DNA of 64,000 nt from Acidobacteriota bacterium (GTDB lineage: Bacteria > Acidobacteriota > Blastocatellia > Pyrinomonadales > Pyrinomonadaceae). Below the pieces are notes generated by a model. It searched no databases. It was not told the DNA's origin and saw only the letters and a list, made by a program, of their open reading frames with translations. Below are positions 1-64,000 of this stretch, in pieces; within the stretch, counting starts at the first letter, position 1; each line of letters starts with the position of its first letter. Location of the stretch: contig JAIVJG010000160.1 in the NCBI GenBank assembly GCA_020200155.1, positions 130 to 64,129 on the forward strand, given 5' to 3'. The position numbers were made by a program, and so were the translations under genes.

Positions 1-863
1 CGCGCGACCTTGAGAGCCGCCGCGAGGTTCGTGCCGGTCGAGCCGCCGCAAAAGATTCCTTCCCTGCGTCCGAGTTGTCGCGACAACTCAAACGATTCGC
101 CGTCCGTGACGTTAATAATCTCGTCCACGTACTTGATGTGGACGTTTTCCGGGATGACCTCCTGCCCGATGCCTTCGACGAGATAGGGCGTCGCCTCGTG
201 CGTGCGGCCAGTCTCTTTGTAGGTCTTGAAGACGGAGCCGTAGGGGTCTGCGCCGACGACGCGGACGTTCGGGTTCTGCTCCTTGAGAAAGCGGCCCGTG
301 CCGGAGATCGTGCCGCCCGTGCCGAGGCCGGAGACAAAGTGCGTGATGCGCCCTTCGGTCTGCTCCCAAAGCTCCGGCCCGGTCGTGCGATAGTGCGCGA
401 GCGGGTTGTTGGGGTTCGAGTATTGGTCTGGATAAAAAGAGTTCTGCGTCTCGCGTGCGATGCGCCGCGCGGTCTCGACGTAGTGGTCGCGCGTGCCGGG
501 ACGCGCCGACGCCGGCACGACGACCACGTCCGCGCCGAGCGCCTTCAAGTACCTGACCTTCTCGACAGAGGCCTTGTCCGTCATCACGAAGATGCAGCGA
601 TAGCCTTTGATGGCGGCGGCGAGCGCGAGGCCGATGCCCGTGTTGCCGGACGTGGCCTCGACGATGGTGCCGCCCGGCTTGAGCGTGCCCTCGCGTTCCG
701 CCGCCTCGATCATCGAGACGCCGATGCGGTCTTTGACCGAGAAGCCGGGGTTGAGATTCTCCATCTTCGCCAGCACAGTGGCCTTGATGCCTTCGGTCAG
801 TCGCGTGAGCCTGACGAGCGGGGTGCGCCCGATGAGTCCCAGCACGTTGTCGTAGTAATTCAT
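1..863 (-). CDS. PLP-dependent cysteine synthase / cystathionine beta-synthase family enzyme (N-terminus in window, C-terminal end runs off the window edge)
   Basis: My own minus-strand translation from ATG (cat at 861-863) gives [53 protein letters not shown]. It has the SVKDR (PLP-Lys) and TSGNTG motifs. It is absent from the ORF track because there is no stop inside the window. Confidence 0.85.
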
Positions 864-1043
864 GTCTTCTCCGCCTCGATAATTGTTCTGTTGGGATGCC
901 TCACAGTTATACAACGGAACTCGCGCGCTCTGCTACCGGCGCAACCCGCGTTGCGCGCACGAGCTTCACGCGCGCACCTCCGCGACCCGGTGCAGCCCGG
1001 TTGATAAATCGAAGCGGGGCGTGCGAGGATAAAGCACACGCTT

Positions 1044-2057
1044 ATGACGGAGAAGTCGAGAGATTTAGACCTGTTGATTATCGGCGCGGGGCCAGCCGGG
1101 CTGTCCGCCGCAGACGCCGCCGCGCGCGAGAAGTTAAACTATCTCGTCATCGAGAAGGGACTCATCGCCGACACGGTCTATCATTATCCGGTCGGCCTGA
1201 CGGTCTTCTCGACGACGAACGAGCTTGAACTGCGCGAGGGCACGCTCAAGCCCTGCCGCGAGAAGCCGACGCGCGAGGAACTGCTCAACTATTACGTCCG
1301 CTTCGCGCTCGAAGAGAACCTGCACATCAACACGGAAGAAGCCGCGACCCGTATTGAACGCGCGGGCGACAACGCGGGAGGCTTCATCGTGCACACTTCG
1401 CGCGCTGAGTACGCGGCGGCGCGCGTGCTCGTCGCGACGGGCGCGATGGCACGCCCGCGTCGCCTCGACGTGCCGGGCGAAGACCTCCCGAAAGTACATC
1501 ACCGCTTCGTCGAAGCTTTTCCTTACGTCCGCAAGGACGCGCTCATCGTCGGAGGCGGAAACAGCGCGGCGGAGGCGGCGCTCTTTCTCTCCGAAGGCGG
1601 TGCGCGCACCACTCTCGCCATCTGGCGTTCCGACTGGGAGAATCGCGACCCGAAGCAGGGCTGCATCAAACACTGGGTGCGCGAGCCGCTCGAAAGGGAG
1701 ATGGCGGCGGGACACCTGCGCGTCCTTCTCTTCTCCGAAGTGGAAGAAATCGGCGCAGACTTCGTGAAGATTAAAACAGACGCGGGCGCGTCTGAGACGC
1801 TTCCAAACCACGTCGTCTTCGTCCTCATCGGCAGCGACGCAGACCTCACGCTCCTGCGCGACGTGGGCGTCCGCGTCACCCGCGACGGCCTCGCAGACGT
1901 TCCCACCTACGACCCCGCGACCTACGAGACGAACATCCGAGGCCTCTACGTCGCCGGCCACTTCACGCACTCACGCCACATCAAAGAAGCCATCGCCGTC
2001 CCGCGCCGCATCGTCCCCGCCATCGCGCAGTCTTTGAAGGCTGTGCAGTCTGCATGA
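1044..2057 (+). CDS. FAD/NAD(P)-binding pyridine nucleotide-disulfide oxidoreductase, YpdA-like (putative bacillithiol-disulfide reductase family)
   Basis: 337-aa ORF with the N-terminal dinucleotide fold LLIIGAGPAGLSAA and a second GGGNSAAEAA motif. The length and the 'YHYPVGLTVFST' region resemble the YpdA family. Confidence 0.75.
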   Translation: MTEKSRDLDLLIIGAGPAGLSAADAAAREKLNYLVIEKGLIADTVYHYPVGLTVFSTTNELELREGTLKPCREKPTREELLNYYVRFALEENLHINTEEAATRIERAGDNAGGFIVHTSRAEYAAARVLVATGAMARPRRLDVPGEDLPKVHHRFVEAFPYVRKDALIVGGGNSAAEAALFLSEGGARTTLAIWRSDWENRDPKQGCIKHWVREPLEREMAAGHLRVLLFSEVEEIGADFVKIKTDAGASETLPNHVVFVLIGSDADLTLLRDVGVRVTRDGLADVPTYDPATYETNIRGLYVAGHFTHSRHIKEAIAVPRRIVPAIAQSLKAVQSA

Positions 2058-2072
2058 ACACTTTTCTCACAC

Positions 2073-2316
2073 ATGAGCATGATGATTTTTGAGATTATCA
2101 GCGAGGTGACGGAGGTTGAGGCCATCGCGGTCGGCAGTTCAATTCGCGATGTGCAACGTTTGAGAAAGCAATACGGCAGGGGCAGGTGGAAGAAGATGAA
2201 AGGAGTTGCAAAGATACGGCTGATGAAGCGGTAGAATACGACTTGCCGAATTGCACTGGTATGAAGCGCACGGCATAGGGCGTAAAGAACTCAAACGTAA
2301 GCGATACCTTGACTGA
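2073..2316 (+). pseudogene. Frameshifted small conserved hypothetical gene (N-part 2073-2234, C-part continues in +1 frame to 2316)
   Basis: Frame 0 reads MSMMIFEIISEVTEVEAIAVGSSIRDVQRLRKQYGRGRWKKMKGVAKIRLMKR*. The +1 frame continues SGRIRLAELHWYEAHGIGRKELKRKRYLD* and ends 4 nt before the next gene. The two halves read like one small protein split near 2215-2230. Confidence 0.5.
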
Positions 2317-2320
2317 ATTT

Positions 2321-2557
2321 ATGAAACAGAAAACCAAGCACTCCATCCGTTTCGCAGTCTGTGTGAATAACTCCGAGTATCCGGCGTCGCTGGAACTCCA
2401 CAAAATTTACCGCCTGCTCCCCGACGAAGACGCTGCACAGGACGGCGACGTGCGCGTGATTGACGAAAGCGGAGAGGATTACCTGTATCCCGCCGATTAT
2501 TTTGTTGCTGTCGAACTACCACAGGAAATACAAAAGTCGCTGCTGCGTGCCGCCTGA
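2321..2557 (+). CDS. Small conserved hypothetical protein (78 aa), partner of the upstream frameshifted gene
   Basis: ORF track 2309..2557; ATG at 2321 gives MKQKTKHSIRFAVCV...VRVIDESGEDYLYPADYFVAVELPQ. It is tightly coupled to the upstream stop at 2314-2316. Confidence 0.6.
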   Translation: MKQKTKHSIRFAVCVNNSEYPASLELHKIYRLLPDEDAAQDGDVRVIDESGEDYLYPADYFVAVELPQEIQKSLLRAA

Positions 2558-2639
2558 TATCACACCATTCTCCCGCGCCGCGTCGTGCGACAATCAAACT
2601 GCTTCGAGCCTGTCGGTCGTGGTCGCTATCGCTTACGAG

Positions 2640-3425
2640 ATGAACCTTTCAATGCCCTCACAACTGGCGGCGAATTACAAAAGCCCCGCGCAACGGGCGC
2701 GCGTCGTCAGTGAAGCGTGGGGCGTGGAAAATCTCTACTGTCCGAACTGCCAGTCACCTTTCCTCAACTCTGCGCCGAATAACACAGCGGCTTTCGATTA
2801 CGTCTGCCCTCGCTGCACACAGTCTTTCCAATTAAAAAGCAAAAGCTCGCCCTTCGGCGCACGCATCGTTGACGCGGGCTACGGCGCGATGATGCGCGCG
2901 ATACTCGAAGACCGGACGCCCAACCTGTACGCGCTTCACTACGACCGCGCTCTCTGGCAGGTGCGGAACTTAATTCTCGTTCCACACTTCGCCTTTTCCT
3001 CGTCGGCGATTGAGGCGAGAAAGCCGCTCGCAGCCGGAGCGCGACGCGCGGGATGGGTGGGCTGCAACATTGTGCTGAAGAACATCCCGCCTGACGCCAG
3101 AATCAGTCTCATCTTGAACGGTGTCTCGACCCTCCCTCGATTCGTGCGCGAGAGTTTTCAACGGCTGCAACCATTCAAGGAAATCGGCGTCAGAGAGCGC
3201 GGCTGGACGCTCGACGTGTTGAGAATTGTGCGGTCACTGGGTAAGACGGAGTTCTCAAACAGCGATGTCTATGCGTTCGCCCCTCAACTTGAGCAATTGC
3301 ATCCAGACAACCGGCATGTGCGAGATAAAATCCGCCAGCAGCTACAGGTGCTCCGTGACAGAGGCTTTCTCTTCCAGCAACAACGGGGCTTCTGGACAAT
3401 AAGCGAACAATTCCCGCATCCCTGA
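2640..3425 (+). CDS. DpnI-like (Dam-replacing family) methyl-directed type IIM restriction endonuclease
   Basis: An internal ATG of ORF 2460..3425 gives 261 aa. It appears colinear with DpnI as I remember it: YKSPAQRARVVSEAW..YCPNC..FDYVCPRC..FQLKSK, RKPLAAGARRAGWVGCNI, and a C-terminal winged-helix region DKIRQQLQVLRDRGFL. Confidence 0.8.
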   Translation: MNLSMPSQLAANYKSPAQRARVVSEAWGVENLYCPNCQSPFLNSAPNNTAAFDYVCPRCTQSFQLKSKSSPFGARIVDAGYGAMMRAILEDRTPNLYALHYDRALWQVRNLILVPHFAFSSSAIEARKPLAAGARRAGWVGCNIVLKNIPPDARISLILNGVSTLPRFVRESFQRLQPFKEIGVRERGWTLDVLRIVRSLGKTEFSNSDVYAFAPQLEQLHPDNRHVRDKIRQQLQVLRDRGFLFQQQRGFWTISEQFPHP

Positions 3426-3467
3426 TTCTCACAAAATCACTCACGCGCTCTTCATCTCCGCCTTTGA

Positions 3468-3677
3468 GTTGATTCAGCGCCGCTCTGCGTTCGTGTTGTG
3501 CGCGGGTATGTTCATCGAACGCGGACGCGCGCTGATTCAGCGTAGCCGTGCGTTCGTTTAGCGCATTGATGCGCTGATTTAGCGCAGTCGTGAGTTCTTT
3601 CAGCGCAGGCGTGCGCTGATTTAGCGCGCGATTGCGTTTGTCCAGCGCAAGCGTGCGCTTATCTAGCGCAGAGGTGC
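3468..3677. repeat. Phased tandem array, about 10 x 21 bp (5 x 42-bp super-units), each unit carrying TGCGYT-N5-YAGCGCA-like dyad
   Basis: Units read directly, for example GCTGATTTAGCGCAGTCGTGA / GTTCTTTCAGCGCAGGCGTGC / GCTGATTTAGCGCGCGATTGC / GTTTGTCCAGCGCAAGCGTGC / GCTTATCTAGCGCAGAGGTGC. Odd and even units alternate. The array lies between the DpnI-like gene and the next ORF. Confidence 0.85.
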
Positions 3678-3795
3678 GGGAAACGTCCTCGACGTGGTGT
3701 TAAAGTTGTTATTGAAATGAGTTTAAGAGAAGCGTATGATGCCCGCGTTCACCTCGCGCAACGCTCACGTCCAAATACAAAAAAAGGAGTTTCCA

Positions 3796-4170
3796 ATGGC
3801 TAAGAATGAATCCAGACGCCTCAAATCGTCCGATCTGGCCGCAGACCGGGAAATTTACGACGCCGTCAAGGGCATTGCCAATTATGCACCGGCGAATCCC
3901 GCTTACACTCTGATGGCGCTCGACGCCGCGCACAAAGACCTTCAGACAGCACTCGAAAACGAAACGCAGGCCGAAGCGGCGCTGGCGACCGCGCGTGATA
4001 ACGCCGTCGCTGCGAGTTGGAAATTCCACAACGCCATACTCGGCGTCAAAGATCAGGTGACGGCGCAGTTCGGCCCGGACTCGAATGAGGTGCAGGCCGT
4101 GAAGTTGAAGAAGAAGTCCGAATACAAGACGCGCACGCGTAAAGCCAAAAACACCCCGCCTCAAAAGTAG
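3796..4170 (+). CDS. Hypothetical helical protein with basic C-terminal tail (124 aa)
   Basis: ATG at 3796 is preceded by AAGGAG about 6 nt upstream (MAKNESRRLKSSD...). It lies inside ORF 3736..4170. I recognised no family. Confidence 0.55.
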   Translation: MAKNESRRLKSSDLAADREIYDAVKGIANYAPANPAYTLMALDAAHKDLQTALENETQAEAALATARDNAVAASWKFHNAILGVKDQVTAQFGPDSNEVQAVKLKKKSEYKTRTRKAKNTPPQK

Positions 4171-4193
4171 TGTGGCGGGGCGCAGGTAAAATT

Positions 4194-4235
4194 AAAGGCG
4201 AAGGAGGAGCAAGAGACAGTCCCCCCTTCGCCTTT
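4194..4235. terminator. Bidirectional stem-loop terminator between convergent genes
   Basis: AAAGGCGAAGG (4194-4204) pairs perfectly with CCTTCGCCTTT (4225-4235), 11 bp. It is A-rich upstream and has a T-run downstream. Confidence 0.6.
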
Positions 4236-4258
4236 TCTGTGTTGTTCCGACTTCGAGG

Positions 4259-5428
4259 TTACGGCGCGTCCTTCGACGGCTCGCCGGTATTCTTCGCAGG
4301 GGGCTTCACAGTCGGAGGCGGCGGCGCGGTCGGCGCGTCGTCGTCGTCGCTTCTCGTCTGCTGCTTTGTGGTCTGCGGAGCGGGCCTGTCCTTCGACGGC
4401 TGCTCCCGGCTCTTCTCGTGCGGCTTGACGGTCGAGCGGATGACGATGAACTTGTTGAGCACGTCGAACCAGAACGGCGCGCCCTGCGAGACGGCCAGCG
4501 CGGTGAGCATGAAGCCCAGCACTTTCAGGAACATGCCGTAGGGGTCTACAGGCATCCGTCGCGGGTCAATGTCGTAGGCGACGAGCGCCGCTTTGAACTG
4601 CGGGTCGGTTAAATTTTTGTACTTCGGGTCGTCCCTCTGCGGTTCGTGCGGCCACCCGATGGGCAGGTCGAGTTGATTTATCTCGCCGCGAATCTGATTG
4701 ATCTTCTGCATGGACGCGGCGGCCTGATCCTGCGTCGTGCCGGCGGGCACGGGAGCCGGAGTCGCCCCCGGCGCGGGGTTGTTTTTGGCGTAATCCTCTG
4801 CGGCGCTCACGACGCTGGCGCGTAGCGCGTCGTTCTGCGACAGAGCCTTGAGAACCATGATGCTGTCAACGTTGAGGACTATCGCCGCAAACAGCCCCAG
4901 CCCAAGCAGAATCCAGTGCGTGCGCCGCTTGTACCAGCCGGAGACGCGATCCATCGCGTCGTTGTACCACTCCTCGATGTTGGCGCGTGCCTTGTTGAAG
5001 TCGTCGCCCGCCTCGTCCATCAACGTCACGACGGCGCTCTTGATGTCATTCGGCAGCGTCGTCTCCGGCAGGCTCGCCACCGTCGCGCGCAGGAGTTTCA
5101 AATCTTCTGTCACGCCCGCGACCGCGCCCGGCGCTTTCTTCGCCTCGGACGTAGCCAGATTCCACAGCGCGAGGCTGAACGTGCGAGCGGGGATGTAAGA
5201 TGGCTTTCTCCCTTCGTTGAAGAGAGGCTTGACGAGCGGGTGCGCGAAGAACTGCTGCGCCAGCGCAGGGTTGTTGAGAAGCCTTTTGATGCCCTTCTCC
5301 AAATCCCTCGCGCGAAACTTGAAGAGCAGTTCGATGAACTCGCTGAAGGCCGAGCACAGCAGGCTCAACAGCAGGTAGACGAAGATCATCCCGATGGCGA
5401 CTTCGAGCATCGTGGAACCGAAAACCAT
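4259..5428 (-). CDS. Hypothetical integral membrane protein with Pro/Ala/Lys-rich C-terminal tail
   Basis: 389-aa ORF with hydrophobic segments (MLEVAIGMIFVYLLLSLLCSAF, HWILLGLGLFAAIVL, FLKVLGFMLTALAV) and a low-complexity tail. Confidence 0.65.
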   Translation of the reverse strand: MVFGSTMLEVAIGMIFVYLLLSLLCSAFSEFIELLFKFRARDLEKGIKRLLNNPALAQQFFAHPLVKPLFNEGRKPSYIPARTFSLALWNLATSEAKKAPGAVAGVTEDLKLLRATVASLPETTLPNDIKSAVVTLMDEAGDDFNKARANIEEWYNDAMDRVSGWYKRRTHWILLGLGLFAAIVLNVDSIMVLKALSQNDALRASVVSAAEDYAKNNPAPGATPAPVPAGTTQDQAAASMQKINQIRGEINQLDLPIGWPHEPQRDDPKYKNLTDPQFKAALVAYDIDPRRMPVDPYGMFLKVLGFMLTALAVSQGAPFWFDVLNKFIVIRSTVKPHEKSREQPSKDRPAPQTTKQQTRSDDDDAPTAPPPPTVKPPAKNTGEPSKDAP

Positions 5429-5651
5429 GTGAGTCTCCTCTCTCAGGCCGGAGTCGGCCCGAAGGCAAGCGTTAACAGGCTGTGAGAAGTCCCCCCATGT
5501 AGAGCTTGCGGGAGGCGTAGCGGCGCTCAGACGGCGGGTAAGATACCACTTTATCCCGAAGTTTCAACCCCTATATAACGCAGGTTCGAGGCCTGCTGAC
5601 TGAAGCCACGGCGTCTTGTGCGGCATAGACTCTGAGGTCGAACTCTTTTTA

Positions 5652-7094
5652 TTACATCAGCGCGTCGCTGTGCGTGCGCTCGCGCCGTGCGACGCCGGTG
5701 CGGTAGGCGGCCTCTTCGACCTCGCGCGAGACGGCTTCGGCGACGCGCTTGTCGAAGACGGAGGGGACGATGTATTCGGGATGGCGCTCTTCGTCGGTGA
5801 TGATGGCGGCGATGGCCTGCGCGGCGGCGAGCTTCATCTCCTCGTTGATGCGAGAGGCGCGGCAGGCGAGTGCGCCGCGGAAGATGCCGGGGAAGCAGAG
5901 GACGTTGTTGATCTGGTTGGGGTAGTCGCTGCGGCCCGTCGCCATCACGGCGACGTGCTCCCACGCCTCTTCGGGCATGATCTCCGGCGTCGGGTTCGCC
6001 ATCGCGAAGACGATAGGCTTCTCCGCCATCGCCTTGAGGTCTTCGACGCCGATTACGCCGGGCACGGAGAGTCCTAAAAACACGTCCGCGCCACGGATGA
6101 TGTCGTGGATGCTTCCCTTCTCCATGTTCGGGTTGGTCTCGCGCGAGAAAGATTCCTTAACCCAGTTCATGTGCTCCTGCCGCCCCTGGTAGATCGCGCC
6201 GAACTGGTCGCAGCCGATGAGATTACGCACGCCCGCGCTCAAGATAATCTTCGAGCACGCGACGCCCGCCGCGCCCACGCCGTTGACGACGACCTTGATG
6301 TCTTCCATTCGCTTGCCGACGATCTTCAGCGCGTTAATCAAAGCGGCCAGCACCACGACCGCCGTGCCGTGCTGGTCGTCGTGAAAGACGGGGATGTCGA
6401 GTTCTTCCTGCAAGCGCGACTCGATCTCGAAGCAGCGCGGCGCGGAAATGTCTTCCAGATTGATGCCGCCGAATGCAGTCGAGATGAGCTTGATCGTCTG
6501 CACAATCTCTGCCGGGTCTTTCGTCGAAAGACAGATGGGAAAAGCGTCCACGCCCGCGAATTCCTTGAAGAGCATCGCCTTGCCCTCCATCACGGGCATC
6601 GCCGCCGCCGGGCCTATGTCGCCCAGACCGAGCACCGCCGTCCCGTCCGTCACGATGGCGACGGTGTTGCGCTTGATCGTCAGCGTGTAAGCCTTTTCGG
6701 GGTCGCGGTGAATCGCCTCGCAGACGCGCGCCACGCCCGGCGTGTAGGCCATCGAGAGGTCTGCGCGAGTCTTGAGCGGAGCCTTCGAGACGACCTCGAT
6801 CTTCCCGCCGATGTGCATCAGGAAAACGCGGTCGGAGACGTTGATGACCTCGACGCCGTCCACGTCGCGCGCCGCGCTGAGTATTTCCTTGCCGTGTTCG
6901 GACGAGCCTGCGTTGACGGTCACGTCACGGATGATCGCGTCGCGACCGACGCTGACGATGTCAATCGCGCCGATGTCGCCGCCCGCCCGTCCGATGGCCG
7001 TCGTCAGTTCGCCGAGCGTGCCCGTGCGGCTCGACAGTTTCACTCGCAGGGTCAGACTGTAACTGGCGCTGGGCGTGTTCTGCATCGGGGGCAA
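5652..7094 (-). CDS. NAD(P)-dependent malic enzyme with N-terminal ACT-like domain
   Basis: 480-aa ORF with LSMAYTPGVA, GLGDIGPAAAMPVMEGKAMLFKEFAGVDAFPI and NGVGAAGVA motifs. An N-terminal stretch of about 70 aa looks ACT-like. Confidence 0.9.
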   Translation of the reverse strand: MPPMQNTPSASYSLTLRVKLSSRTGTLGELTTAIGRAGGDIGAIDIVSVGRDAIIRDVTVNAGSSEHGKEILSAARDVDGVEVINVSDRVFLMHIGGKIEVVSKAPLKTRADLSMAYTPGVARVCEAIHRDPEKAYTLTIKRNTVAIVTDGTAVLGLGDIGPAAAMPVMEGKAMLFKEFAGVDAFPICLSTKDPAEIVQTIKLISTAFGGINLEDISAPRCFEIESRLQEELDIPVFHDDQHGTAVVVLAALINALKIVGKRMEDIKVVVNGVGAAGVACSKIILSAGVRNLIGCDQFGAIYQGRQEHMNWVKESFSRETNPNMEKGSIHDIIRGADVFLGLSVPGVIGVEDLKAMAEKPIVFAMANPTPEIMPEEAWEHVAVMATGRSDYPNQINNVLCFPGIFRGALACRASRINEEMKLAAAQAIAAIITDEERHPEYIVPSVFDKRVAEAVSREVEEAAYRTGVARRERTHSDALM

Positions 7095-7213
7095 GTGTCT
7101 TCGCTTCCTTTCAAGTTTGTTGCGCGTGCCGCTACGGAGTTTCTGTAGCCAACTCTAACGCCGGGAAAGCGCACGGCGCAAGTTCGTGTAAATCAGGTGC
7201 GCTCCGTCGCAGC

Positions 7214-7453
7214 TTACTTCTTGAAATCCCTGTTCCACACGCGGAAAATCTGGACGACGAAGATGAAGAACAGCGTGACGGGCAGTATCGCCCAGTAACG
7301 CTGCTGCCCTTTGAGGTTGAGGCCGCAAACCATCGAGGCCGTCACGCACAAAGTCATCCCGACCATGAGAAAACCGAGCTTGCCCATCAGCATCCAGCGC
7401 ACGAGCGTCAGCAGGAGCAGCAACACGATAATGACGGAGCCGGCTGTCGCCAT
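7214..7453 (-). CDS. Small membrane protein (79 aa, about 3 TM segments)
   Basis: Hydrophobic ORF that starts 3 nt after the stop of the upstream co-directional gene. Confidence 0.5.
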   Translation of the reverse strand: MATAGSVIIVLLLLLTLVRWMLMGKLGFLMVGMTLCVTASMVCGLNLKGQQRYWAILPVTLFFIFVVQIFRVWNRDFKK

Positions 7454-7456
7454 GTT

Positions 7457-8494
7457 TTATCCACCTCGTTTATTTTCTTCGGCGGCCAGCGCGCGTGCGA
7501 TTTCGTCAAGCGCCCGCGCATCCGCCACGCCGCCCTCTTTCGCCAGCCGCAGAGAATGTCGTCCGAGCAGCGCGTAGACGGCGAGCGGCTCATCATCCGG
7601 CAGCTTTTTGAGCGCGTCAAGATGCCTGCGCACGGTCGCCGCGTCGGCGCGCGCGAAAGTGCCTGTGAGCGCGCGGGCGGGCGTCCACGTCGAAAGGTTT
7701 TCGAGCGTGCTGCCGAGCAAAGGCAGGAGCACTTCGCATGCTCTCTTCTCCGGGAGGCCGCAACGCGCGAGCAAGTTGGCGGCGATGTCAAAGAGCGACA
7801 CCGTATGCCCGGAGGCCAACACCGCCGCCGCGTGATAGAGCGCCTTGTCGCGCGTCTCGACGGAAAAACTCTGCCCGCCGAGATCGCGCACGATCCCGCG
7901 CGCCGCGCGCACCGCCCGCCGGTCGCCTTCGACGCAGTAGAAGGCCGCGCGCAGACTCTCCGCACCGGCGACCGGATCGCTCACCGCAACCAGCGGGTGC
8001 ATCGAGCCGACCGCGACGCCGTGTGCGCGCAAAGGCGACAGCGCGTCCGACGAGAGCGCGCCGCTCGCGTGCAGCGCGACACGCACGCGCTTCGTCGTGC
8101 CGACAACTTCAGCGAGCCGCGCGGCGACTTCTGTGACAAGGTCGTCCGGCGTGGTGATGAGCAGCAGGTCTGCCGGCGGCAGTTGTTCGAGACGGGCCGC
8201 GCTGAGTGCGAGAGGCCGAGCGGCGTCTGTCGCTCCGGCAAGCGTCGCGGCCCTCCGCGCGTGGCGCACGTCGCGCGCGACGAGAGCGGCGACGTGATAG
8301 CCACACGCCGCCAGCGCGCGTGCCAGCGCAGTGCCGAGTCGTCCCGCACCGACAATCGCGACGCTCTGCGTTTGACACGCGCGACGCGGCAAGGGCAAAG
8401 AAGAAAGGGGAAAGGAAACTCGCCGCTTACGCGCTTCTCCTTTCCCCTCTCCCCTTTTTTCACGCCCTTCTTTTTCCTTCGTCCTACGGGCCAT
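7457..8494 (-). CDS. Rossmann-fold oxidoreductase-like protein with DUF2520-type C-terminal domain
   Basis: VAIVGAGRLGTALARAL dinucleotide fold with a DUF2520-like C-terminal half. The start is ambiguous. ATG 8494 has GGAGAG upstream but would translate a palindromic repeat element as MARRTKEKEGREKRGEGKGEARKRR. In-frame TTG codons at 8398 and 8392 would place the repeat outside the gene. Confidence 0.7.
   Translation of the reverse strand: MARRTKEKEGREKRGEGKGEARKRRVSFPLSSLPLPRRACQTQSVAIVGAGRLGTALARALAACGYHVAALVARDVRHARRAATLAGATDAARPLALSAARLEQLPPADLLLITTPDDLVTEVAARLAEVVGTTKRVRVALHASGALSSDALSPLRAHGVAVGSMHPLVAVSDPVAGAESLRAAFYCVEGDRRAVRAARGIVRDLGGQSFSVETRDKALYHAAAVLASGHTVSLFDIAANLLARCGLPEKRACEVLLPLLGSTLENLSTWTPARALTGTFARADAATVRRHLDALKKLPDDEPLAVYALLGRHSLRLAKEGGVADARALDEIARALAAEENKRGG
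8389..8481. repeat. Heptamer-built palindromic element (copy j)
   Basis: The 5' arm is AAGGGCA AAGAAGA AAGGGGA AAGGAAA and the 3' arm is CTTCTCC TTTCCCC TCTCCCC TTTTTTC. AGGGGAAAGG (8406-8415) pairs perfectly with CCTTTCCCCT (8439-8448). Confidence 0.7.
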
Positions 8495-11400
8495 CTCTCT
8501 CTCCTGCGAAGACCTCGATGAGCACGGGCTGCTCAGGCAGTTCGTCGAGCCACTGTTCGAGCCGCGAGCGCAACTGCTCACGCGTCAGCCGTCCGTACTC
8601 GCCCATCGGCGTGGCGACGCGCACGGGAGGCGGGGCCGCCATCCTCTGCAACGCACGCTCGATGAGCCGCACGTCGAGGCGCGTCAGATGTTCCGGCACG
8701 TTCTTTTGCGCGAAAGCCTTCGAGAGCGTGCGCGCGTGTTGCGTCGTCTCCGCGTCCTCATCCTTGCGCGCAAGCGCGTCGAGGGCAATCGCCAGATGGT
8801 CGCTCAACAGCGACAGCGTCCGGCGGTAAACTTCCAGCCCGCGCTCCATCGTCTCTTCCAACTCACGCGGCAGCGCCTCCAGCTCGGCCTCCAACGCCAG
8901 CCGGAACGAGCAGGCGCAGGCGGGATGCGTTTCGAGCAGTTGCCGCGCGGCGAAATCGCAGCGCGAGTCCGACTCAAGCCGCAAAAGCTCCGACGCCCTG
9001 TCCCATAAACTCCGGCTCACGACCGGCAGGCTTGAGAGCGCCTCGAACTGGCTCCAACGCTCTGTGCGCCTGAGCGTCGCGAGCCATTCCCGCTCGCACT
9101 CGACGCCGACAGTTTTATCATGAACGCCCGCGTAGTGCTCAACGTAACGCGCGTGGAACTCTCGCCAGAGCAGGTCGAAACGCTGCCAGGAGTCGAGCCA
9201 GCGCGACAGCGCCGCGCGCACAGCCGCGCGCCCGGAGGTAGTGCTGGCCGCCGGGAGTTCGTCGTTGCCAGTCAACAGGCGCGCCCAGTGCGTCAAGCTT
9301 TCCACGCTGTAGCGTGCGGTTTCGGCGCGGCATAAGCCCGCTACTTCGTCCCACTTGATGGAGCGCACAGGCGTCCGACGGCTGATGCGCTCGTCGCTCG
9401 TCGTCACGAGTTCGATGCGTCGCTGCGCTACGAGCGCGGCCAGCACCAGATGCTGCGCCTCGCTCAACAACCCATAAGGCTCGCCGCGCAGCGCCCGACG
9501 GACGCGTTCCAGCGACACGACCTGACCGGCCTCTCCTTCGGCCAGCGCGAGGACTTCCCTGTTCCAGGGCTGCGCGAGCGATTCGTCGCTCGTCTCAAAA
9601 GCGCAAGCCTCGCCTTCAATCGTCGCCAGACCGAGCGGCAGCGCGAACGCGCGGCACAGTCTCTGTGCGTCCGCCTCAGAGCTTTCCACGCCGCCGAAAA
9701 GTTTTTCCACCAGTTGCGTTACGTCTCGCTCGCCGAGCGTCTCTGTGAAGCGCGGGTGTTGCGGATAACGCTTGTCGAAGTGCGGCGCGAGCGTCTCGGC
9801 GAACACCGCGCCCAGCGTCCGCGCCGCGCGTGCCCTGTGCGTGAAGGACTCGCGCACGCCGTTGATGAAGAGCACGCTGTCGTTCACGTAGACGCGCGTC
9901 CAGATGCGCTCGGCCTGCGCGGCCAGCGTGTTCGTCGCGGCGCTGGCCGTCTCCCCGAATTTCGACCCGAACGCGGCGTCCGTGCGCAACGCGTGCAGGC
10001 GTCGAAGCGTCAACGCTTCCTCCGGCGTGAGCGCCGCCGGCTGCCACACGACGCGGACGGCCACGCTTGCGGATTCTTCGTCAACGTCCCGCGCCGCCTC
10101 GTCCTTCGCGTCGTGCTCCGAAGGCAGCGTACCGGGCGGAAGCATTAAAACTCCCCAGTCCGTATGCCTCGACGCGCTTTGAGACGCGCCGGCGGCTGGC
10201 GATGCCTGCGTGCCGCCGCTGTTGAGCGTCGGCCAGCTAACATGACCGGGCCGTTCGGAGCCGCGCCAGTTCAGGTGAAAGTTGACGCCCTCTTCATTCC
10301 CGCCTCTCTCGGCGGCCAGCGGCCAGTCCGCGAAGAGCGTGCGCGGGATGGCGCGTAGATGCTCAAGGGCCTGCGCCGCGTCGTCCGGCAATCCCTCGAC
10401 GTGCGCGTCGAGCGCGGCGTCGAGCGCCGCGGCGGGGCCGATCTGAAAACGGTAGCGCGTCTCCGCGCCGTCGCTCTTCGTGCTCGTATACAGCGTGCCC
10501 TCGCTCGCCACTTCCGCGAACCCCGCGAGGACGTTGCAGACGAACTCGGACGCATTACCCCCCAACGTCTCGTCCGACATCAACAGCGCCGCGCGCAACT
10601 CGCTGGCCGTCGCGCCGCGCCCGTCGAGCGAGAGGACGAAGAGGCTCTTCAAAATCAGGCGGGCCTGAAGCCGCTGCATGACCGGAACCTTCTCCAGCCC
10701 CTTCGACGCCAGATGATCGTAAGCCTCGAAGGCTTCTCGCAGTTCTTCCGACTTACGCAACTCGCCCTCGACGCTATCGAACACTTCGTCGAGCAGGATC
10801 AAAGAGAGCACGGGGCGGCCCAGTGCGCGCGCGGAGGCTTTGGCGGCGAAAGGCAGGAAGGCGAAGGACGACGCGTACAATCGCACCGACGCCGACACGT
10901 CCGCGACGAGCGGGTGCACGGGGTAGAGCGAGGCGAAGCGCGGCTCGCTCCAGTTGAACCCGTTGACGTTGGCGCGCAGGGAAAGATAAACGTCGTGGAG
11001 CATGTCGCGCGCCTGCGGACTCTTGCGTAGAAGATACTGCTCGACGATGCGATAGAGGTGTTCCGTGTCAACGTAGTCTATCTGGTACGTGCCGGAGAGC
11101 GCGACGTTCACGCCGTCCGCACCAGCGATGTCGTCGTCGAGCGCGAGGGCGACGAAGGCGTTGAGGCCCGCCGTCACCGCCTTCAAAGCGCCAAGTTGCG
11201 GCCCGTCGTCTCTGCACACGCGCGCCGGGCGGTTGAAAGCCGTATCAATACAGACGATCAGCGTCGCCTCGTTGGCGCGCGAGGCCGCGACCGCCAGCAT
11301 CTGCGCCGGATCGCTGCCCCACTGCACGTCGCTGCCGCCAAAAACCTTCGTGAAGGCGGCGGCCATCTCTTCGGCGAGCGTCGCACGCGTGCCACGCTCG

Positions 11401-11615
11401 ACCTGGACGACCCTGTAGCGGCGCTCCAACAGGCGGCGCGCACTGGTCGCGACGTGCGCGTCCTTTACCTCCCCGCGCAGCTTTTCCGACCCGGCCAGAG
11501 CGCAGAAGACCGCCAGCGTGTGGCTCTTGCCGACGCCGCGCGTGCCCGCCAGAGCACGCGCCGCCCCGCGCCCGCGCGGCAAATCCGCCAGCGCGTCGAG
11601 CCAGCGGGCCAGCAA
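8484..11615 (-). CDS. Large P-loop NTPase, BrxC/PglY-like (DUF499/DUF6079-type architecture), orphan
   Basis: 1043-aa ORF with Walker A GTRGVGKSH near the N-terminus, a Walker-B-like LIVCIDTAF, a 'LYPVHPLV' motif reminiscent of BrxC-type ATPases, and a long helical C-terminal region with C-x-C (HPACACSF). The family assignment is from memory. Confidence 0.75.
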   Translation of the reverse strand: MLARWLDALADLPRGRGAARALAGTRGVGKSHTLAVFCALAGSEKLRGEVKDAHVATSARRLLERRYRVVQVERGTRATLAEEMAAAFTKVFGGSDVQWGSDPAQMLAVAASRANEATLIVCIDTAFNRPARVCRDDGPQLGALKAVTAGLNAFVALALDDDIAGADGVNVALSGTYQIDYVDTEHLYRIVEQYLLRKSPQARDMLHDVYLSLRANVNGFNWSEPRFASLYPVHPLVADVSASVRLYASSFAFLPFAAKASARALGRPVLSLILLDEVFDSVEGELRKSEELREAFEAYDHLASKGLEKVPVMQRLQARLILKSLFVLSLDGRGATASELRAALLMSDETLGGNASEFVCNVLAGFAEVASEGTLYTSTKSDGAETRYRFQIGPAAALDAALDAHVEGLPDDAAQALEHLRAIPRTLFADWPLAAERGGNEEGVNFHLNWRGSERPGHVSWPTLNSGGTQASPAAGASQSASRHTDWGVLMLPPGTLPSEHDAKDEAARDVDEESASVAVRVVWQPAALTPEEALTLRRLHALRTDAAFGSKFGETASAATNTLAAQAERIWTRVYVNDSVLFINGVRESFTHRARAARTLGAVFAETLAPHFDKRYPQHPRFTETLGERDVTQLVEKLFGGVESSEADAQRLCRAFALPLGLATIEGEACAFETSDESLAQPWNREVLALAEGEAGQVVSLERVRRALRGEPYGLLSEAQHLVLAALVAQRRIELVTTSDERISRRTPVRSIKWDEVAGLCRAETARYSVESLTHWARLLTGNDELPAASTTSGRAAVRAALSRWLDSWQRFDLLWREFHARYVEHYAGVHDKTVGVECEREWLATLRRTERWSQFEALSSLPVVSRSLWDRASELLRLESDSRCDFAARQLLETHPACACSFRLALEAELEALPRELEETMERGLEVYRRTLSLLSDHLAIALDALARKDEDAETTQHARTLSKAFAQKNVPEHLTRLDVRLIERALQRMAAPPPVRVATPMGEYGRLTREQLRSRLEQWLDELPEQPVLIEVFAGERDGP

Positions 11616-12037
11616 GTCTGAAGTGAAGTCCGTGAAACGGTAGGCGGCGAGCGCCCGCGAGGGGTCTGCGGAGACGTTCCCCAGCTCGTCGAAGACGAAG
11701 CCGCTGCTATAATGCCTCGCCAGTCCCCATTCAAACGAACATCGGACAGAGCGGCAAGCCGCCCGGTTTAAGGCGCTACGGGCGTGAAAGTTGTCGGGAA
11801 CCCCGGCGCAACCTCTTGAGCGTCATGGCGCATCAAAGAGCTACACCCCCGCCACGGCTTTTCGATGCAAGCATCTCTTCGGCGGGCGAGCGTGCTTCTC
11901 TAATTCGGATGTGAGCTTTCGCCGCGCCCCTCGACAGCAGGGGATGCATGGGAACGTGGCTGTCATCAACGAAGCGTCCGCCCACACGCGGCCTTCCACA
12001 CGGTCACAGGCGTTGTAATTTTTGGAGGCTTTTCGCT

Positions 12038-13234
12038 ATGCACATGAAATTCTCCCGCACGTTCACCGCGCTGACACTCGTCTTCAGCCTGTGGGGCGGT
12101 TCGCTCGTCGCCTTGGCCTCGCCGCAGACGCAGCCGGCAAGTCAAAAGTCCGACGCCAAACAGTCGGGCGTCAAGGATAAGAAGGGCGCTGAACAGAGCC
12201 AGACAGCCTCCGCCAACGCGCAGACGAGCGACGGCAACAAGACTCTTTCCGAAAAAGAAGACCCGCGACTGATCGGCAAGCGCAACATCAATAAGGGAAT
12301 CATCGCTAAGATGAGCAGCGGGGTTGATAAGGAAGTCGCACAGGGGCGGCAGTTGGCCGCCGAAATTGACCGCACCGCCAAGTTCGTGGACGATCCCGTC
12401 ATCACGGAGTACATTAACCGCGTCGGCCAGAACATCGTGCTCCACTCGGACGCAAAAGTACCCTTCACCATCAAGGTCATAGATTCCGACGAGGTCAACG
12501 CCTTCGCGCTGCCCGGCGGTTTTTTCTACGTCAATAAGGGCCTGATCCTCGCCGCCGACAATGAGGCGGAGGTGGCCGGCGTGATGGCGCACGAGATCGC
12601 GCACGTCGCCGCGCGTCACGCGATGGAGAATCAGACGAAAGGCAACATCGCCAACGGATTACTGACCATCGGCTCGATCTTCCTCGGCGGACTGGGCGGC
12701 ATGGCGATTCTCAACGGCGCGCAGTTCGGCGCGCTGCTTGGTTTCATGAAGTTCAGCCGCAGCGCCGAGTCGGAGGCCGACGCCCTCGGCGTGCAGTATC
12801 TCTACGCCGCCGGCTACGATCCGAGCGCAATGTCCACGATGTTCGAGAAACTGGCGTCGAAGAACAAGAAGAAGCCCGGCACGATGTCCAAGCTCTTCTC
12901 GTCGCACCCGCAATCAACTGATCGCCTGGAAGCCTCGCGCGCACTCGTCGCGCGCTTCCCGGAACGCGAGGAGTACGTCCTCAGCACGTCGGAATTCCAG
13001 CGCGTCAAGAATCGCCTGCTCCGGCTCTCGAACGCTCGCGCGACGACCGTCGGCGACCTCGCTGCCGGAGACGATGGCGCGCCCGGACGACCGACGCTCA
13101 AGCGCCGTTCGCCCGCGCCCGACGACACGTCCACGACGACCGACGAACAGAAGCAGACTGAACAAAACGCCCCGCCCAAGCTCAAGCGGCGCAGCAACGA
13201 CGATCCGCAACCGCCCACCGGCGACAAGCCGTAG
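12038..13234 (+). CDS. Secreted M48-family zinc metallopeptidase
   Basis: ATG 12038 has GGAGG 10 nt upstream. It has a signal peptide (MHMKFSRTFTALTLVFSLWGGSLVALA) and the HEIAHVAARH (HExxH) motif. Confidence 0.85.
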   Translation: MHMKFSRTFTALTLVFSLWGGSLVALASPQTQPASQKSDAKQSGVKDKKGAEQSQTASANAQTSDGNKTLSEKEDPRLIGKRNINKGIIAKMSSGVDKEVAQGRQLAAEIDRTAKFVDDPVITEYINRVGQNIVLHSDAKVPFTIKVIDSDEVNAFALPGGFFYVNKGLILAADNEAEVAGVMAHEIAHVAARHAMENQTKGNIANGLLTIGSIFLGGLGGMAILNGAQFGALLGFMKFSRSAESEADALGVQYLYAAGYDPSAMSTMFEKLASKNKKKPGTMSKLFSSHPQSTDRLEASRALVARFPEREEYVLSTSEFQRVKNRLLRLSNARATTVGDLAAGDDGAPGRPTLKRRSPAPDDTSTTTDEQKQTEQNAPPKLKRRSNDDPQPPTGDKP

Positions 13235-13254
13235 ACGCAAAGAGGCATTAAACT

Positions 13255-13288
13255 AAAGGCTCTCCGCCCACTCAACCGGAGAGCCTTT
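13255..13288 (+). terminator. Stem-loop terminator after the M48 peptidase gene
   Basis: AAAGGCTCTCCG (13255-13266) pairs perfectly with CGGAGAGCCTTT (13277-13288), 12 bp with a 10-nt loop, followed by GGCTTATT. Confidence 0.6.
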
Positions 13289-13308
13289 GGCTTATTCGAG
13301 GAGTCCGT

Positions 13309-13722
13309 ATGCAGGAGGAACAAACACCGACGCCGGTCAAACAATTGGAGAGCGGGCGCATCCTCTACGTCGAAGACCACGACGACACGCGCGTCCTTAT
13401 GACCATCCTGCTCGAACGTGCAGGCTTCCAGGTAGTTCACGCAAGAAGCGGGGCCGAGTGCATGAAACTGGTCGAGAGCGAGCGATTTGACCTCTACCTG
13501 CTCAATCATACCTTTCCCGACGCATCCGGCGTCGGACTTTGCATGGCAATCCGTGAAAACGATCAAAAGACGCCGGTTCTCTTTTATTCCGCGCGCGCAT
13601 TCCCGAAAGAAAAGGAAGAAGCGATGAAAGCGGGTGCGCAGGATTATCTGATTAAGCCTCAAGACCTCTTCCATGTGGCCGATCACGCCGCCAGGTGGAT
13701 TGCGGCCAGTCGCAATCCCTGA
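13309..13722 (+). CDS. Stand-alone response-regulator receiver domain protein (atypical: Asn at phospho-acceptor position)
   Basis: 137-aa ORF with a CheY-like layout: acidic pocket [22 protein letters not shown] aligned with the D57 region, conserved Ser (FYSARA) and Lys (YLIKP). Confidence 0.8.
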
Positions 13723-13757
13723 AATCAAAACTGACCCGCGCCTTTATCCTCCGTAGC

Positions 13758-13787
13758 TTGACAACTTTCCGGGCCTTTCTGTATTCT
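13758..13787 (+). promoter_or_regulatory. Candidate sigma70-type promoter of the rplM-rpsI operon
   Basis: TTGACA (13758-13763), an 18-nt spacer, then TATTCT (13782-13787), about 45 nt upstream of the rplM ATG. Confidence 0.35.
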
Positions 13788-13829
13788 ACCCGTTCGCGTT
13801 TTAGACGCTTTAGATTGAGAGAGTTATCT

Positions 13830-14288
13830 ATGTCAACATACTTTCCCAGCGGGGTGGGCCTCGCGGAAAATCGCAAATGGTACGTCGTGGACGCGGCGGG
13901 TCAGACCGTCGGCAGGCTCGCGACGGAAGTGGCGCGCGTGCTCAGCGGCAAGAACAATCCGCGCTGGACGCCCTTCATGGACTTGGGCGACCACGTCATC
14001 GTCATCAACGCCCGCAAGGCCGTCTTCAAAGGCTCGAAGGCCGAGCAGAAGATGTACCGCCATCACACGCTGTACCCCGGCGGCCTGCGTGAAATCTCCG
14101 TGCGGGATCAGTTCGCCAAACACCCCGAGCGCGTCATCGAGCAGGCCGTCCGAGGCATGCTGCCCAAGAACAAGCTCGGCAAGGCGATGGGCAAGAAACT
14201 CAAGGTTTACGCCGACGAGGCGCACCCGCACTCCGCGCAACGCCCCGCAACGCTCGTGCTGGACGAGCGCGTGGCGGCGCAAAAATAA
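13830..14288 (+). CDS. rplM: 50S ribosomal protein L13
   Basis: [41 protein letters not shown]... is a typical L13 N-terminus. Confidence 0.95.
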
Positions 14289-14315
14289 CCCGCAGACTTT
14301 AAGGATAGAAGAACC

Positions 14316-14708
14316 GTGGCAGATATTCAGTATTACGGAACCGGACGGCGCAAGACTTCGACGGCGCGCGTCTACTTGCGACCGGGCAGCGGCGAGATCA
14401 AGATCAACCGCAAAACCTTCGAGCAGTACTTCCCCAACCAGGCGCTGCGGATGATTATCCGCCAGCCTCTGACGCTCACCGACACAGGTGCGAAGTTCGA
14501 CATCGTCGTCAACGTCGCGGGCGGCGGCCCTGCGGGACAGGCGGGCGCGGTTCGCCACGGCATCACGCGCGCCTTGATGGAGTACAACAGCGACCTCCGT
14601 CCAGACCTTAAGAAGGCCGGACTCGTCACGCGCGACCCCCGCATCAAGGAGCGCAAGAAGTACGGGCAGAAGGGCGCACGCAAGCGCTTCCAGTTCTCGA
14701 AGAGATAG
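14316..14708 (+). CDS. rpsI: 30S ribosomal protein S9
   Basis: GTG start; [19 protein letters not shown] ... [17 protein letters not shown] is a typical S9 sequence. Confidence 0.95.
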
Positions 14709-14715
14709 TTTTCGG

Positions 14716-14796
14716 AATGATGTGTGCGGAGTGATGAACGATGAATTAAAAGCCGTCGCGCTTTCATCTTTCAGTCATCACTCCGCACTTATCATT
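14716..14796. repeat. Heptamer-built palindromic element (copy a)
   Basis: GTGCGGAGTGATGA (14724-14737) pairs perfectly with TCATCACTCCGCAC (14775-14788). It is flanked by AATGAT/ATCATT and GATGAA/TTCATC pairs. The arms read in 7-nt words (GGAATGA TGTGTGC GGAGTGA TGAACGA TGAATTA). Confidence 0.75.
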
Positions 14797-14912
14797 CATC
14801 GTTTCGCACAATCCATTGTCGTGTCCCGATTGGTTGCCTTCACGTTCGTTTGTGAAAGTCCTCTGGGATGCGGCGAGTACACTAAACCAATCCGCTAAAG
14901 AGGAGGCTACTT

Positions 14913-15980
14913 TTGGCAGTAACCGTGACGATGAAAGAATTGCTGGAGGCCGGCGTGCACTTCGGCCACCAGGTCAGGCGCTGGAACCCGAAAATGAAGG
15001 AGTACATTTTCGGCGAGCGCAATGGCATCAACATTATTGATCTCCAAAAGACGCAGAAAATGTTCCGCGACGCCATCTCGTTCGTCACGAGTCTGGCGGG
15101 CGAAGATCGCGGGCGCACGATTCTCTTCGTCGGCACTAAACGACAGGCGCAGGACGCCATTCGTGAAGAAAGCGAGCGCGCCGGACAGTTCTACATCAAC
15201 CAGCGTTGGCTCGGAGGCTTGCTGACGAACTTCCAGACCGTGCAGAAATCCATCAAGCGCCTGCGCGATCTTGAAGCGATGCAGACCGACGGGCGCTACG
15301 AGAAGCTGACGAAGAAGGAGCGCATCAAGCTCGACCGCGAGCGCGAGACGTTGGAGAGGAACTTTTCGGGCATCAAGAACATGAACCGCATCCCCGACGC
15401 GCTCTTCATCATTGACGTGCGTAAAGAAGAGATCGCCGTCGCCGAAGCGAATCGCCTGGGCATTCCGGTCATCGCGGTCGTGGACACTAACTGCTCGCCC
15501 GAAGGGATTGACTACATCATCCCCGGCAACGACGACGCACTGCGCGCCGTGCGCCTCTTCGCCTCGCGCATCGCCGACGCGGTGATCGAAGGCCAGCAGG
15601 CGGCCTCGAAGGAAGAAGACGAAGAAGGCGAGGGTGGCGGCGGAGCGACGACAGAGCAACCCACCGGCGCACCAACCGGCACGGAGCGACCTGTCAACAC
15701 TTCGCCCGTCACGACGCAACGCGACCCCGGCGCGCCCTCGCAGATGGCGGCGGACACGGACGCAGCCAGCACTCTGGCTGGCGGGCAGTCTTCCGTTCCC
15801 GGCAATCAGGGCTTCGGTAAGACGGGGCAGCAGCCTGACAGCCTCGGCGACCACGAGCAGATCGGCACGGGCGCGCCCGTCCCCGGCGCTACGGGCGCTG
15901 CCGACAACTCTACGGAGAGTCAGCCTCAGACTTCACCTGAACAGGACAAGAGCGTGGAGTCGGTCGGCGCGGCCAAGTAA
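14913..15980 (+). CDS. rpsB: 30S ribosomal protein S2 with about 110-aa low-complexity C-terminal extension
   Basis: TTG start 6 nt after [36 protein letters not shown] is typical S2. The tail is rich in E/G/T/P/Q. Confidence 0.93.
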
Positions 15981-16063
15981 GGCGAAGCGGGAACAGCACA
16001 GATCACAACTTTCGGCGAGCGCAGCCTGCCAGTGCGGACAATCCGCCGGGCTGCGCATTTTTA

Positions 16064-16142
16064 TGATGCGGTGTGTTAAGCGTTGAATGATGAATGAACA
16101 GCAGCTTGTCTTTCATTCATCATCCGTCATTGCCGCATTCAT
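16064..16142. repeat. Heptamer-built palindromic element (copy b)
   Basis: GATGAATGAA (16089-16098) pairs perfectly with TTCATTCATC (16112-16121). An outer tier pairs ATGATGCGG with CCGCATTCAT. The word is TGAATGA. Confidence 0.75.
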
Positions 16143-16168
16143 CATTTTATCGAGGAGATAATCGAGTC

Positions 16169-16840
16169 ATGGCTGAGATTACTTCAGCGGCGGTGAAGTC
16201 ACTGCGTGAGAAGACGGGCGCGGGGATGATGGAGTGTAAGAAGGCGCTGACGGAGGCGGATGGCAGCGAAGCGCAGGCCATCGAAATCCTTCGCAAGCGC
16301 GGGATGGCGGCGGCCACGAAGAAGCAGGGACGCATCGCCGCAGAGGGCGCGGTCGGCTCTTACATTCACATGGGCGGCAAGGTCGGCGTCCTCGTCGAAG
16401 TCAACTGCGAGACCGATTTCGTCGCGCGCACAGAAGAGTTTCAGGCGCTCGTCAAGGACATCGCGATGCACATCGCGGCGGCGGAGCCGCGTTTCGTCAC
16501 GCGCGAAGAGGTCGCGCCGGACGTGCTCGACAAGGAGCGCGAGATCGCACGCGCGCAGGCCAAGAACGACCCGAAGAACGCCAGCAAGCCGGAACAGGTA
16601 ATTGATAAAATCGTCGAGGGGCGGATGAACAAGTTCTACGAAGAAGCCGTGCTGCTCGATCAGCCGTTCGTCAAAGACCCTGCGAAGACGGTCAACGACC
16701 TGCTCACAGAGAAGATCGCCAAGACGGGCGAGCGCATCACCGTGCGCCGCTTCGCGCGCTACAAGATGGGCGAGGGACTTGAAAAGCGCGGCGAGGATTT
16801 CGGCGGCGAAGTGGCGTCGCTCGCGGGCGGCAACCAGTAA
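16169..16840 (+). CDS. tsf: Elongation factor Ts
   Basis: [32 protein letters not shown] is the typical UBA-like N-terminus of EF-Ts. Confidence 0.95.
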
Positions 16841-16853
16841 ATCCGCAACTACC

Positions 16854-17645
16854 ATGACAACAGCCGAGGCACAGACGACAACGACGAGCGCGCCCGCTTT
16901 CCGCCGTATTCTTTTGAAGGCGTCCGGCGAGGCCCTGATGGGCGCGCAGAACTACGGCGTTGATGTTGGAGTGGCGCACGCGATTGCGGAAGAGATCAAG
17001 GCCATACACGCGCTCGGCGTCGAGATCGCGGTCGTCGTCGGCGGCGGCAACATTTTCCGGGGCGTCTCGGAGAGTGCGGGCAACATGGATCGCTCGTCCG
17101 CCGACTACATTGGCATGCTCGCGACGGTGATGAACGCAGTCGTCTTGCAGGACGCGCTCGAAAAGACGGGCGTGCACACGCGCGTGCTTTCCGCCATCAA
17201 CATCCCGCAGGTGGCCGAGCCTTTCATACGCCGCCGCGCCATCCGCCATCTGGAAAAGGGGCGCGTCGTCATTTTTGCTGCGGGCACGGGCAATCCGTAC
17301 TTCACGACCGACTCGGCGGCGGCGCTCCGCGCGCTCGAAATCAGGGCCGACGTGATCCTGAAGGCGACGAAGGTTGACGGGATTTACACAGCCGACCCCG
17401 TCAAAGACTCAGCGGCGACGCGCTACGACTGCATCACATACAGGGAAGTCCTCGAACAGCAGTTGAAGGTGATGGACGCCTCGGCCATCAGCCTGTGCAT
17501 GGACAACGGGCTGCCGATCATCGTTTTCAACATGCGCACGTCCGGCAACATCATGCGCGTCGTGATGGGCCAAGAGGGCGTCGGCACGCGTGTCTGCAAC
17601 GAAAGGCCGGTCAATAGTAAATCGTCAATGGTAAATGGAGAGTAG
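16854..17645 (+). CDS. pyrH: UMP kinase
   Basis: [14 protein letters not shown]...[11 protein letters not shown]...[20 protein letters not shown]. The last 12 or so codons lie inside the downstream palindromic element. Confidence 0.93.
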
Positions 17646-17689
17646 CTCCATTCGTTTACCATTGGCGATTCACCATTCACCATTTACCC
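17612..17689. repeat. Heptamer-built palindromic element (copy c)
   Basis: The arms are CAATAGT AAATCGT CAATGGT AAATGGAG and CTCCATTCGTTTACCATTGGCGATTCACCATTCACCATTTACC. TGGAG/CTCCA, GGTAAA/TTTACC and CGTCAAT/ATTGGCG pair around the 5-nt loop AGTAG. Confidence 0.75.
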
Positions 17690-17699
17690 GGAGAGCGAT

Positions 17700-18260
17700 A
17701 TGAGTGAGAAAGATGTCGTCAAGGAAGCGCGCCCGCGCATGGATGCGGCGGTGGAAGATTTCAGGCGTAAGCTGGGGACGATTCGCACGGGACGCGCGGC
17801 GGTGAATCTGCTCGACTCGGTGACTGTTGACTACTACGGCACGCCGACGCCGCTCAACCAGATAGCTTCAGTGCACGCGCCGGAGCCGTCGCTCCTGACC
17901 GTGCAGGCATGGGATCAAACGCAGCTTGGCGCGATTGAAAAGGCGATTCGCTCCTCAGACCTCGGATTGAATCCCTCGAATGACGGCAAGCTGGTGCGTG
18001 TGCCCGTCCCACCGCTGACGGAGGAGCGCCGTAAGCAACTCGCCAAGCAGGTACACGAGTACGCCGAAGACCACCGCACCGCCGTCCGCAACATTCGACG
18101 CGACACCAACGACCGCCTCAAGCGGATGCTCAAAGATAAGGAAATCTCCGAGGATGCCGAACGCGACGCGCTCGCGGAAGTGCAGAAGCTCACCGACCAG
18201 CACATCGGCAGGATAGACGAACTGGCGAAGAGCAAGGAGCAGGAGATTCTGACGGTCTAG
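17700..18260 (+). CDS. frr: Ribosome recycling factor
   Basis: 186 aa with a typical RRF sequence ([28 protein letters not shown]...). Confidence 0.95.
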
Positions 18261-18305
18261 CCCTTCACGCGCAAAAATCGCTCCCGACTTCAATCGTTTC
18301 CAACG

Positions 18306-18346
18306 AAAAGAGAGACTGCCCCGCATCGAGGCAGTCTCTCTTTTTG
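18306..18346. terminator. Bidirectional Rho-independent terminator (frr / convergent OMP gene)
   Basis: AAAAGAGAGACTGCC (18306-18320) pairs with GGCAGTCTCTCTTTT (18330-18344). It has an A-tract upstream and a T-tract downstream. Confidence 0.8.
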
Positions 18347-18409
18347 TATCCCGGCAATTCTCTAAACGACGAAGGGAGGCGCTTCCCTTCACCGTCTTCA
18401 AAGTGACTT

Positions 18410-21400
18410 TTAGAAACTGAAGCGGAGCGATGCCTGAATGCGACGATTGCCCGCCGACGCGTTGCCGCCGCCGCCGCCGCCGCCGAACGGGCCGCCAAAG
18501 CCCCCGCCAAACGAGCGGATGGACTGCCCGAAGAGCGGCGAACTGAGATTGCCGACCGGGGCCGCGAGGTTGACGTCGTTGAAGATGTTCTGGACATTGA
18601 TCGAGAAAGTCAGAGTGTAGCGGTGCTGCTCGCCTCCACCACCGCCGCCGAACCCACCGAAGCCACCGCCACCGGGGCCACCACCGGGGCCGCCGGGGCC
18701 GCGACCGCCGCCGCCGCCACCGGGGCCACCCTGTCCGGGTATGACGATAGTCGCGGCGGGGCGACCACCGCCACCGCCGGAATCGCGCGACGCCCCGCCG
18801 CGACCACGATTGCCGCCGCGACCCTCGCCGTCCGTCGAATTAGTGCTCGCCGTCTTAGTCGCACCCGGCAGGCTACCGAATCCCCACTGCCTGCTGACGC
18901 GCAGGTTGACGGTGAAGTTGCTGGGGCCTTCGCCGAAGTTGCGCGGGATGATCCGGTCGCCGGCGGCGGGCCGCAGGTTAAATGTGCCGTAGGGCGAACA
19001 GATGATGTCCTGCGTTTGAATCGTGCGCGTCGCGCATGCCGCGTTCGAGACGAGCGAAGGGCGCTCGGTGAATTGCCCGTCGCCGTTCGTGTCGAGGCCC
19101 GTGATGATGTTGAAGGGCTGGCTCGAACTGGCGATGATGATCGGGTTCAGTTGCAGCTTCAGGTACGGCACGGCGATAGTGCCGACGACGGTGAAGCGAT
19201 GTCGCACGTCGAACGAGGCACGCCCGTAGTCCGCTCTCAGGTTCGTATAGTTGGAAGGAAAACTGTTCGGGCCGTCGGCGTCGCTGTTGATCTTCATCAT
19301 CGTGTAGAAGGCGAAGACCGAGATTGCCTTGTTGAAGCGGCTGTTGATGCCGAGTTGAAGCTGCTGCATGTTCTGCGTGCCGCTCGACTCGTACTGGTAG
19401 AGGTGCGTGCGCGGTGCGGCGGCGTTCGACGGGTCAAAGAGCAGCGCGTTCAGGTCGCGCGAGCGCAGAGAGTGTTTCGTGCGGTACGAGATGTAACCGA
19501 CGTTCAGCGTGATCTTCCTCGGCAACTGGCGCTCCAGCAGGAGGCCGGTCGTGTATGAGTAAGGGGCTTGCAGGTCTGGCGCGACGATGCGTCTGACCTG
19601 CGGCAGAGACGTGCCGGAGAGAGCGCCGAACGAGGGGACGTTCGGGAAAGAGTTCAAAAGGGACAGCGTCTGCGCACGCACGTCGGGCGGCGTCGCAGGG
19701 GTCAGGCTGCGGTCGGTGACGAGGAATTGCAACTGGTTGACGCCGTTGAAGCGATTCTCCTGAAGCGTGAAGTTTTCGTTGAAGCGGTCGTAGAAAATAC
19801 CGAAGCCTGCACGGATGACCGTCCTGGGCGTGCGCCCGCCGCCGCCGTCCGGTGCCCACGAAAGATAGACGCGCGGCGCGAGGTTGAGATGGCTGTTGAT
19901 GTTCGACTGCGTCTCGTAGCGCAGTCCCGCGCCGATGGTCAGATTGGGGCGCACCTTCCAGTCGTCCTGAACGAAGCCCCCGAAATCCGTCTGCGACACG
20001 TCTGCCCCGGAATTGCCGCCCGTGATCGAAAACTGCGACGGCAGCGCGCCGAGCGCGAAGAGTTGCGCGGCGCTCAATCCCTGATTCCGAAGCAGCAGCG
20101 CACGGCGATAACGCTCAAGGCTGCTGATCGAACTAAGAGGCCCAAGCAGAGGGTTGCCGCCCGCGTCGCGCACGAGTTGGCCGCTCGCGTCAAACTGTAT
20201 CTGCGGGGCGAGGCCGCCGTTGAAAGTGTACGTGCCCCCGAAGTTGTTCTGCGAAACATCCGTTATTTTCACGCCGCGCACACGCCCGCCGAACTTGATC
20301 GAGTTGTTGCCCTTCGCGATGGTCGTGATGTTGGTGGCCTCCCAGCGGCTGGCCTCGTTGAAGGAAGTGCCGACCTGCGAGCCGCCACCGAGAAAGGAGT
20401 CCGACACGTTGAGGGCAGGCAGGGTGTTGTCGCCCTGTTGCTCGGAACGCGAATGGATGAATTGGAAGCGCGTTTCGTTGATGGTCGTCGGGTTGAGCAC
20501 AGCCGTCTCGGTCAGTTGCAAAGTGTGCTGCGTGGTCGAAGTGTCGAAGGCGCGGGTGAGAAGCGCGAGGCTGCTGTCGAGTCCGCGATTCTCGGCGCTC
20601 TGCCGGAAGAAGTTGTAGCGCGCGACGAGCGTGTTGCTCTTGTTGAGTTGATAGTCAAAGCGCGGACTCAGGTTGAGACGGCGATTCGGCGTTAGGACTG
20701 CTTGCACGAAGTTCGTCTGCGGTAGCGTCGGCGTTGTCAGGTCGAGCACTCTCGCGTTGATGATATCGTTATCGTCAACGGCGTTGCGCTCGATGTCGAA
20801 GAAGAAGGAAGCCTTCTTGGGAATGATGGTGCCGCTCACGTTGCCGCCGAACTGTCGCAACTGGTACGGCGCGCGCGTGACGGCGAACGGGTTGCGCGAG
20901 TTAAGGCTCTCGTCGGAAAAGGTTGTGGAGACGCTGCCGCGCAGGCGATCCGTGCCGGGCTTGGTGAGAATCTGTATGCCGCCGAAGCCGGGCTGGTCGC
21001 GTTCCGCCGAGAGTGGGTTGTCGTTGATACGGATTTCGCGAATCGAATCTTTGGGCGGAATGCGCCCGCCCTCGAAGCCGTCAATCGTGATCTGCCCACC
21101 GTTTGGGCCTGCGGCGGGGCCTGCCAGCGCGGACAGTGCGGCGGCGAGTTCGTCGGGATCGTCGGGCAGCGCTTCGATGTCTTTGCCGCGCAGCACAATC
21201 GCGCCGGCGCGGTTCTGTTCGTCGAGGCTGATGGGCGATTCGGAGGCGACAGTGACTTCCTCTTTTTCGAGCGAGATGCCGAGCTTGATGTTGAGAGGCT
21301 CGCTGCGGCCAGCGACTGCTTCCACGCCTTCGCTCTCGAAGAGTGCGAACCCTTGCGCGAAGGCGCGCACGATGTATTTGCCGGGCGTCAGACCGCCCAC

Positions 21401-21622
21401 GGCGTAGTTGCCGTCGGAGTCCGTGGTCGCCGTTTTCGCCGCCCCGGCAGCATCCGTGACGGTCACGGTCGCGCCGATAATCGCGCCGCCGAATTCGTCC
21501 GTCACCTGTCCGCGCAGGGTGGCCGTGCCCGGCCTCTGCGCCAGCGCGCTCGTCGTGCATAGCACGAGGAGAAGCGCGAAGCACAAGCTTCGTCTGAGTA
21601 TTCCTTGAAATAAATTCATCAT
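18410..21622 (-). CDS. Giant outer-membrane beta-barrel protein, CarboxypepD_reg + TonB-dependent-receptor-like
   Basis: The MMNLFQGILRRSLCFALLLVLCTTSALA signal peptide is followed by LRGQVTDEFGGAIIGATVTV (carboxypeptidase-regulatory-like fold), a plug-like region and a long barrel. The C-terminus is ...ASLRFSF, and there is a Gly-rich insert near the C-terminus. Confidence 0.85.
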   Translation of the reverse strand: MMNLFQGILRRSLCFALLLVLCTTSALAQRPGTATLRGQVTDEFGGAIIGATVTVTDAAGAAKTATTDSDGNYAVGGLTPGKYIVRAFAQGFALFESEGVEAVAGRSEPLNIKLGISLEKEEVTVASESPISLDEQNRAGAIVLRGKDIEALPDDPDELAAALSALAGPAAGPNGGQITIDGFEGGRIPPKDSIREIRINDNPLSAERDQPGFGGIQILTKPGTDRLRGSVSTTFSDESLNSRNPFAVTRAPYQLRQFGGNVSGTIIPKKASFFFDIERNAVDDNDIINARVLDLTTPTLPQTNFVQAVLTPNRRLNLSPRFDYQLNKSNTLVARYNFFRQSAENRGLDSSLALLTRAFDTSTTQHTLQLTETAVLNPTTINETRFQFIHSRSEQQGDNTLPALNVSDSFLGGGSQVGTSFNEASRWEATNITTIAKGNNSIKFGGRVRGVKITDVSQNNFGGTYTFNGGLAPQIQFDASGQLVRDAGGNPLLGPLSSISSLERYRRALLLRNQGLSAAQLFALGALPSQFSITGGNSGADVSQTDFGGFVQDDWKVRPNLTIGAGLRYETQSNINSHLNLAPRVYLSWAPDGGGGRTPRTVIRAGFGIFYDRFNENFTLQENRFNGVNQLQFLVTDRSLTPATPPDVRAQTLSLLNSFPNVPSFGALSGTSLPQVRRIVAPDLQAPYSYTTGLLLERQLPRKITLNVGYISYRTKHSLRSRDLNALLFDPSNAAAPRTHLYQYESSGTQNMQQLQLGINSRFNKAISVFAFYTMMKINSDADGPNSFPSNYTNLRADYGRASFDVRHRFTVVGTIAVPYLKLQLNPIIIASSSQPFNIITGLDTNGDGQFTERPSLVSNAACATRTIQTQDIICSPYGTFNLRPAAGDRIIPRNFGEGPSNFTVNLRVSRQWGFGSLPGATKTASTNSTDGEGRGGNRGRGGASRDSGGGGGRPAATIVIPGQGGPGGGGGGRGPGGPGGGPGGGGFGGFGGGGGGEQHRYTLTFSINVQNIFNDVNLAAPVGNLSSPLFGQSIRSFGGGFGGPFGGGGGGGNASAGNRRIQASLRFSF

Positions 21623-21744
21623 CAATGCCTTTGTGTCTGGGGCCACTAAATCCGTCGCGCGAGTGTCGCTATAATCCAACGACTCGCTCACGACAGGAGT
21701 GAAGCCTTAAAAAAACAATCAGTAATCAATGCCAGTCCTTGAAC

Positions 21745-23211
21745 TCAAGGCTGGCCGATGCCGAAGCCGAAACCGCCCCCGCCGGCTGCGCCGATGCCGC
21801 CCACGCCGCCACTGCCCGGCCCGCCCATCCGGCGTGTCATCATCGCGACGAACGACTCGATGCCGCTGACGAGTTGGATGGCAGTGACGCGCGCAGGGTC
21901 TGCGCCTACAGTGCTGGAGACGACAATCATGCCGCCCGGTTTCAACTCCGCAAGCGTGGCCGCAGGCAACATCTCAAGCATCTGCTGCACGTCGAAGCCG
22001 CCCGCGCGTGCCATGCCGCCGCTGCCCGGCCCGCCCGCTCCGGGCGCACCGCCCTGCGGCGGCTTCGCGCTCGCGGCGGTCTCCGCGCCGGGCTTGCGAT
22101 AGTTGGCGCGCACGGCGGCGATCACTTCGTCACTCGCGCCCACCCCTCGCAGTTCCTTTTCGTCTTCCGGCTTCAACTGGAAATCCACACCGCGCCGCCC
22201 GATCATCTGTGTCATCCTGTCCGGCTCAAGACGATTCGACTTGAGAAGCTCGACCAACTGTGTCTTGCTGGCAGGCCCCCTGAAGCCTCCGGGCGCGCCG
22301 CCCGGCGTTCCGCCCGCCATGCCGCCTCCGCCCCCTCCGGGGCCAGCGCCGCCACCTCCGCCCATCATCGCCATCGCACCTTCAGGAATGCGCTTGAGCT
22401 GCGAATCCTTGCTGACGACGACCGTGAGCGGGCCGCCCTGCATCTGCGCGATGGTGATTTCATTCTTCGCCGCGTCAACTGCGGTGATGGTGCCGATGGA
22501 GGTGCGGAATGTGCCGGTCACGATTTCTTCGGGCGTGAAGCTCGCGCCGTCGGCGCTCTTTTCGCCTTTGGCGCGCAACTGGTCGCCGGCTTTCACGTCG
22601 GCCAGCGAACTCGGTTTGGCGTCGCCGAACTTCACGGAGTCGGGCGCGTAGCGACGGAACCTGACGTTGTCGCCGGCCTTAACGGCGACGGTCTGCGCCC
22701 CCTGCGGCCCGCGCGTTTGCAGCGTAATATCTTTGGTCTCAAGGTTGACGGCGGTGACGACGCCGACGATGCCGCGACGCTTCCACTCGGCGCGCTCCGC
22801 TTCCTGCTTCTGCGCGAGTTCCGCCTTGCTGTTGACGACGATCCGGCGCGGCCCCGTCAAAACTTTCCTGTCGTCGGACGGCTTGCCCATCGCGAAGACG
22901 CGGTCGCCTGTGCTGACTTCCGCCAGCGTGATCGGCATCGCCTTGTCGAGTTTGGTTTCGCCCGGCGGGTTGCGTAGAATTTTCGTCGCATCGCTAAGCG
23001 TGACGATGACGACCGCGCCCGCGTCCGTCTTGACGAACATCTGCTTCGAGCTTGTATCAACGGCAACGACTTCGCCGATCACCCCGTTGGCCGTGATTCC
23101 TGCATCCGGCGATTGCGCGGGCGCGGCGACAGGGGCAGCCTGCGCCTGCGCGCTCACGGCCCCGCACATGGCGACCAACACCAAAGCAAAAATTGCCCAC
23201 ATTCTTCTCAT
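21745..23211 (-). CDS. Secreted hypothetical protein with repeated beta-rich modules and Gly-rich linkers
   Basis: Signal peptide MRRMWAIFALVLVAMCGAVSAQA; repeated '..G.V.AVD...K.ITL...' modules; poly-Gly/Pro segments and the tail GGGGFGFGIGQP. Confidence 0.7.
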   Translation of the reverse strand: MRRMWAIFALVLVAMCGAVSAQAQAAPVAAPAQSPDAGITANGVIGEVVAVDTSSKQMFVKTDAGAVVIVTLSDATKILRNPPGETKLDKAMPITLAEVSTGDRVFAMGKPSDDRKVLTGPRRIVVNSKAELAQKQEAERAEWKRRGIVGVVTAVNLETKDITLQTRGPQGAQTVAVKAGDNVRFRRYAPDSVKFGDAKPSSLADVKAGDQLRAKGEKSADGASFTPEEIVTGTFRTSIGTITAVDAAKNEITIAQMQGGPLTVVVSKDSQLKRIPEGAMAMMGGGGGAGPGGGGGGMAGGTPGGAPGGFRGPASKTQLVELLKSNRLEPDRMTQMIGRRGVDFQLKPEDEKELRGVGASDEVIAAVRANYRKPGAETAASAKPPQGGAPGAGGPGSGGMARAGGFDVQQMLEMLPAATLAELKPGGMIVVSSTVGADPARVTAIQLVSGIESFVAMMTRRMGGPGSGGVGGIGAAGGGGFGFGIGQP

Positions 23212-23667
23212 CAGTTGAACCTCGCTTCCAGCAGATAAATACTTCGGTTTCCGGTTTTATGACAGAGTGCCGATATGAGATGCCGCACTCCGGCGCATCG
23301 CGTGTCTGTAATTCTACGTTTGAGCAGGAAATAATGTTCCAGCGCCCCTGACAGCGTCACTTTCAAGCCCCACGCGGGAGATTTCAGCCTGTCGCCCGCG
23401 TTTCCGCGAAAGCCCTTGTTAAGTGGTTAACTTGAAGAGAGAGCGGCCTCGCCGTGTCGGAACAAACATTATTCCGCCGGGCCGTCTGAAAAGTTCCAAG
23501 CTTTTACGGGGGCGGAGTTTAGCTCCAATTAGACGCGCCTGTTGACGAGAAAGTTTGCATTTCTACATCCAGTTGATTGGATTATTTTCCGGCGAATCGA
23601 ACGGGCGAGATGGTCAAGCGTGGCGGCTCAGGCGACGAGAGTGAATCGAAGCACGAACAGAGAGAAA

Positions 23668-23731
23668 CCGGCGAGGCGTAAGCAATTCGAGAGCGTGACA
23701 AACACGTCCCGCGCCGCTTACGCCTCGCCGG
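23668..23731 (-). terminator. Long perfect stem-loop immediately downstream of the DsbA-like gene
   Basis: CCGGCGAGGCGTAAGC (23668-23683) pairs perfectly with GCTTACGCCTCGCCGG (23716-23731), 16 bp with a 32-nt loop. T-rich runs follow on both strands. Confidence 0.6.
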
Positions 23732-23745
23732 GTCTTTTAGCTCTT

Positions 23746-25386
23746 CTAATTTTTCGCCGAAGCCTTCGCGCGTGGCGGAGCTTTGAGGGCGGCGTCGAGG
23801 GCGGTCTTCAGCCCTTCATAAGAACGGTCGGAGACGCGCTTGCCGTTGATGTAGAGCGTGGGCGTGCCGTTGACGCCGAGCTTCTGGCCGTCCAGCATAT
23901 CGCGCTGCACCTTGTCGGCGAATTTGCCGCTGTCGAGCGCGGCGTCGAATTTGGCGCGGTCGAGTCCCAGCGTGCTCGCATACTGTTTGAGGTTACTCAC
24001 GTCGAGCGCCGACTGGTTGCGGAACAGGAGCGACACGTACTCCCAGTATTTCCCCTGCTCGCGCGCGGCTTCGGCGGCCTCTGCGGCTTTGGGCGCGTTG
24101 GCGTGCTGGTTGAGCGGGAAGTCGCGCACGACGAACCTGACGCGGTCGCCATACTCGTTCATCAGTCGTTCAAGAATCGGATGCTCCTGCGCGCAGGAGG
24201 GACATTGGAAGTCCGTGAATTCGACGACGGTGACGGTCGCGCCGGGATTGCCCTTTGCCGGCTGGTCGTCGGTGGCGATGTTAAAGACGGGCGACTCCGG
24301 CGCGACGATGAACGTCTGGATGGCCGCGCCCTGCCGCAGCCGCGCGGCGAATTCGCTCTCCGTTTTCTGCCCCGCCTGATCCTTGAGGTACTGCATGATC
24401 TGCTCTTTTACCTGCGCGAAGTCGCCGTTGACTCGCTCCTTGTTCTGGTTGTAGAAGGTCTGCGCTTCAGCCTCTGTGACCGCCGGCACTTTGGCGGTGA
24501 TTTCCGCGTCGAGGATCGCGCGGGTCGTGACGCTCCGCTTCTGCGCTTCGCTCTCAAGCAGGATGTCGTTGATCTTCAACTGAACGTCTCGCGAGCGCAG
24601 TGCGTAAATTTGTTCCTGCACGCTGAAGACGAGCGGGCGGAGGCTGTCTTCGATGTCGCCCGACGTGATGTTCCTGCCGTTGACGACGGCGAAGACGCGA
24701 GCGCGCTCCGAGTCGTTCGCGGGCGGCGTGACGCTCTGCGTCAGGATTTTGACCTGCGCGGCGGCGCGCAGACGGTCGGCCAGACTTTTTGCCTGCGCCG
24801 CCTGCTGCTGGTCTCGCAGGTAGGCGACGATTCGCTCCCTGACATCTTTAAACTCGCCCTGAATCCGCGTCTTGTTCTGATCGTAGAACGCCTGCGCCTC
24901 CGCCTCGGTCGGTTCCTTCGTCTTCGCGATGACCTCCGCTTCGAGCAGCTTGCTGGTGCTCACGCCGCGCTTCTTCGCCTCGGCTTCGAGCAGTATGGAA
25001 TTGATTTGCAGGTCAAGCTCGTGCTTGCGCGCGTCAACCACCTGCTGCTTAAGTTGCGTGATGCGTTGCTGGGTTTCGGCGCTGATGTCCTGTTTGGTGA
25101 TCTTCACACCGTTGACGACCGCGAGCACGTCCGGCAGCGGTTTATCTTCACAGCCGCAGTCTTCATTTTTGCCCGCCGCGACGTTCGACGCGGGCGTGGC
25201 CGCCTGCGAGCCACTCGCGGGCGTTTGAACTGGCGTCGGCGAAGGCTTCGCGGCTGGCGTCGCCGCGCCGGTGCGAGACGGGGCGGGCTTCGCGGTCGTG
25301 CTACCCGCGCGCCCGCGCGTCTGCGCGTCCGCCGGGACGCCGTAGACAAACGCCGCGATGATGAGCGTATAAAAAAACTTCTTCAT
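23746..25386 (-). CDS. Periplasmic SurA-N-like chaperone repeats (x2) fused to DsbA-family thioredoxin domain
   Basis: ATG 25386 (MKKFFYTLIIAAFVYGVPADA signal). It has two about 115-aa internal repeats (..LLEAEAKKRGVS..AEAQAFYDQNK.. and ..LLESEAQKRSVT..AEAQTFYNQNK..) and a C-terminal FTDFQCPSC thioredoxin motif. Confidence 0.8.
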   Translation of the reverse strand: MKKFFYTLIIAAFVYGVPADAQTRGRAGSTTAKPAPSRTGAATPAAKPSPTPVQTPASGSQAATPASNVAAGKNEDCGCEDKPLPDVLAVVNGVKITKQDISAETQQRITQLKQQVVDARKHELDLQINSILLEAEAKKRGVSTSKLLEAEVIAKTKEPTEAEAQAFYDQNKTRIQGEFKDVRERIVAYLRDQQQAAQAKSLADRLRAAAQVKILTQSVTPPANDSERARVFAVVNGRNITSGDIEDSLRPLVFSVQEQIYALRSRDVQLKINDILLESEAQKRSVTTRAILDAEITAKVPAVTEAEAQTFYNQNKERVNGDFAQVKEQIMQYLKDQAGQKTESEFAARLRQGAAIQTFIVAPESPVFNIATDDQPAKGNPGATVTVVEFTDFQCPSCAQEHPILERLMNEYGDRVRFVVRDFPLNQHANAPKAAEAAEAAREQGKYWEYVSLLFRNQSALDVSNLKQYASTLGLDRAKFDAALDSGKFADKVQRDMLDGQKLGVNGTPTLYINGKRVSDRSYEGLKTALDAALKAPPRAKASAKN

Positions 25387-25689
25387 TAAGTCCTCCGATT
25401 CAGCTTTCGATGATTTGAAAATCCAGTATGCACTAATCCACTCGCCGACGGCGACGAATTCTTTCTTCTGAGGGTAAATCGTCGCCAGGTGTGCGCCCGC
25501 AGCGCTGGCGAGGTCTCTATCCGGCAATGCTCAGAGAAGAAAGATGCCCGGCATCGGGTTCGCGTTCGCCGCCTCTTGACTGAAAGACGAACGCGACGCA
25601 CGCCGCGAAGAGTTTGAGTTTTCCGGTCATGTAAAATATTCCCACGCCAGCGAGAGGCGTGCGAATCAACTCCCACGCGGACGGCTCTC

Positions 25690-26625
25690 TCACGCGCGAC
25701 GCCAGTTGAGGCGGTAGCGCGCCGTCAGCGATAGTCCGAGGCTCAGGACGACCATCCCGAAGACAAGGATCGGCCACACGTAAGGCAGTGCGAGCACGAT
25801 TGCCCAGAAGCCCGCGCCCAGCAACAGCGCGACCGTCTCCGAACGCCTCTTCTCCGAGAGCAGCCGTCGCTGCAACCAGCGCCCCGTCGTTGCGTGGATA
25901 ACCGTGCGGCCAAAGAGATAAGACACCAGCAGGAACAGCAGCGCCGTGAAGCCGAACAGTGCTCCGAGCACCGGAGGCAGTAAGTGCAGCGCGGCGAATG
26001 CGCCCGGCCCGATCACCAACGCTCCGAGCAGTCCGATGATTGCCACGCGCAGAGAGGTCAGTTGCAGACGCGAGGCGGCGCGGCTGACAGCGCCCGGCGT
26101 GCCCGCCGTCAGGGCCAGCGACACGACGAACCAGAAGAGCATCGCGAGAAGCCGCAAGCCCACGTAGGCGAGCGAGAACTCCGGCGTCAGGAGCGTGGCG
26201 GGATTGCGCGCGAGTTCACGCAGTTCCTGCTCGTAGCCCGCGAACATGATGGTCTTGCTCGAAGGGTCGCGTCCCGGCGCGGTCTTGTCGTGGTGATAAG
26301 CCCCGCCGACGACGAACACGTCACCGCCGATGTACGAACCCTGACGCTGGAAGATCGAGCCGCCGATGGCCGCCACATCGCCTTCGACGCGGCCCCCGCC
26401 CTCAACTATCACGTCGCCGCCGAACGCCATCACGCCTTCTTTGACGCTCCCGCGCACCACGACCGAGCGCCCCAGCCCAAACACGTCGCTCGCGTAATCG
26501 CCCTCGACGACGAGTTGCTCTCCCTGACCGGCGACAGGCACCGGCACTGTCCCGCTCGCGCCCTCCTGCGCGCAGATCACCGCGACGAAGGCGAGCATGG
26601 CGAGCATGGATGCTGCCGCCCTCAT
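25690..26625 (-). CDS. Membrane protein with bactofilin-like (polymer-forming) beta-helical repeat N-domain
   Basis: Start MRAAASMLAMLAFVAVICA; GDVIVEGGGRVEGDVAAIGGSIFQRQGSYIGGDVFVVGG repeats; 4-5 C-terminal TM helices. It follows the anti-sigma gene directly. Confidence 0.65.
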   Translation of the reverse strand: MRAAASMLAMLAFVAVICAQEGASGTVPVPVAGQGEQLVVEGDYASDVFGLGRSVVVRGSVKEGVMAFGGDVIVEGGGRVEGDVAAIGGSIFQRQGSYIGGDVFVVGGAYHHDKTAPGRDPSSKTIMFAGYEQELRELARNPATLLTPEFSLAYVGLRLLAMLFWFVVSLALTAGTPGAVSRAASRLQLTSLRVAIIGLLGALVIGPGAFAALHLLPPVLGALFGFTALLFLLVSYLFGRTVIHATTGRWLQRRLLSEKRRSETVALLLGAGFWAIVLALPYVWPILVFGMVVLSLGLSLTARYRLNWRRA

Positions 26626-26775
26626 CAGTGACAGGTGGCAGCCGTCCGCGCGCAAAATTTGTTCGCCCTTAATCGCGTTCACACTCTCTAAAGCGACGAG
26701 CGGCCAGCACACGGCTCTCGAAGACAACAGGAAGGGCCGTGTGTTGGCCGACGTTCGACAACCGACTAGGCTCAT

Positions 26776-27387
26776 TCAATCGCCGGCGCTCGCGCGGTGG
26801 TAGCGGCTAATTAGGCGCAGCAACAATGCGACGGCACTGGCGAAAAACATCCACTGGAGAATTCTGAAAAGGCTCTGCCCGGCGATCAACTGTGCGCCGA
26901 CGGCGCGCAGGACGACCGTGCCGCCTGTGCCCGCGTCCGCCGCCGCGTGCCCCACCATCACGGCGACGCTCCCCGCGCCGCGCAACGCGGCCAGCAGGGG
27001 CGCGAGCGCCTCCCTGAAGAGGGTTGCGCCGAGCAGCACAAATGCCAGCGCGCCGAGGCCGAGGCAGATTTTCAGCGCCAGAGCGCGCTCCGACCGGCTA
27101 CGCACGCCGCTCATGTCGGTCTGCGCGCGTGCGCGCACGACACGCGTGAAATCCTTCGGCGGCTCGAATTTCTTTTCAAAGGTCTGATTGAAGGCGGCGT
27201 CGAGGAGGCAGAGTAGTCGTCTCTGTTCGGAGAGAGCGGCGGCGCAGTCGCGGCACTCTTTCAGGTGCGACTCGAAGCCCTTGAAGACAACGCCTTCCAA
27301 CTCGCCGTCGAGATAGGCAGCGGTCAGACTTGTCTGTGCACATCGTTCGTGCTCTTGTGCTGCGGCGCTCTCCATCGTCGCTACCAT
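26776..27387 (-). CDS. Anti-sigma factor (zf-HC2 type) with TM segments
   Basis: YLDGELEGVVFKGFESHLKECRDCAAAL zinc-finger anti-sigma motif. It is located directly downstream of the ECF sigma gene. Confidence 0.75.
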   Translation of the reverse strand: MVATMESAAAQEHERCAQTSLTAAYLDGELEGVVFKGFESHLKECRDCAAALSEQRRLLCLLDAAFNQTFEKKFEPPKDFTRVVRARAQTDMSGVRSRSERALALKICLGLGALAFVLLGATLFREALAPLLAALRGAGSVAVMVGHAAADAGTGGTVVLRAVGAQLIAGQSLFRILQWMFFASAVALLLRLISRYHRASAGD

Positions 27388-27395
27388 TCCTCGTT

Positions 27396-28013
27396 CTACA
27401 TGCTCGTGATGCCGCGCTCGACCAGTTGCGCGCGCATCGCTTCGCGCGCACGGAAGATTCGGTTCTTGACCGTTCCGAGCGGGAGGCCGGTTACTTCCGC
27501 GATCTCGTCGTAGCTCATGTCGTGCGCGTGCCTGAGCACGATCAGTTCCCTGTACGAGGGCGAAAGCTGTTGCACGACCGATTCGATCTCCGAACGCCGC
27601 TCAGCACGCTCGCTCAACTGTTCGGGCGTCGGCGCGCCGCTCGCGAGGGGCTTTTCGTAAGTCCCGCCGTTGCCGTCGTCGGCCTGAAAATCCTCGATAC
27701 GCACGGTGCCCGCGCGCCGCAGGTGGTCAATGGAGGCGTTGTGCGCGATGCGATAAATCCATGTCGAGAATTTGTACTCGGAACTGTAACGAGCGAGCGC
27801 GCCGTAGATTCTGATGAAGACATCCTGCGTCAGGTCGAGCGCCGTGTCGTAGTCGCCGACCATCCGGTAGACGTAGGCGACGATGGGGCGCTGGTAACGA
27901 CGTACCAACTCCTCGAAGCCGTCCTCGCTGCCGGCAATTGCCTGCCGCACGAGTTCGGCGTCGGCTATGCCATTCAAAGCTCTTAAAGAGGTCGCGCCTG
28001 TAATCATGTTCAT
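27396..28013 (-). CDS. ECF-type RNA polymerase sigma-70 factor
   Basis: Region 2 (FEELVRRYQRPIVAYVYRMVGDYDTALDLTQDVFIRIY..FSTWIYRIAHN) and region 4 (MSYDEIAEVTGLPLGTVKNRIFRAR). Confidence 0.9.
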   Translation of the reverse strand: MNMITGATSLRALNGIADAELVRQAIAGSEDGFEELVRRYQRPIVAYVYRMVGDYDTALDLTQDVFIRIYGALARYSSEYKFSTWIYRIAHNASIDHLRRAGTVRIEDFQADDGNGGTYEKPLASGAPTPEQLSERAERRSEIESVVQQLSPSYRELIVLRHAHDMSYDEIAEVTGLPLGTVKNRIFRAREAMRAQLVERGITSM

Positions 28014-28071
28014 GACGCCAAAGTTTTACGCGCGCACGGCGGCGAAAGTTTCAGACGCGAGGGGAGCGCCG

Positions 28072-28704
28072 CTACTGTTCGGCGTTGTCGCCCGTGAGTG
28101 CTCGGTCAATCAATGCGCGCAGCCTGGCCGCGCTGGACGGGCCGTAGCCGACGAGGTGGCCGACGATCTCGCCGTTCCCCTTGATGACGAAAGTTTGCGG
28201 GATGACATTGCGACCGTTCATCAGCGCGACCGCCGTGGCACGGTCAACCCAGCCGATTCTGTAACTGACTTTCGAGTCGCGCACGAATGCCTGCACACGT
28301 TGCGCGTCGGTGGCAGGGTTCTCCGCCGTCAATCCTATGAACTCCACGCCGCGCGGCGCATACTTGTGACTCATCTCTTCCATCTCCGGCGTTTCGCGGC
28401 GGCACGGCCCGCACCAACTCGCCCAGATGTTCAGCACGACAATCTTGCCCTTGTAGTCTGTCAGTCGAAAACTCTCTCGACGCAAGGTCTGTAGCTCCCT
28501 GCTCAACACATTCTCCGGCAGGAAATCCAACTCGGCGCGGGAAGTCGAACGGGCAGGCGCGGGCAGATCGTCTTGCTCGCGAGTAATCGTTGCTGACGAC
28601 GGAGGCGACGGCGGTGGCGCGGGCGGTAGCTTCCGTCCGGACTGTGCGCCCGCGACGTGCGCGAAGATGTTGGCGACAACAAAGAGAAGGAGCAGCTTTC
28701 TCAT
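28072..28704 (-). CDS. TlpA/ResA-like thiol:disulfide oxidoreductase (secreted thioredoxin fold)
   Basis: Signal peptide plus the NIWASWCGPCRRE active-site motif. Confidence 0.85.
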   Translation of the reverse strand: MRKLLLLFVVANIFAHVAGAQSGRKLPPAPPPSPPSSATITREQDDLPAPARSTSRAELDFLPENVLSRELQTLRRESFRLTDYKGKIVVLNIWASWCGPCRRETPEMEEMSHKYAPRGVEFIGLTAENPATDAQRVQAFVRDSKVSYRIGWVDRATAVALMNGRNVIPQTFVIKGNGEIVGHLVGYGPSSAARLRALIDRALTGDNAEQ

Positions 28705-28764
28705 CTTAAATCTTCCTGAAAATTTTCGTGGCGAGGTTCATGAGCCGCGCACGCGACAACGGCG

Positions 28765-29739
28765 TCAAGCCCACGCCAGCGCGGCGAGGCCGGCGGGCGC
28801 GGCTATTTGTTGAAAGTCTATCTCCGCCGAAGGGATCGAGAGGCGGAAGTCCGCTGCGTCGAGGGCGCGCGGCGGAACCGAAAGCGTCTCCTCGACGACC
28901 GAGCGCGCCTGCTCGTATTCAAGGCCGCTGCCCGCGACGAGCAGACGCTCGATCACTTCGGTCGGCACGCGCTCCGCCGTCTCGACATCTTCGCCGGGCG
29001 GCGCGTTGCGGTCTCGGTAGAAGAGTAGGAAGCGGTACAGCTCGTCGGCGCGATCCTCCACGTCGCAGTTGACGCTACGCAGGAGAAGCGGCTGCCCGCC
29101 TCTCAACACGACGGCGGTGAAGCCTTCGCCGTGAGTGCTGACGAGCAGCGAGTCCGACGCCCCGCGCGCAGCCGCGTCGTTCATCAACCACCAGGCCTCG
29201 CCCATGTGGCGCGGCAGAATCAGCCCCGTGTGCCAGCCTAATTCCTCGAAGACCGTCTCGTACTCCGCCAGCACAGGGAGCCGCACGGCGGTCACGAGGT
29301 AGCGCGTACGCCCCTGCGAGTCGGCGCGCAGGCGCTCGCGCGAGACGCGCAACTCGTCGAGCGGGGCGGCCATCGCGCGCTCCATTTTCCAGCGCAGCAT
29401 CTCTTCCGTTTCGGCGCGCGTGCCGGGCGCGCTCTCAAGCGTCAGAATCGCTGTGCGCGTCGCTGCTTCCGGCAGTGCCACAGACCAGCGCCGCTGTTTC
29501 AACATCCCGACACTCGCCACGAGTTCCGCCAGTACGTTAGCCAACTCGCCCGTGTTCGTGATGTTGCTCTCGTCGAAGTTGGGACGCACTAAGCCTTCGG
29601 CGAGCGGGACGTAGCCGGCGCGTTTGATGGCGAACACGTCGCCGCGCCGCTCCAGAGAGACGACGCCCGCGCCCTCGCCCGCCAGCCCGACGGCAGCCGA
29701 AGGCAGGCGCGGCGCGATCATTGCTTTGAATGGGTTCAT
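28765..29739 (-). CDS. PilM/GspL-like actin-fold assembly protein of the secretion/pilus cluster
   Basis: ATG 29739 (MNPFKAMIAPRLP...). Its size and its position at the end of the gspF-E-D-G-G cluster fit. The similarity call is by pattern only. Confidence 0.55.
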   Translation of the reverse strand: MNPFKAMIAPRLPSAAVGLAGEGAGVVSLERRGDVFAIKRAGYVPLAEGLVRPNFDESNITNTGELANVLAELVASVGMLKQRRWSVALPEAATRTAILTLESAPGTRAETEEMLRWKMERAMAAPLDELRVSRERLRADSQGRTRYLVTAVRLPVLAEYETVFEELGWHTGLILPRHMGEAWWLMNDAAARGASDSLLVSTHGEGFTAVVLRGGQPLLLRSVNCDVEDRADELYRFLLFYRDRNAPPGEDVETAERVPTEVIERLLVAGSGLEYEQARSVVEETLSVPPRALDAADFRLSIPSAEIDFQQIAAPAGLAALAWA

Positions 29740-29767
29740 AAGAGAATTTTTGATTGGCGATTTTTGC

Positions 29768-30216
29768 TCACCAATCGCTGTAGCGCGTGCCGTCGGCAGC
29801 CGTGTCGCCGGAGGAACTGTGTACGTTCCCGACGCCGGAACCGTGGCCGGAAGGATCATCTCTAGGTTCGGTCGCCCAGTCGCCGGCCCCTGTCATCGGG
29901 TCAATGGGAAGCTCCTGTATGTATCCGGCCTGCACGAGCGCTTCGAGCGATTCCGGCTGCTTGCCCTTGTCGGCTGCGTACTGGTCAATCATCCTTCGCA
30001 TGTCGTGCAGGTCGGCCCTCAGTGTGGCCTCCTTGGCGGCCTGCACGGTCTGGCTGTAGTGAGCCATGGCAATCATCGCGAGGACGATGATGACCGAAAT
30101 GACGATCATCAGTTCGAGCAGAGTGAAGCCGGACGGTCGGCGGCGAGGAAAGGGTAAAGGGTAAAGGATGAAGGATGAAGGAGCAGTAAGCTCGCGGCCT
30201 CCCTTTCCACCTTCCA
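29768..30216 (-). CDS. GspG-like pseudopilin/pilin with prepilin-type N-terminal motif
   Basis: G|FTLLELMIVISVIIVLAMIA class-III signal. The only plausible start is GTG 30216, giving a 33-aa leader. The C-terminus is ...GTRYSDW. Confidence 0.7.
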
Positions 30217-30232
30217 CCTTCCCCCTGACCCT
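30144..30232. repeat. Heptamer-word purine/pyrimidine mirror element (copy d, degenerate)
   Basis: GAAAGGG TAAAGGG TAAAGGA TGAAGGA TGAAGGA G ... CTCCCTTTCC ACCTTCC ACCTTCC CCCTGACCCTC. Complementarity is only partial. It overlaps the leader-coding part of the pseudopilin gene. Confidence 0.5.
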
Positions 30233-30242
30233 CAATTCTTCT

Positions 30243-30971
30243 TTACCACTCACTGTATTTCTCTCCGTTGAGCGCAGTCCCTTCGGCCTTCGAGCGCACG
30301 TCGAACACGTTGACGGGATTCGAGGAGCAGCCGTCGTCGGGCGGGTCGTAGCTCGAACGCAGACACCAATCCTTCTCGCCCGTGATCGGGTCAACGGGAA
30401 TTTCGCGCAGGTAGATTTTCTTTTTGGTCGAGAGGAGTGGATTGTCGGTAGCGTTGCCCTTGGTGCCTCCCGCTAAAGCGCCCGCCACGGTGGAGCGCGG
30501 AATGACGCTGACGCCGCTCACGAGCGTCTCCAGATCGGGCGGGAAGTTGTCAGGGTTATCCACGCCGAAGATTTTGCAGTCGCTGATGACGACCTTGCTG
30601 CGCGGGTCTATGTAAGCTGTCGGAGGGGGGCCGCCCCCGGTGGTGGGAGCAACCGCGCAGGTCATGCCGATGGTATCGCGCTTGAACTCCTTGACGGCCT
30701 CGCGCATCTCCCGCAGCGCCTCGCGCAGTTGCTGCTCCTTCTGCCGCTGCACGGAATTCCTGACCAGTGGAATCACGCCGAGCGTCAGAATCGTCAGCAC
30801 CGTGATGACGATGACGAGTTCGATGATCGTCATGCCGCCTGTGGACGAGCGAAAGTGGGAGCGATTGAAAGGCGCGGGGTTGAAGGAACGGCTTGCCGCG
30901 ATCCCTTGTCCCGTTCTCCTTCTGGCCTCTCCCTTCATTTTCATCTGTCTGGCCTGCCGGTTACTCATCAA
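30243..30971 (-). CDS. GspG-like pseudopilin/pilin, long form
   Basis: The G|MTIIELVIVITVLTILTLG prepilin motif is preceded by a 37-46-aa leader. The C-terminus is ...NGEKYSEW and parallels the downstream paralog. Confidence 0.75.
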   Translation of the reverse strand: MMSNRQARQMKMKGEARRRTGQGIAASRSFNPAPFNRSHFRSSTGGMTIIELVIVITVLTILTLGVIPLVRNSVQRQKEQQLREALREMREAVKEFKRDTIGMTCAVAPTTGGGPPPTAYIDPRSKVVISDCKIFGVDNPDNFPPDLETLVSGVSVIPRSTVAGALAGGTKGNATDNPLLSTKKKIYLREIPVDPITGEKDWCLRSSYDPPDDGCSSNPVNVFDVRSKAEGTALNGEKYSEW

Positions 30972-30975
30972 AACC

Positions 30976-33600
30976 TTACTGCGTGACCTTGAGCCTGCTC
31001 TCCGTGACTTTCGCGCGAACGATGCGACCGTCGGTGGCGATGAAGTGTACCTTGTCGGCGTCGAAGCTCAACACGCTGTCGCCAGCCGCCAGACCCTCGA
31101 TCTCGATGACGAGCAGCAGTCCCTCGCCCGTCAGCGGCTGCGCGCCTGCGGCGGGCGAGACGGAGACGAGCAGGATACCCTTCGGGTCAACGGACTGCGT
31201 GATGACGGGCGCGCCCGTCTTGTCGCCGTTCAGAGTCCCCGCAGAGACGGAGCGCACGGCGGCGATGCGCGGGTCGAAGCGGAGCGTCGCGGTCGCGAGG
31301 CCGAGCGGCGCGTCCGTTTTGAGCAGCATCAACACGCGCCGCTTCTCGCCGACCTTCAACTCCTGCTGTTCCGGCACGAGCAGCAACTCGGCGCGACTCT
31401 CAGCAGCCGCCGGCGGCGCGGATGACGCGCTCGCTGATACAGGCGACGCGCTCGCCGTAGGCGCGGGCTGAATGTTCGCCGGCGTGGGCGTTGCCGTGTT
31501 CTTTTCAGGCGTCGCCGCCGCGCCGTTCACGACGGCGCTCTTGAGGCTGGCGTTGACGGCTGGCGGCGCGGCGTTTGTCGTCTCCGTCGTGCCCGTTGCC
31601 GTTGTGCTCGCGGAGAAAGTTTTCGGCGCGGGCACGTAAGAAATCTCCTCGGAGGGCTGCGGCGGCGCGGGCAGTTGCACGCTCTGCGTTGTCGGGAGCT
31701 TGCGCGCGTCGGCCAGTTGGTCTTCGCGGTCGGCCTGCCTGAGCATCGCTTCGAGCGACTCCGAAGACGGCGTCTGGAGCGAGCCGCTCGGCGTGATCTG
31801 TTCATCCTGTGGGGTAATCTGCGGGGCGCGCAGTACGCGCGGCGTCATCGTGATGACCACATCGTTGGCCGAGTTGTTACGACGCGGCGTGGTGAAAAAC
31901 CGACCGAGGATAGGGATGAGGCCGACGAGCGGCAGGCCTGCGCGGCCCTGGCTCTGGCGATCCTGCGCGATGCTGGCGATCATCATCGTCTTGCCGTTCG
32001 GGATGCGCGCCACGCCCGTGATGCGCCGCTGCGTGAAGGTCGGCGTCAACTGCGAGGCCGCGCCTGAGCCGGTCGTGCTCGTGTCCTTCGTCTCGATGAC
32101 CATCTTGACCTGCACGTCCTGATTCGGATAAACCTTTGGCGTGAAGTCGAGCGAGAGGCCGGTGTCCTCATACTGGATGACGGGGAAGCCGTTGCCGAAG
32201 ACGCCGGTCGTGCCCGTCGAGCCACCGCCGCCGGCGGTTGGCTGTGCGCTCAGGCCGCTGAAGACGCTGGCTGTCTGGACAGGCACTTTCGCGCCGATGC
32301 GCGTCTCGGATTTTTCGTCGTCGAAGGCGTGCACCTGCGTCGAGAAGACGAGACGCGTGTTGTCCTTGCTCTGAAGCGCGGAAATCGTCGAGGCCGGGAG
32401 AATGAGCGAGCCGGCGAGCACGGAAGGCACCGCCGCCGCAGCAGCACCCGAACCCTGCAAGAGTCGCAGGCCGCCGAATCTCGCCGTCCCGATGCCGCCC
32501 AGATTGCCGAGCGTGTCGGCGGTTCCGAGCTGGTTGCCGATCTGCAACAAGTCCTGCCGCGACACTTCGTAGATGGAAACCTCCATCACAACCTCTGCGC
32601 GATCCTTATCCACACTTTGCAGAAGTTCCGCGATGATGCGGATGTTCTCCGGCGTGTCGCGCACGGTGATGCTGTTGGTCGCATCATTGGTGGCGACCTG
32701 CGGCTGCCGCCCCGCGTTCGCCGGAAGCGACGACTGGATCAACGTCCGCGCGTCGTTCGGTTTGATGTTCATGAGGTAGAAGGTGCGCAGCACGAGTTGC
32801 TGATACTGCGGGCGCTTCGACTGGTCTGCGACCAGGATTGTGCGACGGTCGAGCTTCTGGAAGAAGAGGCCGTAGGACGTAAAAATGTAGTCCAGAGCAC
32901 GCGCCGCCGTGATGTCTTTCCAGTTGATGTTGATCGTTCGCTTCTGCTGAGAAAAGTTCTGGTCGAAGACGACGTTGAGACTTAATTCCTCTGCGAGCTT
33001 GCGGATGAAGGGTTCGAGTTCGCCGTTGTAGTTGATGGTGCGGAGTTGCTCTGTGCGCGCCGGCGGCAACGTGTCGAGCGGCTGTGCGACGCCGCGCGTT
33101 GCGACCGAAGCACCGCTCGCCGCGCTCCCCGTCGCGCCGCGATTAAATGAAGTCGGCGACACGTCGAGTCCGCCTTCCTTGGCGTTGGGCGGCACGCCCT
33201 CCTTCTCGCGTTGCAGGCGAAGCATGCGCTGCATCTCGTCGGCGGCGAGTTCGTTGACGGGGTCGAGGCCGTATGCCTGCCGGAAGGCATTGTACGCGCC
33301 GGTGTAGTCGCCCTGATCGGCGAGAGCGCGTCCCTTCTGCATGTAAATCTGCGAGGCGTTAAAGATGGCCCGGCGATAGTGAAGCTGGTATTCCGTGTCC
33401 GACGGACTGGCGGCGACGGCCAGCGCCAATTCCTGCGCGGCCTTCTCCCACTGCTGCGCCTTCTCGTACTCGACGCCGCGCCGGTAATTCTTCTCGCCCT
33501 TCTTGGCGAGCGCCGTCAGTGGAGACGCCAGAAACAGCGCGACCATGAGCAACGCGACGAAAGCGCGTCCACGAGCAAAAGAGTTCATCACAATCCTCAT
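30976..33600 (-). CDS. Secretin (GspD/PilQ family) with N-terminal TPR region and C-terminal cohesin-like domain
   Basis: 874 aa: signal peptide, TPR-like helices, secretin N-domains (VLRTFYLMNIKPNDARTLIQ..ITVRDTPENIRIIAELLQSVD), a secretin core (..VPVQTASVF..GVARIPNGKTMMIASI..LPLVGLIPILGRFF), a P/A/T linker and then an about 140-aa beta-rich module. Confidence 0.85.
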   Translation of the reverse strand: MRIVMNSFARGRAFVALLMVALFLASPLTALAKKGEKNYRRGVEYEKAQQWEKAAQELALAVAASPSDTEYQLHYRRAIFNASQIYMQKGRALADQGDYTGAYNAFRQAYGLDPVNELAADEMQRMLRLQREKEGVPPNAKEGGLDVSPTSFNRGATGSAASGASVATRGVAQPLDTLPPARTEQLRTINYNGELEPFIRKLAEELSLNVVFDQNFSQQKRTININWKDITAARALDYIFTSYGLFFQKLDRRTILVADQSKRPQYQQLVLRTFYLMNIKPNDARTLIQSSLPANAGRQPQVATNDATNSITVRDTPENIRIIAELLQSVDKDRAEVVMEVSIYEVSRQDLLQIGNQLGTADTLGNLGGIGTARFGGLRLLQGSGAAAAAVPSVLAGSLILPASTISALQSKDNTRLVFSTQVHAFDDEKSETRIGAKVPVQTASVFSGLSAQPTAGGGGSTGTTGVFGNGFPVIQYEDTGLSLDFTPKVYPNQDVQVKMVIETKDTSTTGSGAASQLTPTFTQRRITGVARIPNGKTMMIASIAQDRQSQGRAGLPLVGLIPILGRFFTTPRRNNSANDVVITMTPRVLRAPQITPQDEQITPSGSLQTPSSESLEAMLRQADREDQLADARKLPTTQSVQLPAPPQPSEEISYVPAPKTFSASTTATGTTETTNAAPPAVNASLKSAVVNGAAATPEKNTATPTPANIQPAPTASASPVSASASSAPPAAAESRAELLLVPEQQELKVGEKRRVLMLLKTDAPLGLATATLRFDPRIAAVRSVSAGTLNGDKTGAPVITQSVDPKGILLVSVSPAAGAQPLTGEGLLLVIEIEGLAAGDSVLSFDADKVHFIATDGRIVRAKVTESRLKVTQ

Positions 33601-33868
33601 TATTTATATCGTCCGTCCGGCGTCCCGCTCACGGCACTGGCCGGGGCGAGACGCTGAAATTCTCCGCACACGATTCTGACGCCGGGGAGTTAGGAGAGAA
33701 GCCAGAATACAACCGCCTGACACTTGAAGTTGAAGACGCCGACCTTCGGCACACATCCCGCTTCCGGCTGCGGGGCAGAGCGCGCCCCTCGCCTAAAGCT
33801 CTTCGGCCTCGATCAGCTTACACGTCGGGGCACTAATAATAGTTCCTGAAACACAGGCGACACAAGCC

Positions 33869-33975
33869 GGGAAACAGAAGGCTCAGGCCAGCAGGCAGAA
33901 GGCGGAAAACAGAAGTCAGCGAAAGAGTCTGGTCGCTCCGGGGCTTACGGCTTACTGCTTTCTGCTTTCCCCGCC
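33869..33975. repeat. Heptamer-built palindromic element (copy i)
   Basis: Seven consecutive words CAGAAGG CTCAGGC CAGCAGG CAGAAGG CGGAAAA CAGAAGT CAGCGAA face CTTACGG CTTACTG CTTTCTG CTTTCCC CGCC. The 3' arm supplies the last codons and the stop of the gspE-like gene. Confidence 0.6.
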
Positions 33976-35699
33976 CCGTCGCCGTTGAGTTTGACCTCTT
34001 CGACGAAGGTGACGCGGTTGATCTCGTGCAGCGTCGAGACGCCTGCGAAAATTTTCTGGAGCGCCGACTCGCGCAAACTGCGTAAGCCTTCGGACTCCGC
34101 CGCGCGGCGCACTTCCGAGCCGGGCCGTCGCTCGATAATCATCTCGCGGATGTTGTCCGAGAGGTTGAGCAGTTCGTGAATCGCCGTGCGCCCGCGATAG
34201 CCCGTGTGGTTGCAGGCGTCGCAGCCGACGCTCATGTAGAAGGTGCGGTGCTGATGCTCCGACGGTCTCAGGCCCGACTCCATCAACTCCTCATCCGTCG
34301 GATGGTACGTGCGCTTGCAGACGTTGCAGAGCATGCGGACGAGCCGCTGCGCCAGCACGCAGTTCAAGCTTGAGACGAAGTTGTAAGGCTCCACGCCCAT
34401 GTTCAGGAAACGCCCGATAACGTCAATCACGTTGTTGGCGTGGACGGTCGTGAAGACGAGGTGGCCGGTCAGGGCCGACTGGATGGCGATCTGCGCCGTT
34501 TCATTGTCGCGGATTTCGCCGACCATGATCTTGTCCGGGTCGTGGCGCAGTATGGAGCGCAGGCCGCGCGCGAACGTCAGACCCTTCTTCTCGTTGACCG
34601 GAATCTGCGTGATGCCGTGCAACTGGTACTCGACCGGGTCTTCAATCGTGATGATCTTGTCTTCTTCGTTGCGAATCTCGTTGAGCGCGGCGTACAGAGT
34701 AGTCGTCTTGCCGGAGCCGGTCGGGCCTGTGACGAGCACCATGCCGTAAGGCTCGGCGATGTAGCGCCTGAAGTTCTTCAGGTCGTCGGCGTCGAAGCCG
34801 ACCACGTCGAGCTTGAGGTCGCGGAACTCGTCGTTGATTTGCTCCTTGTCGAGAATACGGATGACGGCGTCTTCGCCGTGCACGGTCGGCATGATCGAGA
34901 CGCGGAAGTCAACGGTGCGGCCCTTGTAGCGGACGCGAAAGCGCCCGTCCTGCGGCACGCGGCGCTCGGCGATGTCGAGTTCCGACATCACCTTGATGCG
35001 AGAGATGAGCGTCTGGTGATAGCTCAGGTCAATCGGATCAACCTTGGCGTAGAGCGCGCCGTCAATGCGGTACTTAACTTGTACCTCCGTGTCGCGCGTC
35101 TCGATGTGGATGTCGGAGGCGCGCGACTCCATCGCCTGATAGACGATGGTGTCCACGAGCTTGATGATCGGCGACATCTCGGAGTCGGTCGCCAGCCGGT
35201 CGAGGTCCAAGACCTCCTCGCCGTGTTCCGTCTCCTTGACGAGCGAGATGCGGAAGCCGGAAGTCGCTTCTTGGAGGACGCGCTGTGTTGCGTCGCCCTT
35301 GCGCAGCACCACGTCAATCGCGCCGGCAGTCGCTACGTGCGGGATGATGCGCGCGTGAAGGGCCGAGGCGATCTCGTCGAGGCGTTCGAGGTCGGTCGGG
35401 TCGGCCATCGCGATGTGCAGCCGACGCCCTTCGCGGCGGAGCGGGACGAACAGGTGGCGCACCATCAGGTCAACCGGAACCTCGCCGAGCAGAGCGAAAT
35501 CAATCGGGGATTCGCCGACCGGCGGGAGCAGGTCAACGTAAGGCAGGCGGTAGCGACGCGCGAGTTCCATCGCCGCGCGCACTTCGGGCGGCGTGTGGCC
35601 CTCGCCGTTCGCGCCGGGGGACGGACTTGAGCCGCGCGCCGCTGCGTCGTCGCCGGACGGCGCGGCCTCTGTCTTGATTTCTTCGGTTATCTGGCTCAT
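33945..35699 (-). CDS. GspE/PilB-family secretion ATPase
   Basis: 584 aa with a T2SSE_N-like N-domain, Walker A GPTGSGKTTT, Asp/His boxes, and a tetracysteine CNVC...CDAC motif. Confidence 0.92.
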   Translation of the reverse strand: MSQITEEIKTEAAPSGDDAAARGSSPSPGANGEGHTPPEVRAAMELARRYRLPYVDLLPPVGESPIDFALLGEVPVDLMVRHLFVPLRREGRRLHIAMADPTDLERLDEIASALHARIIPHVATAGAIDVVLRKGDATQRVLQEATSGFRISLVKETEHGEEVLDLDRLATDSEMSPIIKLVDTIVYQAMESRASDIHIETRDTEVQVKYRIDGALYAKVDPIDLSYHQTLISRIKVMSELDIAERRVPQDGRFRVRYKGRTVDFRVSIMPTVHGEDAVIRILDKEQINDEFRDLKLDVVGFDADDLKNFRRYIAEPYGMVLVTGPTGSGKTTTLYAALNEIRNEEDKIITIEDPVEYQLHGITQIPVNEKKGLTFARGLRSILRHDPDKIMVGEIRDNETAQIAIQSALTGHLVFTTVHANNVIDVIGRFLNMGVEPYNFVSSLNCVLAQRLVRMLCNVCKRTYHPTDEELMESGLRPSEHQHRTFYMSVGCDACNHTGYRGRTAIHELLNLSDNIREMIIERRPGSEVRRAAESEGLRSLRESALQKIFAGVSTLHEINRVTFVEEVKLNGDGAGKAESSKP

Positions 35700-35744
35700 G
35701 AAAGTCTTCAGATGCGAACTGCTTGAAGGGGGATGGCTCTGGCG

Positions 35745-36977
35745 CTAATGTCTAATGCTGATGTTCGAGATGGATTGAATGATCGGCAGATAGATGGCGA
35801 GCAGAATCGTCACCACGATGCCGCCCATCACCAGTAGAATCGCAGGTTCCAATACGGTCGTCAACTGTTCGAGCCGCACCTCCGATTCCTTGTCGTAAAA
35901 CTCCGCGACCTCTTCCAGCATCTCCCTCAAAGAGCCGGAGCGCTCGCCGACTCCGATCATATCAAGCGCAAGTGGGGGAATCCAACCGGCTGCCTCCAGA
36001 CTCTCGGTAAAAGAGCGCCCCTCCTGAATCATCGGCAGAATGGCCGAACTGCGTGCGCGCAGTTGCTTGTTCGTGACCGCCTCGGCGGCGATCTCCCAAG
36101 ACTCGACGAGCGTGATGCCGCCCGCCAGAAGCGTCGCCAGACTCCGCGTCACCTGTGCAATCGCCAACTGCGTCAGGAGCGAGCTGACAATCGGGAGTCG
36201 CAGGAGCATGCGGTCAATCGCGAGTTGCCCCGGCGGCGTGCGCGACCAGATGACGAGCGCGACGACCGAGACCAGAAGCAGAGGGAGGAACCAGTAGTAG
36301 TTCCCCGAGACGAAGGCCGAAAGTCCGATCACGAACCTCGTCACGGCGGGCAGCTCGTGGTTGAAGTTCTCGAAGAGGCTGGACATCCTCGGCACGACGT
36401 AGACGGTCAGGAACGTGACCATGCCCATCGAGGCCATCAACAGGAAGAGCGGGTAGGCCAACGCACCGCGAATCTTGCGGCGAATCTCGACACCCCGACG
36501 CATATACGCGACGTAGCGGCTGAGCACGTCGTCGAGCGCGCCCGAACGCTCGCCTGCGAGAATCGAAGCCGTGTAGATGCGCGGGAAGATCGGCCCCTGC
36601 GCGGCAAACGCCTGCGACAGCGCCACGCCGCCGCGAATCTTGTCCTCCACATCGCCGAGCAACATCCGCAGCCGCGCGGAGGCCGAGCGCCGCCGCAGCA
36701 TCGAGACGGCCTGAAGGATGGGAATGCCCGCGCGGATGATGGCGGCGAGTTGCTGGTTAAAGAGCAGGAAGTCGCCGGGCTTGATGCGCGCCTGCGTGCC
36801 GCCCTTGCCGCCGCGCGTCAGAGAGGCGACGCCCCTGGCCTTCGGCGGCGCGACCGAAAAGACGCGAAAGCCCTCCGATTCGAGCCTCACGCGCGCCTGT
36901 TGCACGCCGATGGCCTCGACCGTGCGCGTCACCACCTCGCCCGCAGGCGTTCCCAAACGACAGATAAATTCGGCCAT
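35745..36977 (-). CDS. GspF/PilC-family inner-membrane platform protein
   Basis: 410 aa with duplicated T2SSF domains (..LSQAFAAQGPIFPRIYTASILAGERSGALD.. and ..FTESLEAAGWIPPLALDMIGVGERSGSLRE..). Confidence 0.92.
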   Translation of the reverse strand: MAEFICRLGTPAGEVVTRTVEAIGVQQARVRLESEGFRVFSVAPPKARGVASLTRGGKGGTQARIKPGDFLLFNQQLAAIIRAGIPILQAVSMLRRRSASARLRMLLGDVEDKIRGGVALSQAFAAQGPIFPRIYTASILAGERSGALDDVLSRYVAYMRRGVEIRRKIRGALAYPLFLLMASMGMVTFLTVYVVPRMSSLFENFNHELPAVTRFVIGLSAFVSGNYYWFLPLLLVSVVALVIWSRTPPGQLAIDRMLLRLPIVSSLLTQLAIAQVTRSLATLLAGGITLVESWEIAAEAVTNKQLRARSSAILPMIQEGRSFTESLEAAGWIPPLALDMIGVGERSGSLREMLEEVAEFYDKESEVRLEQLTTVLEPAILLVMGGIVVTILLAIYLPIIQSISNISIRH

Positions 36978-37073
36978 TGCTTTCTACTTCTGCTGGGGGT
37001 TTTCGGCGTCGGCTCTCGTCAGGCGAGCCGACGCTTCGTCTTTGGCGCTACATTATAACACGCCGCCGCGACT

Positions 37074-37198
37074 GAAGGGATGAGGGCAAAGGGTCGAGGG
37101 TTGAATGAAAAGCCTTTTGAAATCCGACATCTCAAATTCGCAATTTCACTGACTCACCCCTCCGCCCTCATCTCTCATCCACCCCTCGCCTTCTCTCC
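37074..37198. repeat. Heptamer-word element (copy e, degenerate)
   Basis: GAAGGGA TGAGGGC AAAGGGT CGAGGGT TGAATGA AAAG ... CACCCCTCCGCCCTCATCTCTCATCCACCCCTCGCCTTCTCTCC. GATGAGGGC (37079-37087) pairs with GCCCTCATC (37164-37172). It lies in the divergent region upstream of gspF. Confidence 0.5.
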
Positions 37199-37473
37199 GC
37201 CTGGACTACACGCCGCTCGCCTCTCTAAGTTGCACGGAAATAAAGTTGAGATAGTCTTGAAACAGATATGTTGGTTGCCAGCCCGCAGCGGCGTGGCCTA
37301 CAATGCCCGCGTAAACAGGAGTCTCCCCGTCTTCCGTTTTTAAGTTTCGCGTACAACCAAAGAGGCCGTGTTGCCGTCAGAGCAACATTCAGGCAAGCGG
37401 GAGTTAGACCTCTCAAGGGTCTTCGTCCCTTTACCTCTGACGTTGTTCCAGCCATCTCAGCCAGGAGAATTTT

Positions 37474-38520
37474 ATGAGAGCGCGGCCCGCCCTGTGTTTA
37501 AGACTAATTGCGCTTGTCTCCTTTCTCGCCCTCGCCGGATTGATTTCGGGTCGCACTGGTTCCACACAACAGACGCAGCGCCAACCGCCCGCGTCCGCCG
37601 CTCCGTCCCCTTCGCCGACGCCGAGCGTCCAATCGCCATCGCGCGTGTTGCCGGGAATTCAGGTTGATAACGACTCCCAAACCGTCATCACCAACTCCGA
37701 CCTGATTACGCTGACCGTGACGGTGACGGACACGTTCGGGCGATTCGTGACGGGACTGAACCAGAATGCCTTCACGATCTTTGACGACAAGGAACAGCAG
37801 CAGATCACCTTCTTCAGCGACGAGGACGCGCCCGTCAGCCTCGGCGTCATCTTCGACGTGTCCCGCTCGATGGGCGGCGAAAAGATCAGTCGCGCCCGCG
37901 AGGCGCTCGCCAAGTTCATCGAGACGAGCCACAGCGGCGACGAGTATTTCCTGATCGGCTTCAACGACCGCGCCCAACTTCTCTTGGACAAGACGCGCGA
38001 CAGCGACGCGCTCCTCAACAAGCTGACCTTCGTCCAGACGAAGGGGCAGACCGCGCTCTACGACGCCACCTACCTCGGCGTCGAAAAGGTCACGCGCGGC
38101 ACGCACCCCAAACGCGCGGTGCTCCTCATCAGCGACGGGCAGGACAACAGTTCACGTTATACCTTCACGGAGTTGCGCCGCCTGCTCAAAGAGTCCGACG
38201 TAATCATCTATGCCGTCGGCATCGTGAGCGGCCACGACGACAGCACGCTCGACATGGGGGGCCGCTCGATCCTCGAAGAATTGGCCGGCGTCTCCGGCGG
38301 CAAGGCATTCTTTCCCTCCTCCACCGCCGAGATGAACGACACCTTCGAGCGCATCGCGCTTGAGTTGCGCACGCAGTATTCCATCGGCTACAAGCCTACA
38401 AACTTCGTCAACGATGGCAAGTGGCACAAGCTGAAGATCAAAGTCCAGCCGCCGAGAGGGTTCCCGCGCCTCTTCGTGCGCGGGCGCGAAGGCTACTACT
38501 CCGTCACCAACCCGAAGTAA
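37474..38520 (+). CDS. Secreted von Willebrand factor A (VWA) domain protein (acidobacterial VWFA-related type)
   Basis: Signal peptide MRARPALCLRLIALVSFLALAG, the VSLGVIFDVSRSM MIDAS-like motif, and LLISDGQDNSS. Confidence 0.85.
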   Translation: MRARPALCLRLIALVSFLALAGLISGRTGSTQQTQRQPPASAAPSPSPTPSVQSPSRVLPGIQVDNDSQTVITNSDLITLTVTVTDTFGRFVTGLNQNAFTIFDDKEQQQITFFSDEDAPVSLGVIFDVSRSMGGEKISRAREALAKFIETSHSGDEYFLIGFNDRAQLLLDKTRDSDALLNKLTFVQTKGQTALYDATYLGVEKVTRGTHPKRAVLLISDGQDNSSRYTFTELRRLLKESDVIIYAVGIVSGHDDSTLDMGGRSILEELAGVSGGKAFFPSSTAEMNDTFERIALELRTQYSIGYKPTNFVNDGKWHKLKIKVQPPRGFPRLFVRGREGYYSVTNPK

Positions 38521-38827
38521 AAACGCGCCTGCAAGTTCAATCTGTGTCAAAGGAAGCGTCGCCCATTGCCGGCACAACTGGCAACGTGCGGCGCTTCTTC
38601 GCGCATCTTTAATTTCGCGCGTGCGTTTACGCGCTCGCCAGAAGTTAAAATGAGGCTATAATCTGTTTGTTCTTTGCCCCGGCCACGCGGAGCCTGTCCT
38701 CGCAAGGGCGGCTCTCTTAGCGGCGGAGGCCGCGCCGGTCACGAAGTCCGACGAAAAGAGCCAGCAGGAGAAGGAGCAGGAGGTTGACCCGGAGGAAATC
38801 GTCAGGGTCGAGAGTAATCTCGTCAAC

Positions 38828-39721
38828 TTGCAGGTGCGTGTCATTGACCGCAACAACCGGCCCGTGACCGACGTGGGGAAGAATGACTTTCAGGTTTTCG
38901 AGAACGGCGTCGCGCAGAAGATAGAATTTATCACCACGGAAGAAGTGCCGATCAGCTATGGCCTCGTGATTGATAATTCGGGTTCCCTGCGTAACCAGAT
39001 CAATCAGGTGATTGAGGCCGGCAAGACCATCGTCGGCAGCAACAAGCCCGGCGACGAGACCTTCGTCGTGCGCTTCATCTCCAGCGACGAGATCAAGATC
39101 ATGCAGGACTTCACGCCGGACAAGCAGGCGCTCAACGATGCGCTCGACGATATGTTCGTCGAGGGAGGACAGACGGCTGTGGTTGATGCCGTCTACCTCG
39201 CAGCCGAGCACGCAGCCGAGCACAAGAAGGGTAACCCGCTCGAAGACAAGCGCCGCCGCGCGCTCGTCCTCGTCACGGACGGCGAAGATCGCGCCAGCTT
39301 CTACAAGACCGAACAGCTTTTCGAGTCGCTCAAGGAAGAGGACGTGCAGATTTTCATCATCGGCTTCGTCAACGAACTCGATAAAGAGGGCGGCTTCATC
39401 AGCAAGTCGAAACGCCAAAAGGCGATGGACTTGCTCAACCGGATGGCGAAGGAGACGGGCGGGCGCGCGTTCTACCCGACCTCGCTCACCGAACTGCCGG
39501 GCATCGCCGTAGAGATCACGAAAGACCTTCGCACGCAGTACGTCATCAGCTATATTCCCACGACGAAGGCGCGGCCCGGCGAGTTTCGCCCTGTGCGCGT
39601 CGCGGTGGCCGACGCGCCCAACCGCGAAAAGCGCATCGCCGTCACACGCTCCGGCTACACCACCAGAGAGGGCGGCGCGCCGCCCACGCTCGACCGACCC
39701 CAGGCTCCCAGGAGGCCTTGA
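38828..39721 (+). CDS. VWA domain protein, paralog of upstream gene (true start unresolved; frame open back to 38654)
   Basis: ISYGLVIDNSGSL MIDAS-like motif and LVLVTDGEDRAS. The first canonical start is TTG 38828, but family-like sequence (EEIVRVESNLVNLQV) lies upstream of it. Confidence 0.75.
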   Translation: MQVRVIDRNNRPVTDVGKNDFQVFENGVAQKIEFITTEEVPISYGLVIDNSGSLRNQINQVIEAGKTIVGSNKPGDETFVVRFISSDEIKIMQDFTPDKQALNDALDDMFVEGGQTAVVDAVYLAAEHAAEHKKGNPLEDKRRRALVLVTDGEDRASFYKTEQLFESLKEEDVQIFIIGFVNELDKEGGFISKSKRQKAMDLLNRMAKETGGRAFYPTSLTELPGIAVEITKDLRTQYVISYIPTTKARPGEFRPVRVAVADAPNREKRIAVTRSGYTTREGGAPPTLDRPQAPRRP

Positions 39722-40585
39722 ATGGCTGTTGATGCTGCTCTACTCGCGGACACCGATTTCTTCAAACTGCTCGGCGAAGAAGATCGCAATGCTCTGGCGG
39801 AGGTCGTTGACCTCGTCAAACTAAATGAAGGAGAGACTCTCTTCAGGACTGGCGACCTGGGAGAGTCTCTTTTTCTTATCCGCGCGGGCGAAGTCGAATT
39901 GTTCGTCAAGGACACGGCGGGGCAGAAGATCGTCCTGACTGTCTCTAAGGCGGGCGACTTCTTCGGCGAGATCGCGCTGCTCGACAGCGGCCCGCGCTCG
40001 GCCACCGCGCTCGCGCTCACAGAGTGCGAACTAATCGAACTGGATCGCGGCGACCTGCTCCTGCTCTTCCAGAGAAAGCCGGACGCGGCGCTCAGCATGC
40101 TCGCCGCGATGGGGCGGATGACCAGACAGGCCGACGAACTGCTGCGCACGCGCGTCTCGCGCAACGTCAACGACGAGATGGAGACGCATCTCACGCTGAT
40201 TCAGAAAATTTCCGACTGGCTGGCGTGGTTCAGCGGCAGTATGCCTTTCCTGTTTCTTCACGCGGCGTGGTTCGTCGTCTGGGTCTCGCTCAACACTGTC
40301 ATTCTCGGCGGGCGCGCGTTCGACCCGTTCCCGTTCGGCCTGCTGACGATGATCGTCTCGCTTGAAGCAATCTTCCTTTCCTGCTTCGTCCTCATCAGCC
40401 AGAATCGCCAGGCTGAGAAAGACCATGTGCGCTCCGACGTTGAGTACGACGTAAACATCAAGGCCGAACTCGAAGTGGCACACCTGCACGAGAAGACAGA
40501 TCACATCCACGAAGAAATGATGAGAAGATTTGCGCGGCTCGAAAAGCTGCTTGCGGGGCAGACGGCTTCCGGCGAAAAAAGGTAG
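39722..40585 (+). CDS. Cyclic-nucleotide-binding domain fused to DUF1003-type membrane domain
   Basis: An N-terminal cNMP fold (FFKLLGEEDRNALA..GDFFGEIALLDSGPRSATA) is followed by two TM segments and a coiled C-terminus. The ATG immediately follows the upstream TGA. Confidence 0.8.
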   Translation: MAVDAALLADTDFFKLLGEEDRNALAEVVDLVKLNEGETLFRTGDLGESLFLIRAGEVELFVKDTAGQKIVLTVSKAGDFFGEIALLDSGPRSATALALTECELIELDRGDLLLLFQRKPDAALSMLAAMGRMTRQADELLRTRVSRNVNDEMETHLTLIQKISDWLAWFSGSMPFLFLHAAWFVVWVSLNTVILGGRAFDPFPFGLLTMIVSLEAIFLSCFVLISQNRQAEKDHVRSDVEYDVNIKAELEVAHLHEKTDHIHEEMMRRFARLEKLLAGQTASGEKR

Positions 40586-40637
40586 CGCGGCTTGCGCCGG
40601 CTTCGACCCCGGAGAAAACCGCTCGTGATTAGCCGTC

Positions 40638-40952
40638 TCACTTCGAGGGCATGAGCGTGATCTGCCACGCGATGAATGCCATGAAGGCGAGCGCGAGCAC
40701 GACGATGACGAGCGCGACCGGCTCCAGATGAAACACGCCCGCGGCTCCACGGTCTTCTTCGGCGAAATCCTTCGAGAGCGTCACCTGGTTGCTGTCCACA
40801 CGTATCGCGCCGCCGTTGTTCTCCGGCTTCCGGACGGCAGCAGTCGCCTTAACTTCTTCGAGCGGGGCGAGGCGCGCCGACACCTCAGCCGTGTTGCCCT
40901 TTTTCCTCCCGGTGTAATGTTTGTGCGGCCTGTTGCCTTTCTTCATAGCCAT
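40638..40952 (-). CDS. Small basic protein with C-terminal TM anchor
   Basis: [20 protein letters not shown]... with [21 protein letters not shown]. It overlaps the corA stop by 10 nt. Confidence 0.5.
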
Positions 40953-41914
40953 CGCATCTTCCTGAAATAAAAGTAGAGCGCCAGCCCGACGGCGACCATC
41001 GAGCCGAGCGAGAAGACGTAGCCGAAACGCCAATGGAGTTCCGGCATGAACTCGAAGTTCATCCCGTAGATGCCCGCGACCAGCGTGACGGACATGAGAA
41101 TGGTCGCAATCGAGGTCAGGCGCTTCATCACCATGTTCATGCGGTTGCCCTGCACGGAGAGGTACGCGTCCATCGTCGAGCCGAGCATGTCGCGCAGGGT
41201 GTCAATCGTGTCGGCGACGCGGATGATGTGATCGAACACGTCCTGAAAGTAGACGTGCGTCTCGCGGGCGAAGATGGGCTGTTCGCGACGCAGTATCGTG
41301 TTGAAAACGTCGCGCAAAGGGGTGATCGTGCGGCGCAGGTAAAGCAGTTGCTTCTTGATGCGGAAGATTTCCTGTATGGATTCGGGCTTGAACTCGCCGA
41401 AAATCTGGTCTTCAAGGTCGTCCATCCGGTCGCTCAAAACGTCGAGGAGCGGCAGGTAGTCGTCCACGATGGCGTCAATCAGAAGGTACGCGAGCATCCC
41501 CGCGCCGTGCTCCGCGCGATCCGTCCATTCGTGCCACAGGCGCTTGGCCGTCTCGACGGCACGAATGGGTCGGCTGTGGACTGTGACGAGATAGTTGCTG
41601 CCGAGGAAGATATTCAACTCGCGCAGTTCGAGGTCGTCGTCGGGGCCGACCAGTTCGGCCTCGTAGAGCACGATGAAGTAATAGCCCTCGTACTCTTCGA
41701 CCTTCGGGCGCTGGTGCGGGGCCTGGCAATCTTCGATGGAGAGCGGGTGAAAGTTGAACTCCTTGGCGAGTTCGATGAAGTCCTCGCTGGTCGGGTCGCT
41801 CACGTCGGCCCAGACGACGTTCTGCTTGCCCAGGCAGTGCTCGCTAATCTCTGTGGCCGGAAAGTTGTCGGTAAACTTTTTCGACTCGCTGTCGAGGCAA
41901 ACCGTGGTTATCAT
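40943..41914 (-). CDS. corA: CorA-family magnesium/cobalt transporter
   Basis: 323 aa with the [11 protein letters not shown] (GMN) signature and two C-terminal TM helices. Confidence 0.92.
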
Positions 41915-42135
41915 TTTAGCTTCGGACTCCCGTCATCTGTGCTAATCTTGCTTCATTATCATTCTCGATTAATTTTCAGAGGGGTTCATAGCTTGTCGCT
42001 CCGCGCCAGATTAACATTCGCGCTCATCAGTCTGCTCTGGATTCTGCCATTAGCTGCCCAGGCTCAACAACCCTTCATCAACCTACAGGCGCAGGTCGGC
42101 GGCAATTACGTTGACGTTCAAGGAGTAAGAATCTG

Positions 42136-43389
42136 ATGGTCATGCTGTCCGCGCTTCGCCGCTTCAGCGTGGTTGACGAGCGAGGGAAAAGCGCACGCCT
42201 TCAAGACCTGGCGGTCGCGCTCTTCGATGGCGACTACCCGCCCGTCACGCGCTTGTTCTATTCCGTCGAAGACGGGCAGCAGATGTCGCTCGGCTGGGAC
42301 GACGTGCGCGCTCTGGAATGGGAGGCGAAACAAATCAAGGTGGCCGACCTCTCGGCGGGTGAAGCGGCCCCGCCCGACTCGCTCAAGCAGGAAGTGTTGC
42401 TCGTGCGCGACGTGCTCGACGCGCTCGTGCTCGATTTGCAAAACCGGCGCACGACACGCGCCAACGACCTCTCTCTGGAAGAGAAAGACGGGCGGCTGGT
42501 GCTGCGCGCCGCAGACACGAGCGGGCGTGCGCTGCTGCGGCGTTTGAGTCGTGGGTTGTTCGCAAACGCGCCGGACGAATTTCTTTATGATTGGAAGTAC
42601 GTCGAATTTCTCCGTGGCGAGCCGCGTTCGGTTCGCAACGGCGAGGGCGAGCACCTGCGCGTCACACGCCTTCAGCCGGGCGAGATCGCCGTTCTCAGTA
42701 CGGCGATTCCATACCTCCACGCCGCAGAGTTGCTGACGCTCCTGCCCGACCCCCTCGCCGCGCAGACGCTCGAAGTGACCTTGCCGGAGCGACAGCTTCA
42801 GGTCTTCGAGGAACTCGACGAAGAAGATGCCATCAAAATGCTGACGCTCATGGCCCCGAACGTCGCGGCGGATTTGATCGGGCGGCTGGCAACCGGGACG
42901 GCGACGCGCTACCTTGAGCGCATGCCGAAAGAAAGGAGCGCGCGGGTCGTCGAACTGCTGCGTTATCCGGAAGACTCGGTCGGCGGCATTATGACCAACG
43001 AAGTCGTCTTCATTTCCTCCGGCCTGACCGTGCGAGAGGCGCGCGCGAGTCTGCGCGAAATACTCAAGAAGCCGGAATTCGTCTATCTCATCTTTCTCGT
43101 TGACGACGACAAGCAAAGGCGTCTCCAAGGGATGATCTCGCTCCGCAACCTCATCGTGGCCGACGACGACAAGCGGCTGGAAGAAATCATGGACCCTTAC
43201 GTCACCACGCTCAACCATCACGAACCGGCGCGCGAGGCCGCGTACCGAGTCATCAACAGCCACATGGCCGCGATGCCTGTGATTGACGACGAGAGGAAAT
43301 TGCTCGGCGTGGTGACGATGGACGCGGCGGTCACGCAGGTCGCCCCGGCGAGTTGGAGTTCGCAAGCGCCGAGGAGGGTCTTCACATGA
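42136..43389 (+). CDS. Soluble MgtE N-domain + CBS-pair protein (no MgtE membrane domain)
   Basis: 417 aa. The central region is MgtE_N-like (LLTLLPDPLAAQTLEVTLPERQLQVFEELDEEDAIKMLTLMAPNVAADLIGRL). Two CBS motifs follow (GGIMTNEVVFIS.., ..MAAMPVIDDERKLLGVVTMD). It ends in an ATGA overlap with the next gene. Confidence 0.8.
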   Translation: MVMLSALRRFSVVDERGKSARLQDLAVALFDGDYPPVTRLFYSVEDGQQMSLGWDDVRALEWEAKQIKVADLSAGEAAPPDSLKQEVLLVRDVLDALVLDLQNRRTTRANDLSLEEKDGRLVLRAADTSGRALLRRLSRGLFANAPDEFLYDWKYVEFLRGEPRSVRNGEGEHLRVTRLQPGEIAVLSTAIPYLHAAELLTLLPDPLAAQTLEVTLPERQLQVFEELDEEDAIKMLTLMAPNVAADLIGRLATGTATRYLERMPKERSARVVELLRYPEDSVGGIMTNEVVFISSGLTVREARASLREILKKPEFVYLIFLVDDDKQRRLQGMISLRNLIVADDDKRLEEIMDPYVTTLNHHEPAREAAYRVINSHMAAMPVIDDERKLLGVVTMDAAVTQVAPASWSSQAPRRVFT

Positions 43390-44780
43390 GCAAGGAGCCG
43401 GCACCGCAGGGACTCGAACCTCTGGCCGAGGCCGACAGCCTTGTGCTGCCGACGCGCCCGCGCAGAATTCCCACGGCCCTGCGCGTCAACATACGCGGGC
43501 GGAGCGTGCAACTGCGCGGCCTGCGCCGCCCGCCGACTGGATTGCTGCGCTGGCTGCTGATTCTTGGGCCGGGACTGATCGCGGCCTCAGCCGGCAACGA
43601 CGCGGGCGGCATCGCGACCTACAGTTCCGCCGGCGCGAAGTTCGGCTACGATCTCATCTGGGTGATGGTTATCATCACCGTGTCGCTCGCCGTCGTGCAG
43701 GAGATGTGCGCACGCCTCGGCGCGGCGACGGGCAGGGGCTTGCTCGACTTAATCCGCGAACGCTTCGGCGTCGGCTGGACGCTCCTCGCCGTCACGATCA
43801 TCCTCGTCGCCAACGGCGGGCTGGTCGTCAGCGAGTTCGTCGGCATCGGCGCGGCTTCGGAACTGTTCGGCGTCAGCAAGTACATCGCGGTTCCGCTGGG
43901 CGCGGCGCTGCTCTGGTATCTGGTCATCTTCGGCTCGTACAGTTGGGTCGAAAAAATATTCCTCGCGATGACACTCGTCTTCTTCGCCTACCCCGTCGCA
44001 GCCATCATGGCCCACCCACACTGGCCCGAAGTCGCGCGCGGCGCTTTCATCCCCAAGCTGCAACTGGACTCTGACTACATCTTCATCCTCGTCGGCTTGC
44101 TCGGCACGACCATCACGCCTTACATGCAACTGTTCCAGCAAAGTTCCCTCGTCGAGAAGGGCGTCGCGCGACGCCACTACGGCCCCGAACGCATAGACAC
44201 ATACTTCGGCGCTGGCTTCTCCAACATGATGTCCATCTTTATGATTATCGCCACGGCGGCCACGCTCCACGTCGCAGGCCAGACCGACATCAACACCGCC
44301 GCCGACGCCGCGCGTGCGCTCGAACCCCTGATGGGCAGCTCGGCCCCGATGCTTTTCGGAACGGGTTTGCTCGGCGCGTCGCTTCTGGCCGGGGCCGTGC
44401 TCCCGCTCGCCACCTCCTACGCCGTCAGCGAAGCCTTCGGTCTCCCGAAGGGCGTCAACTTAGACTTCCGCCGCGCGCCGAAATTCTTCATGCTCTTTAC
44501 CGCGCTGATCGTGTTCGGCGCGGGCATCGCGCTAATCCCCGGCGTGCCTGTCATCCAACTGCTCGTCGCCATTCAGGTGCTTAACGGCATCATGCTGCCG
44601 ATCATCCTGATCTTCATCCTCATCCTCATCAACGACGAGCACCTGACCGGCGAACTCAAAAACACGCGCCTCTACAACGTACTCGGCTGGGGGACGTTCG
44701 CCATGATTACGACGGCGGTCGTCGTCATGCTGGGCGGGCAGTTGCTGGAATTCTTCGGCGTCAAACTCTTCGGCGGCTGA
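43386..44780 (+). CDS. NRAMP/SLC11-family transporter with non-canonical metal-site motifs (DAGG / TPY)
   Basis: Colinear with MntH: LGPGLIAASAGNDAGGIATYSSAGAKFGY against [29 protein letters not shown], and TM6 LGTTITPYMQLF against LGATIMPHVIYL. Confidence 0.85.
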   Translation: MSKEPAPQGLEPLAEADSLVLPTRPRRIPTALRVNIRGRSVQLRGLRRPPTGLLRWLLILGPGLIAASAGNDAGGIATYSSAGAKFGYDLIWVMVIITVSLAVVQEMCARLGAATGRGLLDLIRERFGVGWTLLAVTIILVANGGLVVSEFVGIGAASELFGVSKYIAVPLGAALLWYLVIFGSYSWVEKIFLAMTLVFFAYPVAAIMAHPHWPEVARGAFIPKLQLDSDYIFILVGLLGTTITPYMQLFQQSSLVEKGVARRHYGPERIDTYFGAGFSNMMSIFMIIATAATLHVAGQTDINTAADAARALEPLMGSSAPMLFGTGLLGASLLAGAVLPLATSYAVSEAFGLPKGVNLDFRRAPKFFMLFTALIVFGAGIALIPGVPVIQLLVAIQVLNGIMLPIILIFILILINDEHLTGELKNTRLYNVLGWGTFAMITTAVVVMLGGQLLEFFGVKLFGG

Positions 44781-45029
44781 AGCGGCGTTCCCCCGGCAAG
44801 CGTCCTGGTTCACTCACAAAGGACACGGAGAGATGTCACAGAGGTACGAAAAGTGTCCGCGCACGCTTGGCGTTCGCCAATGGTTCATTACATTTGCATT
44901 TAAATGTTGACTCTCTATCGGACTCTTACATAACTATTACAAACGAAGCGCCCGCTTCCTGCTACGATTCACTTACCCCCGCATCAAAATCAACAGCTTT
45001 ACTTTTTCACTCGCACGGAGGAGTCACGC

Positions 45030-45908
45030 ATGCCGGATCAAGCCGTTATCAACAGCAGACGCACGGGGATCAACTGGTCTACCTGTATCACGATGGTCGT
45101 CTTCCACGCCGCGTCAATCGCCGCGCTCTTTATGTTCACATGGAAGGGGCTGGCGGCGGCGGCGCTGCTCTGGTGGATTTCGGGCAGCCTCGGCATCGGC
45201 ATGGGCTTCCACCGCCTGCTGACGCATCGCGGCTTCAAGACGCCGAAGTGGGTCGAATACTTCCTGACCATCTGCGGCATGCTCACGCTCGAAAGCGGCG
45301 CGATCAACTGGGTGGCGACGCACCGCATACACCATTCGCACACAGACGCCCCCGGCGACCCGCACACGCCGCGCGACGGCGCTTGGTGGGCGCACATCGG
45401 CTGGATTCTGACCGGCACCGCGCAGCAGCATGACGAAGCGATACTGCGCCGCTACACGCCCGATTTGATGAAGGACAAAGTCCACGTCTGGCTCAACAAG
45501 TGGTTTTACCTGCCGCTCGTCGTCGTCGGGGTGCTGCTCTTCGCGCTCGGTGGCTGGTCTCTTTTGATGTGGGGCATCTTCATGCGCGTGACGGTGGGCT
45601 GGCACGCCACATGGCTCGTCAACTCGGCGACGCACATGTGGGGCACGCGCCGCTTCGAGACGAACGAGGATTCGACGAACAACCCCGTCGTCGCGCTCCT
45701 CACCTTCGGCGAGGGCTGGCACAACAACCACCACGCGTATCCGAGGGCCGCGCGCCACGGCTTCGCATGGTACGAACTGGATGTTAACTGGATGGGGATT
45801 CGCGCGCTGCAACTCCTCGGACTGGCGCACGACATCAAGCTCTTTAAAGACGCGGAGCCGTCCGTCGAGGACGATGCGTCCGTCGGTATTCTTTCAAAAG
45901 CGGCTTAA
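45030..45908 (+). CDS. Membrane acyl-CoA/acyl-lipid delta-9-type fatty acid desaturase
   Basis: Three histidine boxes: HRLLTH, HRIHHSH and GEGWHNNHH. Confidence 0.9.
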   Translation: MPDQAVINSRRTGINWSTCITMVVFHAASIAALFMFTWKGLAAAALLWWISGSLGIGMGFHRLLTHRGFKTPKWVEYFLTICGMLTLESGAINWVATHRIHHSHTDAPGDPHTPRDGAWWAHIGWILTGTAQQHDEAILRRYTPDLMKDKVHVWLNKWFYLPLVVVGVLLFALGGWSLLMWGIFMRVTVGWHATWLVNSATHMWGTRRFETNEDSTNNPVVALLTFGEGWHNNHHAYPRAARHGFAWYELDVNWMGIRALQLLGLAHDIKLFKDAEPSVEDDASVGILSKAA

Positions 45909-46026
45909 AACTTCCGCGCCGGAATTTCACACAACGGGATGGTCGAGGCTTTGACCTTGTCCATCTCTCTTTTTTTTACGACCGCGCAGGTTATCGCCCT
46001 CCCGCTCTTTGCCTTATAATCCGGGC

Positions 46027-46935
46027 ATGCCCAGCAGCCGACGCAAATCCATCGTCTTCTTCATCACGCTCGGCTCCGTCCTCGTCTCGATTGCGGTCGC
46101 CCTCAACGTCACGTGGATTCTACTCAACTGGCAGAAGGTCGCGCTGCTCATCCTCGGCATCATTTTTTTCGTCCTCATCATCACCGGCCTGACGCTCAAC
46201 ACGATCTTTCTCGTCCGCGAGATACGTCGCAACGAGCAACACGACGCCTTCATCAACGCCGTCACGCACGAACTGAAAACCCCCATCGCCTCCATCCGTC
46301 TCTACCTCGAAACCTTGCAGACGCGCGAGGTGGACGAGGCGCAGCGCAGGCGGTTTTACGACGTGATGCTTGCCGACAGCGACCGCCTGCTGAACACGGT
46401 CGAGCAGGTTTTGCGCGCCGGGCGCGCGGGCCACGACGGGCGCAACCTCCAAACGTCCCTCATTGACGTGGGCGAGTTGGTCAAAGAGAGCATCTCGCTG
46501 GCGCGCTCGCGCTACAACCTCGAAGAAGGCTCGCTCCGCTATACGGAATCGCTCGACGGCGCGGCCCGCGTCAAGGTGCGCGGCGACCGGGACGATCTGC
46601 GCGCCGCAGTCCTGAACCTGCTCGACAACGCCGTCAAGTACTCGCACAAGGAGGTTGATGTCACAGTCGAGGTCGAAGCGACCGACGCGCGCAACGTGAT
46701 TGTGCGCGTCAGCGACCGTGGCATAGGCATCCGTCGCGAGCAGATCAAACGCATCTTCAAACGCTTCTATCGCGCGCCGGGCCGCGTCATGGCTCGCGTC
46801 AAGGGAACCGGCCTCGGCCTCTTCATCGTGCATTCGGTGGTCAAGAAACACGGCGGGCACGTTTACGCGGAGAGCGAGGGGCCGGGACGCGGCAGCACGT
46901 TCACGATTCTGCTTCCGAGGATTGAAGAGCGATGA
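46027..46935 (+). CDS. Sensor histidine kinase
   Basis: Two N-terminal TM segments, H-box HELKTPIASI, N-box LLDNAVKY, and G-boxes DRGIGI and GTGLGLFIV. Confidence 0.9.
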   Translation: MPSSRRKSIVFFITLGSVLVSIAVALNVTWILLNWQKVALLILGIIFFVLIITGLTLNTIFLVREIRRNEQHDAFINAVTHELKTPIASIRLYLETLQTREVDEAQRRRFYDVMLADSDRLLNTVEQVLRAGRAGHDGRNLQTSLIDVGELVKESISLARSRYNLEEGSLRYTESLDGAARVKVRGDRDDLRAAVLNLLDNAVKYSHKEVDVTVEVEATDARNVIVRVSDRGIGIRREQIKRIFKRFYRAPGRVMARVKGTGLGLFIVHSVVKKHGGHVYAESEGPGRGSTFTILLPRIEER

Positions 46936-47735
46936 ACGCAACGGTGCTGGTCGTCGAGGACGAAAAACATCTGGCCGACGGGCTGCGTTTTAACCTCGAA
47001 GCTGAAGGCTACATCGTGGAGACGGTCGCCGACGGCGAGTCGGCGCTGGGGTTGCTGCTCGACGAGTCATACAAATTCGACGCCGTCGTGCTGGACGTAA
47101 TGCTTCCCGGCATGGATGGCTTCGAGGTCGCGGCGCGGCTGCGCGAGGTGGGGCAATTTATCCCTGTGCTGATGCTGACGGCGCGCGGTCGCCCCGAAGA
47201 CGTGCTGCACGGCTTCGAGTCCGGCGCGGACGACTATCTCCCCAAACCCTTCGAGCTGGCGATTCTCATCGCACGCCTGCGCGGACTGCTCCGTCGCCGC
47301 GATTGGCTCCGCCACGATTCCGAAAACCTGCGCGCCGCGTCAACGCAAGGTCAGACGATGAACGCCGACTCGCAACTCACTTCACGACAAGACGAAACGC
47401 ATGCTGATGCGACCAACGATCTTTTTGTCTTTGACGGCAAGACGATTGACTTCGGTGCGTTGGAGTTGCGCGTCGGCGAGCGGCGCGTGCGATTGACGCT
47501 GATGGAGGCGGAGCTTTTAAGATACCTGATCCGTCACGCGGGCCGCGCCGTCTCGCGCAAGGCGATGCTCGAAGACGTGTGGAATCTGAGCGAGGACACA
47601 GACACGCGCGCCATAGACAACTTCATCGTGCGCCTGCGGAAGTACATCGAAGACGAGCCGTCCAAACCCCGCCACCTGCTCACAGTCCGCAGCGTCGGCT
47701 ATCGCTTCGTCGCCACCCCGACGAATGAAAGATAG
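46932..47735 (+). CDS. OmpR-family response regulator (long inter-domain linker)
   Basis: The receiver has VLDVMLPGMDG and KPF. The C-terminal winged helix is LTLMEAELLRYL...TVRSVGYRF. The start is an ATGA overlap with the kinase gene. Confidence 0.9.
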   Translation: MNATVLVVEDEKHLADGLRFNLEAEGYIVETVADGESALGLLLDESYKFDAVVLDVMLPGMDGFEVAARLREVGQFIPVLMLTARGRPEDVLHGFESGADDYLPKPFELAILIARLRGLLRRRDWLRHDSENLRAASTQGQTMNADSQLTSRQDETHADATNDLFVFDGKTIDFGALELRVGERRVRLTLMEAELLRYLIRHAGRAVSRKAMLEDVWNLSEDTDTRAIDNFIVRLRKYIEDEPSKPRHLLTVRSVGYRFVATPTNER

Positions 47736-47776
47736 GCAGGAGCACGCCCTTTAAGATTGTCGCTTGCGCGGCGTCT

Positions 47777-49585
47777 CTATTTTTCGAGATACATCTTCGC
47801 GGCCATCTTCGCCAGCTTCCACATCTTGCCCCACTCGATGCGCCCCTCCGCGTTATCGCGCCCGGTGATTTTATCCACGATCAGCCGTCGAAAATGTTTG
47901 CCCTCACGCTTGAGCATGAACTCTTTGGCGAAAGGCTTGGCTGTGTCGAAGAAGCTGAACTCCGGGTCGGTGACGAGGCCGATGCCTTCCAGCGTCATCA
48001 GCGCGCGGATGATGTAAGTAAAATTCGAGGGCAGGCGGAACGGGTAGTCGTACATCACTTCCGCGAGATCGTAGGTCAATTCTTTGAAGTTGACCTCGCC
48101 GAGCTTGAGGTTGAGATAGTGCTGGAACAGCCCTTCGACGACGGGACGTACCTTGTCGGGATCAACGCCGGGCTTCAGGAATTTGAGATTAATCAAGTCC
48201 TGCGCAAGCCCCTGCACGTCGCGCCCGACGACGTGGAAGAAGGCGTCAATCATCTGCGACTGAAGCTGCGGCGCAATTCTGCCCGTCATCCCGAAATCGA
48301 GGAAGACGAGATGCCCGCTGTCCATCACGAGCAGGTTGCCGGGGTGCGGGTCTGCGTGAAAGAAACCATCTTCGAGCAACTGCTTGAGGTACGCGTGCAC
48401 GAGCAGGCGATTGACTTTGACCGGAGAGATGCGTCGAGCCTGCAAGCCTTCGATGTCCACGACCTTCGTGCCGCGTATGAACTCCATCGTCAGCACGCGT
48501 GTCGTCGTGTGCGTCCAGTAGATGCGCGGCACGTAGACGGGTTTCCAGTCGCGAAAATTCTGGCGGAAGCGCTCGGCGTTGCGGCCCTCCCGCACGTAAT
48601 CAATCTCTTCGGCGACCGTCTCGCGAAACTCGCGGAGCATGCCCTCCCAATCGGCGTTCTCCGTCGCGGCGGGAAAGCGCGAGATGAAGCGCACGATGCG
48701 TTGGAGGACGGAGATGTCGAACTGAAGCGTCTCGCGCAAATCGGGGCGCTGGACTTTGACCGCGACTTCCTGCCCCGTGTGCAGCCGCGCTCGATAAACT
48801 TGTCCGAGCGAGGCGGCGGCAATCGGCTCGGCGTCAATCTCCGCGAAGGCTTCCTGTAGGCTCACTCCGAGTTCGCGCTCGACGCACGCGTAAGCCTCTG
48901 CGGTCGGGAAAGGCGGCACTTGATCCTGCAAGGTGGAAAGCTCTTTGACGTAAGGCAACGGCAGGAGGTCTGCGCGCGTGCCGAGCGACTGGCCGATCTT
49001 GATAAACGTCGGGCCGAGCGCGATCAGATTTTTCCTCAGCCAGACAGACTGCTTCCGCAGGCGGGCTTCTTTGCCCTCCGTCCCTTCCCCGCCGCGAAAG
49101 ACGGAGAGGCGCACGAGTCGAATCAACTTGTCGAGTGCGTGGCGGTCTACGTCGCGGCTCCACTCCTGAAAAAGTGCGACGCGCCCGCGCGCCCGCGCCT
49201 CTTCGCGCCTGCGTTCGGCCATGCGCCGTGTGAATTTGTAGCGCACGTCGTAGTCGTTCAGGAAAAGATAGAGAGCCATCGTGCCGAGCACGCGCACGAT
49301 CTCAAACGTCCGCAGCCAACCGCGCCAGCCGCGAGCCTCAAACGCGCCCAACTCGCTCGCCGGAATCTCAGGCTGGACAGTGGCGGCTCGCGCCTTGGAA
49401 GACAATGAGAGCGCGTGTCCTTGACCGTTCTCAGTGCCCGCAGCCCGCCCGTTTTCAGTCTTCACCAGCGCCAGAGCAGTCTTCGATCCCCCGTCGCGGC
49501 TGTTTCCGCCGTGGCCGTTCGGCTGTTCGCGCCCCGCCGCACCGGGCAGGAATTCTCTTTCCAATTCTTTTAGTTCGGTAGCCAT
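47777..49585 (-). CDS. ABC1/UbiB-family atypical kinase
   Basis: ..[49 protein letters not shown].. motifs. The start is taken at MATELKELE (49585). Confidence 0.88.
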
Positions 49586-49634
49586 GATGTCGTTCAATAA
49601 AGTACCCGGAAGATGTCGCAATCCTGTCTCACAT

Positions 49635-49714
49635 AGTTCAAGGTTCAAAGTTCAAAGTTAGGGAACGGAGTCATGTTCTTCAGACTTTGAATTTTGAACC
49701 TTGAACTTTGAACT
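49635..49714. repeat. Heptamer-built palindromic element (copy f)
   Basis: AGTTCAA GGTTCAA AGTTCAA AGT (49635-49658) pairs 23/24 with ACTTTGAATTTTGAACCTTGAACT (49684-49707). The loop is 25 nt and an extra TTGAACT word follows. It starts 6 nt after the ribF stop on the minus strand. Confidence 0.85.
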
Positions 49715-49719
49715 CGCAT

Positions 49720-50673
49720 TCAGACGACGGCCAGCGAGCGACGCACACACTCCCTCTCGAAATAGCACGCGGCGCGCTCCACGTCCCTGTCAATCTGCCG
49801 CTTCAACTCGTCCACCGACGCGAACCTGCGCTCGTCGCGCAATCGTCGCAGGAAGCGCACGCGTATCACGTCGCCGTATAAATCCCCGCTCCAATCCATT
49901 ACGAACGTCTCGACCGAAGGTTCGGCCTCATTTTCAAACGTCGGGCGCACGCCGATGTTGGTCATGCTGCGCCGCCATTCGCCCCCGATCAAAGTCGCCG
50001 TCACGTAAACTCCACGCCGGGGTATGACGCGATTCAGGGGCCGGAGGTTCGCCGTCGGAAAGCCTATCGTGCGCCCGCGCTCCGCCCCGCGCACGACACG
50101 GCCCTCGACGCCGTAAGGGCGTCCGAGCATGCGCCGCGCGAGATTCACACGCCCCTCTGAAAGCAATTCGCGGACGCGGCTTGAACTGATCCGCTGGCCG
50201 CGCAGGCGCACCTCCGGCACTTCGTCGGCGAAGAAGCCGAGCCGCTCGCTGACGCGTCTCAACAGTTCGATGTTGCCCTCGCGTTCGTGGCCGAAAGCGA
50301 AGCCGCGCCCCAGATAGACCTCCTTCGCCTGAAGGCGTTCACGCACCACGTCGCGCAAAAACTCCTCTGCGCGCACCTGCGCGAACTGCCGTGTGAAGCG
50401 CACGACGATGGCCTGCTCGATGCCGAGCAAGCCGAATGCCTCGACCTTCTGGTCGAAGGTCTGCAAAAGCGGCGGCGCGGATTCCGGGTGCAGGACGGCG
50501 CGCGGGTGCGGGTCGAAAGTTATGACGGTCGGCACCGCGCCCAGCGCACGCGCGCGTTCGACGACCGTCCGCATCACCAGTTGATGGCCGAGGTGCAGCC
50601 CGTCGAAGACGCCGAGCGTCAGTACCGTCGGTCGCGCAATCTCCGCGTTGTCAGCTCCATGAAAAAGACGCAT
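49720..50673 (-). CDS. ribF: Bifunctional riboflavin kinase / FMN adenylyltransferase
   Basis: MRLFHGADN..TLGVFDGLHLGHQ.. is followed by a C-terminal riboflavin kinase domain (..GFPTANL..GVY..). Confidence 0.92.
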   Translation of the reverse strand: MRLFHGADNAEIARPTVLTLGVFDGLHLGHQLVMRTVVERARALGAVPTVITFDPHPRAVLHPESAPPLLQTFDQKVEAFGLLGIEQAIVVRFTRQFAQVRAEEFLRDVVRERLQAKEVYLGRGFAFGHEREGNIELLRRVSERLGFFADEVPEVRLRGQRISSSRVRELLSEGRVNLARRMLGRPYGVEGRVVRGAERGRTIGFPTANLRPLNRVIPRRGVYVTATLIGGEWRRSMTNIGVRPTFENEAEPSVETFVMDWSGDLYGDVIRVRFLRRLRDERRFASVDELKRQIDRDVERAACYFERECVRRSLAVV

Positions 50674-50680
50674 AACAAAT

Positions 50681-50755
50681 AAGGGATGAGGGATGAAGAA
50701 TAAGGGATGAAAAGAGTGCATCCCGTTTCATTCATCCCTCATCCCTCATCCCTCG
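50681..50755. repeat. Heptamer-built palindromic element (copy g)
   Basis: AAGGGAT GAGGGAT GAAGAAT AAGGGAT GAAAAGA faces TTTCATTCATCCCTCATCCCTCATCCCTCG. 50682-50696 pairs perfectly with 50732-50746 (15 bp). There is an inner GGGATG/CATCCC hairpin. The 3' arm supplies the stop of the MBL gene. Confidence 0.85.
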
Positions 50756-51510
50756 ATTACCATTCCGTCGTAGCCGAACTGGACGCCTGCGGGCAAGAGC
50801 GCGGAGTCGCGCTCGTGTTTGAAGTCGTGCGCGATGTGCGTCAGGAAGGTGCGGCGCGGGCGCAACTCTTCGACGTAGGCGAGTGCCGTCTCAAGGTACA
50901 GGTGCGTCGGATGGGGCTTGACGCGCAGGCAGTCGAGGACGAGCACGTCGAGGCCGCGCAGTTGTTCCAGAGTCTCCGGCGGAATCTTGCTCAGGTCTGT
51001 CGCGTAGGCGAAGTCGTTGATGCGATAGGCGACGACGGGGAGACGACCGTGAATCACTTCGAGCGGTGTGACGTGAAAGTCAGGGCTGAGGTCGAAAGGC
51101 GCGGAGGCGACGACCGTGTGCGCGACGACTTGCGGCAACCCGCCGCCGTAGTGCGTCGGCTCGAAGATGTATTGAAAGATGTGGCGAATGTCGCGCCAGG
51201 CGCGTTCGTTGGCGTAGACGCCGAGCGCGCCGTGGCGAAAGTTGAGAGGGCGTATGTCGTCGAGGCCGAAGATGTGGTCTGCGTGGCAGTGCGTGATGAG
51301 CACGGCGTCGAGATGGCGTAGGCCCTGACGAAGTGCCTGCTGGCGAAAGTCGGAAGAGGTATCAATGAGCACCGTCTGCCCGTCATGCTCGACGAGCACG
51401 GAGACGCGCAGGCGTTTGTCGCGTGGGTCGTCCGAGGTGCACGTCTCGCAATCGCAACCGATGGACGGCACGCCCGTCGAAGTCCCTGTGCCGAGGAGTG
51501 TGAATTTCAT
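50746..51510 (-). CDS. MBL-fold metallo-hydrolase
   Basis: 254 aa with the HCHADH motif (HxHxDH) and the typical beta-lactamase-fold order of metal ligands. Confidence 0.85.
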   Translation of the reverse strand: MKFTLLGTGTSTGVPSIGCDCETCTSDDPRDKRLRVSVLVEHDGQTVLIDTSSDFRQQALRQGLRHLDAVLITHCHADHIFGLDDIRPLNFRHGALGVYANERAWRDIRHIFQYIFEPTHYGGGLPQVVAHTVVASAPFDLSPDFHVTPLEVIHGRLPVVAYRINDFAYATDLSKIPPETLEQLRGLDVLVLDCLRVKPHPTHLYLETALAYVEELRPRRTFLTHIAHDFKHERDSALLPAGVQFGYDGMVIEG

Positions 51511-51514
51511 TGCC

Positions 51515-51595
51515 GGTAAATGGTGAATGGTAGATAGTGAATGGTGAAAGACAGTTCATGTCCATTCGCCATTTACCATTCACCAGCATTTCACC
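51515..51595. repeat. Heptamer-built palindromic element (copy h)
   Basis: GGTAAAT GGTGAAT GGTAGAT AGTGAAT GGTGAAA G faces CCATTCGCCATTTACCATTCACCAGCATTTCACC. The stem is about 24 bp including G.U pairs. It shares words with copy c. Confidence 0.85.
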
Positions 51596-52202
51596 TTCCG
51601 CCCGTGATGTCGCTGCCGGAGAAGCCGCGTGGGCCGGGCGAGACGACACCGCCGCGCGAACCGCTCGTCAGCGAGACGTACTGCATACGCAGTTGCGAGA
51701 GTATCAACTCGAAGAACTGCTGCTCTTCGGCGTTGAGGTTGTTGCGCGTCTTCTTTTGCAGCGTGCCGAGCATGTCTATGCACTGCTTGGCGAGCGGGAG
51801 ATTGACTTCGCGACCGACCGCGCCTGGATGATTCACGAGGCCAAGCGCGTCCGCCGCGAAAGATGCGATGAACTCCACGACCATGAGGAATTCCTGCGGG
51901 TCGTCGTCCTCTTCTTCGGCGGGCGTCGCGGCGGGGGGCGCAGGCTCAGCATGAGCGACGCCGCGCACGGCGGTCGGCGACGGCACAGTCTGGTCTGCTG
52001 ACGATGGCGTCGCGGCGGAAGTGTGCGCGGCCTCAGGCTCGGAGCCTTCCGTACCGGAGGCGGGTGCAGGCGCGCTTTCGACGGCGGCTTCAGGCTCCTG
52101 CGTCGTCGCCGGTTCCGCTTCGCGCACGATGTCGCGCGGCGTGCCGTCTGTGTTGAAGAGGCGGCGGTCTGTGACTTTGAAAGTGGGTTTTTCTTCGCTC
52201 AT
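51591..52202 (-). CDS. DUF1844-like acidic hypothetical protein
   Basis: [20 protein letters not shown]..; an acidic Ala/Pro/Thr/Glu-rich linker; a conserved-looking C-terminal half ([19 protein letters not shown]..). Confidence 0.6.
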
Positions 52203-52403
52203 GTTGATATACAAACGTCCTGCCACGCGCGGCGGGCCGGACACCAGACGAGTTCAGTTTCAGAGTTTCGCTTGCGGACGGATGGTAGCACCTGCCTTGT
52301 TGGAGTCTCAAGTGCGGACACATCGGCGCTCCACTCAGGGCTGCGACCGGCAGGCAAAGCTTTTGACTTGAGACTTCAGGCTCCGGACTTTAGACTGTCC
52401 GGC

Positions 52404-53237
52404 ATGCCGGTAAACTTTAACGATCTCGTCGCCTTGATGACGCGGCTGCGCTCGCCCGAAGGCTGCCCCTGGGATCGCGAACAGACCTACGCAAGCCTCG
52501 CCCCGATGTTGCTGGAAGAAGCATACGAAGCCTTCGAGGCTGTCGAGGCGGCCCGCGCGGGCCGCCCCTCGGAGTTGCGCGACGAACTCGGCGACCTGCT
52601 CTTCCAGATCGTCTTCTACTCGCAACTCGCAGAGGAACGCGGCGACTTCACGATTGGCGATGTCGTAGAGGCGATTCACGTCAAGATGGTGCGCCGCCAT
52701 CCGCACGTCTTCGGCGACGTGCGTGTGCGCGACAACGAAGAACTTCTACGCAACTGGGAGACGATGAAAGCCGAAGAGAAACGCGTGGCGGGCAAAGAGG
52801 CGGGCGACGGCTCGTCGCTGCTCGAAGGCGTCTCGGCGAAAGCGCCCGCGCTGATGGAGGCGCATCAACTGACGACGAAGGCGGCGCGCGTCGGCTTTGA
52901 CTGGCAGCGTCTCGAAGACATCTTCGATAAGCTTCAGGAGGAGATTGAAGAACTCCGCGCCGCCATTCGTGAGCGCGCCGAAATGGGCGCGAACGGCGAG
53001 GAGGAAGACGCGCACGTGCGCGAGGAGGTCGGCGACCTGCTCTTCGTCGTAACGAACGTCGCACGCCACTTACGCGTCGAACCGGAAGCCGCGCTGAAGC
53101 TCACCAACCGCAAGTTTCGCCGCCGCTTCCGCCACATCGAACAGGGACTCAAGGCGCGCGGGCGCACGCTCGACGCCGCGACGCTCGACGAGATGGAAGA
53201 GTTGTGGCAGGAGGCGAAAAAAAACAGTGGCGAGTGA
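52404..53237 (+). CDS. mazG: Nucleoside triphosphate pyrophosphohydrolase MazG
   Basis: [34 protein letters not shown] plus a second [15 protein letters not shown] repeat (tandem MazG domains). Confidence 0.9.
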
Positions 53238-53299
53238 TAAGAGGCAGGTGAAGGAACGTTTTTATCCTGCCTCCTGTCACCATTGTTGGAGGCTTTCGT

Positions 53300-53515
53300 A
53301 TGGAGAAAATCGAGTCGGTCAACAATCACGACGACCTTTCGAGTGATCGCGTCTGCGCGGCGTGTCATGCGAAAGTCGGCAAAGCTAAATTCTGTCCTGA
53401 GTGCGCGACGCCGATTGAGCCACCGCGTCCGACCTGTGAGGGTTGCGGCCACCAGCCTGAAGGGACGCCGAAGTTCTGCCCCGAATGCGGAGCGCAAATG
53501 TCCGAGACGAGTTGA
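53300..53515 (+). CDS. Double zinc-ribbon small protein
   Basis: 71 aa with GGAGG 7 nt upstream. It has CxxC...CPEC repeated twice (CAAC..CPEC, CEGC..CPEC). Confidence 0.6.
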   Translation: MEKIESVNNHDDLSSDRVCAACHAKVGKAKFCPECATPIEPPRPTCEGCGHQPEGTPKFCPECGAQMSETS

Positions 53516-53611
53516 GCGCGCACGAAATTTCGTGTTCTGGAATCAGCATGAAAATGAGCAGGCGACACAACACCCGGCCATTTTTCTATTCCCGTTGCCG
53601 AGAGCGCATGC

Positions 53612-53860
53612 CTACTCCAACTCGTTCATCTCCCGTTCGAGCACGACGAGCGTGCGCTTGAGCATCTCGCGGTGGGCGCTGCCGTTCGCGCGCTCCAATT
53701 GTTCGAGTGTGCGTGCGCGTGCCATCCTGAGAGAGTCAAGCCGCTCGCGGCGGGCGCGGACGGCGGGCGACACCTCGAAAGGCACAGGCTCCGCCAACTG
53801 GCGCGCGTCGGATTCCTCCATCTGCGCCTCGACCGCTTTGCTCTCCCAGCCTCTCGCCAT
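53612..53860 (-). CDS. Small hypothetical protein (82 aa, MARGWESK N-terminus)
   Basis: Internal start of ORF 53612..53923. It reads as a charged helical protein. I cannot name a family with confidence. Confidence 0.45.
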   Translation of the reverse strand: MARGWESKAVEAQMEESDARQLAEPVPFEVSPAVRARRERLDSLRMARARTLEQLERANGSAHREMLKRTLVVLEREMNELE

Positions 53861-53960
53861 AAAACGACTCACCTCCTGCGCGTGCACAAAAGCGAAAGGC
53901 CCGCCTCCACAGGTCAGGCCCATCGCTTCAGTTCAGAATCAACGGGCAAGCCCGCTTGCC

Positions 53961-55451
53961 TCAATACTGGTTGCTGAGTTGCAACGAACGCAGTATGTCC
54001 GCGAATGTCCGCTGGTACGTGCCGTACTCGTCGCTAGGTGCGACGCCGGCCATGTAGAATAGGTCTCCGCTGCCGAGCATCGTCGTGATGATCGTCACTC
54101 TTTCGGTGCGCCCGGTAATGGGCGACCGTCCCATCAGGGTCGTCGCGAGCGCGTTGCGCCCGTTGACGGTGGTGCGCTGGAAACCGCCCGACTGTCGGAG
54201 ATAAGTATTACCCTGCGCCTGCAAGAGGTCGTTGACGTACTGCTGCGACGCGCGTTGCAAGTCCGAGTACTGCTCACGGTCTGTGCCGAACATGACGCCG
54301 TGCGTGATGCCCTGCGAGCCGTAAGCGCCCTCCGGGGCGTAGGACACGCTGTTGCCCTCGCTCCCCAACTGCCGCCAGTTCTCAGGGATGGCGACGCGGA
54401 ACAAGTTGTTGCCGTCGTTGCGATAGCGCGTCGAAGGATAGGCGACGCGCTCGCCGCGCCCGTAGCTATCGTCCTGCGGGTTGCGACCGTCGTTGGGATA
54501 GCGTCCATCATTGGGGTTGCGTCTGTCATTGGGATAGTTTCCCTGATTCGGATTCTGCTGGCCGCTGCGCGCGATCTCTTCCATCGAGCGTGCGCGCGGG
54601 AAGCCACGCAGACGCGCCTGCACGTCGCGGAACTGGCGCGTGTCCTGCGTCGCCGCGTTCGGGTTGACGCGCAGCATCGCCGCTTCCTGATTGATGCGCT
54701 CGTAACGATTGCCCGGATTCGGGTGGCTGCTCAGCCATTCAGGGCCGCCGCTGCCGCCGCCCTGCCGCTCAATCGTCCTGAACATATTTGCCAGGTCGCG
54801 CGGGTCGTAACCGGCGCGCGCCATGATCTGCGCGCCGAGGATGTCGGCCTGCGTCTCGTACTTGCGGCTGTACTTCAAAGCGCCCGCGCCGAAACCGATC
54901 TGGCTGCCCGCGCCGACGATGCCGCCGATGGGGCCGCCGATGACCGCGCCCGCGATCTGTCCGAGCACGGAACCGATCTGATATTTCTGCGTCTCGGTGG
55001 CCTGTGCCGTGGCGTGCCTGAGCGCGGCGTGGCTGATCTCGTGTGCCATCACGCCCGCCATCTCGCCCTCGTTGTGCGCCGCTTCGATCATGCCGCGATT
55101 AACGAACAGAGGGCCGCCCGGCAGCGCGAAGGCGTTGATGTCGCGCGCGTCAACCACGTCGAACGAGTAGCGGAACTCCGGGTGCTGAAACTCCGACGGG
55201 ATGGCCGAGACGAGGCGGCTCCCGACGGAGTTGACGTAACTGCGAATCCCCTCGTCGCGCAGCATCGGCATCTGCTGATATACCTGTTGGGCGGCTTGCT
55301 GGCCGGCCTTCACGTCGTCCTGCACATTATACTTATTGCGCGGGGCTTCGATCCGCGTCTGCCCCAGAGCGGCGAGCGGCATCACCAGAATTGCCAGAGC
55401 CATGAGCCACGCTGTCAGACGATGCGCGCGACGGTTGTTAATATTCGTCAT
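53961..55451 (-). CDS. Secreted M48-family zinc metallopeptidase with low-complexity central region
   Basis: ATG 55451 has GGAGGGG upstream. It has a signal/TM segment, HEISHAALRH (HExxH), and RNPNDGRYPNDGRNPQDD repeats. Confidence 0.85.
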   Translation of the reverse strand: MTNINNRRAHRLTAWLMALAILVMPLAALGQTRIEAPRNKYNVQDDVKAGQQAAQQVYQQMPMLRDEGIRSYVNSVGSRLVSAIPSEFQHPEFRYSFDVVDARDINAFALPGGPLFVNRGMIEAAHNEGEMAGVMAHEISHAALRHATAQATETQKYQIGSVLGQIAGAVIGGPIGGIVGAGSQIGFGAGALKYSRKYETQADILGAQIMARAGYDPRDLANMFRTIERQGGGSGGPEWLSSHPNPGNRYERINQEAAMLRVNPNAATQDTRQFRDVQARLRGFPRARSMEEIARSGQQNPNQGNYPNDRRNPNDGRYPNDGRNPQDDSYGRGERVAYPSTRYRNDGNNLFRVAIPENWRQLGSEGNSVSYAPEGAYGSQGITHGVMFGTDREQYSDLQRASQQYVNDLLQAQGNTYLRQSGGFQRTTVNGRNALATTLMGRSPITGRTERVTIITTMLGSGDLFYMAGVAPSDEYGTYQRTFADILRSLQLSNQY

Positions 55452-55732
55452 GTCAATCCCCTCCACTGATAAGCGCGCTCAAACAGGAGCGCGTTAAAGT
55501 TAATTCGTAAAATCGAAAAGCGACACGAGGCCGCAGCGTCAGCCGGAGGTCGTGTCGCTTAAAATCGAAGCTCCTCTTCCCTCCGATTAATTCTCGACGT
55601 AAACGGCCACTCAAAGGCGCGTAGAGGGAGAGAGCGTCTAACTTCTTTCGCCGGAACGCGAACGCCATTTTCGGCGGCGCGTCTCAAGGCAAACCTTAAG
55701 ATGACTTTCAGCACACTGTGGTTGGCCTCTAA

Positions 55733-58057
55733 CTATCGCACGCGCCTCCTCGGTCTTCTCCCTGTTCTTCTGCGAGGTCTGACGTTTTCGTTGCGATTCG
55801 GTTTCAAAGGCTCGACAACGGCCCCGTTGCCGTCGAAGCGCACAGTCGCGCCCGTCGGCGGACGCGGAATTGAGACGGCGATGAAAGGCGAGGTGATGAC
55901 CTGCGCTGTAATAAGTCCAGACGCCGGACGCCGCTCGTTGACACTTACAGCAAGCACAGTGCCAACGCGCTTTATCCCTGTAATCTCGACTCCGTAGCCC
56001 GCCGTGCGTTGCTCTCCCTGATACACAATGACGACGGCGCGCGTATTGAAGTTGACCTCCGGCAAGCCAGCCGTGCCCGGCCCCGTCGCGCCGATGCTGC
56101 CCCACGCACGCCGCCAGTCTGCCTCGTTAGTAATCAACTCGACGGCGCGCGTGCCCTCGTAGCGGCTCATCGTACCTGTCGCCAGCACGGAGAAATCCAC
56201 CGGCCTCGCTTCTTCCGCCGTCGGGGCGCTCGCCGCCGTCTCACTCCCACGCGAGTTGCCTTCATCACCGAGCATCGCCATACGCAGGATGCGTATAGGC
56301 GGCATGCCGTAGCTGAGCAGGCGGTCGTGAAAGTCTCCGAGACGGAAGGAGTCGCCCATGCGCGCGCGCCACTCTTCACGCAGGCGAAGGATTTCCATTT
56401 TGCCGAGCGTGTAGACGAGATACGTCGGGTCAAGCGTCCCGCGCCGCGCTTCGCGCTCGGCGTTCGTGCGCGCGAGATAGCCTTCGCGCATGAAAAATTC
56501 TACCGCCTCGTCGTAAGTCATCCCAGCCGTGTGCAGGCGTATGCCGACGAGGTAGCGACACAGGCGCAGGAGTGCCGCATTCAACTGCGCGAGACGGAGC
56601 TTCGGGTTGTTGCCGCCGAAACCTTCGTCGAGCATCATCTGCTCGCAGTAGTGCGCCCAGCCCTCTATGAAGCTAGACGCACCGAGCGCCGCACGCACGC
56701 GCGAAGGCTGCGACTGCTTCAGCTTGAGCAGTTGATAGTAGTGGCCCGGATACGCCTCGTGGATGGAAGTGATGGTGAGCGAGTAGCGGTTGTAGTGTCC
56801 GAGGTGCTCTTCCCTCTGCTGCGCGCTCCAGGAGGGGTCGGGCGGCGTCACGTAATAATAAGCTTCGGTGGCGACGCGCTCGAACGCGCCCGGCCCGTCC
56901 AGAGAGGCGAAGCTGAGCGAACGCGCGTACTCCGGCGTTTCGGCGACCGACAGATTTTCACGCGCGGGCGTGGTCAGGATTTCTTCTGTGCGGACGAAGG
57001 CGCGGATGCGGTCGAGTTCGGCGCGCGTTTCGCCGACGAGGCCGTCCGCCGCCGGGTGCTCGCGTTCGAGCAACTGCAACGCGCCGCTCACGCCCCTGCC
57101 CGGCGCGACTTCCTCCGCCAGCGTCCGCATCTCGTCCTGCGTGCGGCGCAATTCGCGCTCGCCGTCGCGCACGAGCGCGGGCGGCGGCGTGTCCACCATC
57201 TCCTCGTAGAGAAGTTTCCTGCGGTAGTTCTCCGCGCCGATGGCGAAATCGCCGTTCGAGCGCGGCAGCAGATCACGCTCAAGCCACTCGACGAAGGAGC
57301 GTAGCGCGGCGACGACGTCGTCGTTCGTCGCGGCGAACTCCGCGCGGCGCGCGGCGCTCAGACGCCCCCCGCCCGCGCGCTCGAACATCTGCGGCACGAT
57401 GCGCTCGAAGAACTCGACGCTGCCGCGCGCCTGCCTAATCGCCGTCTCGGTGTAGATGCGCGGCGGCGTCTGCAAATTCTCGCGTGCCTCCGCGAGCAGC
57501 CTCCCCGTCTGACGCTCACGCGCGAGCACCGCGTCCAGACGCTGCTCGACGGGCGCGTAGTTGCGCTTCAATACGTTGTCAACGGCGGCGGCGGCGAGGT
57601 TGTTATAGACGTTCGGGTCGCGCTGCCACATCCGCACGTCTTCGAGTTCGAGCAGGCGCGCGCGCGCGTGCGACTGCAATACGAGATAATCGTAACGCGC
57701 TTCGGGCGCAAGCCTCCATTCAGGCACGCGCGCGAGTTCGGCGAGCACAGCACGCAGACGGCTCACTTCGCGGCTCACGGCTTCGCGGCTGCGCGGTTCG
57801 AGTTGCGCGTCGTATTCGTGAAGTCCAGCCGCCGTCGCTTCAGTGGGGTTGAAGGCGTAGTGCCCGCGCAGGTATGCGTCCGCGATGGCGTTGAGACGCG
57901 CGCCCGTATCACTCGTCGCCGGTGCGACGCGCGCGGGTGTGCGTCGCGCACGGCGTCGCTGCGCGGAAACCGTCGCGCAGGTAACGAGCGGGAGAGATGC
58001 CGAGAGCATCACGAGCGCAAGAAGCGGCGCGAAAAGATTCCTTCTCAAGAGGGTCAT
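55733..58057 (-). CDS. DUF885-family protein fused to C-terminal PrcB-like domain
   Basis: Signal MTLLRRNLFAPLLALVMLSASLP; DUF885-like core (..SIHEAYPGHYYQL..IEGWAHYCEQMM..); C-terminal ..AVVIVYQGEQRTAGYGVEITGIKRVG..ITAQVITSPFIAVSIPR. Confidence 0.8.
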   Translation of the reverse strand: MTLLRRNLFAPLLALVMLSASLPLVTCATVSAQRRRARRTPARVAPATSDTGARLNAIADAYLRGHYAFNPTEATAAGLHEYDAQLEPRSREAVSREVSRLRAVLAELARVPEWRLAPEARYDYLVLQSHARARLLELEDVRMWQRDPNVYNNLAAAAVDNVLKRNYAPVEQRLDAVLARERQTGRLLAEARENLQTPPRIYTETAIRQARGSVEFFERIVPQMFERAGGGRLSAARRAEFAATNDDVVAALRSFVEWLERDLLPRSNGDFAIGAENYRRKLLYEEMVDTPPPALVRDGERELRRTQDEMRTLAEEVAPGRGVSGALQLLEREHPAADGLVGETRAELDRIRAFVRTEEILTTPARENLSVAETPEYARSLSFASLDGPGAFERVATEAYYYVTPPDPSWSAQQREEHLGHYNRYSLTITSIHEAYPGHYYQLLKLKQSQPSRVRAALGASSFIEGWAHYCEQMMLDEGFGGNNPKLRLAQLNAALLRLCRYLVGIRLHTAGMTYDEAVEFFMREGYLARTNAEREARRGTLDPTYLVYTLGKMEILRLREEWRARMGDSFRLGDFHDRLLSYGMPPIRILRMAMLGDEGNSRGSETAASAPTAEEARPVDFSVLATGTMSRYEGTRAVELITNEADWRRAWGSIGATGPGTAGLPEVNFNTRAVVIVYQGEQRTAGYGVEITGIKRVGTVLAVSVNERRPASGLITAQVITSPFIAVSIPRPPTGATVRFDGNGAVVEPLKPNRNENVRPRRRTGRRPRRRVR

Positions 58058-58190
58058 AAAGATTAAATGTGGAGAACGCGTCGTCAAAGAAGAGAAACGA
58101 ACCGGGTAGGAGATTAGCACAAATCAGCCGGCGGACTGAGGGTGAATTGTGAGATGGGACAGGCAGTCCGAACAGATGGGAATGCTCGTC

Positions 58191-58700
58191 CTATTGTTTC
58201 ACCGGCTCGATTTTCTGGTTGACCCAACTTGTCGCCTCGTCGAGCGGCGCGATGTGGTGGGGTCTTCCCTGCCAGACGCGCCACATCGAGACGACGAGGA
58301 AGATGAAACCGGCGAGCTTGAACATGAAGCTGCCGAAGCCGCTGCCGGTGATTAGCGCGACAAGGCCGAAAAGAAACTGGATGGCGAGGATCGTCGCGTA
58401 CAGGGCCAGACCCTGCGCGGCGTGGAAGCGCGTCCGCGTCTCGTGGCGCGGCACGGTCAGCAACTCGACGACGGACGCGACGACGCCGATGTAGAACGGC
58501 GCGTAAGGCAGCACGTTGGCGATGTTCTCCGGTATTCCGAGCCTCGCGACGGGGCGCGACGAAGGCCGCGCGTCGGGGTTGTAGGTTGAAGAAGGGCCGG
58601 GCGTGGGCGTCGTCGTGGCGGGGTATCGTACTTGCTTCTCTTTTCCGACATAAACTCTTCTACGAAATGACGCGCCTTCGAGTTCGCATCCCGCTCGCAC
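58191..58700 (-). CDS. DUF4870-like membrane protein
   Basis: ENIANVLPYAPFYIGVVASVVELL..RFHAAQGLALYATILAIQFLF. The start is uncertain and is taken as GTG 58700, 12 nt after the upstream stop. Confidence 0.6.
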   Translation of the reverse strand: MRAGCELEGASFRRRVYVGKEKQVRYPATTTPTPGPSSTYNPDARPSSRPVARLGIPENIANVLPYAPFYIGVVASVVELLTVPRHETRTRFHAAQGLALYATILAIQFLFGLVALITGSGFGSFMFKLAGFIFLVVSMWRVWQGRPHHIAPLDEATSWVNQKIEPVKQ

Positions 58701-58711
58701 TATCTTTTTGC

Positions 58712-59155
58712 CTAATCCTCCGTCAAGACGAACTCGGCGCGCTCCCAGCGTCCACATTCGTCGAACGGTTGTTCCTTGAAGATGCGAAAGGCGCGCAACA
58801 CGCATTCGCCCGCGCCGTCAAAGCCGATGATAAAATACACCGCCTCCGTGTAATACGCGACACGGATGTCGGTCGCCGAAGGCGTGGGGTCTGCTTCCGC
58901 CGGGTGCGAGTGGTAAATGCCTTGCAGTCGCTCGCCGCGCTCTCGCATCAACCTCTGCGCGCGGGTCAGGTCTTCGTGCGCCGCCTCGAAACGAACGCGC
59001 GGGTCGTCGGCGATGTTACGCATCGGGTAGAGACTTTCGGCCACGACCCCACGCCCCCCGATCTCACCGCAACACTCAGACGGACTCTCCTCGCGCGCGT
59101 GCGCGTACATCGCCTCGACCATTGAACGGCGGACAAGCGTGGTCTCTGAAGTCAT
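58712..59155 (-). CDS. MPN/JAMM-family metalloprotease-like protein
   Basis: ECCGEIGG...HSHPAEADPTPSATD (JAMM motif E..HxHx7Sx2D). Confidence 0.8.
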   Translation of the reverse strand: MTSETTLVRRSMVEAMYAHAREESPSECCGEIGGRGVVAESLYPMRNIADDPRVRFEAAHEDLTRAQRLMRERGERLQGIYHSHPAEADPTPSATDIRVAYYTEAVYFIIGFDGAGECVLRAFRIFKEQPFDECGRWERAEFVLTED

Positions 59156-59177
59156 GCGCCTACGCCCCGGCTGAATT

Positions 59178-60986
59178 CTAATCTTCGACGATCTTGATGC
59201 GCAGTTCTTCCAACTGCTGCGGGTCAAGCTCGCCGGGCGCATCAATCATCAAATCGGCAGCCGAGGCCGTCTTCGGGAAGGCCATCACGTCGCGTATGTT
59301 TTCGGTGCCCGTGAGCGCCATCATCAGTCGTTCGATGCCGGAGGCGATGCCACCGTGCGGCGGCGTGCCGTATTCGAGGGCGTCGAGGAAGAAACCGAAG
59401 CGCGCACGCGCCTTCTCTTCCGTCACGCCGAGCGCCTTGAAGACGAGTCGCTGCACGTCTCGCCGGTGAATACGAATCGAGCCGCCCGCGACCTCGATGC
59501 CGTTGACGACCGTGTCGTAAGCCTTAGCGCGCAGGCCAGCGAGCAATTCCGTCTCGCCGCCCTCGACGGCGCGCTCGAAGAGAGGCAAGTCATCGTCGAG
59601 CGGCGAGGTGAAAGGGTGATGCATCGCGTAGAAGCGCCCGTCGTCCTCGTGATACTCGAACATCGGAAACTCCGTCACCCACAGAGGCGCGTAGACGTTG
59701 CCGGGGATTAACTTCTCGCGACGTGCGACCTCGTTACGGAGCGCACCGAGGCTCGCCGCGACTGTCTTCGATTTACCGGCGACGATCAATACTGCATCGC
59801 CGCGCGCGGCTCCGGCAGTTGCAGCCACGCGCGAGATTGTTTCCTCGCCGAGAACCTTTAACAGAGACGATGAAAGCTCGTCGCCGAGCTTGATCCACCC
59901 AAGCGCGCCCGCGCCGTAGCGTTTCGCGTGCTCCTGCAATTCATCCAGCACCTTGCGAGAGAGCACTGCGCCGCCCTTGACGGTCAAGCCCTTCACCTCG
60001 CCGCCCGCTTCGAGCGCCGAAGCGAATGGCGCGAAGGTTGTGCCTTCAAGCGCGTGCGAGAGGTCTTGGAGTTCCATCCCGAAACGCAAATCCGGCTTGT
60101 CGCTGCCGTAACGACTCAACGCTTCGACGTAGGTCATGCGCGGGAAAGGCACTGGCAGTTCCGCGCCGGCGAGTCGGAAGACGCGAGCCAACAGCCCCTC
60201 GACCAATTTGTAAACCTGTTCGGGCGTGGCGAAGCTGAACTCCACGTCCAACTGTGAGAACTCAGGCTGGCGGTCTGCGCGCAAATCTTCGTCGCGAAAG
60301 CAGCGCGCGATCTGGTAGTACTTGTCGAGGCCGGCGATCATGCAAATCTGTTTGAAAATCTGCGGCGACTGCGGGAGCGCATAAAACCTGCCCGCGTGGA
60401 GGCGCGAAGGCACGACGTAATCACGCGCGCCCTCCGGCGTTGACTTGATGAGGATCGGTGTCTCGATCTCCGTAAAATCCTGCTCGTCCATGTAGCGGTG
60501 AATCTCGCCGACGACGCGCGCGCGCAGTCTTAAATTCGCCTGCAACTGCGGGCGGCGCAAATCCAGATAGCGAAACTTCAGACGCACATCTTCGCTCGCC
60601 AGCTTCTCCGGCGAAGAGACTTCAAGCTGAAAGGGCGGCGTGCGTGCTTCATTCAGAATCCAGATTTCGCGCGCCTGCACTTCAACCTCTCCCGTAGAGA
60701 GTTTCGGGTTACGCTGCCCTTCCGCGCGCAGCACAACCTCCCCGCGCACGGCGATGACATACTCGCCGCGCACTTCTTTAGCACGCGCGTGCGCTTCGGG
60801 CGCATCCTCCGCGTCGAAGACGATCTGCGTCACGCCGTCGCGGTCGCGCAAATCAAAAAACGTCAGCGGCCCGAAGTCGCGCCGCACGGCCACCCAGCCC
60901 ATCAACGTCACGCTCTCTCCGACATCTTCCGCGCGCAGAGCGCCGCACGAATGCGAGCGCTCTAAATCTCCGAGATTATCTAACAT
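59178..60986 (-). CDS. aspS: Aspartate--tRNA ligase
   Basis: 602 aa with class II motifs (..FRDEDLRADRQPEFSQLD.., ..GGIASGIERL..). Confidence 0.95.
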   Translation of the reverse strand: MLDNLGDLERSHSCGALRAEDVGESVTLMGWVAVRRDFGPLTFFDLRDRDGVTQIVFDAEDAPEAHARAKEVRGEYVIAVRGEVVLRAEGQRNPKLSTGEVEVQAREIWILNEARTPPFQLEVSSPEKLASEDVRLKFRYLDLRRPQLQANLRLRARVVGEIHRYMDEQDFTEIETPILIKSTPEGARDYVVPSRLHAGRFYALPQSPQIFKQICMIAGLDKYYQIARCFRDEDLRADRQPEFSQLDVEFSFATPEQVYKLVEGLLARVFRLAGAELPVPFPRMTYVEALSRYGSDKPDLRFGMELQDLSHALEGTTFAPFASALEAGGEVKGLTVKGGAVLSRKVLDELQEHAKRYGAGALGWIKLGDELSSSLLKVLGEETISRVAATAGAARGDAVLIVAGKSKTVAASLGALRNEVARREKLIPGNVYAPLWVTEFPMFEYHEDDGRFYAMHHPFTSPLDDDLPLFERAVEGGETELLAGLRAKAYDTVVNGIEVAGGSIRIHRRDVQRLVFKALGVTEEKARARFGFFLDALEYGTPPHGGIASGIERLMMALTGTENIRDVMAFPKTASAADLMIDAPGELDPQQLEELRIKIVED

Positions 60987-61015
60987 AGTTAAAGCTTCTT
61001 GGCTTCAGAGCTTCT

Positions 61016-62416
61016 TTAGCGCTCATCAACGTTAAGTTTTTTGCGGACTGCTGCGGCCAGACACTTAAGCGATATTTCTTCCTGCTCGTGAGAACGCAAG
61101 TCTCTTAGCGAAACCTTGCTGCTTTCCCGTTCTCTTGAGCCAATAACCACAAGCAATGGAATCCGCCGCGCCTCTGCATAACCAAACCAAGCCCCAAGCT
61201 TGGCTTCTGGATAAACATCTACTCGGAATCCGCTATCACGCAATTCATGCGCGACCTCCAAAGAATGGCTAACAGATTCTTGGTCTAGCGTTCCAATTAA
61301 CACATCGGCTGCGGATGCAACTACAACAGAGGGGAACATCTCGCGTTGGGTCATGACATAGATAATGCGTTCAAGGCCAAGCGAGAAACCGCAAGCCGGA
61401 ATGTCACGCTTTGAAAACATCCCGATCAAGTTATCGTAACGCCCGCCGCCGCCGAGACTGCCCACGAGATCGGGCACGCTGATCTCCATAATCGCGCCCG
61501 TGTAATAAGAAAGCCCGCGCGCGAGGCTCGGATCAATCTTGATTCTACTTTGGCTTCCGCCAGCCGCCGAGAATTTGATAATTTTCCGCAACTCATCAAC
61601 GCCGCGCGCACCCACTTCGTTCTCGCCGATGAATTCGACGAGGCGTCCGAGCACTGCGCTGTTGAAAGCTGCCTTCTCGTCCGTCTTGCTCTCATCAACA
61701 ACAAACTCCGCCGCGCGTTCGAGTGCCGTCAGATTCTCGAAGAACGAGAGAAGCATTTCGCCGCTCTCCACCAACATGCCTCTTTCAGCAAACTCTTTCG
61801 CCACACCCTCGCGCCCGATTTTATCTAACTTGTCGAGCGCGACGAGCGCGTCCGCGTGCTTCTCAGGCGTGACGCCCGCCGCATCGAGCATTCCTGCGAG
61901 CACCTGCCTGTGATTGAGGCGGATTGTGAAATTGTTGAAGCTGAGTTTCGTCAAAGCCTCGCCCGCCGCCGCGCACAACTCCGCTTCGACAATGTTCGAG
62001 CGTGTGCCAATGACATCAACGTCGCATTGATAAAATTCCCGAAAGCGTCCACGCGCGGGACGGTCTGCGCGCCAGACGGGTTGAATCTGGTAACGCTTGA
62101 AGAACTTCGGGAGCTTTTCTCCGTACTCCGCGACGACGCGCGCCAGTGGAACAGTTAAATCATAACGCAGCGCGAGGTCTGCTTCGCCCGTCTTCTCGTG
62201 TTCGCCGCGCTTGAGGATTTTGAAGATGAGTTGGTTGCCCTCTTCGCCGTACTTCCCCAGAAGCGTCTCGATGTTCTCGACGGCGGGCGTCTCCAACGGC
62301 TCGAAGCCGTAACGCTCGTACACTTCCTTAACGACGCCGATGACATACTCGCGCCGCCGCACGTCCGAGGGTAAAAAGTCGCGCATCCCGCGCGCTGGCT
62401 GTGTCTTACTTCCCAT
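61016..62416 (-). CDS. hisS: Histidine--tRNA ligase
   Basis: 466 aa with ..ARGMRDFLP.., ..RYQIQPVWRADRPARGRFREFYQCD.., ..ARGLSYYTGAIMEI... Confidence 0.93.
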   Translation of the reverse strand: MGSKTQPARGMRDFLPSDVRRREYVIGVVKEVYERYGFEPLETPAVENIETLLGKYGEEGNQLIFKILKRGEHEKTGEADLALRYDLTVPLARVVAEYGEKLPKFFKRYQIQPVWRADRPARGRFREFYQCDVDVIGTRSNIVEAELCAAAGEALTKLSFNNFTIRLNHRQVLAGMLDAAGVTPEKHADALVALDKLDKIGREGVAKEFAERGMLVESGEMLLSFFENLTALERAAEFVVDESKTDEKAAFNSAVLGRLVEFIGENEVGARGVDELRKIIKFSAAGGSQSRIKIDPSLARGLSYYTGAIMEISVPDLVGSLGGGGRYDNLIGMFSKRDIPACGFSLGLERIIYVMTQREMFPSVVVASAADVLIGTLDQESVSHSLEVAHELRDSGFRVDVYPEAKLGAWFGYAEARRIPLLVVIGSRERESSKVSLRDLRSHEQEEISLKCLAAAVRKKLNVDER

Positions 62417-62468
62417 GACCTTTACGGGTGGCGAAACTCACCGGCGTTTAATTCAGAGCTTGCCGCCA

Positions 62469-63221
62469 TTATTTGAAAACCGAAAAGCCTGCGTAAAAGA
62501 CGAACTGGTTGAGACCCCGGTTTGAACCGGCGCGGTTTCCGTTCGAGATATGATGTAGCCGGACGCCGAGACTGACGGCGCGTCGCTCCGAGGTGAAGAC
62601 GCGGACGCCGCCGCCGCCTTCGAGCACGTAGACGAACCTTGTGTCGTCGGGCAGCGGAACACGTTTCGTGAAGAGAAGCCCGCCGGCGTTGACGTGTACG
62701 AACGGGTGCACACGTGCGCCGTTCGCGAAGTCGAGTTGCAAGCCGAGCGGCGTCAGGCCGAAGCCGTAAGTGGACTCGCGCCGGGCGGTGACGAGCGCGC
62801 CGTCGGGCGTCGCCCTCGTCGCGGAGGTGATGTTGCCGAACGCCACTGCGAGCGGAATCGCATCGAGCGTGTATTGCAGGGCGACGCTTTTGTTCGCGGC
62901 GAGCGTCCGTCCGTAGCGGAAGGCGGCGATGGCAAATTTTCTGTCGCGCGCCTCGTCTTCGTGCAGGCCGCTAAAGACTGTCGTCGCACTGAAGGCTCCG
63001 CCGCCCCACACACCGAACTCGTTCGTGCCGCGTTTGAGCGTGTAAGGCTCATCCACGCCTGCGGACTGCGGCGCGGGCGACGCCGTAGCCGTTCCAGGCG
63101 AACCTGATGCTGCCGTTGTCCCGCCGCCCACGGTCTGCGCCGCGCACGCACATGCGCACGCCAGCATGACCCACAAAACAAAAACCCAACGCACGTTTTT
63201 ACGCATATGTTTTCTCTTCAC
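62469..63221 (-). CDS. Outer-membrane acyloxyacyl hydrolase (PagL-like lipid A deacylase family)
   Basis: Signal peptide, beta-barrel pattern, a C-terminal HHISNG catalytic-type motif, and a terminal ..AGFSVFK. Confidence 0.7.
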   Translation of the reverse strand: MKRKHMRKNVRWVFVLWVMLACACACAAQTVGGGTTAASGSPGTATASPAPQSAGVDEPYTLKRGTNEFGVWGGGAFSATTVFSGLHEDEARDRKFAIAAFRYGRTLAANKSVALQYTLDAIPLAVAFGNITSATRATPDGALVTARRESTYGFGLTPLGLQLDFANGARVHPFVHVNAGGLLFTKRVPLPDDTRFVYVLEGGGGVRVFTSERRAVSLGVRLHHISNGNRAGSNRGLNQFVFYAGFSVFK

Positions 63222-63251
63222 CGTCCTTCTCTTTATTATTTGGTCTGAACT

Positions 63252-63767
63252 TTAACCACGTTCCGAGAGGTACTGCCGCGTATATTCGATATAATTTCGC
63301 CAGTAAACGTCGAGGCCGGCGATCTCTTCATCCGTCAGCCTGCGTTTCACTTTCGCAGGCGTGCCGATGACGAGTGAGTTCGGCGGGACGACTGTGCCGG
63401 GCGAGACGAGCGCGCCCGCCGCGATGAGAGACTTCTCGCCGATACGCGCGTCGTCCATCACGATGCTGCCCATGCCAATCAGGCAGCCGCGCTCGACGTG
63501 GCAGCCATGCAGCGTGACGTTGTGGCCGACGGTCACTTCGTCTTCGAGGATGGTCGCATGCGTGCCGTTCGAGACGTGTATGACTGTGCCGTCCTGTACG
63601 TTCGTCCGCGCGCCGATGCGTATGTGGAACACGTCGCCGCGCACGACGGCGTTGAACCAGACGGATGATTGCTCGCCGATGATCACGTCGCCGATGATTT
63701 GCGCGCTCTCCTCTATGAACGCCGTAGGATGTATCTGCGGATGCTTGCTGCGGAAAGGTCTAATCAT
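63252..63767 (-). CDS. Gamma-class carbonic anhydrase / left-handed beta-helix (LbH) family protein
   Basis: 171 aa with hexapeptide repeats and the typical N-terminus ..IHPTAFIEESAQIIGDVIIGEQSSVWFNAVVRGDV... Confidence 0.88.
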   Translation of the reverse strand: MIRPFRSKHPQIHPTAFIEESAQIIGDVIIGEQSSVWFNAVVRGDVFHIRIGARTNVQDGTVIHVSNGTHATILEDEVTVGHNVTLHGCHVERGCLIGMGSIVMDDARIGEKSLIAAGALVSPGTVVPPNSLVIGTPAKVKRRLTDEEIAGLDVYWRNYIEYTRQYLSERG

Positions 63768-64000
63768 CTTCGCTACACACGATAAGTAAAACGGTTTGAT
63801 TTACCGCCACCTGATGAAAGCAAAAACGGTAACACGCGGACGTGCAGGGGGCAAGCAGGACGAGGTCGTGTCGTTGCTCAGGCGTTTGACTTGGATGGAA
63901 TAAACAACGACAGTTGCGTGCGCCGGGGTAATGCGGAAACGGAAGTCGAAGTGGTATCTTATCGCGGCTTACTTAAGATGCACTGGCCGGCCCTGTGTAC

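Follow-up and report, generated by a model that had tools for sequence, protein, structure and literature searches.

The three palindromes that punctuate the rplM-rpsI-rpsB-tsf-pyrH-frr gene string in this window (the whole 64-kb stretch of DNA analyzed here), referred to as copies a, b, and c, can be assigned with high confidence to a class of intergenic palindromes that is defined by architecture rather than sequence: a 5' arm of three to five tandem 7-nt units, a short loop, and a complementary 3' arm. With high confidence, too, we regard this class as corresponding, in Acidobacteriota, to the 7-bp-repeat (STRR) hairpins that lie between cistrons of filamentous cyanobacteria. The reading that we prefer, at a probability of about one half, is that these STRR-like heptamer palindromes arise and turn over at the DNA level and would be tolerated, or even used, since the stem that they form loops out what has been inserted between stop and start. 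What the elements do is something that we infer.

The gene string occupies 13830-18260 on the plus strand (rplM, 13830-14288; rpsI, 14316-14708; rpsB, about 14913-15980; tsf, 16169-16840; pyrH, 16854-17645, with its TAG stop at 17643-17645; frr, 17700-18260) and is syntenic in the related contigs L001 to L015, L082, L083, and L085. Copy a (14715-14797; words GAATGAT/GTGATGA/GATGAAT) is an imperfect palindrome 6 nt past the rpsI stop. Copy b (16064-16142; TGAATGA/GATGAAT) lies in the rpsB-tsf spacer with its 3' end 26 nt ahead of the tsf ATG at 16169, and a 248-amino-acid "Tsf" open reading frame begins inside it. Copy c (17609-17689) extends over the end of pyrH, with the units GGTCAAT, AGTAAAT, CGTCAAT, and GGTAAAT answered by ATTGGCG, ATTCACC, ATTCACC, and ATTTACC; the frr Shine-Dalgarno sequence GGAGAG follows it directly.

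Long hairpins are found where the first-pass annotation had located these copies. Folding on exact coordinates gives -40.6 kcal/mol for copy a (z = -8.4), with values of -33.4 kcal/mol for copy c (z = -7.9) and -26.8 kcal/mol for copy b (z = -3.1), the weakest fold of the three, which 1 of 200 shuffles equaled. The 14-bp perfect core described earlier for copy a is present as GTGCGGAGTGATGA (14724-14737) and TCATCACTCCGCAC (14775-14788). By eye, this core (AGTGCGG..CCGCACTT) is similar to a GC-rich hairpin 3' of rpsI in L001. The heptamer architecture common to the junctions is likewise borne out, as self-match at lag 7 exceeds that at all other lags from 3 to 11 in all six arms of the three copies (0.50-0.67; permutation p = 0.0002-0.0064). 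Word sharing between copies, from which sub-families had been proposed, is also real: GGTAAATGG occurs four times, only in copy c and in the element at 51515-51585 (the earlier copy h), with 0.13 occurrences expected, and GATGAATGA occurs four times, in copy a, twice in copy b, and at 50728, with 0.35 expected.

It had been noted that the PyrH frame gains about 12 odd C-terminal residues from copy c. The number is 11; the left arm (17610-17642) encodes these residues, and the TAG at 17643-17645 falls in the apical loop, so that the extension of 11 codons plus stop (17610-17645, plus strand) is supplied entirely by left arm and loop. A comparison of pyrH orthologues had been suggested, and PyrH of L082, the closest relative with a pyrH-frr junction (Tsf 94% identical), ends in ..GTRVCNERP* without the 11 residues. 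The idea that the element evolved across the pyrH stop is supported by the position of the TAG and by the orthologues of copy c that are found, with the same flanks, in L082 and L083. The unit is GGTNAAT/ATTNACC in two of the three orthologous copies and CGTNAAT/ATTNACG in the third, that of L082. Pairing in register extends to 92% of cells, compared to 24-51% with the register slid, and four pairs are altered on both sides. Pairing kept in this way across three sequences would fit selection and DNA-level arm-to-arm copying alike.

The first-pass annotation had also allowed that its hairpins might be ordinary terminators with overlooked U-tracts. For copies a, b, and c this does not hold, and we reject them as canonical intrinsic terminators: a terminator scan flagged none of the three, their arms have 33-48% GC and are AT-rich within a 62% GC genome, and their tails (ATCGTTTC for copy a, a borderline TTTTATCG for copy b, and ATTTACCC for copy c) include no U-tract 3' of copies a and c. 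What had gone unmentioned, however, is a canonical rpsB terminator or attenuator directly 5' of copy b (16021-16066, plus strand; GCAGCCTG..CGGGCTGC then ATTTTTAT), which folds at -25.5 kcal/mol (z = -3.5), is conserved in sequence in L082, L083, and L010 to L013, and is outside the heptamer family. A canonical intrinsic terminator with a 21-nt stem and then TTTTTGT is also present 3' of frr (18303-18347, plus strand). In Rfam, the whole window gave no match at gathering score, and at E <= 1 only sub-threshold matches to plant miRNA precursors appeared (20-26 bits versus gathering scores of 60-114), which are generic long hairpins.

In Escherichia coli, rplM-rpsI, rpsB-tsf(-pyrH), and frr are separate transcription units. 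The copies could analogously delimit such units here as hairpin-only (U-tract-less) or weak intrinsic terminators or attenuators, an explanation that we consider unlikely. Copy a does lie at the usual end of the rplM-rpsI operon with a core like the GC-rich hairpin of L001, which is followed by TTTAAT; the pyrimidine-rich 3' arms would leave a weak rU:dA-type hybrid; and TTTTAT follows copy b, as TTATTTGTT follows the element at 50679 (minus strand). These features have to be set against the bare tails of copies a and c and the negative scan, and against the genuine stem and T-run terminators after rpsB and frr, which indicate that the genome uses the canonical type. Copy b, 3' of one of these, would be redundant, several elements stop 4-18 nt short of a start codon without space for a promoter, and some replace 4-nt gene overlaps.

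About nine elements of the heptamer-hairpin type, copies a, b, and c included, are present in the 64 kb, or approximately one per 7 kb. Of the 15 long gapless hairpins in the window, 7 have 7-nt periodic arms, which exceeds chance: six dinucleotide shuffles of the window gave 2 hairpins, with 0-1 periodic. The elements are strictly intergenic, overlapping the termini of open reading frames only with their ends, and eight of the nine are hosted by co-directional junctions. One (8397-8457; AAAGAAG AAAGGGG AAAGGAA ..) separates the stop of a 1043-amino-acid gene (TAG 8486-8484, minus strand) from a DUF2520 gene, whose likely start, TTG 8392, is in the stem base. Another (30149-30226; AAAGGGT twice and AAGGATG twice, opposite TTCCACC three times) begins 16 nt past the stop of the minus-strand gene at 30243-30971. 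The element at 37076-37175 (AGGGATG AGGGCAA AGGGTCG AGGGTTG ..) occupies the spacer from which a T2SSF gene (minus strand) and a VWA gene (plus strand) diverge; it is the sole window copy without an adjoining stop codon, and its 5' arm is a G3N4 motif repeated four times. The remaining three adjoin or contain the stop of a neighboring gene: 49632-49713 (GTTCAAG/GTTCAAA, arms 93% complementary) lies 6 nt past the ribF stop (TGA 49722-49720, minus strand); 50679-50754 (AGGGATG/GATGAAT) contains the stop of a Lactamase_B_2 gene (TGA 50748-50746) in its first heptamer, and the ribF ATG at 50673 is 5 nt beyond its stem with no intervening Shine-Dalgarno sequence; and 51515-51585 (GGTAAAT GGTGAAT GGTAGAT AGTGAAT) contains the DUF1844 stop (TGA 51593-51591) within a GGTGAAA unit, with an ATG at 51510 that is 4 nt beyond the stem and again lacks a Shine-Dalgarno sequence. 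Several elements provide the stop codon of the upstream gene, as copy c does for pyrH. By their words, the window copies form the sub-families a/b/50679, c/51515, and 50679/37076/30149.

The rules of the class become clearer in a census of 238 long gapless hairpins from the window, its relatives, and metagenome loci, 873 kb in total. A period of 7 was the best for the arms in 124 of the 238, while every other lag from 3 to 11 was best in 10-18. The polarity is primarily G>C: the 5' arm has more G than C in 86 periodic hairpins and less in 7, regardless of the strand that is read (19:3, 23:4, and 39:0 by subset), compared to 48:31 in non-periodic hairpins. Asymmetry in stop codons between the arms is strong only with GGTRAAT-type words, and in relatives with other words the counts are 7 versus 5. 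GGTRAAT-type word families also occur in contigs of 33-66% GC. The stop of the upstream long open reading frame is a median of 2 nt from the stem, although this adjacency is partly inflated because stop-rich arms close any frame that enters them (giving negative distances). The nearest codon downstream that could serve as a start is a median of 18 nt beyond the stem, and this distance is 30 nt or less in 35 of 52 cases. Several copies are distant from the next start (about 115-130 nt for copy a, about 290 nt for 30149-30226, and about 46 nt for 49632-49713), and bridging between stop and start is therefore not general.

The same architecture was found in twenty related contigs, at the same and at other junctions, with mostly different words and patchy presence. 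Among the words are CAGTTTT, TTACGAG, and GTGATGA in L003, GTTTCAG and AGTGGAG in L010, TTGGGAT, GGTCTTT, and GTCCCGA in L012, and GTGATAA in L085. Orthologous operons thus do have structured spacers, the absence of which had been named as evidence against the first-pass reading, while element-free sister genomes have spacers of 3-30 nt or 4-nt gene overlaps at the same junctions. At tsf-pyrH, for example, the window, L001, L082, L004, and L005 have an overlap or a spacer of 3-13 nt, while L003, L010, and L083 have an element in a spacer of 58-103 nt. Similarly, the junction of the 1043-amino-acid and DUF2520 genes has an orthologous element in the window and L085 and a 4-nt overlap in L083, and copy b has an orthologue in L083 and unrelated words at the same spot in L082. 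As presence is patchy even among close relatives, no junction requires an element. Words have been replaced among genomes with 89-94% identical Tsf, and when the complementarity of the arms was compared, crudely, with the identity of the orthologues, no clear relation emerged. Between the members of two near-identical strain pairs no change in unit number was seen, and slippage was not directly observed. A hairpin of some kind is present 3' of rpsI in all 17 genomes compared.

These comparisons weaken the earlier argument that use of the structures at nearly every junction of a highly expressed operon speaks for an RNA-level function. Besides the patchy presence and the replacement of words, folding of both strands, which had been proposed as a check, did not favor the transcript: for elements of known sense strand, the sense fold was not consistently better than the antisense fold, with differences that went either way and ranged from about -7 to +9 kcal/mol. 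Selection on the transcript has therefore left no G:U signature. It may be that the hairpin is maintained at the DNA level alone, and a role at the RNA level, as far as can be judged from sequence, is plausible.

A neutral or selfish origin as "palindromic microsatellites," a DNA-level by-product with no role in RNA, is a possible explanation, if one that we rate below our preferred reading. Slippage by 7 nt together with quasi-palindrome correction or template switching, and occasional ectopic copying, would generate the elements, which would pile up in harmless short spacers. The turnover and absent sense-strand bias just described, the strictly intergenic location, an identical 24-nt arm at two L083 junctions, and the same word families in contigs of 33-66% GC, which suggest a general mutational attractor, are all in its favor. 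A strand-independent polarity of 86:7, on the other hand, is not expected from simple slippage and template switching, and the tight placement about 2 nt past stops and about 18 nt ahead of starts, the hairpin after rpsI in 17 of 17 genomes, and the pairing kept in copy c across three orthologues also count against it. All four of these observations would also be compatible with neutral elements whose harmful variants are removed by purifying selection.

The identical 24-nt arm might also be taken to point to REP/REPIN- or MITE-like mobile elements spread by a dedicated transposase such as RAYT, as might the density of intergenic palindromes, about one per 7 kb, and word sub-families within one genome. 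We find this improbable. Within degenerate words such as RGTRAAT a 24-nt match is approximately a 1-in-100 chance event and hence weak evidence, the copies have no 20- to 40-nt consensus and most of their words are unrelated, and orthologous copies alter their words in place. On inspection, neither the window copies nor those of relatives showed conserved termini, heads of the GTAG/CGTC type, or duplicated target sites, and the 64 kb contain no near-identical full-length copies.

Under our preferred reading, an element would be seeded directly past a stop codon, where two genes overlap or are very closely spaced, and would then grow and change its words in place through gain and loss of 7-nt units. 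Either copying from one arm to the other (intrastrand template switching) or selection on pairing would keep the arms complementary. In RNA, a stem of 25-35 bp would loop out the whole insert and hold the upstream stop and the downstream ribosome-binding site or start adjacent at the stem base. We propose that translational coupling would thereby be preserved and that inserts would for this reason be tolerated in essential, highly expressed operons. The upstream cistron would at the same time acquire a 3' stem-loop, a possible barrier to 3' exonucleases or site for RNase III. It is conceivable that the G-rich and stop-rich 5' arm would halt at once any ribosome that overruns a stop and that the G-poor 3' arm, with few start codons, would avoid spurious starts ahead of the next gene.

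A more far-reaching and rather doubtful version would have an unknown DNA-level mechanism write fixed-polarity 7-nt palindromes, with the G-rich strand always on the 5' side of the loop, at stops across several phyla, here taken to include Acidobacteriota, Cyanobacteria, and the 33-66% GC contigs with GGTRAAT hairpins. The writer could be an enzyme or a mobile system acting, for example, at breaks, where 3' ends would be extended on a template and then joined or copied by fold-back. The stems would then be devices for translational coupling that place a stop codon beside the next start, and genes such as ribF, with its ATG 5 nt past the stem and no Shine-Dalgarno sequence, would be translated by re-initiation.

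The period itself invites another explanation, as a 7-nt repeat is structurally meaningless in a duplex. The units could be binding registers for a single-strand nucleic-acid-binding protein, for instance a protein whose cold-shock domains would each cover about 7 nt, or, where the words contain GGG, G-quadruplex switches, the hairpin being the resting state. Cold-shock-domain proteins have been raised for heptamer direct repeats (PMC4679880), G-rich 5' arms are the rule here, and the 5' arm at 37076 is a fourfold G3N4 motif. The words are nevertheless too diverse for a sequence-specific binder, most could not form a G-quadruplex, and periods of 8 and 9 occur too, making this the most remote of the readings considered.

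Among known systems, the closest likeness is to the STRR of Nostoc, Anabaena, and Lyngbya, where the hupS-hupL spacer is an example: hairpins of tandem 7-bp units between cistrons or at gene ends, in many copies. Classical STRR units have the consensus sequences CCCCAGT, TTGGTCA, and CAACAGT. The window words differ from these, nearly every window copy has its own words, and the host is a Pyrinomonadaceae-like acidobacterium and not a filamentous cyanobacterium; the window elements are thus an analogue or variant of STRR and not a member in the narrow sense. The hupS-hupL hairpins are described as "usually made up of 7 bp repeats," with unknown function and with transcript stability or translational coupling as proposals (PMC2670836). 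In Nostoc PCC 7120, about 85 nt separate a TTGTCAG array from the CTGAC-type array that comes after it (PMC2408588), an arrangement that, as a single anecdote, has the same G-first polarity as the window elements. For the polarity rule, the flush placement at stops, and stops supplied by an arm, we found no description in STRR.

REP, BIME, and REPIN elements of Enterobacteria and Pseudomonas are also intergenic imperfect palindromes, often directly past stops within operons. Newbury in 1987, Espeli in 2001, and Liang in 2015 reportedly found REP effects to comprise protection of the upstream mRNA from 3' exonucleases, attenuation, and translational effects within about 15 nt of a stop. A functional model of this type is what the first-pass annotation had in mind. 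REPs are characterized by one or a few conserved 20- to 40-nt sequences per genome, GTAG/CGTC heads, and a cognate RAYT transposase (see PMC3733652 and PMC3116915); by contrast, the nine window copies share only short sub-family words, and their arms are 7-periodic and AT-rich, with words that turn over in place. TAACTGA and other heptamer direct repeats of Beggiatoaceae, Cyanobacteria, and some Bacteroidetes are intergenic and near translation signals, mostly just 5' of starts, with one dominant word and one reported inverted case; they are made of stop-containing units of which three copies close all frames (PMC4679880). They share tandem intergenic 7-nt units with the window elements, in which inversion and diversity of words are instead the rule. 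Palindromic short-unit repeats that spread in non-coding DNA are described for the mitochondria of Fusarium and green algae (PMC7218506 and PMC4524435); these belong to eukaryotic organelles and have no link to stop-start junctions. Integron attC sites have 7-bp core sites R''/L''-L'/R' (RYYYAAC..GTTRRRY), a cassette array, and the intI integrase. They too are structure-defined hairpins directly past an open reading frame, but the context here is a conserved ribosomal operon and not a cassette array.

To our knowledge, heptamer repeats and STRR hairpins of cyanobacteria became known around 1990, and neither an origin nor a function has since been accepted for them. An STRR-like architecture is now found in a distant, high-GC phylum, inside a very conserved and highly expressed gene string, and it comes with rules for any model, namely the 7-nt period, the strand-independent G-rich 5' arm, and flush placement at stops with a gap the size of a ribosome-binding site. 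Stem-bridged translational coupling, an upstream-protecting 3' stem-loop, and pure DNA-level drive are the testable hypotheses that follow. In practical terms, the elements can mislead callers of open reading frames, as with the "Tsf" frame from inside copy b, and are likely break points in short-read assemblies of Blastocatellia metagenome-assembled genomes (MAGs). For the proteins of their hosts, the elements displace stop codons and lengthen the C terminus, PyrH with its 11 extra residues being an example.

Each of the three spacers in which the first-pass annotation had seen heptamer palindromes folds as a single long hairpin: copy a after rpsI (14715-14797; -40.6 kcal/mol, z = -8.4), copy b at the rpsB-tsf junction (16064-16142; -26.8 kcal/mol, z = -3.1), and copy c at the pyrH-frr junction (17609-17689; -33.4 kcal/mol, z = -7.9). 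The perfect 14-bp core claimed for copy a is present, and the heptamer build holds, with a lag of 7 giving the top self-match among lags 3 to 11 in all six arms (permutation p 0.0002 to 0.0064). The word said to link copy c with a distant copy, GGTAAATGG, occurs four times, exclusively in copy c and the hairpin starting at 51515 (0.13 expected), and a second shared word, GATGAATGA, is also nonrandom, with four occurrences in the window against 0.35 expected. The observation of heptamer hairpins at these junctions is confirmed. A census by a scan for gapless Watson-Crick hairpins combined with arm autocorrelation found 15 long hairpins in the window, including seven with 7-nt periodicity; dinucleotide shuffles of the window gave two long hairpins and at most one that was periodic. 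Extraction of unbranched hairpins with ViennaRNA Lfold was dropped because high-GC coding sequence folds everywhere, and self-blastn for inverted repeats missed gapped and adjacent arms.

Scans for inverted repeats, tandem repeats, and folding identified six more sites with this architecture (8397-8457, 30149-30226, 37076-37175, 49632-49713, 50679-50754, and 51515-51585), making nine copies, or about one per 7 kb. Each copy has its own words (AAAGGGG, AAAGGGT/AAGGATG, AGGGATG, GTTCAAA, GGTGAAT, and so on), with loose subfamilies joining copies a and b with 50679, copy c with 51515, and 50679 with 37076 and 30149. When Pfam assignments of flanking open reading frames are combined with synteny, eight of the nine are placed at codirectional junctions just 3' of a stop codon, the exception being 37076-37175, in the spacer of divergent T2SSF and VWA genes. 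The 5' arm of this sole copy within a divergent promoter region (AGGGATGAGGGCAAAGGGTCGAGGG, 37076-37103) has the motif G3N4 four times and is therefore capable of forming a G-quadruplex. Two other repeats were seen in the window. A direct heptamer array at 33942-33969 (GGCTTAC twice, TGCTTTC twice) overlaps the stop codon of gene 33945-35699, on the minus strand, and, as there is no complementary arm nearby, forms no hairpin; at 3529-3678, in a lower-GC stretch (54 to 56%), there are 21/42-nt tandem repeats, about 3.4 copies of 42 nt, with small palindromes of the GCGCTGATTTAGCGC type.

Hairpins of this build have been described in cyanobacteria as short tandemly repeated repetitive (STRR) sequences, which are "usually made up of 7 bp repeats" and lie in the hupS-hupL spacer of several filamentous species; their function is unknown, with transcript stability or translational coupling as proposals (PMC2670836). 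Arrays of TTGTCAG and CTGAC type about 85 nt apart are reported in Nostoc (PMC2408588), and direct heptamer arrays of TAACTGA near start codons have also been described (PMC4679880). Literature searches turned up papers on cyanobacterial STRR, on Beggiatoaceae TAACTGA, on G4-forming heptamers, and on repetitive extragenic palindromes (REP), and found no report of such hairpins in Acidobacteria. As no consensus is common to the copies, they are not REP-like in the defining sense. An Rfam search of the whole window gave no match at the gathering score and, at E <= 1, only subthreshold matches to plant miRNA precursors, which reflect generic hairpins. Identity as canonical terminators was considered and rejected: a terminator scan flags none of the three, and copies a and c lack a U-tract. 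It is very probable (roughly 85%) that these elements are an acidobacterial form of the STRR-type heptamer palindrome.

Canonical signals do occur in the same gene string. A terminator or attenuator of rpsB at 16021-16066, a stem followed by ATTTTTAT (-25.5 kcal/mol, z = -3.5), is conserved in L082, L083, and L010 to L013, and copy b begins in its T-tract; a true terminator with a T-run also follows frr (18303-18347). Upstream of rpsB, at 14822-14912, we observed a conserved, leader-like element, a candidate S2 autoregulatory leader of this lineage, reading CCATTGYCGC..GATTGGTTG..variable hairpin..GCGGCGAGTACA..AAACCAAT..GGAGG, with an equivalent in position in L001 to L014, L082, and L085 and no Rfam match. 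Its stem TTGTCGC/GCGGCGA is retained in 16 Blastocatellia, with four of seven pairs changed on both sides, and GATTGGTT/AACCAATC could form a pseudoknot. The 3' third of rpsB (15590-15980) encodes a low-complexity, acidic, proline/threonine-rich extension of about 110 residues, the length of which differs from relative to relative.

The genes concerned, all on the plus strand of a window of about 62% GC, are rplM (13830-14288), rpsI (14316-14708), rpsB (about 14913-15980), tsf (16169-16840), pyrH (16854-17645), and frr (17700-18260). The string is syntenic in 15 Blastocatellia genomes (L001 to L015) and in the closer relatives L082 (Tsf 94% identical), L083/L084 (90%), and L085/L086 (89%); a 100% identical Tsf is recorded from an Acidobacteria metagenome, and the nearest nonidentical Tsf proteins, at 88 to 94% identity, come from Pyrinomonadaceae metagenome-assembled genomes (MAGs). 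Contig L081 was rejected as the closest relative: its protein P0001 has the top Tsf score, yet the contig belongs to a more distant, AT-richer relative.

In these relatives, structured heptamer spacers are found at the same and at other junctions, mostly with unrelated words. L003 has CAGTTTT/CTGAAAA after rpsI, TTACGAG after tsf, and four GTGATGA units after pyrH; L010 has GTTTCAG after rplM and four AGTGGAG units after tsf; L006 and L009 share GTTTCAA after pyrH; L012 carries TTGGGAT, GGTCTTT, and GTCCCTG; and L085 carries GTGACGA, CAGTAG, and GTGATAA. Presence is patchy. An element lies between rplM and rpsI in two of 14 genomes. The genes tsf and pyrH overlap or stand 3 to 13 nt apart in the window, L001, L082, L004, and L005, and an element occupies a spacer of 58 to 103 nt in L003, L010, and L083. 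The pyrH-frr junction lacks an element in L005, L008, L010, L013, and L014, and the junction at 8397-8457 has an orthologous element in L085 and a 4-nt gene overlap in L083. This patchiness marks the elements as insertions in minimal spacers and not as conserved modules of the operon. The post-rpsI position, the usual end of the rplM-rpsI unit, is the only one with a hairpin of some kind in each of the 17 genomes compared (the window, L082, and L001 to L015 apart from L007 and L009); in about ten of them the hairpin is periodic.

Orthologues of copy c are present in L083 and L082 with the same flanks as in the window (..ATTTACCCGGAG); the unit is GGTNAAT/ATTNACC in the window and L083 and CGTNAAT/ATTNACG in L082, a word change that spans several units in both arms. 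Across the three sequences, 92% of alignment cells are paired in register, compared with 24 to 51% when the register is slid, and four pairs are changed on both sides, a number reached by 27 of 500 shuffles; together these comparisons give modest evidence that pairing has been retained. Copy b is orthologous in L083, with the common 3' end CCGCATTCATCATTTT. The conserved terminator and the Shine-Dalgarno sequence are shared by L082 too, and the words that they enclose there, GGAGTCA GAGGCCG GAAGTCT, are unrelated. An identical 24-nt arm (GGTGAATGGTAAATAGTAAATGGT) at two junctions of L083 hints at ectopic copying, weakly so within a degenerate word family. No element indels separate L083 from L084 (99.55% identical), all 14 mismatches lying in coding sequence, and L085 and L086 are identical and hence show no differences in unit number.

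Periods of 8 and 9 also occur, rarely, beside the dominant 7. Hairpins of the same build have 8-nt units (AAAAGTGA four times) or 9-nt units (GACAGGATT, GGAAGTTTT) at L010 8077-8188, L003 12129-12223, and L010 3850-3924. A second, nonperiodic palindrome family (GTACGACAGGCTGTTAGCCTGTCG, ACGACAAACTTTAGTTTGTCG, AAAGCAAACTGTTAGTTTGCG) occupies several junctions in relatives (L008 3729-3841 and 6681-6773, L012 5930-5992, L009 551-623).

The extra C-terminal residues noticed in PyrH correspond to 11 codons that form the left arm of copy c, with the TAG in the apical loop. Orthologues have a short variable tail after a conserved G(V/I)GT(R/K)V motif; that of L082, the closest relative with the pyrH-frr junction, ends ..CNERP*, and the pyrH stop TGA falls within the first heptamer in L083 (GGTGAAT) and L003 (GTGATGA). 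The added codons and the stops within heptamers indicate that the element has evolved across the pyrH stop codon, as was suggested from the window alone. The longest tsf reading frame (248 aa) begins at an ATG within copy b (16094-16168 region). The true start codon, at 16169, is an ATG preceded by GAGGAG as its Shine-Dalgarno sequence; simple ORF callers are misled by this element and likewise at 49648 and 50721.

A metagenome scan for GGTRAATRGTRAATRGTRA gave at least 120 stretches. GC content runs from 33% to 66% among the 80 loci examined, and complementary ATTYAC units lie across a loop-sized gap in 39 of 156 pattern matches (about a quarter). Over 873 kb of window, relatives, and metagenome loci there are 238 long gapless hairpins, and 7 is the top arm period in 124; with the ascertained word type excluded, it is best in 40 of 118 metagenome hairpins and every other lag in 16 or fewer. 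The best named matches of L113, a low-GC contig with GGTRAAT hairpins, are 67 to 68% identical and come from Pseudomonadota and Verrucomicrobiota MAGs. At 1113-1200 of L093 (Ga0265293_10000294, 35% GC), 13 perfect tandem GGTGAAT units precede an arm that is rich in pyrimidines and built from other words (CTCACTA CTCACCA CTTACTT ..), so long same-word arrays exist in a low-GC organism.

As a palindrome is identical on both strands, only arm order carries meaning, and an initial reading of the purine arm "on the left" as replication or gene orientation was dropped and recast as polarity between 5' and 3' arms. Among 101 period-7 hairpins, the 5' arm has more G than C in 86 and fewer in 7. The ratio is 39:0 for the GGTRAAT type, 19:3 for relatives and 23:4 for metagenome loci with other words, and 48:31 for nonperiodic hairpins; in relatives, the 5' arm is composed of A 0.29, C 0.10, G 0.29, and T 0.32. 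GT occurs in 16 of 23 words counted by hand, with about half expected, which is too weak for a common motif. Stops in all three frames are present in 59 of the 5' arms versus 7 of the 3' arms, chiefly in the GGTRAAT type; in relatives with other words the counts are 7 and 5. Of all the observations, the models account least well for the polarity rule. Translation is a possible source, with the 5' arm providing stops and the 3' arm being poor in starts, as is a mechanism in which the G-rich strand would always be the one extended 3'.

Placement is tight on both sides. The nearest upstream stop of a long reading frame lies a median of 2 nt from the stem, and the first possible downstream start follows at a median of 18 nt, within 30 nt in 35 of 52 cases. 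Negative distances are partly an artefact, as stop-rich arms close any open frame. The Lactamase_B_2 stop TGA (50748-50746) is in the first unit of the 50679 element, and the ribF ATG (50673) is 5 nt past its stem, without a Shine-Dalgarno sequence; the DUF1844 stop is inside a GGTGAAA unit with the next ATG 4 nt past the stem, and the DUF2520 TTG is in the stem base. Where the orientation of an element is known, the difference in fold energy between its sense and antisense strands scatters around zero, giving no sign of selection on the sense transcript. The main rival account, a purely neutral or selfish process at the DNA level, seems to us rather unlikely. We consider it an even call that an element would be seeded in a minimal spacer, behind a stop codon, and then turn over one unit at a time with its two arms kept complementary. 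The stem would loop out the insert, so that the ribosome-binding site that comes next stays adjacent to the stop codon, and the upstream cistron would acquire a 3' stem-loop. Under this seeding and turnover proposal, it is because the stem loops the insert out that the element would be tolerated, and possibly used, by its host.

Follow-up and report, generated by a model that had tools for sequence, protein, structure and literature searches.

Most genes encoding NrmT proteins are preceded by a gene for a homologue of the cytoplasmic domain of MgtE. Shin et al. described this arrangement in 2014 and called the upstream gene ancillary; they speculated that it serves cytoplasmic feedback regulation, and named chaperone activity as an alternative (PMC4072509). 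The MgtE-like gene lies immediately upstream of the transporter gene in the NrmT operons of both C. acetobutylicum (Ca_c0685) and A. capsulatum (ACP_2976/ACP_2977). Among the clostridial operons, which are under M-box control, one encodes the partner as two separate genes; the A. capsulatum pair, also tested by Shin et al., has no M-box. ACP_2977, the sole acidobacterial member tested, gave full rescue of a B. subtilis mntH/mntABCD mutant but only partial rescue of a Mg2+ mutant, and co-expression of ACP_2976 did not improve the Mg2+ rescue (PMC4072509).

The second point of reference is EleNRMT from Eggerthella lenta (7QIA/7QIC; Ramanadane et al. 2022, PMC8806188). EleNRMT transports Mg2+ and Mn2+, not Ca2+, without H+ coupling, and its residue T224 is specifically required for transport of Mg2+. 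The protein is unstable in detergent, such that consensus mutations were needed. NrmT proteins in B. subtilis function without the partner, as does purified EleNRMT (PMC4072509, PMC8806188). The NRMT signature, DxxG-TxxA/T, substitutes Gly for the metal-ligand Asn, Thr for Ala, and Ala or Thr for the soft-ligand Met (PMC8806188). In NRAT proteins, the plant Al3+ transporters, the corresponding motif is DxxN-AxxT.

Here, we describe a gene pair of this kind in a 64,000-nucleotide window of acidobacterial DNA, “the window” meaning the whole stretch that was analysed. It had originally been put forward as a pairing not known to have been characterised; the two-gene cassette was, in fact, described by Shin et al. 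in 2014 (PMC4072509) and is not new. Because the transporter family and the pairing are already published, this locus adds a member rather than a concept. The pair consists of the following:

42136–43389, plus strand: the partner gene, an ORF of 417 aa encoding a soluble protein, the NrmT-associated “MgtE-like ancillary gene”
43371–43389, plus strand: the translational-coupling junction, with a GAGGAGG Shine-Dalgarno sequence at 43371–43377 and an ATGA stop/start overlap at 43386–43389, read directly from the sequence
43386–44780, plus strand: the transporter gene, an ORF of 464 aa from its ATG, encoding an NRMT-clade member by sequence

The junction reads ...CACATGAGC..., with the transporter ATG at 43386–43388 and the partner TGA at 43387–43389, i.e., a 4-nt overlap. 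The partner ATG is itself preceded by AAGGAG (42120–42125). Two structural claims of the original prediction thus stand: the ORF and its Pfam matches agree with a 417-aa MgtE_N and CBS protein that has no membrane domain, and the sequence agrees with the ATGA overlap between its stop codon and the start codon of a 464-aa NRAMP-fold transporter. The overlap is retained in 66 of 83 partner/NRMT pairs. Through translational coupling, partner and carrier would be produced in fixed proportion.

The transporter matches the Pfam Nramp family along nearly its entire model (PF01566, E 9e-95, model positions 1–356 of 357). Its best solved relative is EleNRMT (7QIA, E 4e-99, 336 bits, ~50% identity over the aligned stretch). 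Matches to MntH are far weaker (E 1e-29; 107 bits for DraNramp), as is that to the NRAT structure 8ONT (58 bits), and the transporter fails the NCBIfam MntH model NF001923, with 158 bits where the cutoff is 430. Two motifs contribute to the predicted metal site:

43599–43610, plus strand: the TM1 metal-site motif D72-A-G-G75 (DxxG), aligned with DPGN in both MntH proteins (E. coli, D. radiodurans) and with DAGG in EleNRMT
44106–44123, plus strand: the TM6 motif T241-T-I-T244-P-Y246 (TxxT), aligned to A-T-I-M-P-H in E. coli and D. radiodurans MntH

The alignments to both MntH proteins reproduce the substitutions first noticed at this locus, DPGN to DAGG and AxIMPH to TTITPY. The TM6b histidines of E. 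coli MntH are Y246 and Q251 in the transporter; the α10 Gln is kept, and the predicted metal site comprises Asp72, Gly75, Thr241, Thr244 and Gln397. Judged by pairwise scores and motifs, the transporter is a member of the NRMT clade of SLC11 and not a canonical MntH, which places it where it had been suspected to lie, outside MntH and without the Mn/Fe-selective ligands. Canonical MntH, the Mn2+/H+ symporter, is excluded: it shares with the transporter the LeuT/Nramp fold, the TM1 Asp, the TM3 Glu and the α10 Gln, but the two are only 27% identical (E. coli MntH, DraNramp), and the Asn, Ala, Met and both TM6b His are all replaced. NRAT is likewise excluded, since the TM1 residue is Gly rather than Asn and the first TM6 position is Thr rather than Ala.

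The likeness to EleNRMT extends over the TM1 DAGG, the Thr at the TM6 Ala position, the α10 Gln and the loss of the TM6b His, and full-length identity to the Eggerthellaceae orthologue is 42%. EleNRMT differs in having Ala where the transporter has Thr244 (TxxA versus TxxT, both of them published consensus sequences), and Trp and Asn in TM6b at the positions of Y246 and Q251. The TM6 motif is GTT[ILV]TPY throughout the soil clade and GTTIAPW in the Eggerthellaceae clade; across the 81 soil-clade loci the former soft-ligand Met position is always Thr or Ser, except in the Eggerthellaceae-type ones, where it is Ala. The transporter also begins with ~50 cytosolic residues that the Eggerthellaceae proteins lack, including a conserved segment of the RLNIRGRSVxLRGLRR type.

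The partner is a composite protein, with a PRC barrel followed by a conserved PRC2-like region, MgtE_N, a CBS pair and a short tail:

42136–42375, plus strand: partner residues 1–80, a putative divergent PRC-barrel domain, from the match to the Eggerthellaceae orthologue and a β-barrel in the AF2 model
42391–42615, plus strand: residues 86–160, a strongly conserved region (n = 37), possibly a second PRC barrel
42664–42975, plus strand: residues 177–280, the helical MgtE N-domain (PF03448, E 1e-16, full-length match 1–102)
42976–43332, plus strand: residues 281–399, the CBS pair, from two Pfam CBS stretches and alignment to the CBS region of T. thermophilus MgtE (pLDDT 80–94)
43333–43386, plus strand: residues 400–417, the C-terminal tail, with moderate conservation of P404, W407, R413 and F416

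The MgtE-derived part is clear. Pfam finds MgtE_N at residues 179–280 (E 1e-16) and two CBS stretches (E 3e-15), and a membrane domain is absent. The N-domain aligns to residues 26–127 of T. thermophilus MgtE (TtMgtE; 2YVY/2ZY9/5X9H). Among solved structures, the partner sequence is most similar to cytosolic domains of MgtE (2YVY, E 2e-25), and the AF2 model of the partner shares their N-domain and CBS-pair fold (Foldseek E 1e-17, TMt 0.76 to 2YVY). Unlike TtMgtE, the partner lacks both the transmembrane domain and the plug helix; the protein stops 18 residues past the CBS pair, and the tail that occupies the place of the plug helix is predicted to be disordered (AF2 pLDDT <50 for residues 407–417). 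TIGR00400 is accordingly matched only at positions 27–248 (117 bits, cutoff 233).

The remainder of the protein has no counterpart in MgtE. By sequence and structure model, the first 176 residues, ~40% of the protein, are a predicted divergent PRC-barrel-type region that was overlooked in the original prediction. The partner is therefore not simply a “split MgtE,” as it had been called, since MgtE lacks this region; the homology to the MgtE cytosolic domain stands. The PRC profile PF05239 does not match residues 1–80 of the window copy and does match 8 of 37 diverse family members. The Eggerthellaceae orthologue, which aligns to the partner from residue 1 (E 1e-38), has a PF05239 PRC match at residues 2–70 (E 8e-12), and the AF2 model shows a β-barrel over residues 1–80 (block pLDDT mostly 62–89). 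For residues 86–160, a second PRC barrel is possible on sequence grounds. PF05239 matches two of 14 isolated segments of this region (best E 5e-4), with AF2 pLDDT <55; comparison of the region with the first barrel by hhalign was not significant (2% probability), and a profile search of the PDB found nothing meaningful. The region is strongly conserved, with D95, D100, R108, D111, L114, D127, R136 and W153 near-invariant among the 37 diverse members; the partner's most conserved residues fall outside the MgtE-derived part. This PRC-type part has gone unremarked in the literature we found.

The locus had also been read as encoding an MgtE-type Mg2+/ATP sensor. Here, the fold is retained and the sensing residues are mostly lost. 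The six Mg2+ ligands of TtMgtE map to the window copy as E59 to Q210, D91 to N242, D95 to D246, D214 to P364, D226 to H376 and D247 to A397, meaning that only the D95 equivalent is acidic. Among the ATP-site residues, R187 is kept as R337, and Y170, D188, N203 and F227 correspond to L318, N338, D353 and M377. Because just one of the six ligands is acidic and the ATP-stacking Phe is lost (Met/Leu in the partner), MgtE-type Mg2+/ATP sensing is not directly supported by the sequence. In the wider partner family (n = 37), the equivalents of E59, D91 and D95 are acidic in 30–34 members, and the CBS-side Mg2+ ligands and F227 are not retained. A His at the position of H376, replacing D226, occurs in 30 of 32 close family members; as a family-wide transition-metal ligand it is excluded, the wider family having H, Q, N or G at this position.

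The pairing itself is widely conserved, in keeping with the expectation that accompanied the original prediction. A full-length homologue of the partner lies directly upstream of an NRMT gene, in the same orientation, in all 78 testable loci/genomes, which belong to the Acidobacteriota, Chloroflexota, Verrucomicrobiota and others, and a PRC-MgtE_N-CBS gene is also upstream in the Eggerthellaceae EleNRMT clade. With this recurrence, and with the ATGA overlap so often kept, the gene pairing is more than chance. The pairwise divergences of partner and NRMT are correlated (r = 0.82). A search for transcripts spanning the two genes turned up no public run containing this stretch. Conservation across loci is confined to the pair (NRMT in 80, the partner in 77); within ±5 kb we found no third conserved gene, including a TM-only MgtE, and other recurrent clusters were shadow ORFs of the same DNA or occurred in ≤14 loci.

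Upstream of the cassette, the window contains three further features:

about 40638–40946, minus strand: a gene for a small membrane protein (~102 aa, most likely start 40946), coupled to corA and overlapping its stop codon
40943–41914, minus strand: corA (Pfam, E 9e-80), reaching the TIGR00383 equivalog cutoff
41993–42136, plus strand: an outer-membrane β-barrel-like gene remnant of 47 codons, found by tblastn and internally deleted; context, outside the conserved module

The corA gene and the small membrane gene are divergent from the cassette, as had been noted, and are arranged in the same way in the closest relative (L083), a metagenomic one. Their adjacency goes no further: corA lies within 5 kb of the cassette in none of the 80 species-level loci, and we reject it as a conserved component of the system. 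The ~220-bp “intergenic” gap between corA and the partner is, for about two-thirds of its length, the remnant gene, in which a signal peptide is fused to the C-terminal ~20 residues and the stop codon overlaps the partner ATG (TGATG). The intact β-barrel-like gene lies between corA and the partner in L083; tblastn with the protein from this relative (257/267 aa; L083, L084) gives matches in the window at 42005–42097 (E 2e-6) and 42083–42166. Rfam models, including the M-box, had no match at E ≤1 in 40500–45200; in nhmmer searches against 80 loci, neither the 226 nt upstream nor the 250 nt downstream showed a significant conserved leader or 3′ element; and a promoter/terminator scan was at or below shuffle expectation. 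Lack of an M-box is a feature that the window pair shares with the A. capsulatum pair, as the latter is described, and not with the clostridial operons; many members of the group have an M-box and others do not, and it does not define the group.

We consider it probable, by a small measure, that the cassette encodes an H+-uncoupled Mg2+/Mn2+ uptake carrier together with a soluble cytosolic regulatory subunit that acts in trans. It would be a self-contained, horizontally mobile two-gene unit of a known kind. By homology to EleNRMT, the enlarged metal site of the carrier would take largely hydrated Mg2+, and also Mn2+. Uptake would probably be driven by the membrane potential rather than by H+ symport, because the proton-pathway histidines are missing. 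On its cytoplasmic side, the carrier is most likely bound by the partner, which probably dimerises through its CBS pair and would throttle uptake in response to a cytosolic signal. A gating domain, which CorA and MgtE have in cis, would thus be provided in trans. A divalent cation is the probable signal, and the acidic cluster conserved in the N-domain of the family the probable place of sensing. However, two of the three cluster residues are amides in the window copy and the CBS-side ligands and ATP-stacking Phe are absent, so the sensing chemistry is not simply transferable from MgtE. Evidence that counts against a regulatory subunit is that NrmT proteins and EleNRMT work without the partner and that ACP_2976 left the Mg2+ rescue by ACP_2977 unimproved; the missing M-box and the Mn2+ preference of ACP_2977 also weigh against the reading as a whole. 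Overall, regulation in trans seems the most reasonable reading.

The metal is a separate matter. That the locus serves Mg2+ uptake gated in trans, as had been proposed, agrees with an NRMT clade of Mg2+ (and Mn2+) carriers and with the conserved coupling; by analogy with ACP_2977, which acted mostly as a Mn2+ transporter, “Mg2+ uptake” is not secure for the acidobacterial lineage, because that protein fully rescued the Mn2+ defect and the Mg2+ defect only partly. It is possible, and we think unlikely, that the cassette is physiologically a Mn2+ uptake system, in which Mn2+ would be the main substrate of the carrier and also, in place of Mg2+, the ion to which the partner responds. ACP_2977 resembles the window carrier in its upstream MgtE-like gene and lack of an M-box, EleNRMT binds Mn2+ more tightly (Kd ~100 µM, versus ~400 µM for Mg2+), and a His takes the place of a Mg2+ ligand in nearly all close family members. 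Against this, the carrier has Thr241, whose EleNRMT equivalent T224 is needed for Mg2+ transport; a Km near 100 µM for Mn2+ would be poor relative to environmental Mn2+, Mg2+ being abundant; corA is a neighbour of the cassette at this locus, as it is in the closest relative; and the His position varies in the wider family.

A carrier of either metal might have a partner that is not a gate. Shin et al. named chaperone activity as one such role (PMC4072509), and transport proceeds without the partner both in heterologous hosts and in vitro; the detergent instability of EleNRMT would also suit a factor for assembly or stability. PRC barrels serve generically in protein binding. By contrast, where a CBS pair is fused to a transporter or binds one, its role is typically regulatory, as in MgtE, CorC/CNNM, ClC and OpuCA, which are Foldseek neighbours of the partner, and the MgtE N-domain acidic cluster is kept across the family; we therefore regard a metal chaperone or buffer, or an assembly/stability factor, as improbable. 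It is scarcely credible that the partner belongs to a split MgtE, as a free cytosolic half whose TM-only counterpart is encoded elsewhere, with NRAMP adjacency incidental: TM-only MgtE occurs in ~2,600 cases (bioRxiv 10.1101/2025.05.26.656215) and the partner core has the fold of the MgtE cytosolic domain, but the linkage to NRMT is strict across phyla and translationally coupled, no third gene is conserved nearby, and the short tail, the foreign PRC region and the subthreshold TIGR00400 score are unlike MgtE.

Returning to regulation in trans, a stronger form of it can be put forward tentatively. The partner may be an obligate bound subunit that makes an uncoupled SLC11 uniporter ligand-gated, docking through its PRC-type half (the cluster of D95, D100, D111, D127, R108, R136 and W153) and using a sensing chemistry other than that of MgtE, because the CBS-side Mg2+ ligands and the ATP-stacking Phe of MgtE are gone. 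NRMTs, unlike CorA and MgtE, have no cytosolic gate of their own; being ungated and uncoupled, they should permit harmful, uncontrolled influx. If this proposal is true, the cassette would provide the first demonstrated case of a LeuT-fold metal carrier whose gate is a free-standing, MgtE-derived module acting in trans, and the question of what the “ancillary gene” does, which dates from 2014, would be settled. The strict two-gene unit across several soil and gut phyla, the PRC part, the conserved residues outside the MgtE-derived part and the largely lost MgtE sites offer concrete residues and constructs for the study of trans-regulation in SLC11.

The two cassette genes overlap at CACATGAGC, where the transporter ATG (43386-43388) lies over the partner TGA (43387-43389). 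By direct reading, a Shine-Dalgarno sequence (GAGGAGG) lies 8 nt upstream of the transporter, and the partner ATG is preceded by AAGGAG. In Pfam the partner matches MgtE_N (residues 179-280, E = 1e-16) and, in two stretches, CBS; the same search gave it no membrane domain. The transporter matches Nramp (E = 9e-95). ORFs, junction and Pfam matches thus agree with the coordinates and features originally predicted for both genes. The genes of the region are as follows.

Genes of the cassette and its surroundings (window coordinates)
42136..43389, + strand: partner gene, 417 aa (ORF)
43386..44780, + strand: transporter gene, 464 aa counted from the ATG (ORF)
40943..41914, - strand: corA (Pfam CorA, E = 9e-80; TIGR00383 equivalog cutoff passed)
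about 40638-40946, - strand: small membrane-protein gene, ~102 aa, C-terminal transmembrane helix; its start overlaps the corA stop
41993-42136, + strand: 47-codon ORF with signal-peptide-like start LSLRARLTFALISLLWILPLAAQAQQPF..., an internally deleted gene remnant
39722-40585, + strand: cNMP_binding + DUF1003 membrane-protein gene, with corA and the small gene between it and the cassette

The transporter belongs to the clade of NRAMP-related magnesium transporters (NRMTs). Its closest solved structure is Eggerthella lenta NRMT (EleNRMT, PDB 7QIA; E = 3.7e-99, 336 bits, ~50% identical where aligned); no MntH structure exceeds 107 bits, and plant NRAT (8ONT) reaches 58 bits. Alignments to D. 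radiodurans MntH and E. coli K-12 MntH (NC_000913) bore out the predicted motif replacement: DPGN is D72-A-G-G75 and A-T-I-M-P-H is T241-T-I-T-P-Y246, and the second TM6b His is Q251. Binding-site signatures are DxxG-TxxA/T in NRMTs, DxxN-AxxM in classical NRAMPs and DxxN-AxxT in NRATs (Ramanadane et al. 2022, PMC8806188), and the transporter fits the NRMT signature exactly, in its TxxT variant. Given this signature and the EleNRMT best match, the transporter does not group with canonical MntH; it also falls below the cutoff of the NCBIfam MntH model (158 vs 430 bits). The TM3 Glu is kept as E150, the proton-pathway histidines of E. coli MntH are replaced, and the alpha10 Gln, required for transport in EleNRMT (Q379; PMC8806188), is kept as Q397. 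EleNRMT carries Mg2+ and Mn2+, not Ca2+, without H+ coupling, and its T224, equivalent to T241, is specifically required for Mg2+ (PMC8806188); its Mn2+ Km is ~120 µM and its Mg2+ Kd ~400 µM. By homology, the transporter would take up both Mg2+ and Mn2+, driven by membrane potential and uncoupled from H+.

Soil-clade NRMTs, including this one (residues 1-55; 43386-43550), have an N-terminal cytosolic extension of ~50 residues with a conserved basic segment (RLNIRGRSVxLRGLRR.P.GLLRW). This extension is absent from Eggerthellaceae NRMTs and might serve in regulation or docking. Another NRMT (P0175, 516 aa) has an internal tandem duplication of ~50 residues.

A search with an NRMT alignment, covering one genome for each GTDB species, gave 395 relatives, and we examined the best 80 loci (65-83% identity). 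These come from Pyrinomonadaceae and other Acidobacteriota, Anaerolineales, Thermomicrobiaceae, Herpetosiphonaceae, Udaeobacter, Chthoniobacterales, Abditibacteriaceae and others. The partner gene is directly upstream of the NRMT gene in 78 of the 80, the other two ending at a contig edge; the pairing is therefore conserved in other genomes, as the original prediction had required. The linkage is strictly of two genes, across phyla, and translationally coupled: among 83 pairs (including the window, two metagenomic contigs and Eggerthellaceae loci), 66 overlap by ATGA and three by 1 nt, and in most others the genes are at most 123 nt apart. When all ORFs of the 80 loci were clustered, only partner and NRMT were common to all; the next clusters were either shadow ORFs over that DNA or genes limited to 14 loci or fewer. 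Pairwise divergence of the partner correlates with that of the transporter (r = 0.82), the partner evolving faster (mean distance 0.47 vs 0.30).

MAGs carrying the labels Chloroflexota, Verrucomicrobiota, Abditibacteriaceae and "delta proteobacterium" also have the cassette (transporter identity 65-77%; L014, L017, L019, L026, L032, L034, L040, L053, L055, L061, L066, L070, L071, L073, L078). This suggests that it has spread horizontally between soil bacteria, or that some of the MAGs are misbinned. In two loci the partner match ends early, after residue ~200 (L074, about 3715-4947) or ~365 (L060, 3753-4877); frameshifts, pseudogenes or errors of assembly could explain these breaks.

Partner residues 177-399 align to residues 26-249 of T. 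thermophilus MgtE (TtMgtE; 2YVY, E = 1.6e-25), and an AlphaFold2 model (mean pLDDT 72.9, core mostly >80) matches 2YVY in Foldseek (E = 1e-17, TMt 0.76). Residues 1-176, overlooked originally, have no MgtE counterpart and no Pfam match in the window copy. In a 1.84-billion-protein library clustered at 50% identity, this region is present in 463 clusters; their complete members almost all measure 395-472 aa, a length that indicates the same architecture. The 450-aa orthologue upstream of an Eggerthellaceae NRMT (91% identical to the 7QIA sequence) aligns to the window partner from residue 1 (29% identity, E = 1e-38) and matches PRC-barrel PF05239 at residues 2-70 (E = 8e-12). Among 37 diverse partners, eight have a PRC match and all have MgtE_N and CBS. 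Residues 86-160 equal the MgtE-derived part in conservation (D95, D100, R108, D111, L114, D127, R136 and W153 at least 92% in the 37) and are poorly modelled by AlphaFold2. A second PRC barrel here is no more than a possibility: two of 14 isolated segments match PF05239 (best E = 5e-4), and hhalign against the first barrel was negative. Our literature search found no paper tying a PRC barrel to this system. One representative-library protein (P0279, 717 aa) fuses an AI-2E_transport permease domain (PF01594) to a partner-type PRC-type region and MgtE_N; other transporters may therefore use the module as well, unless the fusion is an artefact of gene calling.

We mapped the mutationally defined TtMgtE ligands (PMC5882242, PMC5529423) onto the partner, validating the numbering on I28, I84, I190 and I242.

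TtMgtE ligand positions and their equivalents in the window partner
E59 (Mg7): Q210
D91 (Mg4): N242
D95 (Mg6): D246, kept
D214 (Mg2+ ligand): P364
D226 (Mg5): H376
D247 (Mg4): A397
Y170 (ATP site): L318
R187 (ATP site): R337, kept
D188 (ATP site): N338
N203 (ATP site): D353
F227 (ATP site; F227A abolishes binding): M377

The 37 partners mostly keep D/E at the E59, D91 and D95 equivalents (30, 34 and 33, respectively), so the family may still bind divalent cations through the N-domain acidic cluster. CBS-side Mg2+ ligands are not conserved and the F227 equivalent is Leu in 30 of the 37; judged from these alignments, the partners have kept neither the inter-domain sites nor the ATP pocket of MgtE. 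In the window copy two of these three positions have amides instead, Q210 (42763-42765) and N242 (42859-42861), each found in one other member of a close-homologue alignment (n = 32). With most sites replaced, "MgtE-type Mg2+/ATP sensing" is an analogy only.

The divergent corA gene is present in the window as predicted, but its adjacency is not conserved: none of the 80 loci has corA within 5 kb. Only in L083, the closest metagenomic relative (partner 76%, transporter 89-90% identity), do corA and the same small coupled gene adjoin the cassette. The ~102-aa product has no Pfam or NCBIfam match, and in L083 a 105-aa homologue (44% identity) likewise follows corA; it could be a small membrane protein of an undescribed kind, coupled to CorA. 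The remnant, whose stop overlaps the partner ATG (TGATG), derives from a gene for an outer-membrane beta-barrel-like protein of 257/267 aa (faint PF13557). L083 has this gene whole, between corA and the partner gene, and ~12 other loci have it near the cassette. The cNMP_binding + DUF1003 gene adjoins the cassette in several Pyrinomonadaceae (L002, L028, L035, L037, L041, L060, L062; 66-73% identity), often divergent and ~200 bp upstream of the partner gene.

The pairing, originally thought uncharacterised, belongs to a system already described: Shin et al. (2014, PMC4072509) named NrmT and also tested the pair ACP_2976/ACP_2977 of Acidobacterium capsulatum. Like the window cassette, this pair is acidobacterial and lacks an M-box; the window's organism falls in Pyrinomonadaceae, judged by the names of the organisms that its nearest homologues come from. 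The ACP_2977 transporter gave full rescue of a Mn2+-transport mutant but partial rescue of a Mg2+-transport mutant, and co-expressing ACP_2976 did not improve Mg2+ rescue (PMC4072509). The main rival reading is that the physiological substrate of this lineage, and hence the signal, is Mn2+. Later work on NRMT structure and evolution leaves the partner unaddressed (PMC8806188, PMC9606685, PMC10606218), and a 2025 preprint on MgtE architectures does not cover it because its classification starts from the TM domain.

The functional reasoning of the original prediction is sensible. By analogy with MgtE, the partner is probably a dimer via its CBS pairs, bound to the carrier's cytosolic face, and would restrain uptake at high levels of the cytosolic signal. 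Obvious candidates for docking would be its PRC-type half and its C-terminal tail, which is conserved and stands in place of the MgtE plug helix. The partner would thus supply in trans what CorA and MgtE hold in cis. The remaining interest lies in the partner's role, together with the new details of its architecture and ligand sites.

Follow-up and report, generated by a model that had tools for sequence, protein, structure and literature searches.

Three hairpins at successive gene junctions of a single operon, here called E1, E2 and E3, are true members of a large family of hairpin repeats in the Pyrinomonadaceae, a group of soil Acidobacteria. Their arms are tandem arrays of 7-nt words, and the family is held together by this architecture and not by any common sequence. 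Its members lie right behind stop codons within operons and undergo rapid copying and remodelling. As far as could be found, the family, which somewhat resembles the REP elements of E. coli but is built differently, has not been described previously. We lean towards regarding its members as dispersed REP/REPIN- or MITE-like palindromic repeats whose two arms are heptanucleotide microsatellites.

E1–E3 and other members in the window

In the window, the whole 64-kb stretch of DNA that was analysed, the 75–85-nt elements E1–E3 each occupy one junction of a minus-strand operon with the order DUF1844 > E3 > MBL > E2 > ribF > E1 > ABC1/UbiB (Table 1). The first-pass annotation had reported three palindromes at junctions of MBL, ribF and ABC1; all three exist and do lie at operon junctions of these genes, but E3 follows DUF1844 and not ABC1. 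The arms consist of three to five tandem heptamers and their reverse complements, are 84–93% complementary, and were all six assigned a period of 7 by Tandem Repeats Finder. Folded as RNA, either strand reaches −34 to −47 kcal/mol with z scores between −6.6 and −9.6, a stability matched by 0 of 200 shuffled sequences. Each element had rightly been said to abut or supply a stop codon. The MBL and DUF1844 stops lie within elements, E2 supplying the final codons of MBL, while the ribF stop is separated from the E1 array by 5 nt. The reported lack of a U-tract is true of E1 and E3, but the sense strand of E2 continues into the U-rich stretch UUAUUUGUU, just before the ribF AUG. In all 159 junctions examined, MBL and ribF lack an upstream Shine–Dalgarno-like motif. 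The orthologous junction of two relatives (L004, L005) has the word family of E1, which in further genomes recurs at different junctions.

Whereas at least ten members had been claimed, the window contains eight clear ones, including E1–E3, and two that are only partial. Six lag-7 self-matching segments were found in the window compared to 0.0 in shuffles, and 0–2 at other lags. The pyrH reading frame crosses the 5′ arm of the pyrH–frr element and stops in its loop (17643–17645); orthologous hairpins are found in five of six further relatives. The rpsB>tsf element is preceded by a conserved, T-tract-bearing GC-rich hairpin and followed by the Shine–Dalgarno sequence of tsf. No inverted partner was found within 70 nt of the array that overlaps the T2SS ATPase stop. 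Canonical terminator-like hairpins coexist with the heptamer elements, one at 18303–18347 and another being the T-tract hairpin that adjoins the heptamer hairpin between rpsB and tsf.

Table 1. Heptamer elements and associated features (positions within the window)
Feature	Position	Strand	Remarks
E1, heptamer-repeat hairpin	49632–49714	−	ribF>ABC1/UbiB junction
E1 arms	49632–49658 / 49684–49710		27 nt, 93% complementary, loop 25 nt, word AGTTCAA
E1 arrays	49635–49659; 49684–49714		AGTTCAA x3.6; ACTTTGA x4.4
ribF stop codon TGA	49720–49722	−	sense-upstream of E1, 9 nt from paired arm
ABC1/UbiB start codon ATG (likely)	49583–49585	−	46 nt sense-downstream of E1
Conserved motif ACAGGATTGCGACA	49614–49627		spacer from E1 to ABC1/UbiB start
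E2, heptamer-repeat hairpin	50679–50754	−	fills MBL>ribF spacer
E2 arms	50679–50709 / 50719–50749		31 nt, 84% complementary, word AGGGATG
E2 alternative register	50688–50711 / 50731–50754		88% complementary; loop over both registers 9–19 nt
E2 arrays	50682–50710; 50732–50754		AGGGATG; TCATCCC x3.3
MBL (PhnP-like) stop codon TGA	50746–50748	−	within GGGATGA unit, sense-strand 5′ arm of E2
ribF start codon ATG	50671–50673	−	5 nt past E2 paired arm; no Shine–Dalgarno-like motif
E3, heptamer-repeat hairpin	51511–51593	−	fills DUF1844>MBL spacer
E3 arms	51521–51544 / 51562–51585		24 nt, 88% complementary, loop 17 nt, word GGTGAAT
E3 outer register	51511–51530 / 51569–51588
E3 arrays	51515–51548; 51562–51585		GGTGAAT/GGTAAAT x4.9; CCATTCA x3.4
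DUF1844 stop codon TGA	51591–51593	−	within outermost GGTGAAA unit of E3
MBL start codon ATG	51508–51510	−	directly after E3; no Shine–Dalgarno-like motif
Member between pyrH and frr	17609–17688	+	words GGTCAAT/AGTAAAT/GGTAAAT, word family of E3
Member 6 nt past rpsI stop	14715–14797	+	upstream of rpsB leader; words GAATGAT/GAGTGAT, lag-7 match 0.56
Member 16 nt downstream of stop of minus-strand gene 30243–30971	30149–30226	−	AAAGGGT/GAAGGAT paired to TTCCACC units; gapped pairing
Member ~27 nt downstream of stop of minus-strand gene 8484–11615	8397–8457	.	words AAAGAAG/AAAGGGG; flanking T-runs
Short two-unit member between convergent genes	4194–4235	.	AAAGGCG AAGGAGG / complement
Partial/degenerate member, rpsB>tsf spacer	16090–16146	+	ATGAATG / TCATTCA units
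Heptamer array overlapping stop of T2SS ATPase gene (33945–35699)	33942–33969	−	GGCTTAC x2, TGCTTTC x2

Period, placement and turnover across the family

The census covered 1.24 Mb from 81 Pyrinomonadaceae sequences, with 10–64 kb per genome. Strong inverted repeats number 351, compared to 6 in shuffled sequence. Arms with a 7-nt period (lag-7 match fraction of at least 0.6) were found in 173 of the 351, the lag-7 match fraction of arms being distributed bimodally. The proposed specificity of the 7-nt period is clear from the 354 lag-7 arrays, 253 of which have an inverted partner, whereas the other lags within 4–12 give 6–92 arrays with 0–9 partners and none of these periods is enriched. The 253 arms comprise 71 canonical words without a common tag, which agrees with the earlier description of a family with conserved architecture and differing words. 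Some word families are rich in G3 tracts (AGGGATG, AAAGGGG) and most have none.

Arms are about 30 nt long (median 29) with a GC content of 0.43 compared to about 0.62 for the genome, and loops are about 20–26 nt (median 26) within an overall range of about 10–60 nt. The polarity seen in E1–E3, with the G/A/T-rich words first on either strand, extends to the family: whichever strand is read, the 5′ arm has more G than C in 146 elements and the opposite is found in 12 (34 and 0, respectively, for elements outside the operon). The distance from the stop codon to the 5′ arm has a median of −1 nt compared to 28 nt for other inverted repeats. At the DUF1844>MBL junction (J1), stop and arm are 1 nt apart and the ATG follows the arm by 6 nt; at the MBL>ribF junction (J2), the stop codon lies 11 nt inside the arm. 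Co-directional junctions hold 24 of 32 elements, while the preferred sites of other inverted repeats are convergent ones. Because 7 mod 3 equals 1, stops occur in all three frames in 65 of 134 5′ arms, and stop trinucleotides are not clearly enriched beyond the C-poor composition (TGA 19 versus 12 expected, TAA 8 versus 8.6, TAG 9 versus 11.8). On the sense strand, 86 G:U mismatches stand against 94 A:C mismatches; this symmetry does not point to selection acting on one strand's RNA, and as a sequence test of the suggested RNA-processing, RNA-stability and attenuator roles it gave no signal.

The suggested comparison of orthologous junctions revealed both persistence and absence. A heptamer hairpin is found in 62 of 79 relatives and 10 of 10 retrieved metagenome contigs at J1, and in 60 of 80 relatives at J2, flanked by syntenic housekeeping genes across about 80 species. 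The orthologous hairpins use different words. Nevertheless, 90.7% of their cells pair, compared to 62.9% in shuffles, with 0 of 500 shuffles reaching the observed value, and double (compensatory) changes are present in 26 of 27 pairs, with covariation including the E3 junction. Unit counts vary within word families among relatives; L012 is separated from L014 by one unit per arm, and L009 from L010 by one compensating base. Sites that are empty, with overlapping or adjacent genes, were found in L030, L049 and L068, and at tsf>pyrH in L095. Since some genomes lack elements at J1/J2-type junctions, the elements are dispensable there. The empty L095 site carries a single GTTCAAA unit. Junctions without a heptamer hairpin are often filled by other palindromes (L070, L099, L008, L025, L044), and one junction has five different fillers in five genomes. 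The pattern is replicated in the rpsI–rpsB–tsf–pyrH–frr operon.

Sixteen arm-plus-loop families, covering 105 of 220 elements, occur at two or more non-orthologous sites, and six relatives contain paralogues within the same genome (L011, L095, L051, L098, L018, L054); those of L011 align over 64 nt with 86% identity across the loop and inner arms. Nineteen words are common to more than one junction class. The recurrence of arm-plus-loop families at non-orthologous sites and within single genomes means that elements are copied between sites, and lends direct support to the MITE-like selfish element that had been listed among the possible roles. No transposase or other mobilising gene is present among the genes of the 64-kb window, no IS was seen, and no RAYT gene was seen with about 0.3% of each genome sampled. 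No target-site duplication is evident between empty and filled sites, where element boundaries are fuzzy.

Comparison with known repeats

REPINs are hairpins of about 100 nt with two inverted halves, and REP/REPIN sequences are mobilised by RAYT transposases. REPs are known to affect mRNA stability and, when near stop codons, translation. Like the elements here, REP/BIME/REPIN sequences are dispersed, hairpin-forming and extragenic, lie typically after gene ends and between co-transcribed genes, and can coexist as several sequence types per genome, as the word families do. The elements form dispersed multi-copy extragenic families in the manner of REPs. In contrast, REPs share a conserved sequence of 20–40 nt that carries a GTAG or CGTC tag, and either half is palindromic (see also Di Nocera et al. 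2013, PMC3733652). This REP/BIME/REPIN consensus is absent here, where the arms are tandem heptamers and share no tag. MITEs have terminal inverted repeats and a target-site duplication and are related to an autonomous IS; in the present family, the whole element is an inverted repeat.

As the first-pass annotation expected, the elements do not belong to a described Rfam family: the whole window gave 0 matches at gathering score, and sub-threshold matches were to generic miRNA-precursor hairpin models only (17–36 bits versus thresholds of 50–114). Integron attC sites were rejected because words differ between elements, E2 and E3 have no GTT/AAC cores of the R''/R' kind (RYYYAAC ... GTTRRRY), and the flanks are syntenic housekeeping genes; no integrase was found in the window.

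To our knowledge, the over-representation of heptanucleotide repeats has no accepted explanation. These repeats have been known since 2007 as oddly over-represented in bacterial genomes, are the most abundant class of long simple sequence repeats (SSRs) in many bacteria, and go along with a slippage bias toward heptamers (Mrazek 2007, as summarised in PMC4679880 and PMC4692102). The first-pass annotation's view that nothing similar is known is not supported in this form, as these SSRs, paired arrays in Xanthomonas (PMC4692102) and sites in Geobacter (PMC2700814) all resemble the elements. Mrazek-type SSRs and the present arrays share at least three tandem 7-nt copies, an over-representation of unit length 7 and an intergenic location, which follows from 7 not being divisible by 3. 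Slippage was proposed there, and unit numbers differ between relatives here. The description of the SSRs deals with direct arrays and does not include the obligatory inverted partner, polarity, stop-codon placement and family spread seen here.

Among the closest known cases, besides these SSRs and the Geobacter sites, are heptamer arrays of the GGGAATC type in Xanthomonas, of which each genome has about 70–75 convergent inverted pairs (Rehm et al. 2015, PMC4692102). They too have tandem 7-nt units, mostly about four per array, often as two convergent, G-rich-first arrays that can form a stem-loop, are 89–93% intergenic and mostly between co-directional genes, lie much nearer to the upstream than to the downstream ORF in a high-GC host, and are conserved in position between species while varying in length and sequence. 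However, they follow essentially one G-rich consensus, (GGGANTN)n, read as G-quadruplex-forming, whereas dozens of word families, mostly without G-tracts, exist here; nearly all arrays are paired here, unlike in Xanthomonas, where in addition the distance to the stop codon averages 28 nt. That dozens of unrelated words are found in this architecture suggests that the general features are periodicity, inverted pairing, G-first polarity and stop-codon placement, and not any one sequence. In Geobacter metallireducens, multi-copy sites of four to five tandem 7–8-nt units, mostly paired and shown on both strands, have the fixed words MTYCTGA and GTTGCTYN and are annotated as putative global-regulator binding sites; stop-codon placement and word turnover are not described there (Aklujkar et al. 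2009, PMC2700814). The TAACTGA repeats of Beggiatoaceae, cyanobacteria and Bacteroidetes are likewise intergenic heptamer arrays of two to six units containing stop codons, and lie near start codons of genes without canonical ribosome binding sites, where a post-transcriptional role is suspected; unlike the elements here, they consist of a single word, are direct (one indirect repeat among 170 sets) and do not form hairpins (MacGregor 2015, PMC4679880).

Origin, possible role and alternative explanations

In the explanation we lean towards, the 5′ arm of an element is rich in G, poor in C and made of three to five tandem heptamers, to which the units of the 3′ arm beyond the loop are complementary. 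Many word families coexist per genome and are copied between intergenic sites, as the paralogues document, with elements settling nearly flush with the upstream stop and often filling the spacer to the next start or Shine–Dalgarno sequence; both arms change jointly while the 7-nt period is retained, as seen at orthologous junctions. Units are probably gained and lost by replication slippage with its known bias toward 7-nt units, and arm complementarity may be kept by intra-strand template switching, selection for pairing, or both. Within operons there is no room for promoters, so the elements would have to be transcribed into the polycistronic mRNA, where they would fold into 24–31-bp hairpins. 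These cannot be efficient terminators. By analogy to REPs, the most likely RNA role would be structural punctuation, by which the 3′ end of the upstream cistron would be protected or processed. At flush junctions, the stem base would hold the upstream stop beside a downstream start that has no Shine–Dalgarno sequence, a juxtaposition that would let translational coupling survive the insertion. The G-first polarity would put stop-rich sequence beside gene ends and G-poor, start-poor sequence beside gene starts, and may, like a filter, limit the elements that are tolerated; since polarity is not weaker at greater distance from genes, such a coding-context filter is conjectural. It also counts against this explanation that a dedicated RNA hairpin would be expected to have a shorter loop than the about 20–25 nt seen here.

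Possible, though doubtful, is a function-first origin, in which intercistronic RNA hairpins were selected because the stem sets mRNA stability or processing (e.g. as an RNase III or exonuclease barrier) or gates translation of the next cistron to termination on the preceding one, and the repeats are secondary. The conserved position across about 80 species, the compensatory changes, the flush fit between a stop and a start without Shine–Dalgarno motif, the preference for co-directional junctions and the frequent replacement of missing heptamer hairpins by other palindromes are all consistent with it. Selection for pairing alone, however, leaves the retained 7-nt period unexplained, and there is no excess of G:U over A:C on the sense strand; some genomes have empty junctions, paralogues at unrelated sites show spread independent of local function, and the rpsB>tsf element follows a separate conserved hairpin and not a stop codon. 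The symmetric mismatches would suit purely local palindromic microsatellites, neither mobile nor functional, that arise in place from a heptamer beside the stop by slippage and then inverted duplication, and are maintained by quasipalindrome template switching. We consider this improbable even though heptamer SSRs reflect a general bacterial bias (PMC4679880, PMC4692102), relatives differ by one unit in both arms or by single compensating substitutions, and a lone GTTCAAA unit marks the empty L095 site: arm-plus-loop homologues at non-orthologous sites and within one genome, words common to different junction classes, and five fillers of one junction in five genomes all argue against it.

Non-canonical, U-tract-poor terminators or attenuators at gene ends are very improbable. 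Strong hairpins directly after stop codons, the U-rich stretch before the ribF AUG after E2 and its orthologues, and the T-runs flanking the element at 8397–8457 would fit such a role. Yet filled stop-to-start spacers leave no promoter space for MBL and ribF at J1 and J2, other elements sit inside rpsI–rpsB and pyrH–frr, and at convergent junctions, which are enriched in inverted repeats of other kinds, the family is under-represented. Classical intrinsic terminators, already discounted by the first-pass annotation, were rejected on the same grounds: long, AT-rich arms and long loops replace the short GC-rich stem and 3–8-nt loop, at least five T in eight positions follow the stem on either strand in only 23% of elements (in neither E1 nor E3), and a consensus terminator scan does not call the heptamer elements. 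Least probable of all, in our estimation, are arrays of protein binding sites (for a global regulator, or for RNA-binding proteins of the Csp/S1 type with a footprint of 7 nt) or repeats that form G-quadruplexes. Four to five copies of a phased 7-nt unit do look like a series of binding sites, some families are rich in G3 tracts, and such roles have been proposed for heptamers of Geobacter, Beggiatoaceae, Nostoc and Xanthomonas (PMC2700814, PMC4679880, PMC4692102). However, the 71 different canonical words rule out one sequence-specific binder, and the words pair with the opposite arm and would thus be double-stranded. Moreover, most words (AGTTCAA, GGTGAAT, GTTTCAA) have no G-tracts; compared to the at least four G3 tracts of a G-quadruplex-forming array, E1 and E3 have no GGG and E2 has three GGG runs per arm.

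A bolder, joint reading extends the mobile-repeat explanation and is unlikely in our judgement. It envisages an unrecognised class of mobile palindromic elements with self-renewing heptamer-microsatellite arms, recognised or propagated by structure and periodicity and not by sequence, that would target the position immediately after stop codons, the stem uniting stop and start so that re-initiating ribosomes could bridge the insert of about 80 nt between translationally coupled genes. If so, changes in unit number could be a heritable rheostat for cistron ratios.

Single operon junctions that are empty, filled by different families, or filled with different unit numbers constitute a natural experiment. 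Such variants are suited to testing what long hairpins in essential operons (rpsI–rpsB, pyrH–frr, ribF) do to mRNA fate and to translational coupling, and to studying palindrome–microsatellite co-evolution. In practical terms, the elements lengthen or provide the C-terminal codons and stops of genes, and may also confuse gene-start prediction and the assembly of metagenome-assembled genomes (MAGs) in a dominant group of soil bacteria.

Three heptamer-repeat hairpins and their relatives in the window

The interval 49400-51800 contains three long imperfect palindromes, E1, E2 and E3, which are hairpins with arms of tandem 7-nt units, here called words (see table). Tandem Repeats Finder returned period 7 in all six arms, and RNA folding gave -34.4 to -46.4 kcal/mol for the sense (minus) strand and -36 to -43.3 kcal/mol for the plus strand, with z-scores from -6.6 to -9.6; no fold as stable arose in 200 dinucleotide shuffles. 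Pfam assignments of the flanking genes set the order DUF1844 > E3 > MBL > E2 > ribF > E1 > ABC1. The first-pass annotation, which had described three heptamer-built palindromes at consecutive gene junctions, is correct except for the gene upstream of E3, which is DUF1844. The TGA stops of DUF1844 and MBL fall within heptamer units, the heptamer array of E1 lies 5 nt from the ribF stop, and the ATG codons of MBL and ribF lie 0-5 nt past the 3' arms. The MBL sequence matches an Acidobacteria MAG protein at 100% identity, and its nearest relatives are Pyrinomonadaceae.

Across the 64-kb window, six segments match themselves at a 7-nt offset (lag 7) versus 0.0 expected, the other lags from 4 to 15 yielding 0-2. 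When inverted repeats with lag-7 periodic arms were sought under relaxed settings, eight clear and two partial members emerged, several of them in core operons. The member between pyrH and frr belongs to the same word family as E3; the pyrH frame continues across its 5' arm and ends in the loop, the last 12 residues of PyrH being encoded by heptamer units (17609-17645). The last few codons of MBL (3' end, 50746-50760) also come from heptamer units. Because arms are partly translated in this way, the elements create variable C-terminal tails. MBL orthologues range from 253 to 260 aa, apart from one that reaches 286 aa; in L003 (L numbers denote loci of relatives' genomes used for comparison) the frame crosses about three units, and arms are partly translated in L007 too.

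Features of the window discussed in the text
Feature	Position	Strand	Arms	Remarks
E1	49632-49714	minus	49632-49658 / 49684-49710	27 nt, 93% complementary
E2	50679-50754	minus	50679-50709 / 50719-50749	31 nt, 84% complementary
E2, second register		minus	50688-50711 / 50731-50754	88% complementary
E3	51511-51593	minus	51521-51544 / 51562-51585	24 nt, 88% complementary
E3, outer register		minus	51511-51530 / 51569-51588
Clear member	4194-4235
Clear member	8397-8457
Clear member	14715-14797			6 nt past rpsI, ahead of the rpsB leader
Partial member	16090-16146			inside the rpsB>tsf spacer
Clear member	17609-17688			between pyrH and frr
Clear member	30149-30226
Partial member	33942-33969
DUF1844 gene	51591-52244	minus		Pfam
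MBL-fold/PhnP-like hydrolase gene	50746-51510	minus		Pfam
RibF gene	49720-50673	minus		Pfam
ABC1/UbiB gene	47777-49585	minus		Pfam
Motif between E1 and the ABC1/UbiB start	49614-49627	minus
rpsB leader	14800-14912
GC-rich hairpin after rpsB	16019-16062
Terminator-like hairpin after frr	18303-18347
DpnI-like gene	2460-3425			Dam-replacing family
21/42-nt tandem repeat	3529-3678
M48 peptidase gene	53961-55466
18-nt tandem repeat	54478-54533

Periodicity, pairing, polarity and stop-codon placement across the lineage

We sampled 80 species-level genome loci containing the MBL orthologue, 10 metagenome contigs and six frr loci, and in a census of 1.24 Mb sought an inverted partner within 70 nt of each array. 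There were 354 lag-7 tandem arrays, and 253 had an inverted partner, as against 6-92 arrays and 0-9 with partners in the lag 4-12 comparison. Strong inverted repeats numbered 351 versus six in shuffled sequence; the lag-7 match fraction in their arms was bimodal, reaching at least 0.6 in 173, and no such mode appeared at other lags. At least one element was present in 72 of 81 sequences; the heptamer hairpin family is real and lineage-wide, and its statistical support is overwhelming. Beyond the DUF1844-ABC1 cluster, stringent thresholds gave a density of 36 per 877 kb, which by extrapolation amounts to a few hundred elements per genome.

Arms have a median length of 29-30 nt (about four units) and loops of 21-26 nt; arm GC is 0.43 and host genome GC 0.54-0.70, and the 253 arms comprise 71 different canonical heptamers. 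Some inverted array pairs stand 100-250 nt apart instead of about 20 (L009 4015-4232, L075 1875-2196, L052 10780-10932), which suggests insertions into loops or very-long-loop variants and, given the detector's loop limit of 70 nt, led to their being scored as solo arrays.

Earlier statements about polarity and position both proved accurate. G/A/T-rich words had been said to come first on either strand, and G exceeds C in the 5' arm of 146 elements versus 12 with the reverse (34 versus 0 among independent elements outside the cluster), 5' arms consisting of A 0.33, C 0.12, G 0.32 and T 0.23. As the elements are palindromes, this polarity is true on both strands and is therefore intrinsic, not an effect of strand choice. 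They had also been said to abut or supply a stop codon: measured from the end of the upstream stop, the paired 5' arm starts at a median position of -1 nt, compared with 28 nt for non-heptamer inverted repeats. At the DUF1844>MBL junction (J1) the stop-to-arm distance is 1 nt and the arm-to-ATG distance 6 nt; at MBL>ribF (J2) the arm overlaps the stop, which is 11 nt inside it, and ends 7 nt ahead of the ATG. For elements outside the cluster, the distance to the next start has two modes: about half lie within 21 nt, the others at 37-130 nt. Co-directional junctions hold 24 of 32 classifiable elements (background 63%), whereas other inverted repeats favour convergent junctions (38% versus 20%), as terminators would.

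Junction persistence, word turnover, unit-number variation and copying between sites

Heptamer hairpins were present at J1 in 62 of 79 relatives, at J2 in 60 of 80 and at J3 in 11 of 57, and several hairpin-"negative" junctions hold degenerate heptamer elements; metagenome contigs sharing the J1 flank carried the hairpin in 10 of 10 cases. The words vary by clade (GGTGAAT, CGTGAAT, GTTTCAA, AGTCCCA, AGTCTGG, TAGCTGT, AGTTTTC, CAGTGGT, CCGTGAA). Forty-two aligned J1 elements gave a consensus stem of 27 pairs, 26 of which show compensatory double changes. Paired cells made up 90.7% of this alignment versus 62.9% in shuffles, none of 500 reaching the observed value; both sides had changed in 364 cells versus 116 in shuffles, and sliding the partners by 1-3 columns reduced pairing to 26-45%. 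Among close relatives, each arm has changed by one unit between L012 and L014, and a single compensating base separates L009 from L010. The comparison of orthologous junctions that the first-pass annotation had called for also found element-free sites: in L030, L049 and L068 the neighbouring genes either overlap (ATGA) or are separated by 5-13 nt.

The rpsI-rpsB-tsf-pyrH-frr operon repeats the pattern in six further genomes. Heptamer hairpins occupy rpsI>rpsB and pyrH>frr in 6-7 of the seven genomes (window plus six), with words that differ by genome, and the rpsB>tsf element lies past a conserved GC-rich T-tract hairpin and ahead of the tsf Shine-Dalgarno sequence. At tsf>pyrH the filler differs in each of five genomes. 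Two are heptamer families, the third is a GC-rich heptamer-like sequence, the fourth a REP-like palindrome and the fifth an unrelated sequence; in L095 the empty site is a single GTTCAAA.

Nineteen words are common to at least two junction classes. Defining families by homology that covers both loop and arms, we found 16 at two or more non-orthologous sites, holding 105 of 220 elements and including those of E1, E2 and E3 (AGTTCAA, AGGGATG and GGTRAAT, respectively). Same-genome paralogues occur in L011 (64 nt aligned, 86% identity over loop and inner arms) and in L095, L051, L098, L018 and L054. Multi-site families and same-genome paralogues together show that elements are copied between sites. 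One ancient J1 element with gradual word drift only is suggested by an A-R-T skeleton in the J1 alignment, which may partly be an alignment effect; the arm-plus-loop families elsewhere and the five tsf>pyrH fillers led us to reject this history, because they show that replacement also occurs. Loop homologues had the same orientation to transcription in five cases and the opposite in one, which is too few for a conclusion, and no transposase is encoded among the window genes.

L095 also carries two copies of a nested element, 1.8 kb from each other and with one gene between them (9814-9920 and 11600-11705), its outer arms being GAACGAT heptamers and its inner hairpin arms GGTGTTA heptamers. Junctions or genomes lacking heptamer hairpins often hold other long GC-rich REP-like palindromes, e.g. 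GGGGCGGACCC... and TCACCACAGAGGCACAGAGG... (MBL>ribF in L070; tsf>pyrH in L099; ribF>ABC1 in L008, L025 and L044; also L042, L080 and L056). The spacers that follow stop codons seem to serve palindromic repeats in general as landing sites.

Known repeat classes, proposed mechanism and neighbouring motifs

In the nearest described case, that of Xanthomonas, (GGGANTN)n arrays usually have four units, and each genome holds 70-75 convergent inverted pairs of them; these lie in intergenic DNA, nearer the upstream ORF, and are stable in position between species with variable length and sequence (PMC4692102). Tandem heptanucleotide and octanucleotide sites occur in pairs in Geobacter metallireducens, where they are annotated as putative regulator sites (PMC2700814), and Beggiatoaceae and cyanobacteria have direct TAACTGA arrays adjoining start codons (PMC4679880). 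Many coexisting word families, near-universal pairing, flush stop-codon contact and turnover are not described in these three reports, whereas all are present here. Our literature search gave nothing on elements of this kind in Acidobacteria. An Rfam search, proposed at the outset, returned nothing at gathering score, only sub-threshold generic long-hairpin (miRNA precursor) models. The view that these are not classical intrinsic terminators was borne out, as stem, loop and U-tract all depart from that class and the elements, inside operons that contain essential genes, leave no room for a downstream promoter. Unlike attC sites they have no conserved core sites, and their neighbours are syntenic housekeeping genes; unlike REPs they have neither a conserved consensus nor a tag; most words are missing the G-tracts of G-quadruplex repeats; and CRISPR identity was likewise rejected. 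They are best filed as a combination of two kinds, heptameric SSR inverted pairs and REP/MITE-like dispersed palindromes.

The origin and dynamics of the elements have reasonable support. Periodicity, pairing, polarity, stop-codon placement, junction persistence under word turnover, unit-number variation and copying between sites are shown. Arm complementarity may be kept by intra-strand template switching (quasipalindrome correction), selection or both. Units would be gained and lost through replication slippage, the proposed cause of a general heptanucleotide SSR excess (Mrazek 2007, as cited in PMC4679880 and PMC4692102).

As there is no promoter space between stop and start, the elements would lie within operon mRNA and fold as 24-31-bp stems, probably acting like REP hairpins in protection or processing of the 3' end. 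At flush junctions the stem base may juxtapose the stop with a start that has no Shine-Dalgarno sequence, an arrangement that would mimic the overlapping ATGA of element-free genomes. Shine-Dalgarno-like motifs were found at 0 of 159 junctions whether a hairpin was present or absent, so this comparison does not bear on whether a hairpin could substitute for one. The G-first polarity would place stop-rich sequence by gene ends and G-poor, start-codon-poor sequence by gene starts, and stops in all three frames occur in 65 of 134 5' arms versus 21 of 134 3' arms. Selection of words for three-frame stops was nevertheless rejected, since with a composition control TGA was observed 19 times versus 12 expected and TAA and TAG were unenriched; stop-codon richness of 5' arms is taken as a consequence or a filter, not a demonstrated cause. 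Mismatches on the sense strand were symmetric (86 G:U versus 94 A:C), as in other inverted repeats, and polarity was independent of gene proximity (Fisher p = 0.18 and 0.86). Symmetric mismatches, stops near composition and distance-independent polarity lend no positive signal to the proposed roles of stem and polarity, and we therefore offer the RNA role, a REP-like stem that would juxtapose stop and start, as a hypothesis.

Several other motifs occur in the window. A conserved leader of about 100 nt upstream of rpsB, also present in L094-L099, follows the pattern CCATTGTCGYG...GGTTGGTTGC...GGCGCGGCGAGTACAYYAAACCAATC...AGGAGG with GGTTGG/CCAATC complementarity; it has no Rfam match even at E<=1 and is a candidate S2 autoregulatory leader. 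An rpsB-tsf attenuator is known in other bacteria, and the conserved GC-rich hairpin after rpsB (GCGCAGCC...GGGCTGCGC, then a T-rich run), found also in relatives' rpsB>tsf spacers, resembles it; a heptamer hairpin lies directly downstream in six of seven genomes. The hairpin after frr is terminator-like (21-bp stem, 90% complementary, 3-nt loop, flanking A/T runs), so canonical intrinsic terminators coexist with heptamer elements. Between E1 and ABC1/UbiB stands the conserved motif ACAGGATTGCGACA, present in the ribF>ABC1 spacer of most Pyrinomonadaceae loci with variants such as cacaggattgcgacaag; it is a possible ubiB promoter or regulatory site. Two further tandem repeats lie in the window: about 3.4 copies of a 42-mer built of GCGCTGA...TCAGCGC-like half-sites, in the spacer after the DpnI-like gene where GC is lower (0.55), and 3.1 copies of an in-frame 18-nt unit within the M48 peptidase gene.
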